The notes under the pieces are model-generated. The model searched no databases, was not told the DNA's origin, and saw nothing but the letters and a program-made list of their open reading frames with translations. The translations under genes and the position numbers were made by a program. Positions 1 through 64,000 of a DNA stretch of 64,000 nucleotides are shown here, piece by piece. Position 1 is the stretch's first letter. Every line of letters starts with the position of its first letter. Source of the DNA: Acidobacteriota bacterium (lineage in GTDB: Bacteria; Acidobacteriota; JAAYUB01); contig JAXGLX010000002.1 in NCBI GenBank assembly GCA_040768985.1, positions 4,378,971-4,442,970 on the forward strand, given 5' to 3'.

Positions 1-810
1 GATCATCCGCATGTCCTCCGGCGCGGCGATGATGATCGCCCGCTGGAGCGGTCCGAACGGCACCAGAAAGAGCCGGCTGGCGGGCTGCCAGGCCTGCAGC
101 ACCCGGACGATGCGCCGGACCTTGTCCTGGACGCTGGCGGCGTCCACCGTCACGTTGTGGAAATGGATGTAGGTGACGGGGCAGCCCCGCTGCGCCATGA
201 GCCGCGCCGCCACGGGGCTGTCGATGCCTCCCGAAACGAGGGCGAGCACCCGCCCCGAGACGCCCACCGGCAGGCCGCCGGGGCCGCGGTGCTGTCCGAA
301 GAAGACGAGGATGCTGTCGGGCAGCACGTCCACGTGCACCGGCAGCTCCGGCGCGGACAGGTCCACCGTCCAGCCGCGCGCCACCATGATATGGCCCAGC
401 TCGCGGCCGATCGCCGGCGAGTCGAGGGGAAATCCCTTCCAGGCCCGGCGGCAGCGGATGCCGAATGTGCGCGGCGGCCGGGTCTCGGCGAAGTTGGCGA
501 TGAAGGCCTGCAGGGCGGCGAAATCACCGGGCAGGCGGTGCGCGAAGGCGAAGGTCTCGACACCGGGGATCCAGGCCAGCAGCCGCGCGACCGCGGCCGG
601 ATCGTCGCCGGGCCGCAGCGGCACGAGGTACTTGCCCATGGTTTCCTGAATGTCCCGCGCGCCCAGCGTCTCGAAGGCGGCGACGAGATTCCGGAGCAGG
701 CGTCGGCCGAACCGGATCCGGTTCTTCCCCTTGAGGAAGAGTTCGGACGAATGGACCAGGACCACGTCGTAGGGACAAACACTCGACTGCGTGTCGGACG
801 GCGCGTGCAT
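1..810 (-). CDS. thiI: tRNA 4-thiouridine synthase ThiI, N-terminal part (C-terminus runs off the window edge)
   Basis: Own minus-strand translation from ATG at 810..808; not in the ORF track because there is no stop in the window. Reads MHAPSDTQSSVCPYDVVLVHSSELFLKGKNR..., then the PP-loop motif LVSGGIDSPVA. Open to position 1. Confidence 0.8.
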   Translation of the reverse strand, partial: MHAPSDTQSSVCPYDVVLVHSSELFLKGKNRIRFGRRLLRNLVAAFETLGARDIQETMGKYLVPLRPGDDPAAVARLLAWIPGVETFAFAHRLPGDFAALQAFIANFAETRPPRTFGIRCRRAWKGFPLDSPAIGRELGHIMVARGWTVDLSAPELPVHVDVLPDSILVFFGQHRGPGGLPVGVSGRVLALVSGGIDSPVAARLMAQRGCPVTYIHFHNVTVDAASVQDKVRRIVRVLQAWQPASRLFLVPFGPLQRAIIIAAPEDMRMI

Positions 811-942
811 GGGCTTCCTGGGTCGGGCCGGTTTGCCGCGTGGTGCGGATGGTTACATTGTATCAGGTTACGGTCCGGAGCGGGAGGGGCTTGCAAAGCC
901 GCCGGGCCTGGGCTAAGATGGCCGCCATCGGGAGCTGACACC

Positions 943-1959
943 ATGGAGATGCGACGACACAAGGTTGTGGTTCTGGGCGCCGGCGGCTGGGGCACCGCGC
1001 TGGCGGTGGTGCTGCACGGCAACGGCCACAAGGTGCGGATCTGGGCCTACGAGCAGGACGAGGTGGACAACATCCGCGTCCACCGCGAGAACCGGCGGTT
1101 CCTGCCCGGCGTGACGATCCCGGCGGGAATCGACGCCTCCGTCGACATGGCCCGGCTGCTCAACGGCGTCACCCTCATCGTGAACGCCACGCCGGCCCAG
1201 TACACCCGCGGCGTGCTGCGCCGGCTCGCGGCCTGCAAGGTCACGCCCTGCCCGGTGGTCAACGTCGCCAAGGGGATCGAGAACAAGACGCTCAAGCGGA
1301 TGTCCCAGGTGATGGTCGAGGAGCTGCCGGTCTTCTTCCACGGCCTCCTGGCCACGCTGTCGGGACCGAGCCACGCCGAAGAGGTGGGCCGGTCCATCCC
1401 CACCGCCGTGGTCGTGGCGGCGACGAATCCGCGCGTACCGCCGCTGGTCCAGCAGGCGTTCATGTGCGAGAAGCTGCGGGTCTACTCCAGCGACGACCTG
1501 GTGGGCGTGGAGCTGGCCGGATCCGTCAAGAACATCATCGCCGTGGCGGCCGGCATCTGCGACGGCCTCGGCTTCGGCGACAACGCCAAGGGGGCGCTGC
1601 TCACCCGCGGCCTGGCCGAGATCAGCCGCCTGGGCGTGGCCATGGGCGCCAAGCCGGCCACCTTCGCCGGCTTGGCGGGGATGGGTGACCTCGTGACCAC
1701 CTGCACCAGCCGGCACTCGCGCAATCGCTTTGTCGGGGAGCAGATCGGCCGGGGGCGCAAACTGCCCGAGATTCTCGCGGAGATGGTGATGGTCGCCGAG
1801 GGCGTGGCGACCACCGAGTCGGCCTATGCCCTTAGCCAGCAGCACGGGGTGGAAATGCCCATCACCGCCGAGGTGTACGCGGCCCTCTTCGAAGGCAAGG
1901 ATCCCCGCGAAGCCGCCCGGAGTTTGATGAGCCGCCCCGCCAAACCGGAGAACTGGTAG
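943..1959 (+). CDS. gpsA: NAD(P)H-dependent glycerol-3-phosphate dehydrogenase
   Basis: Internal ATG of ORF 157..1959. MEMRRHKVVVLGAGGWGTALA Rossmann N-terminus, and GpsA-like LSGPSHAEEV and NRFVGEQIGRG motifs. Confidence 0.95.
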   Translation: MEMRRHKVVVLGAGGWGTALAVVLHGNGHKVRIWAYEQDEVDNIRVHRENRRFLPGVTIPAGIDASVDMARLLNGVTLIVNATPAQYTRGVLRRLAACKVTPCPVVNVAKGIENKTLKRMSQVMVEELPVFFHGLLATLSGPSHAEEVGRSIPTAVVVAATNPRVPPLVQQAFMCEKLRVYSSDDLVGVELAGSVKNIIAVAAGICDGLGFGDNAKGALLTRGLAEISRLGVAMGAKPATFAGLAGMGDLVTTCTSRHSRNRFVGEQIGRGRKLPEILAEMVMVAEGVATTESAYALSQQHGVEMPITAEVYAALFEGKDPREAARSLMSRPAKPENW

Positions 1960-1965
1960 GTCGGT

Positions 1966-2526
1966 TTGCTCGAAGCCCGAGCGGCACTGGAAATCCTCGT
2001 CGCCAAGCACCGGGTGTTTTTCGCCCGTCTGGCCCGGAAATATCTGCAGGATTCGACCCTGGCGGAGGACTGCCTCCAGGACGGCTTTCGCAAGTTCCTG
2101 GAGTCGAACCGCGCCTTCGCCGACGAACGGGAGGCGGAGAAGTATCTCTGCCGGGTGCTCATCAACCATTTCATCGACGAGCTCCGCCGCCGCCGGACGC
2201 AGGTCCGGAGCACGTGCGCGTTCGACGCGGAGCAGCACGATCATACCGCCCCGGGCGCCGGTCCCGAGATCCGGGTGATCGCCCGCCAGACCGCCGAGCT
2301 TAAACAGAATCTGGCCGGCCGGCTGAGCCGCCGGCTGGACCGCCTGCCGGCGTTCCAGCGCGAACTCATCTACCTGATGCTGCTGCGGGAGCCGCCGCTG
2401 TCGCTCCGGCAGGTGAGCCAGTTGAAGAAGATCCCCATCAGCACGCTCCACAGCCGGTTCCGGAACGCCATCGACCGCCTCCGGGAGCTGTGTCGGGAAC
2501 TGGGGGAGGAATGGAAAAATTTGTGA
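1966..2526 (+). CDS. ECF (sigma-70 family) RNA polymerase sigma factor
   Basis: 186 aa with a TTG start 6 nt after the gpsA stop. Region 2-like DCLQDGFRKFL and a region 4 HTH (LSLRQVSQLKKIPISTLHSRFRNAIDRLRE). Confidence 0.85.
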   Translation: MLEARAALEILVAKHRVFFARLARKYLQDSTLAEDCLQDGFRKFLESNRAFADEREAEKYLCRVLINHFIDELRRRRTQVRSTCAFDAEQHDHTAPGAGPEIRVIARQTAELKQNLAGRLSRRLDRLPAFQRELIYLMLLREPPLSLRQVSQLKKIPISTLHSRFRNAIDRLRELCRELGEEWKNL

Positions 2527-2602
2527 AAAGTTCGGACACCCGGCGGCCTGATCCGTTTATACAGGTGACGGCACCCGGTGGGGGCGCCGAGGAGCGTGAA
2601 CC

Positions 2603-3355
2603 ATGATGGACTGCGACCCGGTCAAAATCTCGCTGTTCCTCAACGGGGAAATGCCGCCCGAAGAGATGGACGCGATGCTGGATCACCTGGAGGCGTGCCC
2701 CGAGTGCCGCGCGACGTTCGACGACCTGCTGAAGTTCAAGACGCTGGCGCCGGAGATCCGGTCGGAACTCTCCGGCGGGTTCTTCAAATTCGCCGCGCTG
2801 AGCCCGGCGCTGCGGCGCCGGGCCTGGCTTTTCGGCGCGGCGGCTGCGGCGGTCGTGGTGCTGGTGGCGGGCTTGTTCATCCTGCGCCACGTGGCCATGC
2901 GGCAGTTGGGCGGCCCCCTGGCCGACCTGATGGAGACGGAGGCCATCGCCTACGTGCCGCCGGCGGCGCGGGGCGGGGAGGCGGCGCCCGACTCCGCCCG
3001 CGAGCGGATCATGGCCGGGTACGTCGGGAGGGATTACGAACGGTTCATCGCCGGCGCGGCCGAGTGGTTAAAGCACTATCCCGACGACGAGGACGTGATG
3101 CTCCACGCCGGCGTGGCGGCCTACCTCGAGGGGCGCCATTCCATCGCGGCCATATATCTGCAGTGGGCGGTCGAGACGGGCGGGCCGCCCCGGCCCGAAG
3201 AGGAGTGGTACCTGGCCAACGCGCTGCTGCGCCAGCGGCAGTACGCCGCGGCGCGCCCGCTGCTCGAGCACCTGTCCCAGTTGGAGCACCCGTACGCCGC
3301 GCGGGCCCGGGCGATCCTTGCCGCGCTGGACAAGCAGGCGACCGTCAAGGGGTGA
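2603..3355 (+). CDS. Anti-sigma factor (zinc-finger ZAS type) with one TM segment and a TPR-like C-terminal domain
   Basis: HLEACPECRATF matches the Hx3Cx2C motif. Hydrophobic stretch AAAAAVVVLVAGLFIL. GAGGAG RBS before the ATG. Lies immediately downstream of the ECF sigma gene. Confidence 0.7.
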   Translation: MMDCDPVKISLFLNGEMPPEEMDAMLDHLEACPECRATFDDLLKFKTLAPEIRSELSGGFFKFAALSPALRRRAWLFGAAAAAVVVLVAGLFILRHVAMRQLGGPLADLMETEAIAYVPPAARGGEAAPDSARERIMAGYVGRDYERFIAGAAEWLKHYPDDEDVMLHAGVAAYLEGRHSIAAIYLQWAVETGGPPRPEEEWYLANALLRQRQYAAARPLLEHLSQLEHPYAARARAILAALDKQATVKG

Positions 3356-3361
3356 CCGCTC

Positions 3362-3541
3362 GTTTCTGGGAATTGTTGATAGTTGATGGTTGATTGTTGA
3401 TGGTGGTATAGGTTCGCAAGTTCACAGTTCGCCGGTTCACAGGTTCGCCGGTCTCCGTCTCCCGATTCACCGATTCACCCATTCACCGATTCACCGATTC
3501 ACCCATTCACCGATTCACCGATTCACCGATTCACCGTTTCC
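3362..3541. repeat. Mosaic intergenic repeat block, including an (SATTCACC)n octamer array at 3463..3536
   Basis: Direct reading shows TTGATGG-type heptamers, GGTTCRC units, GTCTCC units, then about 9 tandem octamers GATTCACC/CATTCACC. Confidence 0.9.
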
Positions 3542-4537
3542 TCAGTGCTGCCGCTTCAGGATGAAGTCGGTGATCTGCACCAGCGTCTTGCGGTGCGGCG
3601 ACGACGGGAAGGTCAGCAGCTCGGTGCGGGCCTGGTCGGCGTAGGCGTGGGCGCAGGCCATGGTCCGCTCCAGGCAGCCGGCGCGGCGCAACTCGCGCAG
3701 CAGGGCGTCGGGCTGGACGCTGGTGAAGCCCTGCTCGGCCACGACGGTTTCCACCATGCGGCGCGCGGCGGCGCCGTCCGACTGGAGCAGGTAGATCACC
3801 GGCAGGGTCAGCTTTCCCTCGCGCAGGTCGCCCATGACCGGCTTGCCCAGCTTCTGCTCGTCGGCGGTGTAGTCGAGGACGTCGTCCACGACCTGGAAGG
3901 CCAGGCCCAGGTTGAGGCCGATCCGGGTGAGCCGGTCGATGGTCGCGTCGTCGGCGCGGGCCGAGACGGCGGGCAGCGCGGTCGCCGCCGAGAACAGGTG
4001 CGCTGTCTTGCGGGCGGCGATGTCGAGGCTGGTTTCGGCGGTGAGGTCCAGCCGGCCCAGGACGTCGGCCTGGATCAGTTCCCCCTCCACCATTTTCCGG
4101 CTCACGTCCAGCAGCACGTCGAGGATCCGGAAGTTCTGCTGGGCCACCCCGACCTGGAACGCGGTCATGTACAGCCAGTCGCCCAGCAGCACCGACATGT
4201 GGTTGCCGTAGGCGGCGTTGACCGACGGGGAGCCCCGCCGGGTGTCGGCCTCGTCGATGATGTCGTCGTGGACCAGCGAGGCGGTGTGGATCAGCTCCAC
4301 CAGCGCCCCCAGCGGGTAGAGACGCTCGGGCTCGCAGCCGATCATGCGGCCGGCCAGGATCAGCAGCGCCGGCCGCAGCTTCTTGCCGCTCTGCCGGGCG
4401 ACATAGCGGCCGAGCTGGTCCACGATCCCCACGGAGGAATCGAGGTAGCCGTCGAAGCAGGTCTGGACCCGCTCGAGATCGGGCTGGATGCGCTTCAGGA
4501 TCAGGTTGGCGTTCACGGGCACATTCCTTTTCGTCAA
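3542..4537 (-). CDS. Polyprenyl (hexa/hepta/octaprenyl) diphosphate synthase
   Basis: Two DDxxD motifs (LVHDDIIDEAD and FQVVDDVLD) and overall IspB/HepT-like sequence. The start is uncertain: TTG at 4537, or in-frame GTGs 15-21 nt downstream. Confidence 0.9.
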   Translation of the reverse strand: MTKRNVPVNANLILKRIQPDLERVQTCFDGYLDSSVGIVDQLGRYVARQSGKKLRPALLILAGRMIGCEPERLYPLGALVELIHTASLVHDDIIDEADTRRGSPSVNAAYGNHMSVLLGDWLYMTAFQVGVAQQNFRILDVLLDVSRKMVEGELIQADVLGRLDLTAETSLDIAARKTAHLFSAATALPAVSARADDATIDRLTRIGLNLGLAFQVVDDVLDYTADEQKLGKPVMGDLREGKLTLPVIYLLQSDGAAARRMVETVVAEQGFTSVQPDALLRELRRAGCLERTMACAHAYADQARTELLTFPSSPHRKTLVQITDFILKRQH

Positions 4538-4576
4538 CGGAGCGAAATTATAACTTAAGGATTGGCATTAGACAAC

Positions 4577-4800
4577 GAATCGGTGAATGGGTGAATCGGT
4601 GAATGGGTGAATCGGTGAATCGGTGGATCGGGAGACGGCAGACGAGACCCAAGCCCTGAACCGCGAGCCCCGAGCTCCGAACCCTGAGCCCCGAGCCCCG
4701 AACCCCTTAACGCTTGTGCCGATGTCCGAATTCCGATGTCCGATGTCCTAAGTCCGCGTCACGGGAACGAGCCTCTAGCCTCGAGTCTCGAGCTTCGATC
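4577..4800. repeat. Mosaic intergenic repeat block
   Basis: In order: (GGTGAATS)n, GGGAGAC units, CCCGAGC/CCCGAAC units, (CGATGTC)n, then GCCTCTAGCCTCGAG modules. Confidence 0.9.
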
Positions 4801-4801
4801 C

Positions 4802-5335
4802 TCACTTCTTCTCAAACACCTCGTGCGTCAGAACCGAATCGGCGTGGAACGGGTGGGTGAGCTGGAGGATGGGCGTGCGCCCCTCGGCGAAAGCGCCCAT
4901 GAGGTCCTGGATTCCCGCGTCGATCTCCCGCTGGAAGACGCGGTCCACGGAGCGCACGCCGTCGTTGATGAGCCACTCGTCCACGATGGGCACTTTGACC
5001 AGCAAGGCATAGCTCCGGACCCACTCCCGGATCAGCTCGTCGAGATGGTCCCGCCGGCCGAACTTGTGGCAGTAGTACGCGTAGTTGTCCAGCACGGAGC
5101 GGTCGCACACCACCATGTCGGCGCAGGCGCCCGCCTCCAGCTCCGCCACGATGTGCCGGTGGAGGATCCAGAGCTGGCCCTCCTCCGACGTCGCCTCATT
5201 GATGGGGAAGGGGCTGTGGCGAGCCATCTCCACGACCAGTTCCACCCGGTGGCCGCGCTTCTGCAATTCGGTGCAGAGCGAGAAGGCCAGCGCGGTCTTG
5301 CCGCAGCCGTGGGTGCCGATGATGGCAATTTTCAT
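4802..5335 (-). CDS. P-loop NTPase (AAA_28/NadR-like ATP-binding protein)
   Basis: Walker A motif IIGTHGCGKT at the N-terminus. 177 aa. GGAGG RBS upstream of the ATG. Confidence 0.7.
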   Translation of the reverse strand: MKIAIIGTHGCGKTALAFSLCTELQKRGHRVELVVEMARHSPFPINEATSEEGQLWILHRHIVAELEAGACADMVVCDRSVLDNYAYYCHKFGRRDHLDELIREWVRSYALLVKVPIVDEWLINDGVRSVDRVFQREIDAGIQDLMGAFAEGRTPILQLTHPFHADSVLTHEVFEKK

Positions 5336-5360
5336 GGGAGCCTCCGGGATTAACAGTCAA

Positions 5361-5486
5361 TTGGTGCATAGGTGAATCGGTGAATCGGTGAATGGGTGAA
5401 TCGGAAGACAGAATGAACGTACCGGCCAGCCGGTGAACCTGTAAACCTGCGAACCTGTGAACCTGTGAACCCTCAACTCACAACCC
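5361..5486. repeat. Mosaic intergenic repeat block
   Basis: (GGTGAATS)n at 5363..5404, then (GAACCTG)n, then CTCAAC units. Confidence 0.9.
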
Positions 5487-6284
5487 TCAACTCTCAACAT
5501 CTTGCCGGAACCGGCCGAACAGCCGCCAGAAATTTTCCGTGGTGCGGCGGGCCAGCTCGGCCTCGTCCAGGCCGTGCACCCGGGCGAGCGCCGCGGCCAC
5601 GTGGCGGACGAACGCCGGCTCGTTGCGCCGCCCGCGCACGGGCACCGGCGCCAGGTACGGCGCGTCGGTCTCCACCAGCAGCCGGTCCGCCGGCACCGCG
5701 GCGGCGGCGGCGCGGACGTTGTCGCCCTTGGGGAACGTGATGGGGCCGGCGAACGAGATGTGGAACCCCAGGGCCAGGCAGCGCGCCGCCATGGCCGGGT
5801 CGCCGGCGAAGCAGTGCATGATGCCGCCCGGGTTGGGCGGCGTCCAGTGACGCTCCAGGATGTCCAGCAGGTCGGCGGTGGCGTCCCGGGCGTGGACGAT
5901 CACGGGCCGGTCCGCCTCCCGCGCCATGCCCAAGAGGTCGCGGAAGACCCCGCGCTGGACGTCCCGCGGGGAGTGGTCGTAGTAGTAGTCAAGCCCGATC
6001 TCGCCCACCGCCCACACCTCCGGTTCCCGCAGCCGATCCGCCAGGCGGGCGTACCACGCCTCGGAGGCGATCCGGGCGTCGTGGGGGTGGATGCCGGCGG
6101 TGGTGGCGAGGCCCGGGTGACGGCGGCACAGCGCCAGCGCCTGGTCCATGGAGCCGCTCTCCGGGTGGGCGTTGCCGATGGCGAGGATGAACGCGATGCC
6201 GGCGTCGCGCGCCCGCTCCAGCACGGCGTCACGGTCGGCGTCGAAGGCGTCCATCTCGAGATGGGCGTGGGAGTCGACGAGCAT
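5487..6284 (-). CDS. tatD: TatD-family metal-dependent hydrolase/DNase
   Basis: Internal ATG at 6284..6282 of ORF 5487..6737. MLVDSHAHLEMDAF with the HxH motif; TatD-like GEIGLDYYY and VETDAPYL. The start overlaps the larC stop as TGATG. Confidence 0.9.
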   Translation of the reverse strand: MLVDSHAHLEMDAFDADRDAVLERARDAGIAFILAIGNAHPESGSMDQALALCRRHPGLATTAGIHPHDARIASEAWYARLADRLREPEVWAVGEIGLDYYYDHSPRDVQRGVFRDLLGMAREADRPVIVHARDATADLLDILERHWTPPNPGGIMHCFAGDPAMAARCLALGFHISFAGPITFPKGDNVRAAAAAVPADRLLVETDAPYLAPVPVRGRRNEPAFVRHVAAALARVHGLDEAELARRTTENFWRLFGRFRQDVES

Positions 6285-7648
6285 CAGGCATCCCCGGCTT
6301 CGAGACGGCGGACCAGGTTGTCCCAGCCGGCGGCGACCGCGGCGGCAGCGGCCTGGTAGACGGCGGCGGCGGGCACGCCCGCGGCGGCCGCGAGGCGGCG
6401 GCAGTCCTCGAACTCGGGCGTGGCCTTGAGCAAGCGGCCGCGCCGCAGGCCCGCCTTGACCGAGACCGCGCCGTACGGCGTGTCCACGGCGAGGTTCCGC
6501 CGGTCCAGCACCTCCCGGGCGCAGTGGTGCGTCCGCACGCCGAAGGTGGTGCTCCGCGCCAGCAGCTCCTCGGCGAAGCGCGGGGCGTCGGCGGGGCGGC
6601 ACAGGAGCGTGAGCAGGGTGCCGGGCCGGGACTTCTTCATCTGGACGGGCGTGAGGAACACGTCCAGGGCGCCGGCGGCGCGCAGGGTGTCGGCCAGTTC
6701 GCCCACCAGTTCGGGGATCATGTCGTCCAGGTTGCACTCCAGCACGGACACCTCGGTGTCGGCGCCGGCGTCCGCCGTTTCAATGGCGAGCAGGCGGAGC
6801 GCGTTGGGCCCGTCGGGATGCTCCCGGCCGCCGGCGCCCCAGCCGGTCCGGAGCAGGGTGCCGGCGGGCAGACGGCCGGGCGCCGCTACCAAAGTCCGCA
6901 GCACCGCGGCGCCGGTGGGGGTGACGAGCTCGCCGGCGAAGTGCGCCGAGTAGACCGGGAAGCCGCGCAGCAGCTCGGCGGTGGCGGGCGCCGGCACCGG
7001 CAGCACGCCGTGGGCGCACCGGACCGTGCCGGAGCCGACGTTGGCGGCGGAGCAGGCGAATCCGTCGAAGCCCAGCCCGTCGAGGGCCAGGCAGATGCCC
7101 ACGATGTCCACAATGGAGTCCACCGCGCCCACCTCGTGAAAGTGGACCGTCTCGGGCGGCCGGCCGTGGATCTTTCCTTCAGCCACGGCCAGGTGTTCGA
7201 AGATCGCCGTGGCGCGCTCGCGCACCGCCGGCGCCAGCGGGGCGGCCGCGATCATGTCCCGGATCTGGGCGAACGTCCGATGATCGTGGGTTGGGGGTTG
7301 AGAGAGAGTTGAGAGTTGATGGTTGATGGTTGATGGTTGATCGCGTTGCTCGTGCTCGTGCTCGTGCTCGTGATCGTGATCGTAATCGTGTTCGTGCTCG
7401 CCGGCGCGTGCTCGATCGTGTACGCGCCCGTGGACATGTTTATGCTCCTGCCCCTCGACGTGCACCGTCAGCCGCGTGGCGGCGATGCCGCCCCGGAGCA
7501 CCCGGCCGACCTCCAGCCGGTAGCCGGTGACGGGGAGCGCGGCCAGTCCCTGCCGGACGGCTTCGAAGTCGGCACCGAGGTCCAGCAAAGCGCCCAGGAT
7601 CATGTCGCCGCTGCAGCCGGAGAACAGGTCGAAGTAGAGGATCTTCAT
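6284..7648 (-). CDS. larC: Nickel insertion protein LarC (DUF111; pyridinium-3,5-bisthiocarboxylate mononucleotide nickel chelatase)
   Basis: MKILYFDLFSGCSGDMILGALLDLG N-terminus and HFHEVGAVDSIVDIVG. A His-rich loop is encoded by repeat-type DNA at 7291..7400. Confidence 0.9.
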   Translation of the reverse strand: MKILYFDLFSGCSGDMILGALLDLGADFEAVRQGLAALPVTGYRLEVGRVLRGGIAATRLTVHVEGQEHKHVHGRVHDRARAGEHEHDYDHDHEHEHEHEQRDQPSTINHQLSTLSQPPTHDHRTFAQIRDMIAAAPLAPAVRERATAIFEHLAVAEGKIHGRPPETVHFHEVGAVDSIVDIVGICLALDGLGFDGFACSAANVGSGTVRCAHGVLPVPAPATAELLRGFPVYSAHFAGELVTPTGAAVLRTLVAAPGRLPAGTLLRTGWGAGGREHPDGPNALRLLAIETADAGADTEVSVLECNLDDMIPELVGELADTLRAAGALDVFLTPVQMKKSRPGTLLTLLCRPADAPRFAEELLARSTTFGVRTHHCAREVLDRRNLAVDTPYGAVSVKAGLRRGRLLKATPEFEDCRRLAAAAGVPAAAVYQAAAAAVAAGWDNLVRRLEAGDA

Positions 7649-7698
7649 GCACTGCCTCGAGGGGTCGGATGTTTCGGAATGCGCGGCCCGCGGCGGGA

Positions 7699-8433
7699 TC
7701 ATCCCGCCAGCCGCCGGTCCAGCTCAGGCAGGATCTCGCCGGACGGCCCGGTCAGCGTCACGTCCATGATGGGGCTGAGCGGCGTCTCGGCCACGTTGAC
7801 CTCGATGAGCCGGGCGCCCGCGGAGCGGGCCATCATGGGCAGCCCGGCCACCGGGTACACCAGGCCCGACGTCCCCACCACCAGCACCACGTCGGCGGCG
7901 GCGACGGCCTCGGCGCCGGCCTGGTACGCGTCCATGGGCAGACTCTCGCCGAACCAGACCACCCCCGGGCGGAGCAGGGCGCCGCAGGCGCAGCGCGGCG
8001 GGAGCTTGGGGAGCGGCACCCGTTCGTCCAGTTCATCCCGGCCGCAGGCGGTGCAGCGCACCCGCCAGATGTCGCCGTGCACGCAGTGGACGGCACGGCT
8101 GCCGGCGCGCCGGTGCAAGCCGTCCACGTTTTGAGTCACGAGGGTGAAGACCGGGAAGCGGCTCTCCCAGCGGGCCAGCGTCTCGTGCCCCGCGTTGGGG
8201 GCGCAGCCGGCGATGAGCTGGCGGCGCCAGTCGTACCACTCCCAGACGAGGCGCGGGTCGCGGGCGAAGGCGGCGGGGGTGGCCAGCTCCTCGGCCCGGA
8301 AGTTCTTCCACAGGCCGCCGGCGCCGCGGAACGTGGGGACGCCGCTTTCGGCGGAGATGCCGGCGCCGGTGACGACGGCCACGGCCCGGGCCCCGCGCAG
8401 CCAGTCGGCGGCCTGATCCAGTTTGTCGGTCAT
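7699..8433 (-). CDS. cobB: NAD-dependent protein deacylase (Sir2/CobB family)
   Basis: GAGISAESGVPTFRG, TQNVDGLH, and zinc-ribbon Cys pairs CTACG...CACG. Start taken at MTDKLDQ (ATG 8433..8431). Confidence 0.9.
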   Translation of the reverse strand: MTDKLDQAADWLRGARAVAVVTGAGISAESGVPTFRGAGGLWKNFRAEELATPAAFARDPRLVWEWYDWRRQLIAGCAPNAGHETLARWESRFPVFTLVTQNVDGLHRRAGSRAVHCVHGDIWRVRCTACGRDELDERVPLPKLPPRCACGALLRPGVVWFGESLPMDAYQAGAEAVAAADVVLVVGTSGLVYPVAGLPMMARSAGARLIEVNVAETPLSPIMDVTLTGPSGEILPELDRRLAG

Positions 8434-8567
8434 GCGCCCCGCTCCCGTGCGGCCGGTTCTTCCGCGCGCCGGCCGCGGCCGGCGCGCCGCCTGTCTCGAC
8501 AAGCCGGCCGGCTTTGTTATAATATACGCCGTTGGCGATTACAAGCCTCCATCCACCGGGAGTTTGC

Positions 8568-9695
8568 GTGAGCGTGCCCGCCGACCTCGACATCCGGTAC
8601 CCCCAGTGCACCGTCCCCGTTTTCTTCGCCGACGGACGGGAGCCGGCCGATCTGGAGCGGGCGGTGATCCGGCCGCTGGCGCCGGACCGGATCGCCGTCG
8701 TCTCCGATGCCAACGTCTTCGCCCGGCACGGCTACGCGCTCGAGGCGCTGCTGACGCGGGCCGGCCACGCCGTCGCCACCGTGGTGCTCCAGCCGGGCGA
8801 AGGCACCAAATCGATGGAGGTGGCCGCCGAAGTGGCCGGCTCCTTCTGCGAGAACGGACTGAGCCGGCGCTCGCTGGTGCTGGCCCTGGGCGGCGGGGTA
8901 GTGGGCGACCTGGCCGGTTTCGTGGCCGGGATCTACATGCGCGGCGTCCGCTACGTCCAACTCCCCACGTCGCTGCTGGCGCAGGTGGACAGCGCCGTCG
9001 GCGGCAAGGTGGGCGTCAACCTGCCCGGCGCCAAAAACATGCTGGGCCTCTTTTGCCAGCCCGCCGCGGTCTGGGTGGACGTCCGCTACCTCGACACGCT
9101 GCCGGAGGCCGAGTACCGCGGCGCCTTCGGCGAGGTGCTCAAGTACGCCCTGACCCTCGACGCGATCCTGTACGAGCGGCTGGCGGCGCTGCCCGCCGTG
9201 GCGGCGGTCCGCGGCGACCCGGCCTTCAACGCCGAGCTGGTGCGGCGGTGCGTCGCGCGCAAGGCCGAGGTGGCGGCCGCCGACGAGACGGAGCAGGGGC
9301 TGCGCCGGGTGCTCAACTTCGGCCACACCGCCGGCCACGCCCTGGAGGCGGCCGGCGAGTACCGCCGCTTCCGCCACGGCGAGGCGGTGGCGGTGGGCAT
9401 GGTGGTGGCGCAGGAACTGGGCCGGCGGCTGGGTTGCGTCGACGCGGCGTGGGCCGAAACCAGCATCGGGTTGGTCCGGCGGCTGCTGCCGCCGCCGGCG
9501 CTGGACGGCCTCGACACCGGGGCGCTCATGGCTGTCATGGCCCACGACAAGAAGTGGTCCCGGCGCCGCCAGTGCTTCGTCTTCTCCACGGGGCCGGGCC
9601 GCCATCGCATCGAAGAGGACGTCCCCGCCGAGGCGGTCGCCGAGGCCTTCCGGCACGTGCTGGCGGCGGGACCGGCCGCGCCGCCGCCGGCCTAG
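8568..9695 (+). CDS. aroB: 3-dehydroquinate synthase
   Basis: LGGGVVGDLAGFVAGIYMRGVRYVQLPTSLLAQVDSAVGGKVGVN and NFGHTAGHALE. GTG at 8568 is preceded by GGGAG; an alternative TTG lies at 8532. Confidence 0.9.
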   Translation: MSVPADLDIRYPQCTVPVFFADGREPADLERAVIRPLAPDRIAVVSDANVFARHGYALEALLTRAGHAVATVVLQPGEGTKSMEVAAEVAGSFCENGLSRRSLVLALGGGVVGDLAGFVAGIYMRGVRYVQLPTSLLAQVDSAVGGKVGVNLPGAKNMLGLFCQPAAVWVDVRYLDTLPEAEYRGAFGEVLKYALTLDAILYERLAALPAVAAVRGDPAFNAELVRRCVARKAEVAAADETEQGLRRVLNFGHTAGHALEAAGEYRRFRHGEAVAVGMVVAQELGRRLGCVDAAWAETSIGLVRRLLPPPALDGLDTGALMAVMAHDKKWSRRRQCFVFSTGPGRHRIEEDVPAEAVAEAFRHVLAAGPAAPPPA

Positions 9696-9777
9696 CGGCG
9701 GGATCCGGAGGCGCCCCCTGAGCGAACCGCTGCCGTCCCCCGCACCATCCCCCCACAAGGGCCGCCAGGTCCGGGCG

Positions 9778-10449
9778 ATGTTCGCCGGGATCGCCCATCG
9801 CTACGACCTGCTCAACCACCTCCTGTCGCTGGGCACCGACGTCCACTGGCGCCGCGCGGCGGCGCGCCGGTGGGCGGCGCGGCTGCCGGCGGGACGGCCG
9901 GAGCTGCTGGACCTGTGCTGCGGCACCGGCGACCTGGCCCGGCTCATGGCCCGCTACGGGCCGGTGACCGGCTGCGACTTCTGCCTGCCCATGCTGGCGC
10001 GGGGGCGCGACAAGCTGCGCCGCCGCGCGCCCGGCGGTCACGCCGTCCGCCTGGCCGCGGGCGACGCCCTGGCGCTGCCGTTCCCCGACGGCAGCTTCGA
10101 CGGGCTGATGGTGGCCTTCGGCGTGCGCAATTTCGCCGACCTGGACACCGGGCTCCGGGAGATGCACCGCGTGCTACGCCCCGGCGGGATGGCGGGCATC
10201 CTGGAGTTTTCCCAGCCGACCCTGCCGGTGTTCCGGCCGCTGTTCCTGTTCTACTTCCACCGGGTGCTGCCGGCGCTGGGGCGGCTGGTCTCGGGCCGCG
10301 GCGGCGCCTACCGCTATCTGCCCGAGTCGGTGGCCGCGTTCCCCGACGCCCCGGCGTTTGCCGCGCAACTCGAAGCGGCGGGTTTTCACGACGTGGCCTG
10401 GCGGCGCTTCACCTTCGGCGTGGCTGCGCTGCACACGGCCCGGCGGTGA
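9778..10449 (+). CDS. ubiE: Demethylmenaquinone/ubiquinone C-methyltransferase (UbiE/MenG family)
   Basis: MFAGIAHRYDLLNHLLSLG, the SAM motif LDLCCGTGDL, and FGVRNFAD. The conserved upstream residues KGRQVRA have no canonical start codon, so the true start may be a non-canonical codon upstream. Confidence 0.85.
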   Translation: MFAGIAHRYDLLNHLLSLGTDVHWRRAAARRWAARLPAGRPELLDLCCGTGDLARLMARYGPVTGCDFCLPMLARGRDKLRRRAPGGHAVRLAAGDALALPFPDGSFDGLMVAFGVRNFADLDTGLREMHRVLRPGGMAGILEFSQPTLPVFRPLFLFYFHRVLPALGRLVSGRGGAYRYLPESVAAFPDAPAFAAQLEAAGFHDVAWRRFTFGVAALHTARR

Positions 10450-10493
10450 CGGCCGGCGCTGGAGCCGCGCCGCATTCGATTACTTTCGACAGC

Positions 10494-12233
10494 TCAATAT
10501 TTCGAAGGCCAGAAGGGGGGCCAGCCCGGATCGTCGGGTACCTCGGCCTGGCGGTGCTCGTAGAGCCAGGTGGTGGCGCCGCCCGGCAGGGGCCACCGGC
10601 GGCGGAGGACGAACCGCTCCGGGTGCTGCCGGACGAACGCCGTGAGGCGGGCGTTGTCGGCGGTGTTCCAGACCGGCCCCTGGTTGCCGTCGGCCAGCAG
10701 GATCCACCGGTATGGCTTGAACGCGGCGCCGTCGGGGTCGAAGACGCTGATCCGCCAGACGGCCAGCTCCTGCTTCATGAGCGCGGCCGTGGCCCGGAAG
10801 CTCCAGACGTTGAAGCGCGGGGCGTCGGGCACCAGGCCGAGACTGGCCCGGCCCGGGGCAGGATGCTCCCCGATGTGGCGCACGATCGCCGCCAGCCGCC
10901 AGTCCTCGCGCCGGGGCGGCGTCCATATCTCGAAGGCGTCCTGCTGGTAGACGAACCAGGCGTCCGGCCAGTGGCGGATGGATTCCGCCGGCACGCCGGC
11001 CGGCGTGTCGCGGAGGAACCGTTCGGCGAAGGCGTCCGCCGCCGCCGGCGCCACCTGCAGCCGCGGGGGGATCAGCGGACAGCCGAACGTGAGCAGCAGG
11101 AACTGGACGGCGGCGACACCGGCGCAGGCGCCGGCCAGCGTCCGCCGCAGCCACGCCCGTTTCAGGCCGAACACGAAGCCCGCGATCAGGAGCGACACCG
11201 CCGGCAGCACGGGACTGATGTGCCGGGGCGCCTTGTTCGCCAGCAGGGTGAAGACGACGTACGGCACCGCCACCCACACCAGCGCCAGCGCCAGGGAGCC
11301 GGCGGCGACCGCATCCGTCCGCCGGCGCGCCAGCCGGATCAGCGCCGCCGCCACCGCCGCGAGGAACACCAGGAAGAGCGGTCCGAACAGATGCCAGCCG
11401 CACAGGGCGCGGAGGTAGTAGCTCCAGCCGGCCAGGCTCCACACCGCCGGGTCCCCCTCGACGGGACCCAGCCCCTGGGTGACCGGCAGGAACTGGGCCG
11501 CCAGAAATCCGGCCCGGTGCAGGTACCACGGCCAGGCGACGGCGGCGGCCGCCACCGCGGCCCAGGCCACGTTGTCGGCGGCGGCGCGTCGGGCCGCCGC
11601 GTCGGGCGCCCGGCGCCAGGCCTGGACCGCCAGCAGCGCCAGCGGTCCGGCGGTGTAAAACAGGACGGTCCATTTGGTGAGCAGCCCCAGCCCGAAGACG
11701 ATCCCGAGCCCCACCGTGAGCCGGCGGCGGCTGAATCCCTCCGCGGCCGCGGCCAGGGCGACGATCAGGGCGGTGAGGGCCACCGTTTCGAAGTCGATGA
11801 CCACGTCGCGGCTCAGCCACACCACGTGCGGCCACGCGGCGGTGAGACCGGCGGCCAGCAGCCCTGCCTCGGCCCGGCCCGTGGCGCGCCGGCCGAGATA
11901 GAACACCGAGCCCAGCAGCGCGGCCAGGAACGGCAGATGGATCAGCGTGGCCGTGTCGGGCCCGGCGCGCAGGGCCAGCAGGGGCGCCAGCAGGATGTAG
12001 AACAGGGGCGGGTAGAAGGGCGACAGGCCCAGCAGCGCCGTCAGGCCGCCGCCGCCGTGGCGAAAGAAGTCGAGGAACCGCAGGGCGTGGGTCAGGTGGA
12101 GGGCGCTGTCCCACATGGGCGGGCGGTCGTTGGCCGCCAGCCACCACAGCTGCGCGGCAACCAGGGCCAGGCCCAGTCCGCCCAGCGCTAGCCAGATCCG
12201 GCGGGGTGTGTTGGCGGGAGCCGGCGCGCGCAT
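10494..12233 (-). CDS. GT-C fold glycosyltransferase (ArnT/PMT-like, polytopic membrane protein)
   Basis: 579 aa with many hydrophobic segments. ArnT/PMT-like N-terminal region (DRPPMWDSALHL...) and a soluble C-terminal domain. Confidence 0.75.
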   Translation of the reverse strand: MRAPAPANTPRRIWLALGGLGLALVAAQLWWLAANDRPPMWDSALHLTHALRFLDFFRHGGGGLTALLGLSPFYPPLFYILLAPLLALRAGPDTATLIHLPFLAALLGSVFYLGRRATGRAEAGLLAAGLTAAWPHVVWLSRDVVIDFETVALTALIVALAAAAEGFSRRRLTVGLGIVFGLGLLTKWTVLFYTAGPLALLAVQAWRRAPDAAARRAAADNVAWAAVAAAAVAWPWYLHRAGFLAAQFLPVTQGLGPVEGDPAVWSLAGWSYYLRALCGWHLFGPLFLVFLAAVAAALIRLARRRTDAVAAGSLALALVWVAVPYVVFTLLANKAPRHISPVLPAVSLLIAGFVFGLKRAWLRRTLAGACAGVAAVQFLLLTFGCPLIPPRLQVAPAAADAFAERFLRDTPAGVPAESIRHWPDAWFVYQQDAFEIWTPPRREDWRLAAIVRHIGEHPAPGRASLGLVPDAPRFNVWSFRATAALMKQELAVWRISVFDPDGAAFKPYRWILLADGNQGPVWNTADNARLTAFVRQHPERFVLRRRWPLPGGATTWLYEHRQAEVPDDPGWPPFWPSKY

Positions 12234-12242
12234 GGTCCGCCG

Positions 12243-12635
12243 TTACAGGTACGGCGTGTCGATCACCCGGTTGAGCAGCATGAGCAGCTCGTCCGGGTCA
12301 CTGAAGCCGCCCAGGGCGTGGCCCTTGCACCCCTTGCGGCTGCAGGCGTCCACCTTGCCGCCGCCCTTGATCCCCAGGGTGAACATGGGGGCGGCGCACA
12401 GGGTGCACGGATAGTCGCGGTTGAGCGGGGCGTTGCAGTGGGGGCATTGGAACGCGACCACCGCGCCGTCGGCGACGTCGAAGGGGAGCCGGACGGCGTA
12501 GTCATTGAAGTAGGTGCTCAGCGCGACGGTTCCCGTGCGGCCGGCGTCGTCGCGGAGCTTCAGCTCGATCCACTCGCCGCTTGTGAGCGCGGCCCGGCAG
12601 TGGGGGCAGACAGTTTCCAGCAGGATCTTTTTCAT
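12243..12635 (-). CDS. Cys-rich zinc-ribbon protein, function unknown
   Basis: 130 aa with CPHC x2, CTLC and C..C pairs. Packed tightly between the acyl-CoA ligase gene (16 nt gap) and the GT-C gene (9 nt gap). Confidence 0.5.
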   Translation of the reverse strand: MKKILLETVCPHCRAALTSGEWIELKLRDDAGRTGTVALSTYFNDYAVRLPFDVADGAVVAFQCPHCNAPLNRDYPCTLCAAPMFTLGIKGGGKVDACSRKGCKGHALGGFSDPDELLMLLNRVIDTPYL

Positions 12636-12651
12636 GGCGATGCCTCGACCT

Positions 12652-14358
12652 TCAGATTTTCATGATCTTCTGGGTGTACAGGAACCGCTTGATCTTCCGG
12701 GTGGTGGTCTTGTCGAACTCCTCCCAGCGGACGGCGAACCGGCGCACCCGCTTGTAGGGCGGCAGTCCGGCGCAGCGGCGGCGGACTTCGGCGCGCAGGA
12801 TCTCCTCCACCAGCTCGTCGGAGAGCGACACCCCCTTCTCCCGGCAGTGGCGGTCCACCGCCTCCATGTTGGGCACGATGATGGCCTGGATTTCCTCCAC
12901 CTCGGGGCCGGCGGCCTCCGGGCCCTCCCAGACCAGGCTCTCCAGAATGAACGGCGACCCGTTGAGGTAGTACTCCACCTCCTCCGGGTAGACGTTCTTG
13001 CCGTTGGCCAGCACGATCACCGCCTTCTTGCGGCCCTGGATGTGGACGAACCCGTCGTCGTCGATGTAGCCGAGGTCGCCGGTGTGGAGCCAGCCGTCGC
13101 GGATCATCTCGGCGGTGGCCGCGGGGTTTTCGAAATAGCCCTGCATGATGTTGGGCCCGCGGGCGCAGATCTCGCCGTCCACGATCCGGATGTCCACGTG
13201 CGGCAGCGGCAGCCCGGCGGCGCCGTCCTTGAACAGCTTCGAACGGTTCACCGCGAGGATGGGGGCGCACTCGGTCAGGCCGTAGCCCTGGATGCAGTGG
13301 ATGCCCAGCTCGCGGAAGAACTTCACCACGTCGGGGTCCACGGCCGCCCCGCCGCTGACGAGCAGGCGCAGCCGGCCGCCGAATTTTTCGTGCACGGCGC
13401 CGAACACCTTCTTGCGCAGGTCCAGGCCCAGCAGCCCGGTCACCCCCACCAGCCCCTTGGCCAGCCGGAACTTGCCCCGGCCGCGCTGGTCGATCCCCTC
13501 CTGGATCTTGCGGTACATCGACTCGAACAGCAGCGGCACGCCCAGCATCATCGTGGGCTGCACCTCGCGCATGGTGTCGGCCACGCGCCGCAGGTTGTCG
13601 CAGTAGACGATGGTGCAGCCGCGGTAGAGCGGCGTCAGCAGGCCGCAGGTGCACTCGTAGGTATGGTGCAGCGGCAGCACCGACAGGAACGTGTCGTGCT
13701 CGTCGATGTAGACGGCGCGGCACATGTCCATCATGTTGGCGGTAATGTTGCGGTGGCTCAGCATGACGCCCTTGGAGCTGCCCATGGTGCCGGAGGTGTA
13801 GATGATGGCCGCCGTCGCTTCCGGGTCGATGGCCGGCGCCGGCGCGCCCTCGGCGCGGATCCGTTCCGCGCCCTCCTCCAGCAGCCGCGCCAGCGACAGC
13901 ACGCTGCCGTCGTGGGCGGGGGCGTCCATGGCGATCACCGTCTGGAGCCGGGGCAGCGCGGCGCGGATCTCCCGGACCGGGTCGGCGAAACGCTCCGAGG
14001 TGACGAGCAGCTCGGCGCGGGTGGCGTCGAGGATGTGGCGCACCTCGCCCTCGCGCAGGTCCTTGTCCACCGGCACGTTGATGCCGCCGCGGCCGGCCCC
14101 GGCCAGGTACGCCAGCGCCCACTCCCAGCGGCCCTCGGAGTAGATGCCCATGGTCTTGCCCGGGCCGTGTCCGTGGAGGGCCAGCGCCGCTTCCAGCGCC
14201 GCCACCCGGCGGGTGAACTCGGCGTAGGTGATGCCGGTCCACGTGTCGCCGTCCTTGACCCGGAAGGCGTCGCGGGGGCCGTACAGGCGGGCGCTCTGGG
14301 CCAGCATGTCCCGCAGGTCCCGGATCTCCCGCACGTCATACCAGGGGTAATTAGGCAT
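12652..14358 (-). CDS. AMP-dependent synthetase / long-chain fatty-acid--CoA ligase
   Basis: AMP-binding motif IIYTSGTMGSSKGVMLSHRN, plus TGDLGYIDDDGF and GKNVYPEEVE. AAGGA RBS. Confidence 0.85.
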   Translation of the reverse strand: MPNYPWYDVREIRDLRDMLAQSARLYGPRDAFRVKDGDTWTGITYAEFTRRVAALEAALALHGHGPGKTMGIYSEGRWEWALAYLAGAGRGGINVPVDKDLREGEVRHILDATRAELLVTSERFADPVREIRAALPRLQTVIAMDAPAHDGSVLSLARLLEEGAERIRAEGAPAPAIDPEATAAIIYTSGTMGSSKGVMLSHRNITANMMDMCRAVYIDEHDTFLSVLPLHHTYECTCGLLTPLYRGCTIVYCDNLRRVADTMREVQPTMMLGVPLLFESMYRKIQEGIDQRGRGKFRLAKGLVGVTGLLGLDLRKKVFGAVHEKFGGRLRLLVSGGAAVDPDVVKFFRELGIHCIQGYGLTECAPILAVNRSKLFKDGAAGLPLPHVDIRIVDGEICARGPNIMQGYFENPAATAEMIRDGWLHTGDLGYIDDDGFVHIQGRKKAVIVLANGKNVYPEEVEYYLNGSPFILESLVWEGPEAAGPEVEEIQAIIVPNMEAVDRHCREKGVSLSDELVEEILRAEVRRRCAGLPPYKRVRRFAVRWEEFDKTTTRKIKRFLYTQKIMKI

Positions 14359-14447
14359 GCTTGTTCCTTTCCATAAAAATCGTTGACCACAGAGGACCCG
14401 GAGGACGCAGTGTGGTGTCTGGCCTGGAGATATTGAAAAACGTTTCC

Positions 14448-14456
14448 ATTATATCA
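14448..14456 (-). promoter_or_regulatory. Extended -10 promoter element (TGATATAAT on the minus strand) upstream of the acyl-CoA ligase operon
   Basis: The minus strand reads GGTGATATAATGG about 90 nt upstream of the ATG at 14358. The -35 is weak (TGATCA at 17 nt spacing). Confidence 0.45.
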
Positions 14457-14967
14457 CCGGCTGGAAATTCTGATCAGACAGATGGCCGTCGGCGGCCCGG
14501 GCGGGACAATGGAGCGGGCCCCGGTGACCGACGGCGTCGAGTCATGGCCGTTGCTGCTCCAGCCAGGCCCTGTCCGGCGCCAGCCGCCGGCTCAGGCCGG
14601 GGTGAACGGCCGCTTGAGCCGGTCGTCGGCTCCCGGTGTGCCGGCGCTCGTGCGCGATGCCGCCCCTGTCCTACGGGCGATATCCGATGTCCGATTTCCA
14701 ATGTCCGATATCCGAGATCGTCAAGAATTGTAGTATCATGCAGCAATAAATGTACCCAAATGCACCCGTCCCGGCAGGCGGCCGATGGCCGGCCGCTGGC
14801 GGCGCGCCCGATCCGGCGGCGGTTTCCGGGCGGCAAGGCGCGGCGGAGACCGTCTGGCACCGGAATTGAAATACTAGCGGCGAGCGACGGGCACCGAGGC
14901 GGACGGCCCGACGGGGCGATGGGACGGCCCGCACGGAACCGGTGACAACGAACGATCAGGAGGAACC

Positions 14968-15327
14968 ATGACCAACACAACCCGGCTGATGCTCTACTGG
15001 ACCCCGCGGGCGCTGGGCATCCTGTTCGCCGCCTTCATCAGTCTCTTCGCCCTGGACGTGTTCGAAGGCGGCTTCCGCTTCCCCGAGACCCTCATCGCCC
15101 TGGGGATGCACCTCATCCCGACGTTGCTGGTGGTGATCACGCTGGTGGCCGCCTGGCGTTGGGCGTGGGTGGGCGCGGTGGTGTTCTTCGGACTGGCGGT
15201 GCTGTACCTGGTTCTGGCCTGGGGACGCTTCCACTGGGCTGCCTATGCCACCATCTCCGGCCCGCTGGCGGTGCTGGGCGGGCTGTTCCTGCTGAACTGG
15301 ATCTTGCGGGAACAGTTGAAGGTGTAA
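14968..15327 (+). CDS. Small integral membrane protein (3-4 TM), function unknown
   Basis: 119 aa and strongly hydrophobic. AGGAGG RBS 5 nt upstream of the ATG. Confidence 0.6.
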   Translation: MTNTTRLMLYWTPRALGILFAAFISLFALDVFEGGFRFPETLIALGMHLIPTLLVVITLVAAWRWAWVGAVVFFGLAVLYLVLAWGRFHWAAYATISGPLAVLGGLFLLNWILREQLKV

Positions 15328-15344
15328 CCGCCGTCGTCGGCGGC

Positions 15345-15629
15345 ATGGCAGGGGAAGGGTGAATCGGCGAATGGGTGAATCGGGAGACGGGAGACGAGAG
15401 AGGGGAGACGGCAGACGGGAGACGTGGGAGACGGGAGACGTCGGATGGTAAATGATTGACCGCAGACGAATCAACCATCCACGATCAACTATCAACGATC
15501 AACTATCAACGATCAACTATCAACGATCAACTATCAACGGTCAACTATCAACCATCAACCCTCCACGAATGGGAACGAACCCCGAACACCGACTCACCGA
15601 TTCACCCATTCACCCATTCACCCATTCAC
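15345..15629. repeat. Mosaic intergenic repeat block
   Basis: (GGTGAATS)n, (GGGAGAC)n, (ATCAACKATCAACT)n, then CATTCACC units. Confidence 0.9.
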
Positions 15630-16802
15630 CTACCCCAATACCCTAAAGAACATGCATTTGAGATAGTGCGTCTCCGGCATCGCCGGCAGCACCGGGTGGT
15701 CCAGCGCCTGGCACCCCTCGGCCACGAGCTGCACGTCGCGGCCCGCCTCGGCCGCGGCGGCGATCGCCTCGCGGAGCAGCATCTCCCGGGTGGTGAACGA
15801 CGAGCACGACGCCGCGGCCAGCACCCCGCCGGGTGTCACCCGGGCCAGCGCCAGGGCGATGTGGCGGCGGTAGATCGCCAGGGCGTCGTCGAGGAAGCGC
15901 TTCTTCTTGGCAAACGCCGGCGGGTCCAGGACGACGAAATCGAAGCGGCGCGTCTCGGTGGCGAGATACGTCTCCACGTTTTCCGTGACCGTCTCCAGCC
16001 GGTCCGCCCAGCCGTTGGCCGCGGCCGAGGCCCGCGCCAGCTCCAGCGCCGCCGCGTCGCCGTCGACGCACACGGCGCGGACGGCGCCGGCGGCGAGCAG
16101 GGTGTGGGCCCAGAGCCCGGAGTAGCTGAACAGGTCCAGGACGGACTCGCCTTCCCGGACCAGGTGGCCGAGCAGCCGCCGGTTCTCGCGGTGGTCCAGG
16201 AAGAGGCCGGTCTTGCGCCCGGCCCAACAGTCCACCACCATCCGGACGCCGTCGTGGTCCACGGTGACGGGCCCGTCCCAGCGGCCGGAAAGCAACCGCG
16301 TCTCCACGGCGAGCCCTTCGAGGCGGCGGAGCAGGTTGGTGTTGCGCAGGATCACCGTGTCCACCCCGAGGCGGCCCGACAGCTCTTCGGCCACGAGGTC
16401 CGTCCACCGCTCCATGCCGGCCACGCTCTGGGAGATCACGAGCACCGGGCCGTAGCGGTCCGCCACGAGCCCCGGCAGGCCGTCGCTCTCGCCGTACACC
16501 AGGCGCGCCACCGCCGCGCCGGGTCGGACCCGCTCCCGCCACGCCAGCGCCGCCGCCAGACGCCGCCGCACCAGCGCCGCGTCGGGCTCGCGGTCGGCCG
16601 AGTCCACGACCCGGACCGCGATGTGCGACAGCGGATTGGCGTAGCCCACGCCCAGGAACTCGCCGGCGCCCGACTCGAGGCGCACCGCCTCGCCGGGCGT
16701 GACGCCGGCGAGCGCCGCCGAGTCGAAGTCACCGCGCCAGGCCCAGCGATGGCCGCGGCGGATGCGGGTGTGGTAGTCCTTTTCCATACGGAGCGTGCGC
16801 AT
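15630..16802 (-). CDS. rlmI: Class I SAM-dependent rRNA (cytosine-C5) methyltransferase, RlmI-like (PUA + MTase)
   Basis: GLPGLVADRYG, KTGLFLDHRENR, LDLFSYSGLW and VVLDPPAFAKKK. ATG at 16802; an alternative TTG lies at 16808. Confidence 0.85.
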   Translation of the reverse strand: MRTLRMEKDYHTRIRRGHRWAWRGDFDSAALAGVTPGEAVRLESGAGEFLGVGYANPLSHIAVRVVDSADREPDAALVRRRLAAALAWRERVRPGAAVARLVYGESDGLPGLVADRYGPVLVISQSVAGMERWTDLVAEELSGRLGVDTVILRNTNLLRRLEGLAVETRLLSGRWDGPVTVDHDGVRMVVDCWAGRKTGLFLDHRENRRLLGHLVREGESVLDLFSYSGLWAHTLLAAGAVRAVCVDGDAAALELARASAAANGWADRLETVTENVETYLATETRRFDFVVLDPPAFAKKKRFLDDALAIYRRHIALALARVTPGGVLAAASCSSFTTREMLLREAIAAAAEAGRDVQLVAEGCQALDHPVLPAMPETHYLKCMFFRVLG

Positions 16803-17035
16803 GCCCAAAGTGTAGCATAGGAAAACTTTTCACCACAGAGGACACAGAGGGCACAGAGGACGCAGAGAGGGGATTCTGGCTTTTTAATTATTTAGCCGAG
16901 TCACGGATTGCTGGAATCCAAGCAATTTCATTTTTTTCACAAAATTACAAATTATTATCGGACGGAGCGGCCCTGCGTTCGTTTGATCAATTAGATGCTG
17001 ATGCATCAGAATCGTCCAAGTGGGGGAGACACGAA

Positions 17036-17434
17036 GTGAAGCGGATGGATGCTCTCAACATCATCACCGGTAAAGTGTTGACCGCCGCATTTCGGGTGCA
17101 TTCTGCCCTGGGGCCGGGCTTGCTCGAGAGCGCCTACCAGGCGTGTCTGGCTTACGAACTGCATCAGATGAGGTTGAAAGCGGATGTTCAGGTCGCTCTG
17201 CCCGTCACCTATGACCAGATTCGGCTGGAGGTCGGATACCGTTTGGATATCGTAGTGGAACAGCAGGTGATTCTGGAATTGAAAGCTGTCAACCAGTTGC
17301 TCCCGATCCATGAAGCCCAACTGCTGTCCTATTTAAAATTGAGCGGACTGCCAGTGGGGCTCCTGATCAACTTTCACGAGGTCCGCCTCAAGGATGGCAT
17401 TCGGCGCCTCATCAACACGAAGCCATCTCCCTGA
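17036..17434 (+). CDS. GxxExxY protein (PD-(D/E)XK nuclease fold), copy 1
   Basis: GLLESAY matches GxxExxY. D..E.K core in RLDIVVEQQVILELKAV. GTG start with a GGGGGAG RBS. The gene and its AT-rich upstream region have visibly lower GC than the neighbours. Confidence 0.85.
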   Translation: MKRMDALNIITGKVLTAAFRVHSALGPGLLESAYQACLAYELHQMRLKADVQVALPVTYDQIRLEVGYRLDIVVEQQVILELKAVNQLLPIHEAQLLSYLKLSGLPVGLLINFHEVRLKDGIRRLINTKPSP

Positions 17435-17553
17435 TCAGCCTAGAACACCCCCGGGAAATGGAAGACGTGGGTCGACGTCTCCAACACAGATGCCTTCTGC
17501 GTCCTCTGCGTACTCCGCGGTGACAATAATTGTGTCTTCGGTGCACGCGCTGC

Positions 17554-18909
17554 TCATTTCAGCATCACGGCTTCGATGGACGGGCCGTCGGTGCGCCGCT
17601 TGTCGGCCCACTTGAGGAGCAGGGCGAAGGCGAAGCCCAGCACGCCCAGCGCCGCGAACAGGAGCATCGTCGAGGTGTAGTCCACCACCGGCTTGCCGTC
17701 GGCGCCGGTGACCGTGTGGGCGTCGGCGATCTTGCCGGCGATCCAGGGGAAGAGCATGAGCCCGACGTTCTGGATGTAGCCGATCACGCCGAACGCCGTC
17801 CCCAGCCGCGACTCGGGCACCATCATGGGGATGGCCGCCCAGAGCGCCGCCGGCACCAGACTCAGCGCCACGCCCACGACGAAGATGGGCACCACCGGCG
17901 GGAAGCGGGTGTAGCCCAGCAGCAGGTGGCAGGGCACCAGCAGGAGGGCGCCGATCACCATCAGGGTGGCGCGCTTCCCCTTGTGGTCCACGAACCAGCC
18001 CAGGATGGGGGTGAAGATCATGGTGCCGAAGATCAGCGCCGAGGTGTAATGGCCGGCGGCCGTCTCGGTGTAGCCGAACTTCTGGACCAGGATGTCGGGG
18101 GCGAACGACTGGAACGGGAAGACCGCCGAGTAGAAGGTCACGCACAGCAGCGAGATGAACCAGAACGACGGGCTGAACGAGAACGCTTCGCGCAGGCGGA
18201 AGGCCTCCTCCGGGGCCGGCCCGCCGGCCGGCTGCGGCGGGCGGCCGATCCGCTCCAGCGCCAGGTAGACGAAGAAGCTGAAGAAGCCGAGCAGCATGAC
18301 CACCGCGGCGAACCACAGCGCGCCCTGCAGGCCCCACGCCTCGGCCGCCGGCGCCTGGACGTTGAGCGCCAGGAAGGTGCCCAGGCGCATGATGGTGAGG
18401 TTCATCCCGTAGGCGAACGCCAGCTCCTTCCCCTTGAACCAGCGCGCCAGCACCTTGTTATTCACCACCAGGATCGCCTCGGCGCCCACGCCGTAGATGG
18501 TGCGGCCCAGGAGCATCACTTTCAGCTCCGGGCTCCAGTCCGGCAGGAACGCCGTCTGGAGCCAGGGGTAGAGGGGCCCCAGCAGGTCGGGCAGCCCCTC
18601 CCACGCGCCGACCGCGGTGAGGAGCGCGCCGAGGAAGCAGAGGAAGCCGTAGAGGATCCCCGAAATCTTCAGACCCAGCTTATCCACCAGGACGCCGGCC
18701 AGGAGCAGCATCAACAGGAAGACGTTGGCCGCGGCATAGGCGGAAAACAGCAACCCGTACTCCGAGCCGGTGAAGTGGAGCTGCTCCTTGATCATGGTTC
18801 CCAGCGGCGTGATGGAGTCGTAGATGAAGTACTGGGCGAAGCAGATCAGGCTCATGACCACCAGCACCAGCCAGCGGAAGCCGGGGTTCTGCTTGGGCGT
18901 CTCGCTCAT
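17554..18909 (-). CDS. MFS transporter
   Basis: 451 aa with about 12 hydrophobic segments; MFS-like loop VLVDKLGLK. AGGAGG RBS. Confidence 0.85.
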   Translation of the reverse strand: MSETPKQNPGFRWLVLVVMSLICFAQYFIYDSITPLGTMIKEQLHFTGSEYGLLFSAYAAANVFLLMLLLAGVLVDKLGLKISGILYGFLCFLGALLTAVGAWEGLPDLLGPLYPWLQTAFLPDWSPELKVMLLGRTIYGVGAEAILVVNNKVLARWFKGKELAFAYGMNLTIMRLGTFLALNVQAPAAEAWGLQGALWFAAVVMLLGFFSFFVYLALERIGRPPQPAGGPAPEEAFRLREAFSFSPSFWFISLLCVTFYSAVFPFQSFAPDILVQKFGYTETAAGHYTSALIFGTMIFTPILGWFVDHKGKRATLMVIGALLLVPCHLLLGYTRFPPVVPIFVVGVALSLVPAALWAAIPMMVPESRLGTAFGVIGYIQNVGLMLFPWIAGKIADAHTVTGADGKPVVDYTSTMLLFAALGVLGFAFALLLKWADKRRTDGPSIEAVMLK

Positions 18910-18987
18910 GGGGCCTCCTGGGGGGGGACTTCGATGCGCCAGTTTATCACAGGGAACAGTGAACAGTGAGGGGTGAATGGGTGAGTC

Positions 18988-19180
18988 GGGAGACGGGAGA
19001 CGGTTTTCGATCCGGGTTCAGAACATTAAAAAAAACTCTGTGTTCTCTGCGTACTCCGTGGTGAAGGCCGGCTGACCGATGTCCGATTTCCGATGTCCGA
19101 AGTCCGCATGGCGGGAACGAGCCTCTAGCCTCGAGCCTCTAGCCTCGATTACGATCACGATTACGAATCACGAGCACGAG
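18988..19180 (+). repeat. About 195-bp composite repeat element, copy A
   Basis: Aligns by eye at about 95% identity to the reverse complement of 23043..23232. Module order: GGGAGAC units, GTTCAGAACATTAAAAAAA, CTCTGTG units, GGTGAAGGCCGGCTGACC, CGATGTC units, GCCTCTAGCCTCGA, ACGATT/ACGAGC units. Confidence 0.9.
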
Positions 19181-19301
19181 GCCGGAACCCGGAACCTGGA
19201 ACCTGGAACCTGTGAACCTGCAAACGACGGTGATTCTGTCTGCCGCCTTGACTTTTTCGTCCCCCTGGGGGATAATCCGCGTTTGTCTGCGAGGAGGATG
19301 C

Positions 19302-19790
19302 ATGGCTGGAAAACAGGAAGTGCACGAGGGGATCGTTCAGCTCGAGAAGGGTCTCAAGCTGATTCACAAGGGCAAGTACCAGGAGGCCGTGCCCGTGTTC
19401 AAGGCGCTGCAAGGCCGCAGCGACCTGCCGCCCGGGCTCAGCCAGCGGGCCGGGGTGTACCTCCGGGCCTGCCACCGCCATACGGCGCCGCCGCCGAAAG
19501 CGTCCACCGAGTTCGGCGACCTGCTGGACCGGATCGCCTGCCAACTGAACCTGGGCGAGACCGCCGCCGCGGCCGAACTGCTCAAGAAGGCCCGCAAGCA
19601 GGATCCGAAGTCCGCCCAGGTGGCCTACCTGGAGGCGGTGCGGTTCACGCTGGAGCGGAACATCGACAAGGCGATAGTGGCGCTGGCCGAGGCGCTGAAC
19701 CTCGATCCCGCCATCCGGTTTCAGGCACGGAGCGACATGGACCTGGAACCGCTCCACCACCTGGACGAGTTCCGCCGCCTCATCGGCTGA
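19302..19790 (+). CDS. TPR-like repeat protein, function unknown
   Basis: ATG at 19302 preceded by GAGGAGGA. 162 aa, helical and TPR-like (KGKYQEAVPVFKAL..., NIDKAIVALAEALNLDP). Confidence 0.55.
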   Translation: MAGKQEVHEGIVQLEKGLKLIHKGKYQEAVPVFKALQGRSDLPPGLSQRAGVYLRACHRHTAPPPKASTEFGDLLDRIACQLNLGETAAAAELLKKARKQDPKSAQVAYLEAVRFTLERNIDKAIVALAEALNLDPAIRFQARSDMDLEPLHHLDEFRRLIG

Positions 19791-19792
19791 CC

Positions 19793-19884
19793 GTAGTTCA
19801 GGCGTCTCGCCTGACGTAGCTCCGGCATCCTGCCTGACGTAGTTCAGGCGTCCCGCCTGACGTGGCTCAGGCATCTTGCCTGAG
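19793..19884 (+). repeat. REP-like array: 4 tandem 23-bp hairpin units
   Basis: Units GTAGTTCAGGCGTCYCGCCTGAC and GTGGCTCAGGCATCTTGCCTGAG. Each contains the palindrome CAGGCR-N4-YGCCTG. Confidence 0.9.
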
Positions 19885-19922
19885 TGGTCCCTGGCCGGCA
19901 AATCGGCGCCGCTGGAGGTTCC

Positions 19923-21404
19923 ATGGACGACGCCCTGCACGTGCTGATTCTCGCCGCCGGCAAGGGGACGCGGATGCGCTCCGCCCGCCCCAAGGTGCTC
20001 CACACCGTCTGCGAACTTCCCATGCTGGAATGGGTCCTCGTTGCCGCCGAGTCGCTGCGGCCCGCCTCCGTCACCACCGTCGTCGGCGACGGCGCTGACG
20101 CCGTCCGTGCCGCCTTCGGCGGCCGCTGCGGCTGGGTGAAGCAGGCACCGCAACTGGGTTCCGGCCACGCCGTGGCCCAGGCGCTGCCCGCCCTCGATGG
20201 CCGCGCCGGCGACCTGCTCGTCCTCATGGGCGACGTGCCGCTGCTGGACGCCGCCACCCTGAGGCGGCTGGCCGACGCCCACCGCGCCGCGCGCCCCGCC
20301 GTCACGGTGCTCACGGCCACGCCCGCCGAGCCGGCCGCCTACGGCCGGGTGCTGCGCGGCGCCGACGGCCGCGTCACGGCCATCCGCGAAGCCCGCGACG
20401 CCTCGACCGAAGAACTGCGGGTGCGCGAGATCAACACCGGCATCTACGTGTTCGCCCTCGACGCCCTGCGCCCGCGCCTGGCGCGCCTCCGGCCCGACAA
20501 CGCCCAGGGCGAGTACTACCTCACCGACCTCGTGGCGCTCCTCCACGGCGACGGCCTCCGGGTGGACGGCCTGCCCGCCGCCGACCCGGCCGAGGCGATG
20601 GGGATCAACCACCGCGGCGACCTGGCCGAGGCCGAGGCGGTGCTCCAGCGGCGGATCGTCCGCCACTGGATGCTGGCCGGCGTCACGGTCCACCGCCCCG
20701 AGCGGATCTGGATCGGCCCCCACGTCCGCCTAGAGCCCGACACCACCCTGTGGTGGGACGTCACCCTCTCCGGCGCCACCAGCGCCGGCCCGCGGTGCGA
20801 GATCGGCCCCGGCAGCCACCTGGAGAACGCCCGCCTCGGCGCCGGCGTCAGGGTTGAGCACTCGGTGATCCGCGACGCCGAGGTGGCCGACGGCACCACC
20901 GTGGGGCCGTACGCCCACATCCGCGGCGGCGCCCGGGTCGGCCCCGACAACCGGGTGGGCAACTTCGTCGAGATCAAGAAGAGCACCACCGGCGCCGGCA
21001 CCAAGGCGGCCCACCTGGCCTACCTCGGCGACGCCGCCATCGGCGCCGGCGTCAACGTGGGCGCCGGCACCATCACCTGCAACTACGACGGCGTGCGCAA
21101 GCACCCCACCGTCATCGGCGACGGCGCCTTCATCGGCTCCGACTCGATCCTGGTGGCGCCGCTCACCATCGGCGCCGGCGCCTACACCGCCGCCGGTTCC
21201 GCCGTCACGAACGACGTCCCGCCCGACGCCCTGGCCGTGGGCCGCGCCCGCCAGCGCAACATCGACGGCTGGGCGGCGAAGCGCCGCGCCCAGCTCGAGG
21301 GGGGCGAAGCGTCCGAATCCTCACCACAAAGTCACAAAGGGCACGAAGAGAGTAAGGAGGGAGGAGATAGGGGTGAACGGAAGACGGTGAACAGTGAACA
21401 GTGA
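19923..21404 (+). CDS. glmU: Bifunctional UDP-N-acetylglucosamine pyrophosphorylase / glucosamine-1-phosphate N-acetyltransferase
   Basis: MDDALHVLILAAGKGTRM, then a C-terminal hexapeptide-repeat domain (NFVEIKKS, AHLAYLGDA, ITCNYDG). The last ~35 codons are encoded by repeat-type DNA. Confidence 0.95.
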   Translation: MDDALHVLILAAGKGTRMRSARPKVLHTVCELPMLEWVLVAAESLRPASVTTVVGDGADAVRAAFGGRCGWVKQAPQLGSGHAVAQALPALDGRAGDLLVLMGDVPLLDAATLRRLADAHRAARPAVTVLTATPAEPAAYGRVLRGADGRVTAIREARDASTEELRVREINTGIYVFALDALRPRLARLRPDNAQGEYYLTDLVALLHGDGLRVDGLPAADPAEAMGINHRGDLAEAEAVLQRRIVRHWMLAGVTVHRPERIWIGPHVRLEPDTTLWWDVTLSGATSAGPRCEIGPGSHLENARLGAGVRVEHSVIRDAEVADGTTVGPYAHIRGGARVGPDNRVGNFVEIKKSTTGAGTKAAHLAYLGDAAIGAGVNVGAGTITCNYDGVRKHPTVIGDGAFIGSDSILVAPLTIGAGAYTAAGSAVTNDVPPDALAVGRARQRNIDGWAAKRRAQLEGGEASESSPQSHKGHEESKEGGDRGERKTVNSEQ

Positions 21405-22430
21405 ACAGTGGGGATGTTCACAGGTTCCAGGTTTGCGGGTTGATCGTTGATTGTTGATGGTTGATGGATCGTCAGTCGCCACTCCGTCCCTCGGCTTTCC
21501 ATTGACAAAAAGAAGCGCTTGGCGCCTTCGCGTCTTGGCGCGCCATCTCTTCCTCCGCGCCCTCTGCGCCTCCGCGGTGAATGATCGGGGCTCGAGACTC
21601 AAGGCTCGTTCCCAGTGATCAACGATCAACAATCAACCATCAACCAACCATCAACCGTCTCGGACATCGGACATCGGACATCGGACATCGGCACAAGCGG
21701 TTCGGGTCTCGCGGTTCGGGGTTCGGCTCCTCCGTCTCCCGTCTCCCCGATTCACCGATTCCCCGATTCACCGATTCCCCGATTCACCGACTCACCGATT
21801 CACCGACCCACCGATTCCCCTCTCAACCATCAACCGTCCCAGACTTCACCACAGAGAGGCACAGAGGACACAGAGTTTTTTTAATGTTCTGAACCCTAAT
21901 CGAAAACCGTCTCCCGTCTCTCCTCTCCCGTCTCCCGATTCCCCGATTCGCCCTCCTCGCACTCCAAATAGCCATTAAAATATAAGCAATCACCAGTAAC
22001 CAATAAACTCGCTCCTTCTTCCCTCGCCCTTCCATTGACAATAAATGCCTTCTTGGCGCCTTCGCGTCTTGGCGCGCCAACTCTTCCTCCGCGCCCTCTG
22101 CGCCTCCGCGGTGAATAATCGAAACTCGCGGCTCGTTCCCGTAATGCGGACTTCGGACATCGGAAATCGGACATCGGCACAAGCGGTTCGGGGCTCGTTC
22201 CCAACCTCAACCTTCAACCGTATCGGACATCACCGCAGAGGCGCAGAGGACGCGGAGGCTTTTTATGTTCTGATCCCTGATCGTAAGTCGTCTCCCGTCT
22301 CCCGTCTCCCGATTCACCGACTCACCGATTCACCCATTCACCGACTCACCGATTCATCGACTCACCGATTCACCGATTCACTAACCCTGCGAACCATCAA
22401 CCATCACCTGTTGGCGAACCGGGATCTTCC
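21405..22430. repeat. About 1-kb mosaic intergenic repeat region
   Basis: Concatenated modules: GTGAACA, TGATGGT, CGGACAT, ATTCACC/ATTCCCC, CACAGAGG and CGTCTCC. Also two copies of a ~100-bp block, CCATTGACAA..CTTGGCGCCTTCGCGTCTTGGCGCGCCA, at about 21480 and about 22010. Confidence 0.9.
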
Positions 22431-22501
22431 CCATGCCGCTTGTGATACTATTGAATCAAACGAACGGCCCGTGGCGACGGCCATCCTGCAGGAGGGATGC
22501 C

Positions 22502-22999
22502 ATGGCAACCGATTTTCAAGGAAAAGTGATCCGAGCGCTGAACGATGTGGACCAGCAGAACATGGACCTGCTGGACCAGGTGATCGATGCGGCGAACGAG
22601 GTCGCCTCCGGCGATACGGCCAACGTGACCATCGACGAACCCCAGCCGGAGGGGCCCGGCGATGTGTCCCCCGGTGAGATGCAGCGCTGGGACACCATCG
22701 TGGGCGGCGGCGATGTGCCTCCCGGTGAAACGCAGCGCTGGGACACCATCGTGGACGGCGGCGAAGTGCCCCCCGGTGAAATGCAGCGCCGGGACACCAT
22801 CGTGGGCGGCGGCCAGGGCGCCTCGACGGCCGGCACCGGTGGCGTGGCCCTGCTCGAGTTCGCCAAGGACGCCATCCAGACAGCGGCCTCGAACATCTCG
22901 GGCGCCGGCACAGAAGAGATCCAGGCGCGGAAAATCGCCGAGCGCAAGATGGAATCGGCCGACGAAGCGGCCGACGACGACGACGACGAGAAGAAGTGA
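22502..22999 (+). CDS. Acidic orphan protein with 3 x 17-aa tandem repeats
   Basis: ATG preceded by GGAGGG. 51-bp repeats at 22658..22810 encode GDVSPGEMQRWDTIVGG, GDVPPGETQRWDTIVDG and GEVPPGEMQRRDTIVGG. C-terminus is DEAADDDDDEKK. I recognise no family. Confidence 0.5.
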   Translation: MATDFQGKVIRALNDVDQQNMDLLDQVIDAANEVASGDTANVTIDEPQPEGPGDVSPGEMQRWDTIVGGGDVPPGETQRWDTIVDGGEVPPGEMQRRDTIVGGGQGASTAGTGGVALLEFAKDAIQTAASNISGAGTEEIQARKIAERKMESADEAADDDDDEKK

Positions 23000-23700
23000 G
23001 GAGTTGGGAGATAGGAGATAGGAGATAGGAGTGAACCGTTCGCGTGCTCGTGATTCGTAATCGTGATCGTAATCGAGGCTCGAGACTCGAGGCTGGAGGC
23101 TCGTTCCCGCCATGCGGACTTCGGACATCGGAAATCGGACATCGGTCAGCCGGCCTTCACCACGGAGTACGCAGAGGACACAGAGTTTTTTTAATGTTCT
23201 GAACCCTAATCGAAAACCGTCTCCCGTCTCCCGTCTTACGTCTCCCGTCTTACGTCTCCCGTCTCCCGATTCCCCGATGCTCCCTCTTCAATGACAAATG
23301 ACAAATGAAATATGACCAATGACAAATGGATCGAAGATGGTGCCAGGCTCTGTCACAAATCGGACATCGGACAGCAGGATCCGGGTCTCGCGGTTCGGGG
23401 TTCGGCTCTCGTCTCCCGTCTCCCGATTCCCCGATTCACCCTCCTCGCACTCCAAATAGCCAACATAATATCAGCAATCATCAACAACCAATACACTCGC
23501 CGCTTCTTCCCTCGCCCTTCCATTGACAATAAATGCCTTCTTGGCGTCTTCGCGTCTTGGCGCGCCATCTCTTCCTCCGCGCCTCGGAGGATTCACCGCA
23601 GAGGCGCAGAGGACGCGGAGAAGACTCTGATTGTGTTCGAACAACAATTGGATCTGCGCTGTGTCCTCAGTGTCCTCTGTGGTGAGTCTTTAGGGTGGAT
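23000..23700. repeat. Mosaic intergenic repeat region, including inverted copy B (23043..23232) of the ~195-bp element
   Basis: The reverse complement of 23043..23232 matches 18988..19180. Further modules: ATGACAA units, CGGACAT, ATTCACC, the CCATTGACAATAAATGCCTTCTTGGCG block, and CGCAGAGG. Confidence 0.9.
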
Positions 23701-23720
23701 GATTCCGTCCGAGATTTCCC

Positions 23721-23749
23721 TTGACATCGCCTCACCCCGCCGGTAAAAT
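23721..23749 (+). promoter_or_regulatory. Near-consensus sigma-70 promoter (TTGACA-17 nt-TAAAAT) upstream of rplM-rpsI
   Basis: TTGACA at 23721..23726, an exact 17-nt spacer, and TAAAAT at 23744..23749. It lies about 360 nt upstream of the rplM ATG. Confidence 0.55.
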
Positions 23750-23934
23750 CTCGCTCCCGTTGAATGGGTTACCTGGATTGCCGTTCGACGCATGTCCTTT
23801 CGGGCTCTTTGAGGCGCGCGACCCGCGCGCGAAACCACGGCGGACCCGCTGCCGGTCCGCCGGCCCAAATCCAGGGAATCGGGACTGACGGCTTTTCCTG
23901 AATCGTACCGTTTGTTCTCGAATCTTCCGTTCGG

Positions 23935-24048
23935 GTGGCTCAGGTCTCCCGCCTGAGGTAGTTCAGGCGTCTCGCCTGACGTGGCTCAGGCATCTTGCCT
24001 GAGACGAACCGAACCGGCGAAACGGGTAGTTCAGGCGTCCCGCCTGAG
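23935..24048 (+). repeat. REP-like array: 4 units of the 23-bp hairpin repeat (3 tandem, a 22-nt spacer, then 1)
   Basis: GTGGCTCAGGTCTCCCGCCTGAG, GTAGTTCAGGCGTCTCGCCTGAC, GTGGCTCAGGCATCTTGCCTGAG ... GTAGTTCAGGCGTCCCGCCTGAG. Confidence 0.9.
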
Positions 24049-24110
24049 AACCGCCGTCGCGGCGCGTGACCCGCGTCCTGAATAAGGAACAGTTACTTGC
24101 GGAGTATAAA

Positions 24111-24545
24111 ATGAAAACCTACGTCCCCAAGAAAGACGACATCCAGCGCCAGTGGTACGTCGTGGACGCCAAGGGGCAGGTCCTGGGCCGGCTGGCCACC
24201 CAGGTCGCCCACGTCCTGACCGGCAAGCACAAGCCGGGCTACGTCCCCTTCCTGGACACCGGCGATTTCGTCATCATCGTCAACGCCGGCGACGTGACCA
24301 TCACCGGCCGGAAGCAGGAGCAGAAAATGTACCGCCGCCACACCGGCTACCCGGGCGGGCTGAAGGAGACCCAGATGAAGAAGGTCTTCAGCCAGCGCCC
24401 CGAAGCGGTGATCAAGGAGGCGGTGTGGGGCATGATGCCCAAGACGAAGCTGGGCCGCGCCATGATCAAGAAGCTCAAGGTGTACAAGGGCGCCAACCAC
24501 CGGCACCAGGCCCAGCAGCCCGTCGAGCTGAAAATTCAACAGTAA
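24111..24545 (+). CDS. rplM: 50S ribosomal protein L13
   Basis: MKTYVPKKDDIQRQWYVVDAKGQVLGRLAT... is the canonical L13 sequence. GGAG RBS. Confidence 0.97.
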   Translation: MKTYVPKKDDIQRQWYVVDAKGQVLGRLATQVAHVLTGKHKPGYVPFLDTGDFVIIVNAGDVTITGRKQEQKMYRRHTGYPGGLKETQMKKVFSQRPEAVIKEAVWGMMPKTKLGRAMIKKLKVYKGANHRHQAQQPVELKIQQ

Positions 24546-24557
24546 GGAGAGAGGACC

Positions 24558-24950
24558 TTGAGCAGCGTGCAATACTACGGAACCGGCCGGCGGAAGACCT
24601 CGGTGGCCCGCGTGTTCCTGCGCCCCGGCTCCGGCAAGATCTTCGTCAACCGCCACAACTACGAAGAATACTTCAAGACCAGCTCGCAGCGGACGCTCAT
24701 CCGGCAGCCGCTCCTGCTGACCGAGAACATGGACAAGTTCGACATCCAGGCCACCGTCGTCGGCGGCGGCCTGATGGGCCAGGCGGTGGCCGTCCGCCAC
24801 GGCATCGCCCGCGCGCTGGTGGAGTTCAACCTGGAACTCCGCCTGCGCCTGAAGCAGGCCAAGTACCTGACGCGCGACCCGCGCAAGAAGGAACGGAAGA
24901 AGTACGGGCAGCCCGGCGCCCGCCGCCGCTACCAGTTCTCGAAGCGCTAG
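24558..24950 (+). CDS. rpsI: 30S ribosomal protein S9
   Basis: [23 protein letters not shown] ... [11 protein letters not shown] is the canonical S9 sequence. TTG start after GGAGAGAGG. Confidence 0.97.
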
Positions 24951-25085
24951 CGTGGCTCAGGCATCTTGCCTGTAGCTCAGGCCTCCGGCCTGCTGTAGCT
25001 CAGGCATCTTGCCTGATGTGGCTCAGGCCTCCGGCCTGATGTGGTTCAGGCGTCCCGCCTGATGTGACTCAGGCGTCCCGCCTGA
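24951..25085 (+). repeat. REP-like array: 6 tandem hairpin units of about 22-23 bp
   Basis: Units are of the type GTGGCTCAGGCATCTTGCCTG, TAGCTCAGGCCTCCGGCCTGCT ... GTGACTCAGGCGTCCCGCCTGAC. The array starts immediately after the rpsI stop. Confidence 0.9.
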
Positions 25086-25210
25086 CGAGGACATGAAACG
25101 GCGAGCCGAAGATCCGGTGAGCCGGCAGTGGAACGAATCAGGCGCCGCGCCTGAGTTTGGATACGCAAATCACCCGGGCGTCGGGCCCGGGAATAGATCA
25201 GGAGGCACCG

Positions 25211-26245
25211 TTGGTCGCTGTAACCATGAAAGCACTGCTCGAAGCGGGCGTCCACTTCGGGCACCAGACCCGCCGCTGGAATCCCAAGATGAAGCCTTAC
25301 ATCTTCGGGGACCGCAACGGCATCCACATCATCGACCTGCAGAGAACCCTGCAACTGTTCAAGGAGGCGACGGACTTCGTCGCCGAGAGCGCCCGCCAGG
25401 GGAAGCGGATCCTGTTCGTGGGCACCAAGCGGCAGGCCCAGGACGCGGTCAAGGAAGAGGCCGAGCGCTGCGGCATGTACTACATCAACAACCGCTGGCT
25501 GGGCGGCCTGCTCACCAACTGGGCCACCGTCAGCCGGTCGCTGGAAAAGTACAAGGCCCTCGAGGAGAAGAAGGAAGCCAACTACGCCGACGAGATCTCC
25601 AAGAAGGCCGTCGCCCGCCTGGAGCGGATCCGCAAGAAGCTCGAAAAGAACCTGTCCGGCATCCGTCATCTCGACAACATCCCGGAGCTGGTGATCATCG
25701 TCGACCCGAGCAAGGAGCAGATCGCGGTGCTGGAGTCCAGGAAGAAGGGCGTGCCCATCGTCGCCCTGGTGGACACCAACTGCAACCCCGAGCCCATCGA
25801 CTACGTGATCCCGGGCAACGACGACGCGCTGCGCTCGGTGCGGCTCATCGTCTCGAAGCTCTCCGACGCGGTGATCGAAGGCGTGACCATGCGGAAGTCC
25901 GAGCTGGAACAGGCGGCCAAGGAAGAGGCCACCGGCGAGAAGCCCGAGACGCCCGAGGGCGTGCTCGAGGAGATCCCCGCCGCGGCCGCGCCCGCCCAAC
26001 GGCCCGCCGGTGACCGGCGTCCCGTCGGCGACCGCCGCCCCGACACCCGCCGTCCCTCCGACCGGACGCCGCGCGCCCCCCGGCCGCCGCGCAAGCACGT
26101 GCCGCGCGAGATCATCGGCGAGATGCCGCCGCCGGCCGTTCCGGGCGATGCGGCGCCCGTGGCCCCGCCGGCCCCGCCGGCCGAGCCCGCCGCGACGGCC
26201 CCGCCGGCTCCGCCGGCCGAGCCGGCCGAGCCCCCCGCCGAGTAG
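25211..26245 (+). CDS. rpsB: 30S ribosomal protein S2 with a Pro/Ala/Arg-rich C-terminal extension
   Basis: TTG start after AGGAGG gives LVAVTMKALLEAGVHFGHQTRRWNPKM, the canonical S2 N-terminus. About 100 extra low-complexity C-terminal residues (RPAGDRRPVGDRRP..PPAPPAEPA). Confidence 0.95.
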   Translation: MVAVTMKALLEAGVHFGHQTRRWNPKMKPYIFGDRNGIHIIDLQRTLQLFKEATDFVAESARQGKRILFVGTKRQAQDAVKEEAERCGMYYINNRWLGGLLTNWATVSRSLEKYKALEEKKEANYADEISKKAVARLERIRKKLEKNLSGIRHLDNIPELVIIVDPSKEQIAVLESRKKGVPIVALVDTNCNPEPIDYVIPGNDDALRSVRLIVSKLSDAVIEGVTMRKSELEQAAKEEATGEKPETPEGVLEEIPAAAAPAQRPAGDRRPVGDRRPDTRRPSDRTPRAPRPPRKHVPREIIGEMPPPAVPGDAAPVAPPAPPAEPAATAPPAPPAEPAEPPAE

Positions 26246-26271
26246 ACCGGCGCGCGCAGACGCCGGTTTCG

Positions 26272-26632
26272 GCACGCCAAGACGCCAAGACGCAAAGCGG
26301 ATTTATTGTTTTTGTCTCGGTCCGCTGCGTCTTGGCGTAGGAAGCGGATCCGGACGAGTCGAAACGGGAATTGGCCCACGAAGGCGCCAAGGCGCAAAGC
26401 GGATTTTGGGTTTTTATCTCAAGCCGGTGCGTCTTGGCGTTAGAAGCGGATCCGGACGAGTCGAAACGGGAATTGGCCCACGAAGGCGCCAAGGCGCAAA
26501 GCGGATCTTGGGTTTTTGTCTCAAAGCGTTGCGCCTGGGCGTAGAAGGGTGAATCCGGACGAACCGAAGCGATATCGTCCGTCCGAACCGAACGGGATTC
26601 AAAACAAAAAAAGTGTTCTTTGCGCCTTCGCG
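26272..26632 (+). repeat. About 3 tandem copies of a 102-bp hairpin-containing repeat, plus a tail, upstream of GxxExxY copy 2
   Basis: The period was measured from recurring CACGAAGGCGCCAAGGCGCAAAGCGG at 26377 and 26479. Each unit contains the inverted repeat CGCCAAGACGCAAAGCGGA...TCCGCTGCGTCTTGGCG around a T-rich loop. Confidence 0.9.
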
Positions 26633-26787
26633 TCGTTGTGAGCGTATTTAAGGCGCCCGGTTACGAGAGTTCTTTGATATCGATTTGAATAATTTTCGGG
26701 CCGGGATGAAAAAACCGGTGGAAAACGTCGGACACCCGCCGGGCCGATCCGTTGGATAGGGTATATCCCATCGAACGGAGGCGAAAC

Positions 26788-27189
26788 ATGACCGAAGCCC
26801 GGGTGATGACCACAAACGATGTGGCCCGCGAGGTGGTGGACGCCGCCCTGCAGGTGCACCGCGCCCTGGGGCCGGGCCTGTTGGAACGCGTCTACGAGGC
26901 GGTCCTGGCCTACGAGCTGGGCCGCCGCGGCTTGGACGTCCGGCGCCAGATGCCCGTGCCCGTGGTGTACGACGGCCGCACCTTCGACGTGGGCCACCGC
27001 CTGGACCTGGTGGTGGCTGACCGCGTGGTGGTGGAGATCAAGTCGGTGGAGACGCTCCTCCCCGTCCACTTCAAGCAGGTGCTCACCTACCTGAAGCTCA
27101 CGGGGCTGCACCTGGGGCTGCTGATCAATTTCAACGAGGCGCTGCTCCGCGACGGCCTCCACCGTCTGGTCATGGGACTGCCCGAGTAA
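26788..27189 (+). CDS. GxxExxY protein (PD-(D/E)XK nuclease fold), copy 2
   Basis: GLLERVY matches GxxExxY. D..E.K core in RLDLVVADRVVVEIKSV. ATG at 26788 after GGAGG. Clearly paralogous to 17036..17434. Confidence 0.85.
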   Translation: MTEARVMTTNDVAREVVDAALQVHRALGPGLLERVYEAVLAYELGRRGLDVRRQMPVPVVYDGRTFDVGHRLDLVVADRVVVEIKSVETLLPVHFKQVLTYLKLTGLHLGLLINFNEALLRDGLHRLVMGLPE

Positions 27190-27192
27190 ATC

Positions 27193-27585
27193 GGCTCACG
27201 AAGACGCCGGTTCAGGCTCACCAAGGCGCAAAGACGCAAAGCAGATTTATTGTTTTTGTCTTAGCCTGTTGAGTCTTGGCGTTGAAAGTGGATCCGGAAG
27301 AGCCGAACCGGGAAGTGGCTCACGAAGCCGCCAAGACGCCAAGCGGATTTTGGGTTTTTGTCTCGGGCCGTCGCGTCTCGGCGTTGAAAGTGGATCCGGA
27401 AGAGCCGAACCGGGAAGTGGCTCACGAAGCCGCCAAGACGCCAAGCGGATTTTGGGTTTTTGTCTCGGGCCGTCGCGTCTCGGCGTTGGAGAACAAACCC
27501 GGTTGATCCGGAACGTCCTCGTCCGCCCGACCCGAACGGAACTCAAAAAACAAAAAGTATTCTTTGCGTCTTGGCGTCTTGGCGA
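27193..27585 (+). repeat. About 3 tandem copies of the same 102-bp hairpin repeat, plus a tail, downstream of GxxExxY copy 2
   Basis: CACGAAGCCGCCAAGACGCCAAGCGG recurs at 27321 and 27423, giving a 102-bp period. These two units appear identical: the ORF track shows a perfect 34-aa duplication in ORF 27276..27506. Confidence 0.9.
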
Positions 27586-27765
27586 TGGATTCACACGCTC
27601 TTTAAATGAATCGGGCATGTTGTTTCGGTTTGAGGCGCAAAGACGCAACGACGGGCAGAGAATGGATCGACCGCCCGAATGTCCCGGCGCTGAAACACAA
27701 AAAATGTCTGCTTGGCGCCTTTGCGCCTTGGCGAGAAACAGAATTCTGAGTTTAGGAGATACGAT

Positions 27766-28668
27766 ATGGAAATCACTGCAGCGATGGTGAAGGAGCTTCG
27801 CGAGAAAACCGCCGCCGGCATGATGGACTGCAAGAAGGCCCTCGTGGAATGCGGCGGCGATATGGACAAGGCCGTCGACTACCTCCGCACCAAGGGCCTG
27901 GCCGCCGCGGCCAAGAAGGCCCACCGGAGCACCAACGAGGGCGTCGTCGCCGCCTGGACCGATGACGGGCAGACCCTGGGCACGCTCGTGGAGATCAACT
28001 GCGAGACCGACTTCGTCGCCCGCAACGAGAAGTTCCGCGAGCTGGCCGCCAATCTGGCCTACCACGTGGGCCAGGCCGCTCCGGCCTACGTCCGCTGCGA
28101 GGACGCCCCCGCCGGCGCCCACGACGCCACGCTCTGCCTCATGGATCAGCCCTACGTCCACGACGCCGCCCTGGCGGTGAAGGACTACGTCGCCGCCTCC
28201 ATCGCCGTGATCGGCGAGAACATCGTGGTGCGTCGCTTCGTCCGCCACCAGGCCCCGGCCGGCGGGTTCTTCGCCACCTACATCCACTCGAACCACAAGC
28301 TGGGCGTGCTGGTGGAAATCGCCGGCGCCGCCGGTGACGCCGCCCGTGAGGCCGGCCGCAACGTGGCCATGCAGGTCGCCGCGGCCAACCCGCGCTGGGT
28401 CCGCCGCGAGGACGTCCCCGCCGACGTGCTGGAGCACGAGCGGGTCATCTTCCGCGAGCAGATGAAGGAGAGCGGCAAGCCCGCCCAGGTGATCGAGAAG
28501 ATCGTCGAGGGGAAGCTGGACAAGTTCTTCAAGGAAAACTGCCTCGTGGAGCAGGTCTACATCCGCGACGACAAGCTCACGGTGAAGGCGTACCTCGAGT
28601 CGCTGGCTCCTGCCGCCGGCGCCCTCGACGTCCGCCGCTTCTCCAGACTGCAGGTTGGGGAAGAATAA
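27766..28668 (+). CDS. tsf: Translation elongation factor Ts
   Basis: MEITAAMVKELREKTAAGMMDCKKALVECGGDMDKAVDYLRTKG is the canonical EF-Ts UBA-like N-terminus. AGGAG RBS. Confidence 0.95.
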   Translation: MEITAAMVKELREKTAAGMMDCKKALVECGGDMDKAVDYLRTKGLAAAAKKAHRSTNEGVVAAWTDDGQTLGTLVEINCETDFVARNEKFRELAANLAYHVGQAAPAYVRCEDAPAGAHDATLCLMDQPYVHDAALAVKDYVAASIAVIGENIVVRRFVRHQAPAGGFFATYIHSNHKLGVLVEIAGAAGDAAREAGRNVAMQVAAANPRWVRREDVPADVLEHERVIFREQMKESGKPAQVIEKIVEGKLDKFFKENCLVEQVYIRDDKLTVKAYLESLAPAAGALDVRRFSRLQVGEE

Positions 28669-28694
28669 GCCAATAACCGGATCTCGAATCCATC

Positions 28695-28728
28695 CGCCGG
28701 TCCGTCCCCACGGGCCGGCGTTTTTTTT
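28695..28728 (+). terminator. Rho-independent terminator after tsf
   Basis: CGCCGGTCCG-TCCCCA-CGGGCCGGCG gives a 10-bp GC-rich stem with a 6-nt loop, followed by T8. Confidence 0.85.
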
Positions 28729-28911
28729 CACCACAGAGACACAGAGGACACAGAGGAATTCATCTGTCATTGGGCATCGGTCATTTTTCATTTAATGGTT
28801 TTGGGACCCGGGACCTGGACTTTGTGACCTGGATGCTGAGAGTTGGGACTTGGGGCCTGAGAGTTTGGACTCGGGAGTTGGGATCCGGATGCTGAGACTT
28901 GATGCCGAAAC

Positions 28912-29270
28912 CCCAGCACCCAGGTCCCAGGTCCCAGTTCCCAGCACCCAGGTCCCAGTCCCCAGCACCCAGTCCCCAGTCCCCAGCACCCAGTCCCCAG
29001 TCCCCAGTCCCCAGTCCCCAGCACCCAGTTCCCAGCACCCAGTCCCCAGCACCCAGTCCCCAGCACCCAGGTCCCAGCACCCAGTCCCCGGTTCCCAGTT
29101 CCCAGGTCCCAGCACCCAGGTCCCAGCACCCAGTTCCCAGGTCCCAGCACCCAGTCCCCGGTTCCCAGTTCCCAGGTCCCAGCACCCAGGTCCCAGCACC
29201 CAGGTCCCAGGTCCCAGCACCCAGGTCCCAGTTCCCAGGTCCCAGTTCCCAGGTCCCAGTTCCCACTTCC
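28912..29270. repeat. About 51 tandem heptamers CCCAGNN (minus strand NNCTGGG)
   Basis: Direct reading shows CCCAGCA/CCCAGGT/CCCAGTT/CCCAGTC units without interruption. This produces open frames on both strands. Confidence 0.95.
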
Positions 29271-29442
29271 CATCATCAAAAACAGCCTCTTCTCCAAATA
29301 GCCAATAAAATATAAGCAATCACCAATAACCAATAGTTGGAAATGCCCGATGTCAAATGCCCGATGAAAAATGTCTAATGAATTCCTCTGTGCCCTCCGT
29401 GCCCTCTGTGGTGAAATCTCCCCATCCCAACCCTCGGATTCC

Positions 29443-29470
29443 TTGACTTTCCAACGCTTTCCACTAGAAT
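29443..29470 (+). promoter_or_regulatory. Candidate sigma-70 promoter (TTGACT-16 nt-TAGAAT) upstream of the nucleotide-sugar dehydrogenase gene
   Basis: TTGACT at 29443..29448 and TAGAAT at 29465..29470. It lies about 380 nt upstream of the ATG at 29851. Confidence 0.4.
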
Positions 29471-29850
29471 GATCTGTTCGATTTGTGCCTCCGCGCGCCG
29501 CCGCCTGGAGTACAATTAGAACGACCGTGTATGCGGACGACGGCACAACCCACCAACCCCCTTTTCTTGAGCCGCCGTGCTCTTGACGGCGGAGCTGCAT
29601 CCTCACCACAAAGGCACAAAGAACACAAAGGCTGTTTATGTTCTGAACCCGAATCGTGAACCGTCTCCCCGCCCATTCACCCATTCACCAACCCCGCTAG
29701 TCCGAAATGCCCAATGAAAAATGACCAATGCCATATGAAAAATGATCAGTTAATTCCTCTGTGTCCTCTGTGCCTTTGTGGTGAATCCGCCTGCATTCTT
29801 TTCTATCAACTATCAACCATCAACCATCAACCTGCCCCCGAGGTAACTAA

Positions 29851-31674
29851 ATGCCCTCCACTTTCCAAGACCTGAAAACCAAAATTGACGCCAAGACCGC
29901 AACGGTCGGCATCATCGGCCTCGGCTACGTGGGCCTCCCCCTGGCCATGGCCTTTGTCGAGAAGGGCGTCCGGGTGATCGGCTTCGACGTCGACGCCGAC
30001 AAGCCCGCGCGCCTGGCGCGCGGCGAAAGCTACATCCGCCACCTCGGCGCCGACCGTGTCGCCGCCATGGCCCGCTCGGGGCTCTTCGCCGCCACCACCG
30101 ACTTTGCGCGTCTCGCCGAGCCCGACGCCATCCTCATCTGCGTGCCCACGCCCCTCACCCCCCAGCGCGAGCCCGACATGACCTACGTCACCGCGTCCGC
30201 CCGGCAGGTGCGCGCGTCTTTGCGTCCCGGCCAGCTCGTGGTGCTCGAGAGCACCACCTACCCCGGCACCACCGACGAGCTGGTGCGGGGGATCCTGGAC
30301 GAAGCGAACCTCGAGTGCGGGCAGGACTACTTTCTGGCCTTTTCCCCCGAGCGCGAGGACCCGGGGCGCGAGGACTACACCACCACCACCACGCCGAAAG
30401 TCGTGGGGGGCGTCGACGCGGCGTCGGGGGATCTGGCCCAGGCGCTCTACGACCTCGTGATCGCCCGCACGGTGCGCGTCTCCTCGGCGCGCGCCGCCGA
30501 GTCGGCCAAGCTCACCGAGAACATCTTCCGGGCGGTGAACATCGCCCTGGTGAACGAGCTCAAGATGGTCTACGACCGGATGGGCATCGACGTCTGGGAG
30601 GTGCTCGACGCCGCCGAGACCAAGCCGTTCGGCTTCATGCGCTTCAACCCCGGCCCCGGCTGGGGCGGCCATTGTCTGCGAGGCGGCGAATGGGTTCGAG
30701 TCCGGGGCCTGGGATTGAACGGGCCGGTGCGGTTCGAGGATCTCTTCGACGCGTTGAAGAATGATCAGCCCGTCGCCGTCACCCCCAAGGGAATGTACCT
30801 GCATCCCCGAGGACTCGAGGCCCTGGCGCTCGATCCGCGGTCCGGCGATGTCGACTACCTGCCGGTGGAGGTCCTGTACCGCGGATTTTACGAAGGATCG
30901 GGCGTCTGCCTCACCACCGACGACAACCGCCGCCTGTTCCTGACCGACGGTCACCCCATGCTGGTCAAGAATGCAGCAGGCTTTGAGATCGTCTCAGCCC
31001 GCGATCTTCAAGCCGGTCAGCAACTGCCTGTCTTGAGCGAGGATGAAAACCCAGAATTGTCCTTGGCGTCTTTGCGCGCCATAGAAACCCTCGCCATGAA
31101 CGAACCGGTCTATTCTCTGGAAGTTGAGCGGGCGCATACGTTCACTACGACGGGGGGCATTGTCGTCCACAATTGTATCCCGCTGGACCCGTTCTATCTG
31201 TCCTGGAAGGCGCGGGAGCACGGCGAGTCGCCGAAATTCATCGAGCTGGCCGGCGACGTGAACCTGCGCATGCCCCACTACGTGGTGGGCAAGCTCCAGG
31301 CGGCGCTCAACGACCGCGGCCGCGCGGTGAAGGGGAGCCGGGTGCTGGTGCTCGGCATCGCCTACAAGCGCGACATCGACGACCCGCGCGAGAGCCCCGC
31401 CTTCGAGATCATCGACCTGCTGCTGCAACTCGGCGCCCACGTCTCGTATCATGACCCCCACATCCCCGCGGCGCCGCGGATGCGCACCTGGCCGAAGCTC
31501 CCGCCCATGCAGAGCACGCCGCTGACCCCCGCGACCCTGGCCGGGTGCGACGCCGTCCTCATCGTCACCGACCACCGCAACGTGGATTACTCCCTCGTGG
31601 CCAAACACGCCCCGCTCGTCATCGACACCCGCGGCCTCTACCGGGCGCCGCTCCCCAACGTCGTCAAGGCATGA
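29851..31674 (+). CDS. Nucleotide-sugar 6-dehydrogenase (UDP-N-acetyl-D-mannosamine/glucosamine dehydrogenase family) interrupted by a mini-intein
   Basis: N-terminal TVGIIGLGYVGLPLAMAF Rossmann fold. The active-site motif GPGWGGH-C-IPLDP is split by 167 aa. The C-terminal domain (VLVLGIAYKRDIDDPRESP) is intact. Confidence 0.9.
   Translation: MPSTFQDLKTKIDAKTATVGIIGLGYVGLPLAMAFVEKGVRVIGFDVDADKPARLARGESYIRHLGADRVAAMARSGLFAATTDFARLAEPDAILICVPTPLTPQREPDMTYVTASARQVRASLRPGQLVVLESTTYPGTTDELVRGILDEANLECGQDYFLAFSPEREDPGREDYTTTTTPKVVGGVDAASGDLAQALYDLVIARTVRVSSARAAESAKLTENIFRAVNIALVNELKMVYDRMGIDVWEVLDAAETKPFGFMRFNPGPGWGGHCLRGGEWVRVRGLGLNGPVRFEDLFDALKNDQPVAVTPKGMYLHPRGLEALALDPRSGDVDYLPVEVLYRGFYEGSGVCLTTDDNRRLFLTDGHPMLVKNAAGFEIVSARDLQAGQQLPVLSEDENPELSLASLRAIETLAMNEPVYSLEVERAHTFTTTGGIVVHNCIPLDPFYLSWKAREHGESPKFIELAGDVNLRMPHYVVGKLQAALNDRGRAVKGSRVLVLGIAYKRDIDDPRESPAFEIIDLLLQLGAHVSYHDPHIPAAPRMRTWPKLPPMQSTPLTPATLAGCDAVLIVTDHRNVDYSLVAKHAPLVIDTRGLYRAPLPNVVKA
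30673..31173 (+). mobile_element. Mini-intein (167 aa, no homing-endonuclease domain)
   Basis: Starts at Cys275 (CLRGGEW). Block B is LFLTDGHPML, block F is VYSLEVERAHTF, and block G is GGIVVHN ending at Asn441, followed by the +1 Cys442 (CIPLDP). Confidence 0.9.
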
Positions 31675-32079
31675 CGCGCCGAAATGAACCACAGAGCACT
31701 TACCGTCTTGGACGGCGACTGACCACACCGAGAAGCCATCCTTATCTCATCAACCCGAAGCTATCCGCTGACCTCAGGGCATCGACTCATTCGGCGCGTC
31801 GTCATACTGACGTATGCGGGTTCCACTGCGCGATGACATAGGTCCTCATCGTGGCTTTGTCTAGCTGGAACGCGCTATTGAGCAGTAAAAGTGCTCTTTC
31901 AGGTCTCTTCCCTGTTGGATACTTTTTCTGTGCATTTCCCAGCTAGAGTCTTTAGTATGCACCCGGAAGACATTCGAGAGATGTGCAGGAAGAATACGGG
32001 AAACTGAACTTCCAATCCGAGACGCGATTGGGATCGAATCGATGATAACCGAGCGCTTAGCATGCTGTAATTCTGAGAG

Positions 32080-33279
32080 GTGGCGATGAGAATTGGAGAT
32101 TTACTGACTTCGATTGGCCCAGAGAAGTTTTTCGACCCTACAGATGAGCATCGGGCTTTGCGCAAGATGGTCCAACATCTAGCGGCATCAGAGTTGGAAC
32201 CTAATGCCGCCCGTGATGATGAATCCGAACAGTTTAACGAAAAATTGTTCCGCCGATTCGGCTCTGAGTTCAATCTGTTTGGACTGACTGTTCCCGCTGA
32301 TTTAGGAGGCGCCGGACTTGATCCCGTTGCGTCGGTACTCGTCACCGAGGAACTTTCAGTCGTCGACGCGGGTTTCGCCCTGTCATACATGGCCCACGAT
32401 GTCCTGTTTGTTCACAACTTTTTCCAGGGCGCCTCACCAGAGCAGATCAAACGGGTGTTGCCTCATGTCATCGATGGTTCCTGGATTTCCGGAATCGCCA
32501 TGACAGAGCCGGAAGCCGGAACCGATGTTCTGGGAATGCGCACGACGGCTCGACGAACTGCCAGCGGGTACATTCTAAACGGGGTGAAGCAGTTTATAAC
32601 CAATGCCGGACCGGGAGACATCTTCATCGTATATGCCAAAACCGGTTCAGATGACAAATCCATCAGCGCATTTCTTGTGGAGACAGATCGGAAAGGCGTA
32701 TCGATCGGAAAGCCGGAAAAGAAACTCGGCATGCGCACTTCGCCCACGGCGCAATTGGTATTCGATGAAGTTGTTGTTCCATCCGAGAACATAGTGGGAG
32801 CTGAAGGTCGCGGTTTAGTCCACATGATGCGCAATCTGGAAATCGAACGGGTGGTTCTGGCGGCCCAGAGCCTCGGAATCGCGCGGCGCTGCCTGGAGGT
32901 GGGCGCCACTTACGCCATTACACAGCGCAAACAGTTCGGTCAACCGCTCAGTCATTTTGGACAAATCCAGAAGATTCTTGCCGAAGGATTCGCAGACTTT
33001 CAGGCTGCGCGGGCTTTGGTTTATGCGGTGGCCCATCAGATCGATTTCAACGAGCGACGCAGCGCCGGTGCCGCTGCCGCTAAGCTGATGGCGGCGCAGA
33101 TGGCGGAGCGCGTGGGACGTGACATCATTCAGGTTCTGGGAGGATATGGCTACACACGGGAATATCCCGTGGAGCGCCTGTACCGTGACGCCATTCTCAT
33201 CAGCATCGGCGGCGGGACCAATGAAGCGATGGAGAAGAATCTGGTGAAGGATATGGCGCTCTGTTTTAAGGATCAGTGA
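32080..33279 (+). CDS. Acyl-CoA dehydrogenase (short/branched-chain type)
   Basis: GIAMTEPEAGTDV, QFITNAG and the C-terminal GGYGYTREYPVERLYRDA are typical ACAD motifs. Start is GTG 32080 or ATG 32086. Confidence 0.9.
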   Translation: MAMRIGDLLTSIGPEKFFDPTDEHRALRKMVQHLAASELEPNAARDDESEQFNEKLFRRFGSEFNLFGLTVPADLGGAGLDPVASVLVTEELSVVDAGFALSYMAHDVLFVHNFFQGASPEQIKRVLPHVIDGSWISGIAMTEPEAGTDVLGMRTTARRTASGYILNGVKQFITNAGPGDIFIVYAKTGSDDKSISAFLVETDRKGVSIGKPEKKLGMRTSPTAQLVFDEVVVPSENIVGAEGRGLVHMMRNLEIERVVLAAQSLGIARRCLEVGATYAITQRKQFGQPLSHFGQIQKILAEGFADFQAARALVYAVAHQIDFNERRSAGAAAAKLMAAQMAERVGRDIIQVLGGYGYTREYPVERLYRDAILISIGGGTNEAMEKNLVKDMALCFKDQ

Positions 33280-33309
33280 GCTTTTGATGAAGAAAATGGG
33301 GGTCCGACC

Positions 33310-34086
33310 ATGAACAATCCTAATGTCTTGATAGAAGTGAACGATCATGTGGCCGTGATGACCATCTCCCGGCCGGAGGCACTGAACGCGATAAATCAGG
33401 ATCTCTTGCTGCAAATGGAAGCAGCGATCGAGAATATCGAGGCAGACCGTCAGATTCGAGTGTTGGTGATCACCGGAGCCGGCCGGTCGTTTGTGGCGGG
33501 GGGTGATATCGCTGCGATGTCTAGAATGGATCCCTTTGAGGGACGAGCGTTCGTCCAGTTGGGACAACGGATTCTGGGCCGAATCGAAAACTCGCGGATG
33601 CCGGTTCTGGCAGCTGTGAACGGTTTTGCTCTGGGTGGCGGCTGCGAGTTGGCTCTGGCCTGCGACATCCGATATGCCTCGGACCGGGCGACGTTCGGCC
33701 AGCCCGAAGTCAACCTGGGGATCACACCAGGATTTGCCGGTTCACAACGCCTGGCCCGGATCTGCGGGCCGGGTGTGGCCAAAGATCTGGTGCTCACGGG
33801 CCGGGTTATTGACGCGCAACAGGCGCTGACAATCGGTTTGGTTGCGGCGGTATATCCGGCGGATGAATTATTGTCGAAAGTTATGGAGACAGCGGCTTTA
33901 GTTGCATCCCGATCTCCGGTGGCGGTTCAGATGGCCAAGTCGGCGATAAACAGAGGATATGATTCGACCTTTCAGACAGGAAGTCAGTACGAGGTCGAAG
34001 CATTCGCCCTCTGCATGTCGCACGCCGACTCGAAAGAGGGATTGAGCGCCTTTCTGGAGAAGCGGAAGCCGAAATGGAGTTCTTGA
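33310..34086 (+). CDS. Enoyl-CoA hydratase/isomerase (crotonase family)
   Basis: VLVITGAGRSFVAGGDI, AAVNGFALGGGCELALACD and FGQPEVNLGITPGFAGSQRL. Confidence 0.9.
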   Translation: MNNPNVLIEVNDHVAVMTISRPEALNAINQDLLLQMEAAIENIEADRQIRVLVITGAGRSFVAGGDIAAMSRMDPFEGRAFVQLGQRILGRIENSRMPVLAAVNGFALGGGCELALACDIRYASDRATFGQPEVNLGITPGFAGSQRLARICGPGVAKDLVLTGRVIDAQQALTIGLVAAVYPADELLSKVMETAALVASRSPVAVQMAKSAINRGYDSTFQTGSQYEVEAFALCMSHADSKEGLSAFLEKRKPKWSS

Positions 34087-34131
34087 ATTGCTTCCCATCG
34101 TTCAGTCTCGCACTCAAACAGGGAGGTTCCA

Positions 34132-34851
34132 ATGATCAGCTCTTATGCCGTGGTCAAAACAGACCGGGTGAGCCAGGATGCTGAAATACGTGAATTTGCC
34201 GTGATCGCTGAAGATGTGACCATCGGTCCTGGATGTATCATTCACCCGCATGTTGTAATCGAATCGGGTGTCGTGCTTGAGGAGGAGGTCGAGATTTTCT
34301 CCGGCGCCGTGATCGGTAAAGTGCCCAAGGGCGCGGGAGCGACGGCACGACAGCCTGAATTTAAACAAGGCGTTAAAATCGGCCGGTGCACTTCAATCGG
34401 ACCGCATGCGGTCATCTTTCAGGACGTCGTGATCGGTCAACACTGCCTGATCGGCGATGGCGCGTCGATTCGCGAGCAGTGCGCCATCGGCGACTATTCT
34501 CTGATCAGCCGCTATGTCACCATCAACTACAACACGACGGTCGGACATCACACCAAAATCATGGATCTGACCCACATCACCGGCAACATGAAAGTGGGGA
34601 ACAATGTGTTCGTCAGCATTCTAGTGTCGACCACCAACGACAATGCCATCGGCACCCAGGGCTACCGGGAAGAGGAGATCCGCGGCCCGTACATCCAAGA
34701 TGGTGCCATGATCGGTTGCGGGGCCAAACTGCTGCCCGGGGTGGTCGTCGGATCGGGATCCATCGTGGGTGCCGGTGCGGTCGTAACCAAAGATATCCCG
34801 AATGGAAAGCTGGCGATCGGCATGCCGGCTAGAGTGATACGTGATGTATGA
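34132..34851 (+). CDS. Left-handed beta-helix (hexapeptide repeat) acyltransferase, LpxD-like
   Basis: Repeated [LIV]-G-x4 hexapeptide pattern throughout: IGPGCIIHPHVVI, IGPHAVIFQDVVIGQHCLIGDGASI and VGSGSIVGAGAVV. Confidence 0.8.
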   Translation: MISSYAVVKTDRVSQDAEIREFAVIAEDVTIGPGCIIHPHVVIESGVVLEEEVEIFSGAVIGKVPKGAGATARQPEFKQGVKIGRCTSIGPHAVIFQDVVIGQHCLIGDGASIREQCAIGDYSLISRYVTINYNTTVGHHTKIMDLTHITGNMKVGNNVFVSILVSTTNDNAIGTQGYREEEIRGPYIQDGAMIGCGAKLLPGVVVGSGSIVGAGAVVTKDIPNGKLAIGMPARVIRDV

Positions 34852-34880
34852 GAAGATTTCACATACCGGGTGATTAAACG

Positions 34881-35318
34881 ATGTCGTTAAATTTATGCAA
34901 AATCATTGCGTTACCCAAGAACACCGATCCCCGCGGTAACCTAACCTTCATTGAAGGCGGGGTTCATGTGCCATTTCTTATTCAGCGGGTTTACTATTTG
35001 TACGATGTGCCTGGAGGAGCAGAGCGGGGGGGGCATGCCCACAAAGAACTCCACCAGTTAATAATCGCAATGTCCGGCAGTTTTGATGTGGTTCTGGACG
35101 ATGGATCGGAGAAGAAACGTTTCCACCTCAATCGTTCATATTTCGGTCTCTATGTTTGTCCGATGATATGGCGTGAGTTGGATAACTTTTCTTCTGGATC
35201 GGTATGCATGGTGCTGGCCTCGAATCGTTATAATGAAAACGATTATTACCGCGAATACGCAAATTTTCTAAATGTCATCCACGACAGGAGCAATTCAAGT
35301 AGCTGTCATGGATCATAG
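34881..35318 (+). CDS. Sugar 3,4-ketoisomerase (FdtA/WxcM-like cupin)
   Basis: [42 protein letters not shown] is the FdtA/QdtA signature. Confidence 0.85.
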
Positions 35319-35325
35319 GCAAGTT

Positions 35326-36432
35326 ATGAGAATTCCGTTCCTTGAGCTGCTGCCAGCATATCGTGAGTTGCAGTCGGAATTGGATGCGGCCTTCCATCGG
35401 GTCATGGCCTCGGGACAATACTTACTAGGGCCGGAGCTGGAGTCTTTTGAAGCGGAATTTGCCGCCTATTGCGGTACTCGGGAATGTGTGGGAGTGGGTA
35501 GTGGATTGGATGCCCTCCACCTTATTCTGCGTGCCTGCGACATCGGGCCGGGCGATGAGGTGGTCGTCCCTGCCCACACGTTCATTGCCACCTGGCTGGC
35601 GGTGACGTTCACCGGGGCACGGCCGGTACCGGTGGAGCCGGATCCGAGAACATTCAACCTTGACCCAGAGCGACTCGATGTGGCGATCACACCGAAGACC
35701 AAAGCCGTCATTCCAGTTCATTTGTATGGCCATCCGGCGGATATGGATGCCATCACAGCCACTGCCCGCCGTCACGGCATACTAGTAATTGAAGATGCCG
35801 CTCAAGCACACGGTGCCTCATACCGTGGCAGGCGATGCGGAGGACTCGGAGACGCTGCGGGCTTCAGTTTCTACCCCGCTAAAAACCTTGGGGCTTTCGC
35901 TGATGCAGGCGCCGTGACTACAAATTCTGGCAAGCTGGCAGACAAGATCCGAACGCTGCGGAATTATGGTTCGCGGAAAAAATATTACAATGAATGCATC
36001 GGGTACAACTCACGAATGGACGAGTTGCAGGCCGCCATGCTGCGGGTAAAACTTCGATATCTCAATGAATGGAATGAGCGGCATCGGACTATTGCCCGAG
36101 AATATAGCAAACTACTGGCAGAAACGCCCGACCTTCTACTCCCTCAGGTTGCCGAATGGGCTGAGCCGGTATGGCACCAGTTTGTGATCCGCCACCCCAA
36201 GCGAGATGAATTGAAAGATCAGCTTGCCGCACAAGGAATCGACACACTGATCCATTATCCTGTACCCCCGCACCTTTCGAAAGCTTATGCATTCATGGGA
36301 TTTGACAGCGGTGCGTTTCCTGTGACTGAGGATATCGTACGAACAGTTTTGAGCATGCCGATTGGCCCACATCTCACGACGGAACAATGTCACATTGTGA
36401 CCAATGCTGTCAGATCAAGAGGATTCATTTAA
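35326..36432 (+). CDS. DegT/DnrJ/EryC1/StrS-family sugar aminotransferase (FdtB/QdtB-like)
   Basis: [33 protein letters not shown], and [16 protein letters not shown] (PLP lysine region). An alternative ATG lies at 35308. Confidence 0.9.
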
Positions 36433-36465
36433 GCATTTTTTAGCGTTGAGAAAACACACAGCTTA

Positions 36466-38091
36466 GTGGATAAATCACTTAATACTGCAAAAGTTTTCAA
36501 AGAGTCCGAAGGACAGCGGGCAGCGGAAGAGAATCAAACAGAAAATGCTGCCGCAGCGCCCGATGCCTCCGATGTGCTAGACGATTCTTGCTCTGCTTCA
36601 GGTTACCGCGAGGTCCTTAAGGCGACGTCGATCACCGGCGTTTCATCGCTTGTCCAAATACTCTTGCGTATGGTGAAATCCAAGGTGATCGCCGTTGCCG
36701 TGGGGCCGACGGGCATAGGGATGTTCGGAGTATTGACCTCCGCAACCGGACTCATCAGCACCTTAGTCGGTTTGGGAATTAACAGCAGCGGTGTCCGGCA
36801 GATAGCGTCCGCCGACGGGGATGAGGACCATACGGCCCGGGTAGTCCGCACATTGCGGCGCACTTCGTCGGTGCTGGGACTTTTGGGAACAATTGTTGTG
36901 CTGATCTTTGCAAAGCCGATCGCCCGACTCACGACCGGCTCTGAGGAATATGCCGGCTATTTGATGCTGTTGGCACCTTTGATTTTTTTCACAACGGTCA
37001 ACGGGGGGCAGATAGCGCTGCTACGAGGGCTTCGACTCATCTCGACCTTGGCGCGACTCAGCATCATCGGGGCGGTTGTGGGGACTGGACTGGCTGTGCC
37101 GTTCGTGCTCATCTTGGGACTGGACGGCATCGCACCGGCCATGCTGGTGACTGCTGCTGTTACATTGGGGGCATCTTGGTTTTACGCAAGGCAGGTCAAG
37201 ATACCCGATGTTACTCTGACCCCCGGCCAGTTTAGAGACGAGGTGAGCAGACTGCTTGGGTTGGGAGTGGTCTTTCTCTTGACGGGTGTCCAAACAAATG
37301 CGGTTCAGTTCACAATCAGAACAGTACTGCTATATCTAACCGACCTCGTGACCGTCGGCCAGTTCCTTGCAGCGACCATGCTGTCTCATGTGTACGTCGG
37401 GTTTGTCCTTCAGGCGATGGGTATGGACTACCTTCCCCGACTAACCCGCAACCATCACGACGCGAGATCTTGCAACCGGCTGGTCAACGAGCAGACTGAG
37501 GTTGCGTTGCTCGTGGCCGGCCCAGGTATTGTGGCCTTGGCAGTTTTTGCACCCTTGCTGATCCCGGTTTTTTACAGTGCTCAATTTTCAGCCGCCATCG
37601 AGGTGTTTCGATGGCAGTGTCTGGGAGTCTTGATTAAAGTAGCGAGTTGGCCGATTGGATTCGTGCTCATCGCTAAGGGAATGCGCCGGACGTACCTTGT
37701 CACTGAGACGGTATCGAATGTCTTGTATCTGGCTATTTTCTTCATCTTTGCTAAAACATTTGGTTTGATCGGGGCGGCGCTTGCATATGCGGCTCTTTAC
37801 CTATTCTATCTAGCCATGGTGTTGATTCTGGTTCACAAGGTCACTGGATTCTGGTGGTCAGCCTGCGCACAGACTGTACTTGTCACTACTGTTGCATCAT
37901 ATGTCAGTACGCTGGCGATAAATGCGTGGGTACCCAGTCCGTGGGGCGCGATTGTCGGTTTCTGCTTAGTTATTGCCACTTGCCTATGGGCTTACCATCA
38001 GCTATGCCGACGTCTTGACTTGCCGCTTGCACGATTCGTCGTCCGGAAACTCAAGCAGATCACCCAGCGTACACCATTCCGGAGAGGGTGA
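36466..38091 (+). CDS. wzx: Polysaccharide flippase (Wzx-like, MOP superfamily)
   Basis: 541 aa, polytopic. N-terminal LLRMVKSKVIAVAVGPTGIGMFG is typical of O-antigen translocases. Confidence 0.8.
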   Translation: MDKSLNTAKVFKESEGQRAAEENQTENAAAAPDASDVLDDSCSASGYREVLKATSITGVSSLVQILLRMVKSKVIAVAVGPTGIGMFGVLTSATGLISTLVGLGINSSGVRQIASADGDEDHTARVVRTLRRTSSVLGLLGTIVVLIFAKPIARLTTGSEEYAGYLMLLAPLIFFTTVNGGQIALLRGLRLISTLARLSIIGAVVGTGLAVPFVLILGLDGIAPAMLVTAAVTLGASWFYARQVKIPDVTLTPGQFRDEVSRLLGLGVVFLLTGVQTNAVQFTIRTVLLYLTDLVTVGQFLAATMLSHVYVGFVLQAMGMDYLPRLTRNHHDARSCNRLVNEQTEVALLVAGPGIVALAVFAPLLIPVFYSAQFSAAIEVFRWQCLGVLIKVASWPIGFVLIAKGMRRTYLVTETVSNVLYLAIFFIFAKTFGLIGAALAYAALYLFYLAMVLILVHKVTGFWWSACAQTVLVTTVASYVSTLAINAWVPSPWGAIVGFCLVIATCLWAYHQLCRRLDLPLARFVVRKLKQITQRTPFRRG

Positions 38092-38095
38092 ACCG

Positions 38096-39115
38096 GTGGG
38101 AGCTCAGAAAAATGATCGCCCGCTGGTCACGTTTGCACTTTTCGCATACAACCAGGAGCAGTACATTCGGGAAGCAGTCCAGGGCGCATTTTCACAGACG
38201 TACTCGCCTCTGGAAATCATCCTTTCCGATGACCACTCCGCTGATCGAACTTTCGATATCATATTGGAGATGGCCGCCGACTACGTCGGTCCCCACCAGG
38301 TCCGCGTGCGGCGCAACGAAGAGAACTTGGGAATAGCCGGCCACGTGAACATGGTCATGGCTCAAGCGGCGGGTGAGTTGGTGGTGATGGCTGCGGGTGA
38401 CGACGTGTCGATTCCTTCAAGGACGGAGCGTTTGTTGTCCCTCTGGCTGAAGGAAGAGAGAAAACCGGACGGACTCTTCTCGGGTTATACGGCTGTATCG
38501 GCGGGTAGGTGCAAAACCATCAAACCCACTGGGAATTACTCAATCGATTATTGCTTCCATCACACGGCACTCAATCTACTAGGTGCCACCGCTGCCTGGA
38601 CCAGGCGGCTCTGGGAAACATGGGGGCCTCTTCCTGCGGATGGCTTGTGCGAAGATCGGAACCTTTCTTTCAGGGCTCTACTGGGGGGCGGTCTCGCGTA
38701 CACCCCCGAAGCAATGGTGCGGTACCGCTCATCGGTCAAACCGGCGCTTTCTGGAGATGCCCAATGGCTCACTAGAACACTCTGGAGATGGAAGCGCGAG
38801 CTTCACTTCTACGATGACTATGCCAAAGATCTTCATGCGGCAGGGAAAATGGAGCAACAGGCCGTTGATACGGATAAATTGCTCAACCTGCTCTCTCAAC
38901 GTAAAGCGCTCCTAGCCTGCGACTGCCAACTTCTTGCCGGTGGCAGGAAAGATATACTGCGTTATTGTCTCAGATTGATTTTCAATAAGGCCTGGCTCGA
39001 TGCCAGTGTAAGAAGCCGAGTGTATATTGTATTGACTCTCGTCCGTTGGTGCGTGCTGCGCACAAAGGATGCCCCCACTCTCGACACTCGGAATCATCGT
39101 GCACTGCGTAGATAA
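38096..39115 (+). CDS. Family 2 glycosyltransferase
   Basis: GTG start after GGAGAGGG. LVTFALFAYNQEQYIREAVQGAFSQTYSPLEIILSDDHSAD (GT-A with a DxD region), then GDDVS. Confidence 0.85.
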   Translation: MGAQKNDRPLVTFALFAYNQEQYIREAVQGAFSQTYSPLEIILSDDHSADRTFDIILEMAADYVGPHQVRVRRNEENLGIAGHVNMVMAQAAGELVVMAAGDDVSIPSRTERLLSLWLKEERKPDGLFSGYTAVSAGRCKTIKPTGNYSIDYCFHHTALNLLGATAAWTRRLWETWGPLPADGLCEDRNLSFRALLGGGLAYTPEAMVRYRSSVKPALSGDAQWLTRTLWRWKRELHFYDDYAKDLHAAGKMEQQAVDTDKLLNLLSQRKALLACDCQLLAGGRKDILRYCLRLIFNKAWLDASVRSRVYIVLTLVRWCVLRTKDAPTLDTRNHRALRR

Positions 39116-39307
39116 GTTACTAGTGTGGGAGCTACCAATGTTGCCCTCCTCATTTGACCATCAAGAGGCAGGTCATTTTTTAGGATGGAGCAAAGTTGCG
39201 TGTTCACACGGAACTGACATTTTGCTATCAGATATACAACGCGTTACTCGGGCGAACAAGGGCCTCCGAATATTTGAGTGTACAAATTCGACATCAGCGG
39301 CATGTGA

Positions 39308-40729
39308 ATGAACCGAACGTTCGTATTTTGGTTCTATTGGGGGGCGGAGATCAGGGTTTTTGTCTTCAGTGGGCTTATCGATTACCTTTTAGATCATGGA
39401 GAAGTTGTTGTCTGCGCGAGGTTCCTCAATCAAGACCTGATGTCATCGGCCGATCCTAGAGTCAGATGGATCCAATCCACACTAACTAAGGGGTCCCCCT
39501 GGCAATCACGTTTGCACTCTTTTGCTAACCGTGTCCATTTATTGTGGTTACGCAATCGTTTCGAGGGTATGGCTGTTCTTGATCGAGCAGCAGCGGCGGG
39601 TGATACAGAACCACAGAATACGCTACGTGAGGTTGGCGCAAAAGCTTGTGCACGCCGGCCACTGGTTAATATTGTTAATAAACTTGCATCGAGAGCGCTC
39701 GACACAACCGTGGAAGATCTCAACTGGTTGTCAACTATGGACCTATCGAAAAGAACGATGCTCTTGGTATCCAGCGATTATCTGAGCGTTGCAGGTGTAC
39801 GTACCATATGGGCAGCTAAAAAGCGAAAGCAGACAACAGTTTTCTATCCTTCAAACTGGAGAGATGTTTACAAGGGAGCCCGCTTATCCCCTCCCTTCAA
39901 CGACTGGATCATGTGGAACGCAAAAATGGTGGATGCAGCACGAAGGAATAATCCATGGTTAGGCGACGCTAGATTCAAAGAAGCAGGTTCAACACAGTTC
40001 GATTCGCATTTTCGCTCTGATTGGCTTGTTCCGCGTGACAATTTCTGCAAGATACTGGGCACCGACCCCCAAAGACCATTAATATGCTACTCGGCCGTGA
40101 GTGATTCAGCGTTTAAGGGGGAAGCTGAAATTGTGGAGCAAATTATTGATGCTCTTCAAAAATCTGAAATTGGGCGCTCGGTTCAAGTTGTGGTTAGACT
40201 CAATCCTGCGGGTAGCGACCCCGGTTATCGTGACCTTTGTCTAAAATACCCACAGACATGTTTTATACAATCACCTGAATGGTGGATAGAACGTCCACCA
40301 GATGGCTCACCGATTTGGCGATCGAACACTCCTGCCGATGCTCGGATGATGGCTAATCTTATCGAACATTGCTGTGCCAATGTTGGGCTTCCATCAACTA
40401 TGATGTTGGACTTTGCGGTGAAAGGTCGGCCTTCGGTCTGCATCGGATTTGACCCGAGTGAATGCAAAGGGGGAAATACTCGTGTGAAAAATTTCCTTGA
40501 TCAGGAGTTCATCCGACCTGCGTTGGAACAGAATGTGTGGCCTGTAGCCAATTCGGCGACCGATGTGGCTGAACTACTTGTCAAGTGTATAAAAGGGACT
40601 ATTACGGAAAATAAAGCTGCCTACGATTTCGTGACAGCGACAGTGGGCTCATGTGATGGAAAAGTTCACCAGCGGTTGGCACAGGATATTATCTCAATCT
40701 GCGATCGAGTGCGCCAAACAAGGCGGTGA
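39308..40729 (+). CDS. Hypothetical protein (473 aa), possibly a GT-B-like glycosyl- or phospho-transferase
   Basis: Long ORF with island-like codon usage inside the glycosyltransferase block. I recognise no motif with confidence. Confidence 0.5.
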   Translation: MNRTFVFWFYWGAEIRVFVFSGLIDYLLDHGEVVVCARFLNQDLMSSADPRVRWIQSTLTKGSPWQSRLHSFANRVHLLWLRNRFEGMAVLDRAAAAGDTEPQNTLREVGAKACARRPLVNIVNKLASRALDTTVEDLNWLSTMDLSKRTMLLVSSDYLSVAGVRTIWAAKKRKQTTVFYPSNWRDVYKGARLSPPFNDWIMWNAKMVDAARRNNPWLGDARFKEAGSTQFDSHFRSDWLVPRDNFCKILGTDPQRPLICYSAVSDSAFKGEAEIVEQIIDALQKSEIGRSVQVVVRLNPAGSDPGYRDLCLKYPQTCFIQSPEWWIERPPDGSPIWRSNTPADARMMANLIEHCCANVGLPSTMMLDFAVKGRPSVCIGFDPSECKGGNTRVKNFLDQEFIRPALEQNVWPVANSATDVAELLVKCIKGTITENKAAYDFVTATVGSCDGKVHQRLAQDIISICDRVRQTRR

Positions 40730-40783
40730 GAAACTTTGAATGTGGTGCGATTGATAACCAACTTGAATTGGGAGGACGGATAA

Positions 40784-41962
40784 GTGCGCATACAGTTTGT
40801 CTCTCATGAGGCTGTGGGTATTGAAAAGGCGATGGACCACGGTGGCGTGGGCATCTCACAGCGTGTCGTTGCCGAGGGTCTGGCAAGGAGAGGACATCAT
40901 GTGGAACTCCTGCTGCCGTCCGACAAGGAGTGGAACAATGAATATGCTGGTGTCAAACTCCGTGGATGGAAATCTGACAGGCGACGATTTGTGGGGATAT
41001 TCCGGAACATGAAACGCCAGAAGCAGTTGGCGGCCGATTTTGCCAAGGGCGACAGTGACGCATTCACTATTATTCCTGATGTCGGTTGTGTAAGTTGGCC
41101 ATATCCCCTAGCTTCGATAAAGGTCATTAAGTTCACATGCACACATCTATTACAGAAGCACGAAGCTCAACATGATCGACCCAATTATCTAAGAGCAATC
41201 GCGGAAAAACTCATGGTACCCCGCGCCAACGCCTTTTTCTCTATCAGCGCGCGAACTGCAGATGTCTCTGCCCATCTTTTTAAAATTGCGAGAGATCAGA
41301 TTGTAGTGATTCCGAATGCCGTTGACACAGAAATGTTCCGGCCGCCGGAGAATGAATCCCGCGATCCCAATCTGCTCCTTTATACGGGGACAGTGTGTGA
41401 GAAGAAGGGGGCTTGGGAGACAGTAGCGGCGCTCCGGATTCTTGAAGAGCGCTATCCTAATCTCAAACTTCTGATGATCGGACGGAATGGAGTGGATTAC
41501 AACAATAGAGGCGACTTCATCGGACGAATAAAGACGGCTTTTCCTGATACATGTCACTCCCGTGTCGAGTTCAGAGGTCATGTTAAGAACGATGAACTTC
41601 CATCTATCTATCAGAAGGCTGCGGTAGTTGTGCTGCCATCGTATTACGAGTCTTTCGGGCGCACGACTATTGAAGCGATGGCGTGTGGGGCAGCGGTGGT
41701 CCGAAGTGATTCACCACCAGCATCAGAGATTATATCAGATGGTATCGATGGTCTTCTCTGCCGGACAAAAGATGCTGAAGATCTTGCTAAGAAGATCGAT
41801 ACCCTCCTTTGTTCGCCAGAACTCAGACAGAGTTTAGGTGCCAAAGCACGAAAGACAGCAGTGACCCGCTTCTCTGTGGGTGTTGTCGTGGAAATGACCG
41901 AAGCATTTCTGAAAAACCTGCTTGACGAAGAGAGAAGGTGTAACGACTTTCACTTAAGTTGA
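40784..41962 (+). CDS. Family 4 (GT-B) glycosyltransferase
   Basis: VVLPSYYESFGRTTIEAMACGAAVVRSDSPPASEIISDGIDGLL (EX7E motif). GTG start after GGAGGA. Confidence 0.85.
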   Translation: MRIQFVSHEAVGIEKAMDHGGVGISQRVVAEGLARRGHHVELLLPSDKEWNNEYAGVKLRGWKSDRRRFVGIFRNMKRQKQLAADFAKGDSDAFTIIPDVGCVSWPYPLASIKVIKFTCTHLLQKHEAQHDRPNYLRAIAEKLMVPRANAFFSISARTADVSAHLFKIARDQIVVIPNAVDTEMFRPPENESRDPNLLLYTGTVCEKKGAWETVAALRILEERYPNLKLLMIGRNGVDYNNRGDFIGRIKTAFPDTCHSRVEFRGHVKNDELPSIYQKAAVVVLPSYYESFGRTTIEAMACGAAVVRSDSPPASEIISDGIDGLLCRTKDAEDLAKKIDTLLCSPELRQSLGAKARKTAVTRFSVGVVVEMTEAFLKNLLDEERRCNDFHLS

Positions 41963-41974
41963 TTAGAGGATAAG

Positions 41975-42976
41975 TTGCCCAACCAAAATACTATAGTTTC
42001 GGGATCTCGGGATTTCGAGGCAAATCTAGTACTTGCTGTTAATAAAGTTGTTCACGATTTAGAGGGTTTTTCATACCACATCAAACACGAAGCAATGTTC
42101 GCTTTGGAAAGTCCGCGATGGCAGGCTGTCACAAAGCGTTTCATTGTTGATTGTCTCCAGCAAGTAGTAGTATTGGACATTGGCTCAGGAACCGGATTTG
42201 TGCCTCAGATCATTGCACCACAACTGAAAATCGGTGATCTGTGCATCTGTTCAGATGTCTCCGCCACAATGCTCCAAGTATGTAGAGATAGGTTATCTGA
42301 AACGGAAGTAAATTGCGGACTAAAATTCCTTCTTCTCGACGGGGAACGGATCAGCCAAAATTCAGAATATTTCACCCATGTTACAATGAACTCGGTTCTT
42401 CATCACCTAGCAAATATCGATTCCTTACTCATCGAAGTAGACCGGGTACTTTGTCCTGGCGGCAGGGTTTTCATTGGACATGAACCCAATGCTGCTTTCT
42501 ACAGAAGCCGTTTTCTTCGTTGGGTAACACGTATTGTCCGTGTATTTTTAGATCCTCTCCACGCCCCGAAGAATATCTGCTCCTTTTATAAATTTCGGAC
42601 AAATAACTCGATGAAAACAAACCGAATTGAGGCAGAGAGTGCATTCGAGAGCGCATTTGTGGAAGAAGTCAACCAAAGTCTCCTGAGAGAGGGTATCATT
42701 CAGAAACCACTATCGAAAAAAGAGATTGGCAACATAGTTGACTTGCGTTCGGCAGGAGGTTCAGGCGTCACTCAGGGAATAGATATCGAGAAAGAAATAA
42801 TGAGTAAACTGAACGAATACCAGGTCGAGTTCTTTCAGACTTACAATCATCTTGGCAAAGTAAGCAACAAAAATTTTGTAACAAGAGCAATTGATCACAC
42901 ACTTAGATTGCTATTTCCACACACAGGCGGAACCTTCTTCGTGGTTCTGCGAAAATCAATGGCAAAGCGGGGATGA
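41975..42976 (+). CDS. Class I SAM-dependent methyltransferase
   Basis: VLDIGSGTGF motif I and LCPGGRVFIGHEPN. TTG start after AGAGGA. Confidence 0.8.
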   Translation: MPNQNTIVSGSRDFEANLVLAVNKVVHDLEGFSYHIKHEAMFALESPRWQAVTKRFIVDCLQQVVVLDIGSGTGFVPQIIAPQLKIGDLCICSDVSATMLQVCRDRLSETEVNCGLKFLLLDGERISQNSEYFTHVTMNSVLHHLANIDSLLIEVDRVLCPGGRVFIGHEPNAAFYRSRFLRWVTRIVRVFLDPLHAPKNICSFYKFRTNNSMKTNRIEAESAFESAFVEEVNQSLLREGIIQKPLSKKEIGNIVDLRSAGGSGVTQGIDIEKEIMSKLNEYQVEFFQTYNHLGKVSNKNFVTRAIDHTLRLLFPHTGGTFFVVLRKSMAKRG

Positions 42977-43218
42977 ATTTAATTTGAGATTCGCTACGTG
43001 TTAACGACAATATCGAGATCAGCTTTTCGATCGGAATGAAAAGATATGAAGAGAGATTCGAGTTTGAACAAATTGAGATTTTTCAATGCGCCAAATGATG
43101 TCTCTTCTTTGAAGTAGCGAGACAAGATGAACAAGATGGAGTGATTTGAATAATCGACTTCATTCTGTAATTAATGTGAACCTGATCGGATAATTTTCGC
43201 TGAGATAATCGTCTCCTT

Positions 43219-44403
43219 TTGAATAGTAGCAAAGCATCTAACGAGGACAAGACACAAGTAGCCGATCGGCCGCGTGTGTTATTCATTGTAGGCACAATGT
43301 CTCTTGGGGGTGCCGAAAATCTGGTTTTCGAGTGGTGTCGCGCTTTATACAACGAGAAGGTTTCCTGCGCGATTGTCTGTCTGATTCGACGGGAAGGTCA
43401 CTACCTCTCGTTAGTTGAGGAAATGGGTATTCCGGTATTTGAGATTTCACAGGCAAAATCATCCAAGATAAGTTTCACCTGGAAGCTTGGTGCCCTGATT
43501 GCATCTTATGGTGCATCGATCGTCCATAGCCAGTGTAGCTGGTCATTAACCCAACAAGCTTTAGCGTCTAAACTTGGTCGAGCCAAGGCGTTTCTGCTTA
43601 CAATGCACAGTGCTTTTGCACCGGGAAGCAGAACAGTTCGTTTGAAAAGAAAAATTGCAAATTTAATAGCGGCTCCCTTCATCAACAAGATCATCGGTGT
43701 ATCCGATAATGTGAGTATACATGCCGCAGAGTGGACCGGAAAAGACTCTCGAAACATTGTGACTATCCGAAATGGGATAGATCTTACAGCTTTTGACACA
43801 TGTCGCAGCCAACGACATTCGATGAGAGCGGAATTTGGGGTTGCCGATGACGTCCCCCTGTTGATCAATGTGGCAAATCTGACGGCACATAAAGACCATG
43901 CAACGCTTTTTACGGCTTTCAAAATCTTGTTGCAACGGTGGCCTTTGGCGCACCTACTTATTGTAGGAGATGGTCAGCTCCGCGAAACTTTAGCGCAATT
44001 GGCCTTGGACCTCAGAATTTCTAAGTCTTTAACATTTGTTGGTCGCAGAACAGATGTGCCTGCCATCCTGGGTGCGGGTGATGTCTTTGTTCTTTCTTCG
44101 ATCCGGGAAGGCTTTGGCCTTGCGCTGGTAGAAGCTGGTGCAGCCTCAATTCCGGTGGTTGCAACTCGCGTCGGTGGTATTCCAGAAGTGGTGCGTCATG
44201 GAGAAACAGGACTTCTTGTCCCGCCTGGAGATCCGCCCAAACTTGCAGAATCAATCGAGATTATTCTTAGTAAAGAGGACTTTGGTCGGGAAATGGGTTC
44301 CGCCGGGCGTAGGTTTGTTACCGACCGCTTTGGAATCGATCGTTGTTTTTCAGAGTATCTCGACCTCTACAAAGGGGTGCTTGGTGCAGAATGGGAAGCA
44401 TAG
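43219..44403 (+). CDS. Family 4 (GT-B) glycosyltransferase
   Basis: MSLGGAENLV N-terminal region and VFVLSSIREGFGLALVEAGAASIPVVATRVGGIPEVV (EX7E). The start codon is uncertain: TTG 43219 or an internal GTG near 43273. Confidence 0.85.
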   Translation: MNSSKASNEDKTQVADRPRVLFIVGTMSLGGAENLVFEWCRALYNEKVSCAIVCLIRREGHYLSLVEEMGIPVFEISQAKSSKISFTWKLGALIASYGASIVHSQCSWSLTQQALASKLGRAKAFLLTMHSAFAPGSRTVRLKRKIANLIAAPFINKIIGVSDNVSIHAAEWTGKDSRNIVTIRNGIDLTAFDTCRSQRHSMRAEFGVADDVPLLINVANLTAHKDHATLFTAFKILLQRWPLAHLLIVGDGQLRETLAQLALDLRISKSLTFVGRRTDVPAILGAGDVFVLSSIREGFGLALVEAGAASIPVVATRVGGIPEVVRHGETGLLVPPGDPPKLAESIEIILSKEDFGREMGSAGRRFVTDRFGIDRCFSEYLDLYKGVLGAEWEA

Positions 44404-44500
44404 GATTATAAAAGAAAAGTACTTTTCTGAAGGTGACACCCGGATTCACAGAGACCATTTTTTCGAGCCACTACAACAAGTCAAGATGTGATTTTGCATA

Positions 44501-45865
44501 ATGACTAATTACTATCCAACGTTGACCCAATCATATAAATCGGTAGGAGGCTACACTCAGAATGTGGGTGTTGCGGTACCAACAGCATCTGTGTCTAAAT
44601 GGGAATTGGTTCTCCTCGGGGCTTGGATTGCATCATTTACGGTGGGGCTTGATGCTTTTTTTGATTTAAAACTGTTTGACATCATAGGTGCCATTACAAT
44701 TTGGCGCTACAGATCAATTGTTTTATGCGGATTCAAGGAAAAGTCAAAAACAGGTGTTACGCTCCGCTGGGTATCGATCATGTTCTCAATTGGAGTCTTA
44801 ATAGCAATACTCAGGGTTGGCGAACCTATATTTGTTGCAATCGTCTTGTTACGGTTAGCAAGACTATTTAGTTATTTTTCAGCTTTACTGATCTTTCGTG
44901 CACTTCCTTTTAATGCAAGACAATTGCGGATTGTCATTTGGATATTTTGCGGCTCATGTTTGGCCCAAGCAATTCTAATTCTCCTGCAGGAACAAGGACT
45001 GGTGCCGCTTTTCTGGTCAATTGCAGAAATGGCAATCTATGGCCGGATCTATTCAACTGGGACATTGGGCCTCAACCACCTTAACCAAGTCTTGTTCATG
45101 GTCGTCGGCCTCTGTGCGACGCTTTCATTGGTTTTCACTGGACGAGCTAGAAGATCTCTTCGTCTTGTCATCGTCGGCGTTGGATGCCCCATGATGTTAT
45201 TTGCTATGCTAGTTGGCGAAGCGAGAAGCGGTCTAGTAGCACTTGCCGTCATGAGTTCGATTATAGCGATTCGAATGAAAAAACTCATATTGATTGTGTT
45301 AATCATACCGCTATCTATTGTAATCGATGCGTCACTGGGCTTAGACATACAAGCGCGTATCTCCAATATGTGGGAACAAAAATTCACGCAGAGAATGGTA
45401 CCCGGTCTCCCAGGAGCCGAAACAATCGAGGCATTAGACGCTCCGCGCCCTCTGATTTGGAGAAAGTCTGTGAATAGGCTTGTGGAAGATCCCATAATTT
45501 TGCTTGTTGGTGCGGGTTTTCAAAATTATAAGGGACTTGGGGCTGGAGGTGTAGCTGCAGGCCACAATCTCTACCTTCATGTGTTAGTTGAGCTTGGAAT
45601 AATGGGCTTAGCATCATTCTTGGCCTTTCTAATGGTATTGTACCGATCACTTAAAAGTGGAAAACATGACTCAGCCGATTCATCTAGGATCAAAATGTTT
45701 GGGCTTACTCTGTTCATCACATTGCTCGTTCTTGGTCTGTTTAATGAAAGTTTGTACCCTCAACGCGCCATCATGGGGTTTATGGGATTTGCTTTAGCGT
45801 ACATTGCAGTTGCGGGACACCGAGGGTGGACTATCCAGCCTTATCAGAGGGTTGGGGTTCATTAG
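44501..45865 (+). CDS. O-antigen polymerase/ligase-family membrane protein (Wzy-like)
   Basis: 454 aa, polytopic. GAGFQNYKGLGAGGVAAGHNLYLHVLVELGIMGL resembles the Wzy_C/O-antigen ligase signature. Confidence 0.7.
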   Translation: MTNYYPTLTQSYKSVGGYTQNVGVAVPTASVSKWELVLLGAWIASFTVGLDAFFDLKLFDIIGAITIWRYRSIVLCGFKEKSKTGVTLRWVSIMFSIGVLIAILRVGEPIFVAIVLLRLARLFSYFSALLIFRALPFNARQLRIVIWIFCGSCLAQAILILLQEQGLVPLFWSIAEMAIYGRIYSTGTLGLNHLNQVLFMVVGLCATLSLVFTGRARRSLRLVIVGVGCPMMLFAMLVGEARSGLVALAVMSSIIAIRMKKLILIVLIIPLSIVIDASLGLDIQARISNMWEQKFTQRMVPGLPGAETIEALDAPRPLIWRKSVNRLVEDPIILLVGAGFQNYKGLGAGGVAAGHNLYLHVLVELGIMGLASFLAFLMVLYRSLKSGKHDSADSSRIKMFGLTLFITLLVLGLFNESLYPQRAIMGFMGFALAYIAVAGHRGWTIQPYQRVGVH

Positions 45866-45915
45866 CTGCCTATCACAGTTGACTGCTGGTTTATTCATCC
45901 AATAATCAGAACAGC

Positions 45916-47061
45916 ATGAAGCTCCTTATCGTCACTGAATGTGGGCACTACCGACGTGCAGAGCGAGTGCTGGCGCCCAGGCACTTTGTGAGAGAGATCT
46001 CTCTATGGGCCAGGATGTTCGATTCGGTGGTTCTGATTACGCGGTTTCCGTCTTGGCAGGAGCCGGCGGATTTGGTGGAATATGGTTGTGAGAATATCAC
46101 TTTCCGTGTCGGCAATGGTGCCTTCGGAACGAACTTGATTGAAGTGTTACGGTCACTCGCCCGTTCAACGGTGGCAGTTTGCAAGATTGTAAGCGAGTAC
46201 ACTCGCGCTGATGCCGTGCACATTCGATGCCCCTCTCGGCATGGGTTGCTGGCGCTCTTGGTGTGGCTTCTGGCACCCAAGCCTTGCTACGTGAAATGGG
46301 CTGGTAATTGGGATTTTCAGGGAGGCGTGCCATGGAGTCTCCGGTTGCAGCGGTGGCTGGTGAGGCGGATGAAAGGCGCTGTAGTAGCCACAGTTTATGG
46401 GAGATTGGACGACGATCCGCCGCACATCCACGAGACGCTCACAACAAGCCTCAACGAGGAAGAAATTAAAAGGTGCTTAGAGCTTGACCGGAAGCATTCT
46501 CCGAACGAACTCCGGCTCCTTTGGGTGGGCAGATCCTCGGCCAACAAGAACACACGTGTCCTGCTGGATGTTGTAGAGCGAGTATTTCGCGCATTTCCAC
46601 TAGTCACTTTGCATCTTGTGGGGGACGGTCCTGATTTGATGGATTTGAAGGCGGAAGCTGAAGCCAGGGGAATTGGTCAAAGGATGGTGTTTCACGGTTC
46701 TCAACCCTGGCAACGATTGTGTGAACTGTACGCGAGTGCCAGGCTCCTGCTGTTGCCCTCGTTGTCGGAGGGATTCCCCAAAGTCGTGATAGAGGCCGCA
46801 CTTTTTGGCACTCCATCTATTGTGTTCGCCTGTGGTGCGCTTCCGGACATCGTCAAGAACAAGGGGGTTGCAGTTGAACCAATAGGGGATACCCAGGAAT
46901 ACGTGCAAGCAGTTTTGGATCTTTTGGCAGACGAAGCACGATGGGAGGATTTATCTGTCAATGCTCGCAACTGGGCCTCACAGATCTCTATTGAGTCTGT
47001 GGTGGATGGGTATCGGAGGATGATTGAAACTTCTTGGAATGTAAAGCTCCTTCAAGGCTAG
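45916..47061 (+). CDS. Family 4 (GT-B) glycosyltransferase
   Basis: LLLLPSLSEGFPKVVIEAALFGTPSIVFACGALPDIV (EX7E region). Confidence 0.8.
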   Translation: MKLLIVTECGHYRRAERVLAPRHFVREISLWARMFDSVVLITRFPSWQEPADLVEYGCENITFRVGNGAFGTNLIEVLRSLARSTVAVCKIVSEYTRADAVHIRCPSRHGLLALLVWLLAPKPCYVKWAGNWDFQGGVPWSLRLQRWLVRRMKGAVVATVYGRLDDDPPHIHETLTTSLNEEEIKRCLELDRKHSPNELRLLWVGRSSANKNTRVLLDVVERVFRAFPLVTLHLVGDGPDLMDLKAEAEARGIGQRMVFHGSQPWQRLCELYASARLLLLPSLSEGFPKVVIEAALFGTPSIVFACGALPDIVKNKGVAVEPIGDTQEYVQAVLDLLADEARWEDLSVNARNWASQISIESVVDGYRRMIETSWNVKLLQG

Positions 47062-47062
47062 G

Positions 47063-48238
47063 TTGAAAGCAGTTATTCTGCCTGAAATGAGCGATATCCG
47101 ACGAACCGAAAACCCGCTAACCGCTTCCTCCAGAGTTGTGATCGTGGCGGGACAGCTCGACATTGGAGGAGCGGAGCGCGAATTGATCACCTTTCTGGAA
47201 GCCGCACAAAGTTGCAGATTTGAATTCCGGGTGATTTGTCTTGCTCCCGGAGGAGAGTTTCGTGCCGATGTCGAACAATTTTCTGGCAGCGCAGTTCTCA
47301 CACCACCGACGGCGAGTAAGCTCGGCCGATTACGCTGGATGTGGCGGACGCTGCGTTCGCTCAATCCGGCTTTGGTTCATTGCTGGAATCTGTTTCCAAT
47401 TTTCTATATCCCACCGTCCCACTGGCGTAGCTATCCACTGATTGGTTTTCTTCAATGCATCCCTTCACAATGGCCGGCCGGCATGATTGCAAAGAAAATT
47501 CTTCGCCGACTTGCTCGCGTTCCCGAAGGTTTGGTGTCCAATTCCTCTGCTGCTCTGGATGAACTTGCACTGCTCGGGATTCCGACCGGCCCGTCTGTTG
47601 TGGTCAGAAATGGGGTGCGGAGTAGTTTTTTCAATGGCAAAGCGGGAGAGGAGTTCAATCGGATCTCGGGTCAGGATACTGTACTGATTGGCTTGGGAAG
47701 ACTGATCAGCCGCAAGCGGGCAGACTGGATGATACGTGCCCTTGCGATTCTTCGCAAAGAACGGCTACCTCTTTCGCTCTGGTTGGTTGGCGATGGCCCT
47801 GAACGGGTGAGTCTGGCACATCTTGCAGAAGAGTTGGGTGTCGAATCCAAAGTTGTGTTTTGGGGCAACCGAAATGATGTGCCCGACCTGCTTTCAGCAG
47901 CAGACATCATGGTTCACTGCGCCTGGGCCGAGGGACTGCCGAATGCGGTGCAGGAAGCAATGGCTGCTGGACTGCCCATCGTAGCATCGAGGACAAGTGG
48001 AATTCCGGAAATCGTTGAAGATTCTGTTGAAGGGATATTATTCGATCCTGACGACTTCAATGGATTTGTTGGTTCACTCCGCAAACTGGTGAGTGATGCT
48101 GATCTCCAGGTACGCATGGGTAGTGCTGCGCGTGAAAAGGCTCAACGGGACTTTTCGCCTGAGACGATGGCGATTATGATGATCGAGTTCTATGAAACCA
48201 TCCTCGATTCTTGGTCTGGCAAAAGGGGCATTAGGTGA
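47063..48238 (+). CDS. Family 4 (GT-B) glycosyltransferase
   Basis: QLDIGGAEREL N-terminus and IMVHCAWAEGLPNAVQEAMAAGLPIVASRTSGIPEIVED. Start is TTG 47063 or ATG 47087. Confidence 0.85.
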   Translation: MKAVILPEMSDIRRTENPLTASSRVVIVAGQLDIGGAERELITFLEAAQSCRFEFRVICLAPGGEFRADVEQFSGSAVLTPPTASKLGRLRWMWRTLRSLNPALVHCWNLFPIFYIPPSHWRSYPLIGFLQCIPSQWPAGMIAKKILRRLARVPEGLVSNSSAALDELALLGIPTGPSVVVRNGVRSSFFNGKAGEEFNRISGQDTVLIGLGRLISRKRADWMIRALAILRKERLPLSLWLVGDGPERVSLAHLAEELGVESKVVFWGNRNDVPDLLSAADIMVHCAWAEGLPNAVQEAMAAGLPIVASRTSGIPEIVEDSVEGILFDPDDFNGFVGSLRKLVSDADLQVRMGSAAREKAQRDFSPETMAIMMIEFYETILDSWSGKRGIR

Positions 48239-49358
48239 GACCGTGACGGCAAGTGTCACAAATAATCAGAAGCTTATACCGAGTCTGTTTATTATTGGGA
48301 ATTTTTCCTCCGGTTGGGACTCAGCTTCGCCGCAGTCATGTGAGTTTTTAGCCAATGCGCTGAAGCAGTCCGGTGTCTCTGTTTTCACCGCGAGCAGAGT
48401 ACAAAATCGTGCCCTCCGGTTGATTGACATGCTTCTTTCCCTAGTGCGCAACAGAGACTTATTCGAGGTTGCTATCATCGATGTGTTTAGTACCAGCGGT
48501 TTAGTATGGGCGGAGGCTTCAGCGGCTGTGGGAAGCAAGTTGGGTAAATCGATTGTGCTCGTTCTGCGTGGGGGGAACCTGCTTCGTAGGTATCAGAAAT
48601 CTCCGTCTCGCCTTGAACGGTTATTCAGCAAAGCAAATGCAATCGTGAGTCCCTCGGGTTATCTGGCCGAAGGCTTTCGAAACAGAGGCTTCTGCGTGCA
48701 CGTCATTCCCAATCCAGTCGAGTTGAATTCACTACCGTTTAGGGAAAGATCGACAGTCATACCGCGAGCCATTTGGATGCGTTGTTTTGACCGGGACACT
48801 TACAATCCCCAGATGGCTGTGAGAGCAATTGGAAAAATCCGAGAGACATTTCCAGATGCTCAGCTTGTGATGGTGGGGCCAGATCGCGGCGCACTTACTG
48901 ATATTCGTCATCTCGCGAAGCGCCTCGGTGTGAGCGACGCCATCGAGTTTCCTGGGTATCTTCGTAAGCCCGAGTTGCTAAATCGGGCACATGAGTGTGA
49001 CATCCTGCTCAACACCAATAATGTGGACAATATGCCAGTAAGCGTGATCGAAAGCCAGGCCATGGGGCTGTGCGTGGTATGTACGGCGGTCGGCGGCGTC
49101 CCTCATCTTGTGACTCATGAAGTGGACGGTATGCTTGTGCCAAGCGATGATGATGAAGCAATGGCAGCGGCAGTGGTCCGACTGGTGAGGGATCCAGATC
49201 TTGCTGCCAGAATCTCAAGAAACGCGCGCGCACGGTCCGAGCAGTATTCGTGGCCGAAAGTGTTTGAGATGTGGAAACGTCTCCTGTCAGCGATCACGTC
49301 TAAGGCAAAAGGAAATATTACAGGACAGAACGCTAACAGCAGTCATGGATCTAGCTGA
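48192..49358 (+). CDS. Family 4 (GT-B) glycosyltransferase
   Basis: ILLNTNNVDNMPVSVIESQAMGLCVVCTAVGGVPHLV. ATG 48192 overlaps the previous gene by 47 nt; the alternative GTG at 48243 lies just after its stop. Confidence 0.8.
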   Translation: MKPSSILGLAKGALGETVTASVTNNQKLIPSLFIIGNFSSGWDSASPQSCEFLANALKQSGVSVFTASRVQNRALRLIDMLLSLVRNRDLFEVAIIDVFSTSGLVWAEASAAVGSKLGKSIVLVLRGGNLLRRYQKSPSRLERLFSKANAIVSPSGYLAEGFRNRGFCVHVIPNPVELNSLPFRERSTVIPRAIWMRCFDRDTYNPQMAVRAIGKIRETFPDAQLVMVGPDRGALTDIRHLAKRLGVSDAIEFPGYLRKPELLNRAHECDILLNTNNVDNMPVSVIESQAMGLCVVCTAVGGVPHLVTHEVDGMLVPSDDDEAMAAAVVRLVRDPDLAARISRNARARSEQYSWPKVFEMWKRLLSAITSKAKGNITGQNANSSHGSS

Positions 49359-50769
49359 CTTTATCTATTTCCGCTCTCCTGTACTCGCTCAAAACCTGGC
49401 TGTTTCATGGTATGGATGGAGCACGGCGAGGCGTCGTTACCGAGGTGAATTTCTGAATTTTGTGGAACAGGTCAAAGCCCGAGAGCGCTGGTCCCGTGAA
49501 GACCTTGAATCGTATCAAGACAAGCAAATCCTTAAACTGTGCCACAGCGCATCGGCGAGTCCGTTTTACCGCAAGCGATTCGAGTACGCGGGATTCAAGC
49601 CGGAGAGAGACGCCCACCGTGAGGGCTTGAAGAAACTGCCGTTCCTCACAAAAGCGGAGTATCGCTCTTGCGCGGATGAACTGTTGACTCGCAGGCCGGA
49701 ACGGGGTGTTGTCACCTTCAAGTCGAGTGGAACGACGGGAACTCCATGCAGAATCCTGCGTTCCCAACGCACGGATCAACACATCTGGGCCTATTGGGAG
49801 GCCCGTTGCTGGAATTGGTTTGGATCCAACTGGCGCTCGCGGAAAGCGGTGTTTGGCGTCCGCAAGGTGCATCCGGTAGACCGTCAGCGGCCTCCTTTCT
49901 GGCGCCGTGACTGGTTGACCGGCGTTTGCTATTTTTCTGTCTATCATCTCCGGCGGGACAATTTACGCGCATACTGCGAGGCGCTGCAGGAGTTCCAGCC
50001 TGAACAGGTGCTGGCTTACCCGAGTGCGATCTGGCCCGTTGTGTCGTTTGCTTTGAATGAAGGAATCAAGCTCCCGGTGGTAAAGGGAGTCGTCACTACA
50101 TCAGAGACGCTGCTCGATCAACAGAAAGCTGCCCTCGAGGCGGCGTTCTCATGCCAGGTATACGACCAGTATGGTGCGGCCGAAGCCTGCGTGTTCGGCG
50201 CAACGTGCGAACACGGTCGGCTCCACCTGTCGCCGGACTACGCGTTTGTTGAAATCCTGCTTCCAGATGGTCGACCAGCCAAACCAGGTGAAGCAGGTGA
50301 AATTGTCTGCACAGGATTCATGAACGATTTGCAGCCACTCATCCGGTATCGGTTGGGTGATGTGGTGCGGCTTTCGGACAAACAGGATTGCCCCTGTGGT
50401 CGCCAGATGCCGATTCTGGACCGAATCGAAGGTCGAGTGGAAGATACGCTCTGGACATTGAATGGTGATCCTGTGATTCGGTTTGACACCGTGTTTAAAG
50501 GGATTGATGGTGTGGTTGAGGGGCAGGTGGCGCAGCTTGCTCGTGGTGAATTCGAGATCCGAGTAGTGATTGACGGCCGGTTCTCAGCATCTGAATCGTC
50601 CCGTCTGGTAAGCAACATGAATACGCATCTTGGCCCGGGTCACAAGGTCTCGGTTCGAGTGGTTGATGGCATACCCAGGACCAATGCTGGGAAATTCAAA
50701 GCCGTCTCAAACGAAGTTCAACTCCAGCCTCATTCTCTGCATGTACAGAGCAATCAAGGAAATCGTTGA
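49345..50769 (+). CDS. Adenylate-forming enzyme, phenylacetate-CoA ligase / CapK-like
   Basis: Start at MDLADFIYF. FKSSGTTGTPCRI is a P-loop-like AMP-binding motif. The length and the C-terminal GKFKAV are typical of the PaaK/CapK family. Confidence 0.75.
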   Translation: MDLADFIYFRSPVLAQNLAVSWYGWSTARRRYRGEFLNFVEQVKARERWSREDLESYQDKQILKLCHSASASPFYRKRFEYAGFKPERDAHREGLKKLPFLTKAEYRSCADELLTRRPERGVVTFKSSGTTGTPCRILRSQRTDQHIWAYWEARCWNWFGSNWRSRKAVFGVRKVHPVDRQRPPFWRRDWLTGVCYFSVYHLRRDNLRAYCEALQEFQPEQVLAYPSAIWPVVSFALNEGIKLPVVKGVVTTSETLLDQQKAALEAAFSCQVYDQYGAAEACVFGATCEHGRLHLSPDYAFVEILLPDGRPAKPGEAGEIVCTGFMNDLQPLIRYRLGDVVRLSDKQDCPCGRQMPILDRIEGRVEDTLWTLNGDPVIRFDTVFKGIDGVVEGQVAQLARGEFEIRVVIDGRFSASESSRLVSNMNTHLGPGHKVSVRVVDGIPRTNAGKFKAVSNEVQLQPHSLHVQSNQGNR

Positions 50770-50778
50770 AATAATGGT

Positions 50779-51882
50779 ATGAATGTCGATCTTGTAGCCG
50801 GAGCACGGCCCAACTTTATGAAATTGGCCCCTGTTGAACGGGCAATTCGAAATCTCGGCACAATCAATGTACGGATCATTCACACGGGGCAGCATTACGA
50901 CCCTGAAATGAATGAAGTGTTTTTTTCGGAGCTGGGTATTCCCAATCCCGATGCCCATCTCGGTGCCGGCTCCGGCACCCATGGTGTGCAGACCGCCCGC
51001 ATTCTCGAGAGCTACGAACGGCGGCTTCTTGAGGATCAACCGGACGCGACTGTGGTATTCGGTGATGTCAACTCCACTATCGCCTGCGCCCTGGCGGCGG
51101 TGAAGCTGGGGGTCCGAGTCGTGCACGTGGAAGCCGGATTACGCAGTTTTGACCGTTCCATGCCGGAAGAGATCAACCGGGTGCTGACGGATGCAATTGC
51201 TGATTGCTTGCTGGTTTCGGAGCCGTCGGGTGTCGAAAACCTCATCCGTGAAGGGGTTCCGGCAGAAAAGATCCACTTGGTGGGCAACGTCATGATCGAC
51301 ACCCTGAAACAAGAATTGAACCGGTCACGCGTACTAGATTATCCGGCCAAGCTGGGATTGTCGCGCGGCGAATACGGTCTGGTCACACTTCACCGCCCCG
51401 CGAACGTGGATGATCCAGTGGTACTCAAGCGACTTGTGGACCTTTTTGTGGAGTTGGCGGGTCATCTGCCGCTGGTGTTCCCCATCCATCCCCGGACTCA
51501 AACAGCTTTGGAGCGCGCGAATCTAGTGAATATGCTCCAGAAATCGGGTCGAATTCTCTGTCTCAATCCTATATCTTATCGTGAAAATCTGGCGCTTATG
51601 GAAGCGTGCCGGATCGTGCTCACTGACTCGGGTGGCATACAGGAAGAGACTACGGTATTGAATATACCTTGCCTAACAATGCGCCCTAACACTGAGCGAC
51701 CAGTTACCGTCTCTCTCGGTACTAGCCGTCTGGTGGGAAATAACGCTGAGCAGATTCGCGCTGCGTTTACTGATGTCATTGAGGGCCGTTGGACTGTTGC
51801 GCAACCAGTGCCCTTGTGGGATGGGCATGCAGGCGAACGTGTTGCTTGCGTCATCGCGCATTTTCTCCATAGTCGCCATTAG
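50779..51882 (+). CDS. wecB: UDP-N-acetylglucosamine 2-epimerase (non-hydrolysing)
   Basis: GARPNFMKLAPV, IHTGQHYDPEMNEVFF, VFGDVNSTIACALAA, HVEAGLRSFDRSMPEEINR and DSGGIQEE. Confidence 0.92.
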   Translation: MNVDLVAGARPNFMKLAPVERAIRNLGTINVRIIHTGQHYDPEMNEVFFSELGIPNPDAHLGAGSGTHGVQTARILESYERRLLEDQPDATVVFGDVNSTIACALAAVKLGVRVVHVEAGLRSFDRSMPEEINRVLTDAIADCLLVSEPSGVENLIREGVPAEKIHLVGNVMIDTLKQELNRSRVLDYPAKLGLSRGEYGLVTLHRPANVDDPVVLKRLVDLFVELAGHLPLVFPIHPRTQTALERANLVNMLQKSGRILCLNPISYRENLALMEACRIVLTDSGGIQEETTVLNIPCLTMRPNTERPVTVSLGTSRLVGNNAEQIRAAFTDVIEGRWTVAQPVPLWDGHAGERVACVIAHFLHSRH

Positions 51883-51926
51883 GCGAGTAGCATGCGATCG
51901 GCAAATCAGTCATCAGAATTCCAGCG

Positions 51927-53138
51927 TTGAAACTCCTTATCATTCATCAGGCATTTGCATCACCAGACAGTGCGGGTGGTACGCGACATTTCGAACTGGC
52001 TCAACATCTGGTCCGCTCCGGTCACAGTGTAACAATCGTTGCGAGCGACGTGAACTATCTGACCGGGGTGCGTCAATCTGATGATGGAATCAGAGAAGAG
52101 AATATCGACGGGGTTCGAGTTGTTCGTGCGCGGACGTTGCCGATGCTACACCGGAGCTTCGTGTGGCGGGTCGCCTCGTTCCTCGGTTTCATGGGATCGT
52201 CTATTCTGGCTAGTCTGAAGGCAGGTCGTCCCGATCTGGTCATGGGGACTTCGCCACCGATTTTTCAAGGAGTGTCTGCTTGGTTGGTGTCGCTGATCCG
52301 TAAAAAACCATTTTTACTCGAGATCCGCGATCTGTGGCCAGAGTTCGCCATCGACATGGGAGTGCTTCGCAATAAAACCCTGATCGCTTGGTCCAGAAGA
52401 CTGGAAGGATTTTTATACTCCCGGGCTGATCACCTGCTGGTAAATTCTCCAGCTTATTGCGAATACCTGCTAGAGAAGAACCTACCCCCTCACAAAATAT
52501 CACTTGTGGCGAACGGCGCAGATCCGGAGGCGTTCGATCCCAATGCAACCGGAACCGCTTTTCGCAGCAAATGGGCGCCGGATGCCCAGTTCGTGGTGAC
52601 ATATGCTGGTGCGCTGGGTTTGGCAAACGACATTTCAACGCTAATTGAGACGGCGGCGATGTTGCGGGATACGGGACTAAAAATCTTAGTTGTAGGTGAT
52701 GGCAAGGAGAGAATAAACCTGGAACGCCAAGCCAAAGAGCGAAGGCTTGAAAATGTTTCCTTTGTCGGCACCGTTTCTAAGACCGAGATGCCTGAGGTTC
52801 TGGCCGCATCTGACGCCGGCCTTGCGATTCTGAAAAATATTCCAATGTTCACCACAACCTATCCGAACAAGGTCTTCGACTACATGGCAGCAGGCCGACC
52901 GGTTATTCTGGCCATCGACGGAGTGATCCGGCGAGTAGTGGAAGAATCGGGTGCCGGGGTCTTTGTGCGTCCTGGCGATGCGTCGGCTCTCTCCGCCGCA
53001 ATCCAACATCTTGCTGCATTACCTGACCGCGGTAAGGCAATGGGTATGGCGGGGCGGCGTGTTGTTGAGGAACGCTTCAATCGAAGAAAGCAGGCCAGCG
53101 AATTCCAGATGCTCCTGGAGCGGCTTGTTGAAAGGTGA
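51927..53138 (+). CDS. Family 4 glycosyltransferase (WbuB/WcaI-like)
   Basis: LKLLIIHQAFASPDSAGGTRHFELAQHLVRSGHSVTIVA N-terminus. TTG start. Confidence 0.85.
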   Translation: MKLLIIHQAFASPDSAGGTRHFELAQHLVRSGHSVTIVASDVNYLTGVRQSDDGIREENIDGVRVVRARTLPMLHRSFVWRVASFLGFMGSSILASLKAGRPDLVMGTSPPIFQGVSAWLVSLIRKKPFLLEIRDLWPEFAIDMGVLRNKTLIAWSRRLEGFLYSRADHLLVNSPAYCEYLLEKNLPPHKISLVANGADPEAFDPNATGTAFRSKWAPDAQFVVTYAGALGLANDISTLIETAAMLRDTGLKILVVGDGKERINLERQAKERRLENVSFVGTVSKTEMPEVLAASDAGLAILKNIPMFTTTYPNKVFDYMAAGRPVILAIDGVIRRVVEESGAGVFVRPGDASALSAAIQHLAALPDRGKAMGMAGRRVVEERFNRRKQASEFQMLLERLVER

Positions 53139-53144
53139 CACTCC

Positions 53145-53777
53145 GTGGGCTTTTATCATCGCGTCGGTAAGCGTGTTCTGGATCTGATGATCGTGCTCGC
53201 TTTACTTCCTTTCTGGTTGCTGTTTTGGATCATTGCGGCATCATTGGTCCGATTGCAATTGGGCGTACCGGTTCATTTCCGGCAGACGCGACCGGGTCGA
53301 TTTGGCGAGCCGTTTGTGTTGTTGAAACTGCGCACGATGACCAATGAGACCAGAAATGACGGCCAGCTTCTTCCGGACGAGCAACGATTGACCAGGTTGG
53401 GAGTATTTCTCCGTACGATCAGTCTCGATGAGTTCCCCACGCTGTGGAATGTTCTAAAGGGAAACATGAGTCTGGTTGGACCGCGACCTCTGTTGATGCA
53501 ATATCTCCCCCTCTACTCGTCTGAACAAGCGCGACGCCATGAAGTCAAACCGGGTATCACCGGCTGGGCGCAGGTGAATGGGCGAAACGCACTGTCATGG
53601 GAAGAGAAATTCCGGCTGGACGTCTGGTATGTGGATCACCTTTCTTTCTGGTTGGATGTCCGAATACTCTGGCGAACATTGATTCAAGTGATCCGGCGTC
53701 AAGGAATCAGCGCCGACGGCCATGCCACGATGCCTCCCTTTACAGGTACTCAGGAGGATACCCGTGAAACCACGTGA
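53145..53777 (+). CDS. Undecaprenyl-phosphate sugar phosphotransferase (small PglC/WbaP-C-type initiating transferase)
   Basis: KRVLDLMIVL, the reentrant helix region, PFVLLKLRTM, DEFPTLWNVLKGNMSLVGPRP and PGITGWAQVNGRN. Confidence 0.9.
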   Translation: MGFYHRVGKRVLDLMIVLALLPFWLLFWIIAASLVRLQLGVPVHFRQTRPGRFGEPFVLLKLRTMTNETRNDGQLLPDEQRLTRLGVFLRTISLDEFPTLWNVLKGNMSLVGPRPLLMQYLPLYSSEQARRHEVKPGITGWAQVNGRNALSWEEKFRLDVWYVDHLSFWLDVRILWRTLIQVIRRQGISADGHATMPPFTGTQEDTRETT

Positions 53778-54384
53778 CCCCATCCATGTGCTGGGTGCCG
53801 GCGGGCACGCTAAAGTCGTTGTGGCGGCGCTTCGGTCCGCCGGTTTGGATGTGGCTGGGATATACGATGACGATCCGGTGACTCACGGTCATCATGTGCT
53901 CGGGGTTCCTGTTCTGGGCGGATTGCATATGCTGGCTTCCTTGGGCCATATTCAAGCTGTGTGCGCAATCGGCAACAATGAGACACGTCGGAAAGTTGTA
54001 TCCTCACTTGAATCCATCCAGTGGGTCTCGGTGATCCATCCCGCGGCGTGGGTCCACGAATCGGCAAAGATAGGTTCGGGGACTGTGGTGTTTGCGGGGG
54101 CGATGGTTCAACCCGACACAGTCATCGGTGCGCATTCCATCGTGAACACGGGCGCGACGGTGGATCACGATTGCCAGCTTGGCAATTTCATCCATCTGGC
54201 GCCTGGAGTTCACTTGGCCGGTGGTGTCACCGTAAATGAGGGTTCGTTCTTGGGCATCGGCGCTGTGGCTATCCCCGGTGTTCACATCGGTGCATGGACG
54301 ACAGTAGGGGCAGGCGCGGCAGTATTGAGTGATTTGTCTGATGGCGTCACGGCTGTCGGAGTACCGGCACGAGCCATTCGATAA
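53764..54384 (+). CDS. PglD/NeuD-family sugar N-acetyltransferase (hexapeptide repeat)
   Basis: GTG start overlapping the previous gene by 14 nt. N-terminal Rossmann-like IHVLGAGGHAKVVV, then an LbH C-terminal domain (IGAHSIVNTGATVDHDCQLGNFIHLAPGVHLAGGV). Confidence 0.8.
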   Translation: MKPRDPIHVLGAGGHAKVVVAALRSAGLDVAGIYDDDPVTHGHHVLGVPVLGGLHMLASLGHIQAVCAIGNNETRRKVVSSLESIQWVSVIHPAAWVHESAKIGSGTVVFAGAMVQPDTVIGAHSIVNTGATVDHDCQLGNFIHLAPGVHLAGGVTVNEGSFLGIGAVAIPGVHIGAWTTVGAGAAVLSDLSDGVTAVGVPARAIR

Positions 54385-54439
54385 GCATCTTCATTCGATC
54401 GCTTTGTTGGGAACACCAATTATCTAACTATAAAACGAA

Positions 54440-55354
54440 ATGGTTGTGATCCTCCACATGCCCAATTCAGAGGCAGCTCAACATCGTGTATTGCAGTTGC
54501 ATGTGTTGACAGAGGCCACTATTCAAAATATTCAGGAATGCCTGACCGCGGTTGGTATTGCTTGCCTGACTTTAAAAGGTCCACATTTAGCGTACAGCGT
54601 CTATCCGCTACCCTTGGAACGTGTGTGGTGCGACCTGGATATATTGGTCAGATCAAATGAAGTTAGAAAAGCTGTCGATGTACTTGTTCAAAATGGTTGG
54701 CGGCGCATACCTGAAGTCAGACAACGAAGATTCAGCGGGAAACATAGTTATAACTACAAAATCTTGAGTCCTTTCGGCGTCTCTGTCGAACTACATCGGG
54801 ATTTCACTTCTCATGACCGCTACCCTGTGCCCATTGAGGATTTTTTCCAGAGGGCCGAATCGTTTCGATTCTTGGAAACTGAAGCGCGGGGGCTGGCTCC
54901 GGCTGATTTGCTGCTCCATCTGTGTCTTCACATGACCGGCAGTTATTTCCTGGTGGAACCCAAGCATGTCAGGGATATTGCCCTGCTGTTGGCGGCTCGA
55001 CCAATCGACTGGCGGTTGTTTGTTGAGAATGCAAAAAATGCCGGCGCCAAGGCAGGCTGCTGGATGTCGTTACGTGCGGCGATGGCTCAGCACGGAGCCT
55101 TGGTGCCCGAATGGGTGTTGGCGGAGCTGGAGCCGACACAGCGGCGGCAGCGATGGCTGGAGCGCTGGCTGGATCCGGCAGTGTTTCCCATCTACAGAGG
55201 ACCAGCACAAAGCATGTGGGAATATCAGTGGCGGCTGGGACTCGCGCTTATGGACCACCCGAGAGACTGGATTCCGCTGTTGATGAAATACGGAGCGCGG
55301 CGGATCATGGACCTGGTGGGGCGGATCGGATCTACTCGGAGTTGCGAGTTGTGA
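54440..55354 (+). CDS. Uncharacterised nucleotidyltransferase-family protein (NTP_transf_5-like)
   Basis: LKGPHLAYSVYPLPLERVWCDLDILV resembles the family signature. GC rises across its 3' half. Confidence 0.55.
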   Translation: MVVILHMPNSEAAQHRVLQLHVLTEATIQNIQECLTAVGIACLTLKGPHLAYSVYPLPLERVWCDLDILVRSNEVRKAVDVLVQNGWRRIPEVRQRRFSGKHSYNYKILSPFGVSVELHRDFTSHDRYPVPIEDFFQRAESFRFLETEARGLAPADLLLHLCLHMTGSYFLVEPKHVRDIALLLAARPIDWRLFVENAKNAGAKAGCWMSLRAAMAQHGALVPEWVLAELEPTQRRQRWLERWLDPAVFPIYRGPAQSMWEYQWRLGLALMDHPRDWIPLLMKYGARRIMDLVGRIGSTRSCEL

Positions 55355-55424
55355 GTTGAGTATTGATTACTGTTCATCAATGTCTCATTGAAAATTGCAC
55401 GAACAAAATCTGAAATTGTCGCGG

Positions 55425-55829
55425 ATGCAGTATTGGCTGCCGCTGGTGCTATGGCTGACGGGGATGGCGGCGGCGACGTCGATACCCGGCGACCTGATTC
55501 CCACCTTGCCGGTGCCGGGACTGGACAAAGTCTTGCACGCCTTGCTGTACGGCGGGCTGGCCTTCCTGCTGCAGCGCTGGCTGCGCGGCGGGCTGAGGCG
55601 TCCGCCGGCGCGACCGCTGCTGCTGGCGGGAATCGTTTGCGGCATCTATGCGGTGCTGGACGAGCTGCACCAGCTGGCCATCCCCAAGCGGACATTCAGC
55701 TTCGTGGATCTGGCCGCGGATGCAGCGGGAATCGGAATCGGGCTGGCGGTTGCGGCCGTCATGCTCGCGCGAAGACGCAAAGACGCGAAGGCAGTTGAGG
55801 AAGGTGGATTGAGCGGGGAGAGGGGTTGA
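55425..55829 (+). CDS. VanZ-family membrane protein
   Basis: LDKVLHALLYGGLAFLL and GIYAVLDELHQLAIPKRTFSFVDLAADAAGIGIG are the VanZ signature. ATG 55425; an upstream TTG lies at 55395. Confidence 0.75.
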   Translation: MQYWLPLVLWLTGMAAATSIPGDLIPTLPVPGLDKVLHALLYGGLAFLLQRWLRGGLRRPPARPLLLAGIVCGIYAVLDELHQLAIPKRTFSFVDLAADAAGIGIGLAVAAVMLARRRKDAKAVEEGGLSGERG

Positions 55830-56110
55830 GAGTTGAGGGGAGGGCGGTAGAATTGGCAGAATATCAGGGTACGCAGGATCAGGTAGACGTTTGGATGTTG
55901 GAAGGTTGGAAAGTTGGAAAGGTGGGATTGGGGAACGCTAAAACCTTCGAACCTTTAAACCTTCGAACCTTTGAACCTTTGAACCTTTGAACCTTCGAAC
56001 CTTCGAACCTTCGAACCTTTAAACCTTCCAACAGTACCGATTCCGATTACGAGCACGATTACGAGTGCGATTACGATGACGATTACGAGCACGAGCACGA
56101 ATGAGAACAC
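55830..56110. repeat. Mosaic intergenic repeat block; includes copy A of the promoter-like element (TAGAAT at 55848..55853)
   Basis: GTTGAG units, CGGTAGAATTGGCAGAATATCAGG..GACGTTTGGATGTTGGAAGGTTGGAAAG, (GAACCTTY)n, and ACGATT/ACGAGC hexamers. Confidence 0.9.
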
Positions 56111-56130
56111 GATGGGAGAGATGAACGAGG

Positions 56131-57255
<1,125 letters not shown>

Positions 57256-57256
57256 C

Positions 57257-57705
57257 GGCACGCCAAGACGCGAAGGCGCAAGGCAATATTTATGGTCAAT
57301 GGAAGGGCGAGATGGATTTGGGCAAAATGGATGAGTTGGTGAGCGGCTGATGGGGAGATATTGGCGCGCAAAGACGCGAAGGCGCAAAGCAGGATTTTGG
57401 GTCAATGGAAGGGCGAGGGAAAAAGAGGCGGTGTTTATTGGTTGTTGGTGATTGCTTATATGTTATTGGCTATTTGGAAGCGAGCTGGGTTTGGGTGAAT
57501 GAGTGAGTCGGTGAATCGGTGAATCGGTGAGTCGGTGAAAGGGTGTGTCGGTGAATCGGTGAATTGGTGAATGGGTGAATCGGTGAATTGAGACACGAGA
57601 GACGGGAGACGAATCAGTCATCAACCATCAACTCTCAACTCTCAACTCTCAACCGTTGCGAACCTGCAAACCTGCGAACCTGTGAACCTGAGAACCTGAG
57701 AACCA
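57257..57705. repeat. Mosaic intergenic repeat block
   Basis: CGCCAAGACGCGAAGGCGCAA..GGTCAATGGAAGGGCGAG x2, the TTTATTGGTTGTTGGTGATTGCTTATATGTTATTGGCTATTTGG block, (GGTGAATS)n at 57493..57588, GGGAGAC, TCAACYC and GAACCTG units. Confidence 0.9.
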
Positions 57706-57895
57706 TTCAATCGATTAACATGCCTAATACAAATAGTACTTTAAGAGCGATTGTGACGGGAGACACAAACAGCGGCAATCTGTTTTGTGTCCGTCGTGGC
57801 TTTGTGGTGAAATAGACGCTCGAGAGAAAGCAGGACACGGACGATGGCTGTCGTCCGTGTACATTGGCTGAGCCGTTCGATATGCAGGGGATCTC

Positions 57896-59758
57896 GTGAT
57901 GGTGGAACGCATGATAAAAGGTGTATGGCGGCGGCGGCTGTTTTTCCTGGCGGGGGACGCCGGGCTGATCCTGTTTTCGTTCGCCGCCTGCTTCTTCGTT
58001 CGCTTCGAGTTTTCCTTCCCCAAGGGGTTTCCCGCCCAGGCGGCGACCTGGCTGCCCGTGCTGTTCGTCCTCAAGGTGCTCCTGCTCTGGGCGTTCGGGC
58101 TCTACCGGGTGGCCTGGTCCTACGTCGGGCTCAGGGAAATGGCTGGGATATTGAAGGCGGGGGCAATCTGGACTGTGGCCGCCTTCGCCCTGGTCCAGGC
58201 GGACCAGTGGCTGGGCTGGGTGCCGTCGCTGCCCCGCAGCGTGGTGCTCCTGGACGGAGTGTTCAGCGTGCTCCTCATCAGCGCCTTCCGCATCGCCCGG
58301 CGCGTCTGGCGCGAGGTGCTGCGGGAGCAGCGCGCCGGCGTGCGCACCCTGCTCGTGGGCGCCGGGCCCACCGGCGAGCGGCTGGCCCGGGAGTTTCTGC
58401 GCGCCACCGAGATCGACTACGACCCGGTGGCGTTCGTGGACGACGACCCCGGCAAGGCCCGCGCCACCATCCACGGCCTGCCCGTGGCGGGCACCCTGGC
58501 CGACATCCCGGCGGTGGTGGCCGAGTACCGCGTGGAAGCCGCCATCATGGGCATCACCACCGCCAAGCACGTGCTGGTGCAGAAGGTGTTCGAGGCGCTG
58601 CACGCCGCCGGGGTGCGCCGCATCAAGGTGGTGCCCCACATCGACCGCCTGCCCGAGGAGTCGGTGTCGGTGCGCGACCTGCACGACATCCGGATCGAGG
58701 ATCTGCTCTACCGCGAGCCGGTGACCACCGATTCGGCCGCCATCGCCGCGTTCCTGGCGGGCCGCCGGGTACTGGTCACGGGCGCGGCCGGCTCCATCGG
58801 GTCGGAGGTCGTCCGCCAGGTCCTCGGCTTCCGTCCCGCCGAGCTGGTCCTGTTCGACGTGGACGAGACGGGCGTCCACAACATGCTGGCCGAGGCGCGG
58901 CGACTGGCCCCGGCGGGTACGGTTGTGCACCCGTTCGTGGGCGACGTGCGCTCCGCCCGGTCGCTGGCGGCCGTGTTCGGCGCCCACCGGCCCGAGGTGG
59001 TCTTCCACGCCGCCGCCTACAAGCACGTCCCCCTGATGGAGGCGTTCCCCGGCGAGGCGCTGGAGACTAACGTCGGCGGCACCCACGCCCTGGGGCGGGC
59101 GGCGCTGGCGCACGGGGTGGAGCGGTTCGTGAACATCTCCACCGACAAGGCGGTGAACCCCACCAGCGTCATGGGCGCCTCGAAGCGCCTGGCCGAGATG
59201 GTCTGCTGCACGCTGAACCGCGGCGACGGCACCCGGTTCGTCTCGGTCCGCTTCGGCAACGTGCTGGGGAGCCGCGGCTCCGTGGTGCCCATGTTCCTGG
59301 AACAGATCCGCCGGGGCGGACCCGTCACCGTGACCCACCCGGAGATGCAGCGCTACTTCATGACCATTCCCGAGGCGGTGAACCTGGTGTTCCAGGCCGC
59401 GTCCATGGGGCAGGGGGGCGAGGTGCTCGTCCTGGACATGGGCGAGCCGGTGCGGATTCTGAAATTGGCCGAGGATCTGATCCGCCTCAACGGCATGGAG
59501 CCGTACGCCGACATCCCCGTCGAGTGCGTGGGGCTGCGCCCGGGGGAGAAGCTCTTCGAGGAGCTGCTCACCGCCGAGGAGGGGACCACCGCCACGGCCC
59601 ACGCCAAGGTGTTCGTGGCCCGGAACGCCAGCGGCTTCGAGGCGGCGGCGCTGGCGCCGCTGCTCGCGGAGCTGCACGCCGCGGCCGCGGGCGGCAACGG
59701 CGCGGTGCGGACGTTCCTCGCCAAGTACGTGCCGTTTTATCAGGAGCCGGTGAAGTAG
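57896..59758 (+). CDS. Membrane-anchored UDP-GlcNAc 4,6-dehydratase (PglF/CapD/WbpM family)
   Basis: Four N-terminal TM segments. TGAAGSIGSEV Rossmann fold, YKHVPLME, and STDKAVNPTSVMGASKRLAE. Start is GTG 57896 or ATG 57899. Confidence 0.9.
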   Translation: MMVERMIKGVWRRRLFFLAGDAGLILFSFAACFFVRFEFSFPKGFPAQAATWLPVLFVLKVLLLWAFGLYRVAWSYVGLREMAGILKAGAIWTVAAFALVQADQWLGWVPSLPRSVVLLDGVFSVLLISAFRIARRVWREVLREQRAGVRTLLVGAGPTGERLAREFLRATEIDYDPVAFVDDDPGKARATIHGLPVAGTLADIPAVVAEYRVEAAIMGITTAKHVLVQKVFEALHAAGVRRIKVVPHIDRLPEESVSVRDLHDIRIEDLLYREPVTTDSAAIAAFLAGRRVLVTGAAGSIGSEVVRQVLGFRPAELVLFDVDETGVHNMLAEARRLAPAGTVVHPFVGDVRSARSLAAVFGAHRPEVVFHAAAYKHVPLMEAFPGEALETNVGGTHALGRAALAHGVERFVNISTDKAVNPTSVMGASKRLAEMVCCTLNRGDGTRFVSVRFGNVLGSRGSVVPMFLEQIRRGGPVTVTHPEMQRYFMTIPEAVNLVFQAASMGQGGEVLVLDMGEPVRILKLAEDLIRLNGMEPYADIPVECVGLRPGEKLFEELLTAEEGTTATAHAKVFVARNASGFEAAALAPLLAELHAAAAGGNGAVRTFLAKYVPFYQEPVK

Positions 59759-59953
59759 CGGAGGGGGATAAAGCCGCGCCAAGGCGCCAAGACGCAAAGA
59801 AGACACTTTTTTTGTCAATGGAAAGAAGCGGTCGGCGGGTGCCGGCCGTTTTCAATTTTAAGAGTTTGAAAGTTGGAAGGTTTGAAGGTTAGAACGTTCG
59901 CAGGATCACAGGTTCGAAAGTTCGCAGGTTCGGGGACGGTTGAGGGTTGATAG

Positions 59954-59982
59954 TTGATGGTTGATGGAGGAATCGGTAGAAT
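59954..59982 (+). promoter_or_regulatory. Promoter-like TTGATG-17 nt-TAGAAT carried on a dispersed repeat (copy B)
   Basis: TTGATG at 59954..59959 and TAGAAT at 59977..59982. The same arrangement occurs at 63915..63943, and a similar one at about 55826..55853. Confidence 0.35.
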
Positions 59983-60015
59983 GGGCGGAAAATAAGAATT
60001 CACAGGATCCAGGAG

Positions 60016-60345
60016 ACGTTTGAAGGTTTGAAAGTTGAAAGGTTGGAATGTTGGGATTGGGGAACGTTATAACCTTATCAAGAAAACGTTTGAAGGTTTG
60101 AAAGTTGAAAGGTTGGAAGGTTGGGATTGGGGAACGTTATAACCTTATCAAGAAAACGTTTGAAGGTTTGAAAGTTGAAAGGTTGGAATGTTGGGATTGG
60201 GGAACGTTATAACCTTATCAAGAAAACGTTTGAAGGTTTGAAAGTTGAAAGGTTGGAATGTTGGGATTGGGGAACGTTATAACCTTATCAAGAAAACGTT
60301 TGAAGGTTTGAAAGTTGAAAGGTTGGAATGTTGGGATTGGGGAAC
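60016..60345 (+). repeat. 70-bp tandem repeat, about 4.7 copies
   Basis: ACGTTTGAAGGTTTGAAAGTTGAAAGGTTGGAATGTTGGGATTGGGGAACGTTATAACCTTATCAAGAAA. ACGTT recurs at 60016, 60086, 60156, 60226 and 60296. I saw one substitution, in copy 2. Confidence 0.95.
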
Positions 60346-60590
60346 GTTCAAACCTTCAAACCTTTAAACATTCAAACAGTTCCGAACACGATTACGAATT
60401 ACGATCACGATTACGATCACGATGACGATTACGAGCACGAACATTCGGGATGGGAACGAGCCTCTAGCCTCGAGCCTCTAGCCTCGATTACGAGTACGAT
60501 TACGAATTACGATCACGATTACGAGCACGAAATCCGATTTCCGAAGTCCGATGTCCGAATTCCGATGTCCGAATCCCATGGGGAGGGAAC
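60346..60590. repeat. Mosaic intergenic repeat block
   Basis: AAACCTTCAAACC units, ACGATT/ACGAGC hexamers, GCCTCTAGCCTCGAGCCTCTAGCCTCG, and CGATGTCCGAAT units. Confidence 0.9.
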
Positions 60591-60595
60591 CGACG

Positions 60596-62926
60596 ATGGC
60601 GAAGACGAAACGTACCGGTGAGGCGGTGAAGTCACGGGCGGTGGACTGGACGGTGGTGCTGGCGGGGATACCCGACCTGCCGCTGGGTAACGAGGCGCTG
60701 CCGCTGGAGCTGGCGGCGGCCCGTCCGTCGGGTGTCTGGCCCATCGAGGCCGGCGCCGCTTCGGCCGCGTTCGGGGCCGGGGGCGAGGTGCGGATCGAGG
60801 CGTTCAACGCCCTCGACGACGAGGACGCCGACGGCGTGCTGGGCGCGCCCGCCGAAGCGCCGTCCGCGCCCGGGGAGGCGGCGCTGGGGCCGCAGCTGGA
60901 GCTTGCCGACGACGCGGCGTGGCTCAAGTACCGCCTCGCCGCGCGGCCGATGGCAAAGGGCGCGGCCCGGGGGCTGGAGCTCGCGGCCGGGCCCGAGGCG
61001 GTGCTGGCCGATTACCGCTGCCACAATCGGGAGGAAAACGCGCGGGCGGCGGTGCGGGAAGATCTCGCCGCGCCGCGCCTGGCGGTGCGCGCCGCGGACG
61101 TGCTGACCCTGGGGCCACGCGACGCGCTCGCGTGGCGGGTGCGGGGGGAGCTGGCCTTGCGCCTCACCGTGGGGTGGGCGCCCCTCTGGCGCGCGGCTCT
61201 GGGCGCCGTGGCCCGGCTCCTGCCGCCGGAGCGGCTGCTGGCGGCGGAGGCCGCGGCCGGGGCCGCGGCGGATTTCGCCGTGACCCTTTGCGACGACTTC
61301 CAGGTGGTCTTCACAAGGCCGGAGCCGGGCCGGGTGCGCGTGGCGGTGCAGAAGATCGAGGCCCGGGGGGTGGCGGCGGGGGCGCCGCTGGCGCTCCAGG
61401 TGGCCCTCGACGGCGGGGCGGACCTGGCGGCCGCGGCCGAAAGCGCCTGGGCGGCGGTGTGCGGCGGGCCGGTGGGGCGCATCGAGAAGATCCTGAAGCG
61501 GGCGTCACTGGAGGAGCTGGGCGAGGCGGAGCGGGCGCTGCTGGAGCAACTCCTGGAGCGGGTGCGCCTCGGCCGCACGTTCCGGACGTTGGGCGCGGTG
61601 GCCCGGCGCTGGACGGCGCTCCGCGGCCGGGTGGAGGCGGCGGTGGCGGCGGCGGCCGAAGCGCAGGCGGCGGCGGGCTTCCGCTACGAGTACCTGCGCC
61701 TCCACACCGGGACCACGCTCTTCCAGGCGGTGCTGGATGACGCGGACTTCCGCGCCTGCCATCCGGCGCTGGTGCGACTGGACCTGGCGCCGGCGCTGGA
61801 TTTAGCGCGCGCGCACCCGGAGCGCCTCGCGCTGGAGCGATTCTTGCGCGAGGACGTGCGGCTCAGGCGGCGCGCGTGGGGGCTGGCGGTGACGCTGGGT
61901 CCGTGGACGGCGGCCGGCCGCGACGTGACCGAGCGCCGCGCGGTGGTCCAGCGCGACGGGGCGGGGCGGGAGCGGGTGGCGGTGTCGATCCGGCGGCGCT
62001 ACGAGGCGGCGTGGGGGCGGCGGACGGCGGCGTGGACGGCGGATCTCTCCGCCGAGATGCCGGAGTTTGCCGCGGCGCACCGGCCGGCGGCGGACGAGTT
62101 CCGCTTCGCCCTGCGCCTGCAGTGGGAGTGGGGGGAGCGCAAACTCGCGCGCGCGGACCTGGCGGAGGCGCTGGACCTGGCCATGGTCTGGGGGGCGCTC
62201 ACCCCGGCGGGCGCGGCGGAGGTGGCCGCGTCGCTCGCGGCAGAGCTGGCCGCCCGGGAGCCGGCGGTCATGAGCGTCGCGCTGGAGCTGGACGACGCGG
62301 CGCTCCGGGCGCTGCTGCCGCGCCTGGCCGCCGGCGGTGACGCGGCGGCGGCGCGGGCGCTGGCCCGGGCCATGCCGCGCCTGGAGCGGTACGCGGCGCG
62401 CCGCGAGCCGGCCCGCCGGGAAGCGCTCTACGCGCCCCTCTGGCGCGAGTACCTGCGCCGCAGCCGGGAGCCGCTCCGGGCGTACGCCGCCGCGGCCCGC
62501 CGCCACGGGGCGGCGGCGCCGGGGGGGCAGCACCTGGCTTTCCGTGAGGGAGGCGGCGGGACGCGGGATCCGCTGTTCGGCGAGTTTCACACCTTCGCCG
62601 GGCAGATCCGCTACCACGGCGCCACGGCCGCGGCCGGCGACCATTCGGGGATCGTTCAGGCGTGGCGGCGCCTGCGGCGGGGCTTCCGGCGGCTGGAGGC
62701 GGCGCTGGCCGCCCCCGACGGCGACGGCGCGCGGGCGGTCGAGGCGGCGCTGGCCGACGCGGCGCCGTTCTGGGGACAGTCGCTGCTCGCGCGGGCCGGC
62801 GGCGCGTACCTCGTCGCCGAGGCGGCGGCGGCCGGGCGGCTCGGGGAGGTGGCGCGGACGCTCACCATCGAGTTGCCGCGGCAGGAGAGAACAGTGGTGG
62901 TGACGACATCGGCGGAAGGAGAGTGA
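60596..62926 (+). CDS. Large hypothetical protein (776 aa, Ala/Arg/Leu-rich, no TM segment and no recognisable domain)
   Basis: ATG at 60596 after GGGAGGG. The only long frame here with protein-like composition (FQVVFTRPEPGRVRVAVQKIEARG, FRYEYLRLHTGTTLFQAVLDDADF). The opposite-strand ORFs are Arg/Pro/Gly junk. Confidence 0.55.
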   Translation: MAKTKRTGEAVKSRAVDWTVVLAGIPDLPLGNEALPLELAAARPSGVWPIEAGAASAAFGAGGEVRIEAFNALDDEDADGVLGAPAEAPSAPGEAALGPQLELADDAAWLKYRLAARPMAKGAARGLELAAGPEAVLADYRCHNREENARAAVREDLAAPRLAVRAADVLTLGPRDALAWRVRGELALRLTVGWAPLWRAALGAVARLLPPERLLAAEAAAGAAADFAVTLCDDFQVVFTRPEPGRVRVAVQKIEARGVAAGAPLALQVALDGGADLAAAAESAWAAVCGGPVGRIEKILKRASLEELGEAERALLEQLLERVRLGRTFRTLGAVARRWTALRGRVEAAVAAAAEAQAAAGFRYEYLRLHTGTTLFQAVLDDADFRACHPALVRLDLAPALDLARAHPERLALERFLREDVRLRRRAWGLAVTLGPWTAAGRDVTERRAVVQRDGAGRERVAVSIRRRYEAAWGRRTAAWTADLSAEMPEFAAAHRPAADEFRFALRLQWEWGERKLARADLAEALDLAMVWGALTPAGAAEVAASLAAELAAREPAVMSVALELDDAALRALLPRLAAGGDAAAARALARAMPRLERYAARREPARREALYAPLWREYLRRSREPLRAYAAAARRHGAAAPGGQHLAFREGGGGTRDPLFGEFHTFAGQIRYHGATAAAGDHSGIVQAWRRLRRGFRRLEAALAAPDGDGARAVEAALADAAPFWGQSLLARAGGAYLVAEAAAAGRLGEVARTLTIELPRQERTVVVTTSAEGE

Positions 62927-62969
62927 AGGGCACGCCAAGACGCGAAGGCGCAAAGAAGACTTTTTTGGG

Positions 62970-63545
62970 TTAATGTCTGACAATGGGGTTAAATCCCTCG
63001 CCTTCAGGCGAAAACTTGAGTTAGAGTACGATGTATGGAGTATTATCGAACGTCGGCTCATACCCGCTACGATGTGAAGTATCATTTTGTATGGATCACC
63101 AAATACCGCAAAGCAATCTTGCGGGGGCCGGTGGCGGAACGGCTGCGGGATTTGGTTCGGGAAGTGTGCCAGAGCAACGACATCGAGATCATGCAGGGGC
63201 ACGTGGCCAAGGACCATGTGCACTTGTTTGTGTCGGCGCCGCCCCACCTGTCACCGAGCAAGATCATGCAATACATCAAAGGGAAGACCTCGCGCAAGCT
63301 GATGATGGAATACCAGCACATCCAGAAGGCGTTCTGGGGACGGCATATCTGGGGGCGGGGCTACTTTGTCGCTAGCTCGGGCAACGTCACGGACGAGGTG
63401 ATCCAGGAGTACATCCGGCTGCAACAAGAGGGCGAGCCGCGGGGCGGAGGGGACAGTTTCAGGGTCGAGGAAGGCTGACATCGGCTTCCAGCCGGTGTCA
63501 GCCGGAATCAATGTCTTTCAAGCCCTCGCCTTCAGGCGAGGGTGG
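62970..63545 (+). mobile_element. IS200-type insertion sequence (tnpA only) with subterminal hairpins
   Basis: Left hairpin TCGCC-TTCA-GGCGA at 62998..63011. Right hairpin CCCTCGCC-TTCA-GGCGAGGG at 63523..63542. Both are preceded by AATGTCT and are in the same orientation. GC is lower than the surroundings. The element boundaries are approximate. Confidence 0.75.
63035..63478 (+). CDS. tnpA: IS200/IS605-family Y1 (HUH) transposase TnpA
   Basis: YHFVWITKYRK, the HUH motif DHVHLFVSAPP, and the C-terminal GYFVASSGNVTDEVIQEYIRLQ with the catalytic Tyr region. Confidence 0.92.
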   Translation: MEYYRTSAHTRYDVKYHFVWITKYRKAILRGPVAERLRDLVREVCQSNDIEIMQGHVAKDHVHLFVSAPPHLSPSKIMQYIKGKTSRKLMMEYQHIQKAFWGRHIWGRGYFVASSGNVTDEVIQEYIRLQQEGEPRGGGDSFRVEEG

Positions 63546-63549
63546 TTGA

Positions 63550-64000
63550 CTGGAAAGGTGAGCGGGGGCGGGGCAGACCGGGCACGCAAAGGCGCCATGA
63601 ATAGCTCGCCAAGGCGCAGAGACGCAAAGAAGACTTTTTTGGGTCAATGGAAAGAAGCGGTCGGCGGGTGCCGGCTGAAATTTTTTGGGTGAATGGGTGA
63701 ATGGGTGAATCGGGGAGTCGGTGAATGGGTGAATCGGGGAGTCGGTGAATGGGTGAATAGGTGAATAGGTGAATCGGGATACGGGATACGGGATACGGGA
63801 GACGGGAGAGGGTTCTTGGTTCGGGGACAGAACATAAAAAGCCTCTGTGTCCTCTGCGTACTCCGTGGTGAAGGCCGGCTGTCCGAGGGTCGGGGACGGT
63901 TGATGGGTTGATAGTTGATGGTTGATGGAGGAATCGGTAGAATGGGCGGAAAATCAAAGTTCGTAGGATTAGGAAGACGTTTGAAGGTTTGAAAGTTGAA
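63550..64000. repeat. Mosaic intergenic repeat block running to the window edge; includes promoter-like copy C (63915..63943)
   Basis: CGCAAAGAAGACTTTTTTGGGTCAATGGAAAGAAGCGGTCGGCGGGTGCCGGC (also at 59790..59845), (GGTGAATS)n at 63688..63776, GGGATAC/GGGAGAC units, CTCTGTG units, TTGATGG units, then GACGTTTGAAGGTTTGAAAGTTGAA. Confidence 0.9.

Follow-up and report, generated by a model that had tools for sequence, protein, structure and literature searches.

The window, a 64,000-nt stretch of an Acidobacteriota genome, carries between positions 32080 and 36432 five open reading frames, all on the plus strand and each with a Pfam domain, as a preliminary description of this DNA had placed them (Table 1). 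They encode, in order, an acyl-CoA dehydrogenase (ACAD), a crotonase, a left-handed beta-helix (LbH) acyltransferase, an FdtA-type 3,4-ketoisomerase, and a 3-aminotransferase. The first four genes are separated by gaps of 30, 45 and 29 nt, and a simple scan saw no terminator-like or same-strand promoter-like sites between the five; the same kind of scan found no sigma-70-like site on the same strand in the leader. ACAD relatives are 397 aa long, so translation of the ACAD probably begins at the 32086 ATG. As called, the FdtA frame runs into that of FdtB; a later start for the latter is suggested by lengths of 368 and 374 aa among members of the FdtB cluster. The leader adjoins the stop of an intein-bearing sugar dehydrogenase upstream.

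Table 1. The cassette, its leader and the adjoining island, in window coordinates.
Feature	Position	Strand	Evidence
Non-coding leader, 405 nt	31675..32079	+	Left edge of low-GC island; GC 0.51 vs 0.67 in upstream gene
IVD-type acyl-CoA dehydrogenase	32080..33279	+	Three ACAD domains, Pfam 1.6e-36, 5.5e-26, 8.3e-26
Short-chain enoyl-CoA hydratase (crotonase, Crt-like)	33310..34086	+	Pfam ECH_1 6.7e-71
QdtC/FdtD-like left-handed beta-helix N-acyltransferase of dTDP-3-amino sugar	34132..34851	+	Hexapep 5.7e-34
FdtA/QdtA-type dTDP-4-keto-6-deoxyglucose 3,4-ketoisomerase	34881..35318	+	FdtA PF05523 2.6e-57
PLP-dependent aminotransferase, dTDP-3-keto-6-deoxyhexose type (FdtB/QdtB-like)	35272..36432	+	DegT_DnrJ_EryC1 1e-119
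Rest of low-GC polysaccharide island	36466..55354	+	Pfam, NCBIfam, PDB matches; GC3 0.41-0.59

The cassette heads a horizontally acquired, low-GC Wzx/Wzy surface-polysaccharide island of about 24 kb. GC3 in the five genes is 0.49-0.66, against 0.88-0.95 in flanking genes. The rest of the island, which would be the user of the cassette's sugar, encodes Wzx, a GT2, an unknown 473-aa protein, six GT4 proteins, a methyltransferase, a Wzy-like protein, a PaaK-like ligase, WecB, a PglC-like transferase, a PerB/PglD-like LbH protein, and an NTP_transf_5 protein. The PerB/PglD-like gene (53722-54384) lies 20 kb from the cassette's LbH gene; downstream of it are a second aminotransferase and a PglF-like dehydratase, both of host GC.

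The ketoisomerase matches solved FdtA (2pa7, 2.7e-33) and QdtA (4zu7, 4.2e-29), keeps the HxH motif, and is the only one of its type in the genome; the best solved matches of the aminotransferase are 2oga (3.3e-138) and QdtB (3frk, 7.9e-126). Domain and solved-structure matches agree on the route to a dTDP-3-amino-3,6-dideoxyhexose that had been assigned to this pair. The dTDP-glucose 4,6-dehydratase named as indispensable to it is present elsewhere in the genome, as an RmlB scoring 464 bits, above the cut-off, with an RmlA-like gene nearby.

The LbH protein had been called LpxD-like and a replacement for the usual small acetyltransferase; our comparisons support neither. It matches LpxD (4e75) only at 1.4e-8, compared with 1.4e-17 for FdtD (4mzu), 1.7e-16 for QdtC (3fs8), which aligns over nearly its full length (residues 19-236), and 6.4e-14 for WlbB. 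It has 1830 homologs, many of about 240 aa and 55-71% identical. A tree nests it inside this large and ordinary family, which is QdtC/FdtD-like and has FdtA/FdtB as its usual partners; it replaces nothing. QdtC and FdtD, solved members of this family, are acetyl-CoA-dependent. Several residues are unusual (G14S, P57S, C123S, Y97Q, T105C), none of which could be placed at the acyl site, and no clear pocket change was seen. One relative, 58% identical, lies in a plain RmlB-RmlA-LbH-FdtA-FdtB-GT2 locus that has no donor genes; others, of about 400 aa, are longer at the C-terminus by about 160 aa, and for two of these an FdtA domain is recorded. The gene order LbH-FdtA-FdtB is common to the cassette, the plain locus, and the long relatives, which marks the ACAD and crotonase genes as an add-on to a known module.

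Judged by its sequence, the ACAD is an enzyme of the isovaleryl-CoA dehydrogenase (IVD) type. Its best solved matches are IVDs (4o5m, 1.1e-83; 4kto, 7.5e-78), with butyryl-CoA dehydrogenases only moderately weaker in the PDB search (about 1e-72). When it is aligned directly with solved IVDs and with non-IVD ACADs, a Glu falls on the LExER helix, and a Gly stands where the YEGT motif has its glutamate; the stretches LEIERVVL and IGGGT resemble those of solved IVDs, and IYEGT-type ACADs differ. The protein is 57-63% identical to many others, and most of those named by their source are called IVD; recognisable leucine-catabolic clusters were absent around the sampled relatives at about 60%, which leaves source annotation as the basis of this naming. 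Straight C4-C5 acyl-CoAs are also substrates of IVD-family enzymes. This is the sole IVD-like ACAD in its genome (the next best are 42% and 38%), as would suit a dedicated role, and all nine other genomes of the class lack it.

The crotonase keeps both hydratase glutamates (GGGCELAL, FGQPEVNLG) and matches the NCBIfam short-chain-enoyl-CoA hydratase model at 6.7e-97, below the model cut-off; its best solved match is clostridial Crt (5z7r, 3.7e-77). A Crt-like crotonase says nothing against a straight-chain C4 substrate. The product of crotonases is the (S)-isomer.

Addition of the ACAD-crotonase pair to an Fdt module is rare. None of the phylum's 17 other FdtA loci had it, and among 80 metagenome IVD loci no independent, more distant cassette with readable context was found; the add-on recurs only in near-identical metagenome contigs. 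Relatives of ACAD, crotonase, FdtB and Wzx with at least 90% identity have longest contigs of equal lengths (7473, 29363 and 69144 nt), and the cassette is therefore probably kept together in close relatives.

We suggest that the five genes probably make a 3-amino-3,6-dideoxy sugar bearing a 3-hydroxyacyl group, and, with a probability of about 0.5, that a conserved LbH-FdtA-FdtB module has gained a pair of acyl-donor genes on its upstream side, to make an N-3 3-hydroxy-3-methylbutanoyl sugar. RmlA and RmlB, encoded elsewhere, would supply dTDP-4-keto-6-deoxyglucose; once FdtA had shifted the ketone to C-3, the aminotransferase would yield dTDP-3-amino-3,6-dideoxyhexose in the galacto or gluco form. 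The ACAD would act on a short acyl-CoA with a branched chain, for which isovaleryl-CoA is the likeliest candidate, oxidise it to the 2-enoyl-CoA (3-methylcrotonyl-CoA) and hand its electrons to the EtfAB of the genome. Hydration by the crotonase would turn the enoyl-CoA into a 3-hydroxyacyl-CoA, the likeliest being 3-hydroxy-3-methylbutyryl-CoA, and its acyl group would then be placed by the LbH enzyme on the C-3 amino group. The resulting dTDP-3-(3-hydroxy-3-methylbutanamido)-3,6-dideoxyhexose, in which N-3 instead of N-4 would bear the anthrose acyl group, would enter the Wzx/Wzy-dependent surface polysaccharide.

A 3-hydroxyacyl-CoA donor, as the preliminary description proposed, is reasonable to expect because the ACAD and crotonase genes are undamaged, have the composition of the island and are operon-linked; only gene adjacency leads us to infer that their product serves the LbH enzyme. 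The IVD-type active site and the identity of about 60% to IVD-named proteins make 3-hydroxy-3-methylbutyryl-CoA a likelier donor than 3-hydroxybutyryl-CoA, and 3-hydroxy-3-methylbutanoyl the most likely chain. Of the two examples first offered, this favours the second, 3-hydroxyisovaleryl, over the first, 3-hydroxybutanoyl.

Alternatively, the LbH protein might be an ordinary acetyl-CoA-dependent N-acetyltransferase making Fuc3NAc or Qui3NAc, with the ACAD and crotonase serving another acylation of the same glycan (for instance one by the PerB/PglD-like protein, or an O-acylation) or hitchhiking as a small catabolic pair. The nesting of the protein in an ordinary family, the donor-free locus of its 58% relative, the second N-acyltransferase and PaaK-like CoA ligase in the island, and the lack of independent co-occurrence at the 80 IVD and 17 FdtA loci are consistent with this. 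However, both genes lie directly upstream of the LbH gene, with short gaps free of terminator-like sites, and in close relatives seem to remain linked to FdtB and Wzx; without an adjoining 3-hydroxyacyl-CoA dehydrogenase or thiolase they make a poor catabolic unit, and the other LbH gene is distant, with genes of host GC beyond it. We consider acetylation somewhat unlikely.

A donor with a straight C4 chain, in which butyryl-CoA is converted through crotonyl-CoA to (S)-3-hydroxybutyryl-CoA, would give N-(3-hydroxybutanoyl) Fuc3N or Qui3N, resembling the sugars of E. coli O103, Hafnia, and Acinetobacter. These are established O-antigen sugars (PMC4869667), and the Crt-like crotonase, with its NCBIfam match, and the closeness of butyryl-CoA dehydrogenases to the ACAD would suit such a route. 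Nevertheless, we find it doubtful, as the catalytic residues of the ACAD follow the IVD rather than the YEGT layout, its nearest named relatives are IVDs, and general enzymology predicts an (S) product, against (R) in the known derivatives (PMC4869667). Were the pair to work reductively, like the enzymes of clostridial butyrate formation, it would go from 3-hydroxyacyl-CoA through enoyl-CoA to a saturated acyl-CoA and supply the amide with a short saturated or enoyl chain. A Crt-like crotonase and a top NCBIfam match of the ACAD to an acryloyl-CoA reductase model, far under cut-off (281 vs 640 bits), point this way, but the genome's single EtfAB pair lies near a different ACAD, a gene for a 3-hydroxyacyl-CoA source was not found in the cassette, and IVD-type enzymes are not known to act as reductases, making this very improbable. 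Nitrososynthases (KijD3, ORF36, DnmZ) share the ACAD fold and have dTDP-3-amino sugars as substrates, and the ACAD gene adjoins such a pathway, but a flavin-dependent amino-sugar N-oxygenase is strongly disfavoured by the IVD-like identity and conserved IVD catalytic glutamate, by PDB matches at E 1e-40 or better that are all named acyl-CoA, prolyl-ACP or related dehydrogenases, none a nitrososynthase, and by the next gene, a crotonase, which has no role in N-oxygenation.

In-locus synthesis of the donor had not been recognised as characterised, which overstated its novelty: PMC8141488, citing Kubiak and Holden 2012, gives 3-hydroxy-3-methylbutyryl-CoA as the acyl donor in anthrose biosynthesis, and FdhC and QdhC are already named as 3-hydroxybutanoyl transferases for Fuc3N and Qui3N (PMC4869667). 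The cassette represents an uncommon form of an established strategy rather than a system of a new kind. In the anthrose operon AntA is reportedly a crotonase and AntD an N-acyltransferase; AntC is an aminotransferase, and anthrose is 2-O-methylated. As in that operon, antABCD of Bacillus anthracis/cereus (PMC10050317), an in-locus crotonase would make 3-hydroxy-3-methylbutyryl-CoA and an acyltransferase load it onto the amino group of a dTDP-amino-6-deoxyhexose derived from dTDP-4-keto-6-deoxyglucose; the methyltransferase gene of the island is a further likeness. In contrast to anthrose, the amino group would be at C-3 (FdtA and 3-aminotransferase) rather than C-4, the acyltransferase is QdtC/FdtD-like, with no AntD-named chain in the best 60 PDB matches listed, the IVD-type ACAD would let the locus also make its own enoyl-CoA, and the destination would be a Wzx/Wzy polysaccharide rather than a spore glycoprotein.

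The Fdt/Qdt systems (FdtA-FdtB-FdtC of Aneurinibacillus thermoaerophilus, QdtA-QdtB-QdtC of Thermoanaerobacterium, and bifunctional FdtD/WxcM) share the precursor and homologous isomerase, aminotransferase, and LbH acyltransferase, with LbH-FdtA-FdtB order in relatives; they use acetyl-CoA and have no donor-synthesis genes, whereas here ACAD and crotonase lie directly upstream. FdhC and QdhC, of E. coli O103, Salmonella O55, Hafnia alvei, and Acinetobacter, likewise turn the product of RmlA and FdtAB or QdtAB into N-(3-hydroxyacyl) Fuc3N or Qui3N, but their clusters are described without donor-synthesis genes and the acyl group is (R)-3-hydroxybutanoyl (PMC4869667). In an unlabelled E. coli locus that is laid out alike, the acyltransferase slot holds a GNAT protein. 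The vio island of the Pseudomonas syringae flagellin glycan (ketosynthase and reductase) and the tetronate genes of Vibrio cholerae O1 also provide their own acyl donors; these glycan loci likewise encode the makers of an unusual N-acyl donor, but where this cassette would use the first two steps of beta-oxidation, they rely on chemistry that is fatty-acid-synthase-like or of another kind.

The cassette that heads the low-GC Wzx/Wzy island comprises genes for an acyl-CoA dehydrogenase (ACAD), a crotonase (ECH), a left-handed beta-helix (LbH) acyltransferase, the isomerase FdtA and the aminotransferase FdtB. All five open reading frames of the preliminary description are present on the forward strand, each with Pfam assignments (table). 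Gaps of 30, 45 and 29 nt separate the first four genes, the last two reading frames (FdtA and FdtB) overlap as called, and a simple scan found no terminator-like and no same-strand promoter-like site between the genes. On the 3' side follow Wzx, a GT2 gene, a 473-aa protein without assignment, GT4 genes, a methyltransferase and a Wzy-like protein; beyond the Wzy-like gene the island continues with further GT4 genes, a PaaK-like ligase, WecB, a PglC-like transferase and a PerB/PglD-like LbH protein. The compositional island spans ~31.7-56.1 kb of the window: GC3 is 0.41-0.66 within it, the ACAD and crotonase genes included, and 0.88-0.95 in the sugar genes on either side.

Table. Features of the cassette and its surroundings (window positions).
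Feature	Positions	Strand	Assignment
Dehydrogenase-family gene	29851-31674		UDP-glucose/GDP-mannose dehydrogenase family, 607 aa
ACAD	32080-33279	+	three ACAD domains (Pfam)
Crotonase	33310-34086	+	ECH_1, PF00378, 6.7e-71 (Pfam)
LbH protein	34132-34851	+	hexapeptide repeats (Hexapep), 5.7e-34 (Pfam)
Isomerase FdtA	34881-35318	+	FdtA, PF05523, 2.6e-57 (Pfam)
Aminotransferase FdtB	35272-36432	+	DegT/DnrJ/EryC1, PF01041, 1e-119 (Pfam)
473-aa island protein	39308-40729		no Pfam family; weak BFO_1060 glycosyltransferase-domain match, 1.1e-5
Methyltransferase	41975-42976		class I SAM methyltransferase
CoA ligase	49201-50769		PaaK/CapK-like, adenylate-forming; PDB 4r1l, 3.8e-28
Second amino-sugar module	53145-59758

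We predict that the cassette is a standard Fdt/Qdt module joined to a self-supplied, beta-oxidation-type donor branch, and that its anthrose-like product is new. The amino-sugar half is conventional. The isomerase scores 192.7 bits against PF05523 (curated cut-off 23) and keeps the His-x-His motif that is catalytic in sugar 3,4-ketoisomerases, GGHAHKEL aligning to RGFHAHKKL of FdtA 2pa7; it is about equally near to this galacto enzyme (2.7e-33) and to the gluco enzyme QdtA 4zu7 (4.2e-29). The best solved relatives of the aminotransferase are 2oga, which we take to be DesV (3.3e-138), and QdtB (7.9e-126), ahead of 4-aminotransferases; both are 3-aminotransferases, and we assign the protein by sequence as an FdtB/QdtB-like dTDP-3-keto-6-deoxyhexose 3-aminotransferase. 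A dTDP-glucose 4,6-dehydratase, on which the preliminary description had made its proposal depend, is encoded in the genome (RmlB, 464 bits, cut-off 365), with an RmlA-like gene ~1.4 kb away, and EtfB and EtfA are encoded too. FdtA is single-copy in this genome; a further DegT aminotransferase, with 46% identity to FdtB, is encoded beside an epimerase/dehydratase-family gene at L002 (G000:C2, about 2.22 Mb, 2536-3630).

The LbH acyltransferase belongs to an ordinary family. It had been described as LpxD-like and as replacing the usual small acetyltransferase, and neither point is borne out. Its closest solved structures are FdtD (1.4e-17), QdtC (1.7e-16 across residues 19-236) and WlbB (6.4e-14), far closer than LpxD/LpxA (only about 1e-8 to 1e-9), so we class it as QdtC/FdtD-type and reject an LpxD-like lipid A enzyme. 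Nor has anything been replaced: homologs are numerous (1830 at E 1e-20 or better, many of ~240 aa and 55-71% identical), the window protein and a 71% relative form a small clade nested within the QdtC/FdtD-like family in our tree, and the same family occurs in a plain Fdt locus. That locus, L004, was the sole one from a search of genome contigs using the LbH protein; it encodes a 58% relative in the order RmlB-RmlA-LbH-FdtA-FdtB-GT2, without ACAD or ECH, and thus has the order LbH-FdtA-FdtB in common with the window. Relatives of ~400 aa carry a C-terminal extension of ~160 aa, for which PF05523 is recorded in two (P0066 and P0074). Family size, the L004 locus, the ~400-aa relatives and the tree together lead us to regard LbH-FdtA-FdtB as a conserved module to which ACAD and crotonase were added upstream. 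At conserved columns the window protein departs from the family consensus by G14S, P57S and C123S, and it has Y97Q and T105C in common with a few relatives; from sequence, these five residues are candidates for a change of specificity. One of the 55-71% homologs, from Aneurinibacillus, is named an N-acetyltransferase by its source. In the main rival reading the window enzyme is an ordinary acetyltransferase too, and the ACAD-crotonase pair acts in some other acylation or is merely carried along. Set against the tight spacing of the five genes, we consider this somewhat unlikely.

The two added enzymes would form a donor-making pair. The crotonase, whose closest solved relative is clostridial Crt 5z7r (3.7e-77), keeps both hydratase glutamates (GGGCELAL and FGQPEVNLG), the catalytic pair known from rat ECH. 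The top two PDB matches of the ACAD are both isovaleryl-CoA dehydrogenases (IVDs; 1.1e-83 and 7.5e-78). In a direct alignment, its active-site segments LEIERVVL and IGGGT correspond to LDYERVVL and IGAGT in the solved IVDs 4kto and 4o5m, whereas the non-IVD ACADs 8i4p and 2dvl have LDHTRV or LDSGRV, with no glutamate on that helix, and IYEGT. The window enzyme has the IVD pattern: helix G (LxxER) bears the catalytic glutamate, and there is none at the position of the YEGT glutamate of MCAD and SCAD. Many proteins share 57-63% identity with it, most of the source-named ones being called IVD, and in its own genome it is the sole IVD-like ACAD, with 42% and 38% identity for the closest of the others. 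The ACAD lies in a glycan operon and lacks a leucine-catabolic (liu) context, and the sampled ~60% IVD relatives have no adjoining carboxylase genes either; the missing liu context bears on the physiological role of the enzyme, not on its chemistry. Operation of the pair in the reductive direction is unlikely. A nitrososynthase-like role for the ACAD is likewise unlikely, and we reject it, as the closest PDB matches are not N-oxygenases, no match with E of 1e-40 or below bears the name of a nitrososynthase, and the acyl-CoA catalytic glutamate of IVDs is kept.

We suggest that a dTDP-3-amino-3,6-dideoxyhexose would arise through the successive action of RmlA, RmlB, FdtA and the aminotransferase, while the IVD-type ACAD, passing its electrons to ETF, would convert isovaleryl-CoA to 3-methylcrotonyl-CoA, which the crotonase would hydrate to 3-hydroxy-3-methylbutyryl-CoA, the donor with which the LbH enzyme would N-acylate the 3-amino sugar. 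Gene identities, motifs and linkage are observed; from them we infer the coupling of the ACAD/crotonase donor to the LbH acceptor sugar, and the identity of the acyl chain. The 3-amino-sugar route of the preliminary description is supported and its 3-hydroxyacyl donor is a reasonable proposal, whereas its acetyltransferase replacement is not supported. That the product carries a 3-hydroxyacyl group we put at about even odds and, if it does, the IVD active site of the ACAD makes us moderately favor a branched C5 chain over (S)-3-hydroxybutanoyl. The full proposal, a self-contained route in an uncultured soil-type bacterium from a branched acyl-CoA, via a dedicated IVD and crotonase, to an undescribed surface-polysaccharide sugar, a positional analogue of the anthrose core with its acyl group on N-3, is tentative, with a probability of roughly 0.35.

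This proposal resembles the biosynthesis of anthrose, in whose operon AntA is reportedly a crotonase and AntD an acyltransferase (work attributed to Dong, 2008 and 2010). The logic is the same, 3-hydroxy-3-methylbutyryl-CoA serving as donor for N-acylation of an amino sugar, as given for anthrose in PMC8141488, citing Kubiak and Holden 2012. In contrast to the anthrose operon, antABCD (PMC10050317), the cassette would place the amino group at C-3, has a QdtC-like acyltransferase and adds an ACAD. We therefore reject the cassette as a member of the ant operons: its acyltransferase is QdtC-like, no chain named AntD occurs among the best 60 PDB matches of the LbH protein, and its aminotransferase groups with 3-aminotransferases, not with those acting at C-4. 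N-(3-hydroxybutanoyl) derivatives of Fuc3N and Qui3N have been described before, as have the transferases FdhC and QdhC that make them, and no accompanying genes for donor synthesis are described (PMC4869667). In E. coli locus L089 (NZ_CM149864.1, 5520-7591), which has the same layout as the cassette, a GNAT-family acetyltransferase lies between 3,4-ketoisomerase and aminotransferase, and in E. coli O2 locus L090 (NZ_CP109921.1, 4607-6570) the same slot is occupied by a short, broken LbH gene whose annotation gives two pseudogene fragments, neither locus supplying a confirmed FdhC. The GNAT protein indicates that different folds fill the acyltransferase role.

The ACAD-crotonase branch on a standard Fdt/Qdt module is rare. 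LbH, FdtA and FdtB were absent from all 80 metagenome loci encoding ACAD relatives of 49-61% identity, a set that covers this range only, the 68-97% relatives falling outside it. Searches of 400 genomes sampled from the phylum and of the rest of the class (nine further genomes, ten in all) yielded no close relative of the ACAD, and FdtA was not found in the seven genomes of the same family. Among FdtA loci retrieved from the sampled genomes of the phylum, with one further genome (G024) left out, 0/17 have an ACAD or crotonase within ~8 kb. Near-identical copies of the cassette do occur: ACAD relatives (97% and 89%), ECH relatives (95-96%) and members of the FdtB and Wzx clusters of at least 90% have longest contigs of the same sizes (7473, 29363 and 69144 nt), co-occurrence being read from these equal sizes across clusters, not from gene neighbors. 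A more distant ACAD (72%) and ECH (65%) are both on record with a 25,313-nt Logan contig, suggesting that the pair travels together. Another genome of the phylum (L096, G070:C28, 8085-8821) has two tandem FdtA-family genes beside one FdtB, their products 54% and 62% identical to the window FdtA.

We know of no earlier case of an acyl-CoA dehydrogenase recruited to glycan decoration, and the cassette enzyme would be, to our knowledge, the first glycan-dedicated IVD. If the proposal is correct, the donor used by a QdtC/FdtC-type enzyme can shift from acetyl to C5 hydroxyacyl, making the cassette a natural test case for changes of acyl-donor specificity in these acyltransferases; a beta-oxidation enzyme pair is added to the means by which glycan loci are known to supply themselves with N-acyl donors; and a new anthrose-like epitope is predicted outside Bacillus. 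Anthrose-directed antibodies and diagnostics depend on the 3-hydroxy-3-methylbutanamido group, and its occurrence in another natural glycan would bear on cross-reactivity. In practical terms the gain is modest, namely a few enzymes with which to make N-hydroxyacyl deoxyamino sugars in vitro.

Several neighboring genes merit comment. Directly upstream of the island, the dehydrogenase-family gene has an intein-splicing-domain match between its central and C-terminal domains. The CoA ligase, encoded inside the island 13 kb downstream of the cassette, also matches the NCBIfam DVU_1553-family ligase model below its cut-off (1.9e-40); it might make the CoA ester of a free short acid, such as isovalerate, feeding the ACAD. 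The methyltransferase gene lies amid glycosyltransferase genes; given that anthrose carries a 2-O-methyl group, the predicted cassette sugar might conceivably be O-methylated as well. The second amino-sugar module begins at island GC with the PglC-like transferase, the PerB/PglD-like LbH protein (4ea7, 1.4e-45) and an NTP_transf_5 gene, and continues at host GC with a DegT aminotransferase and a PglF-like dehydratase; it looks like a module for a bacillosamine-type initiating sugar, straddling the right edge of the island.
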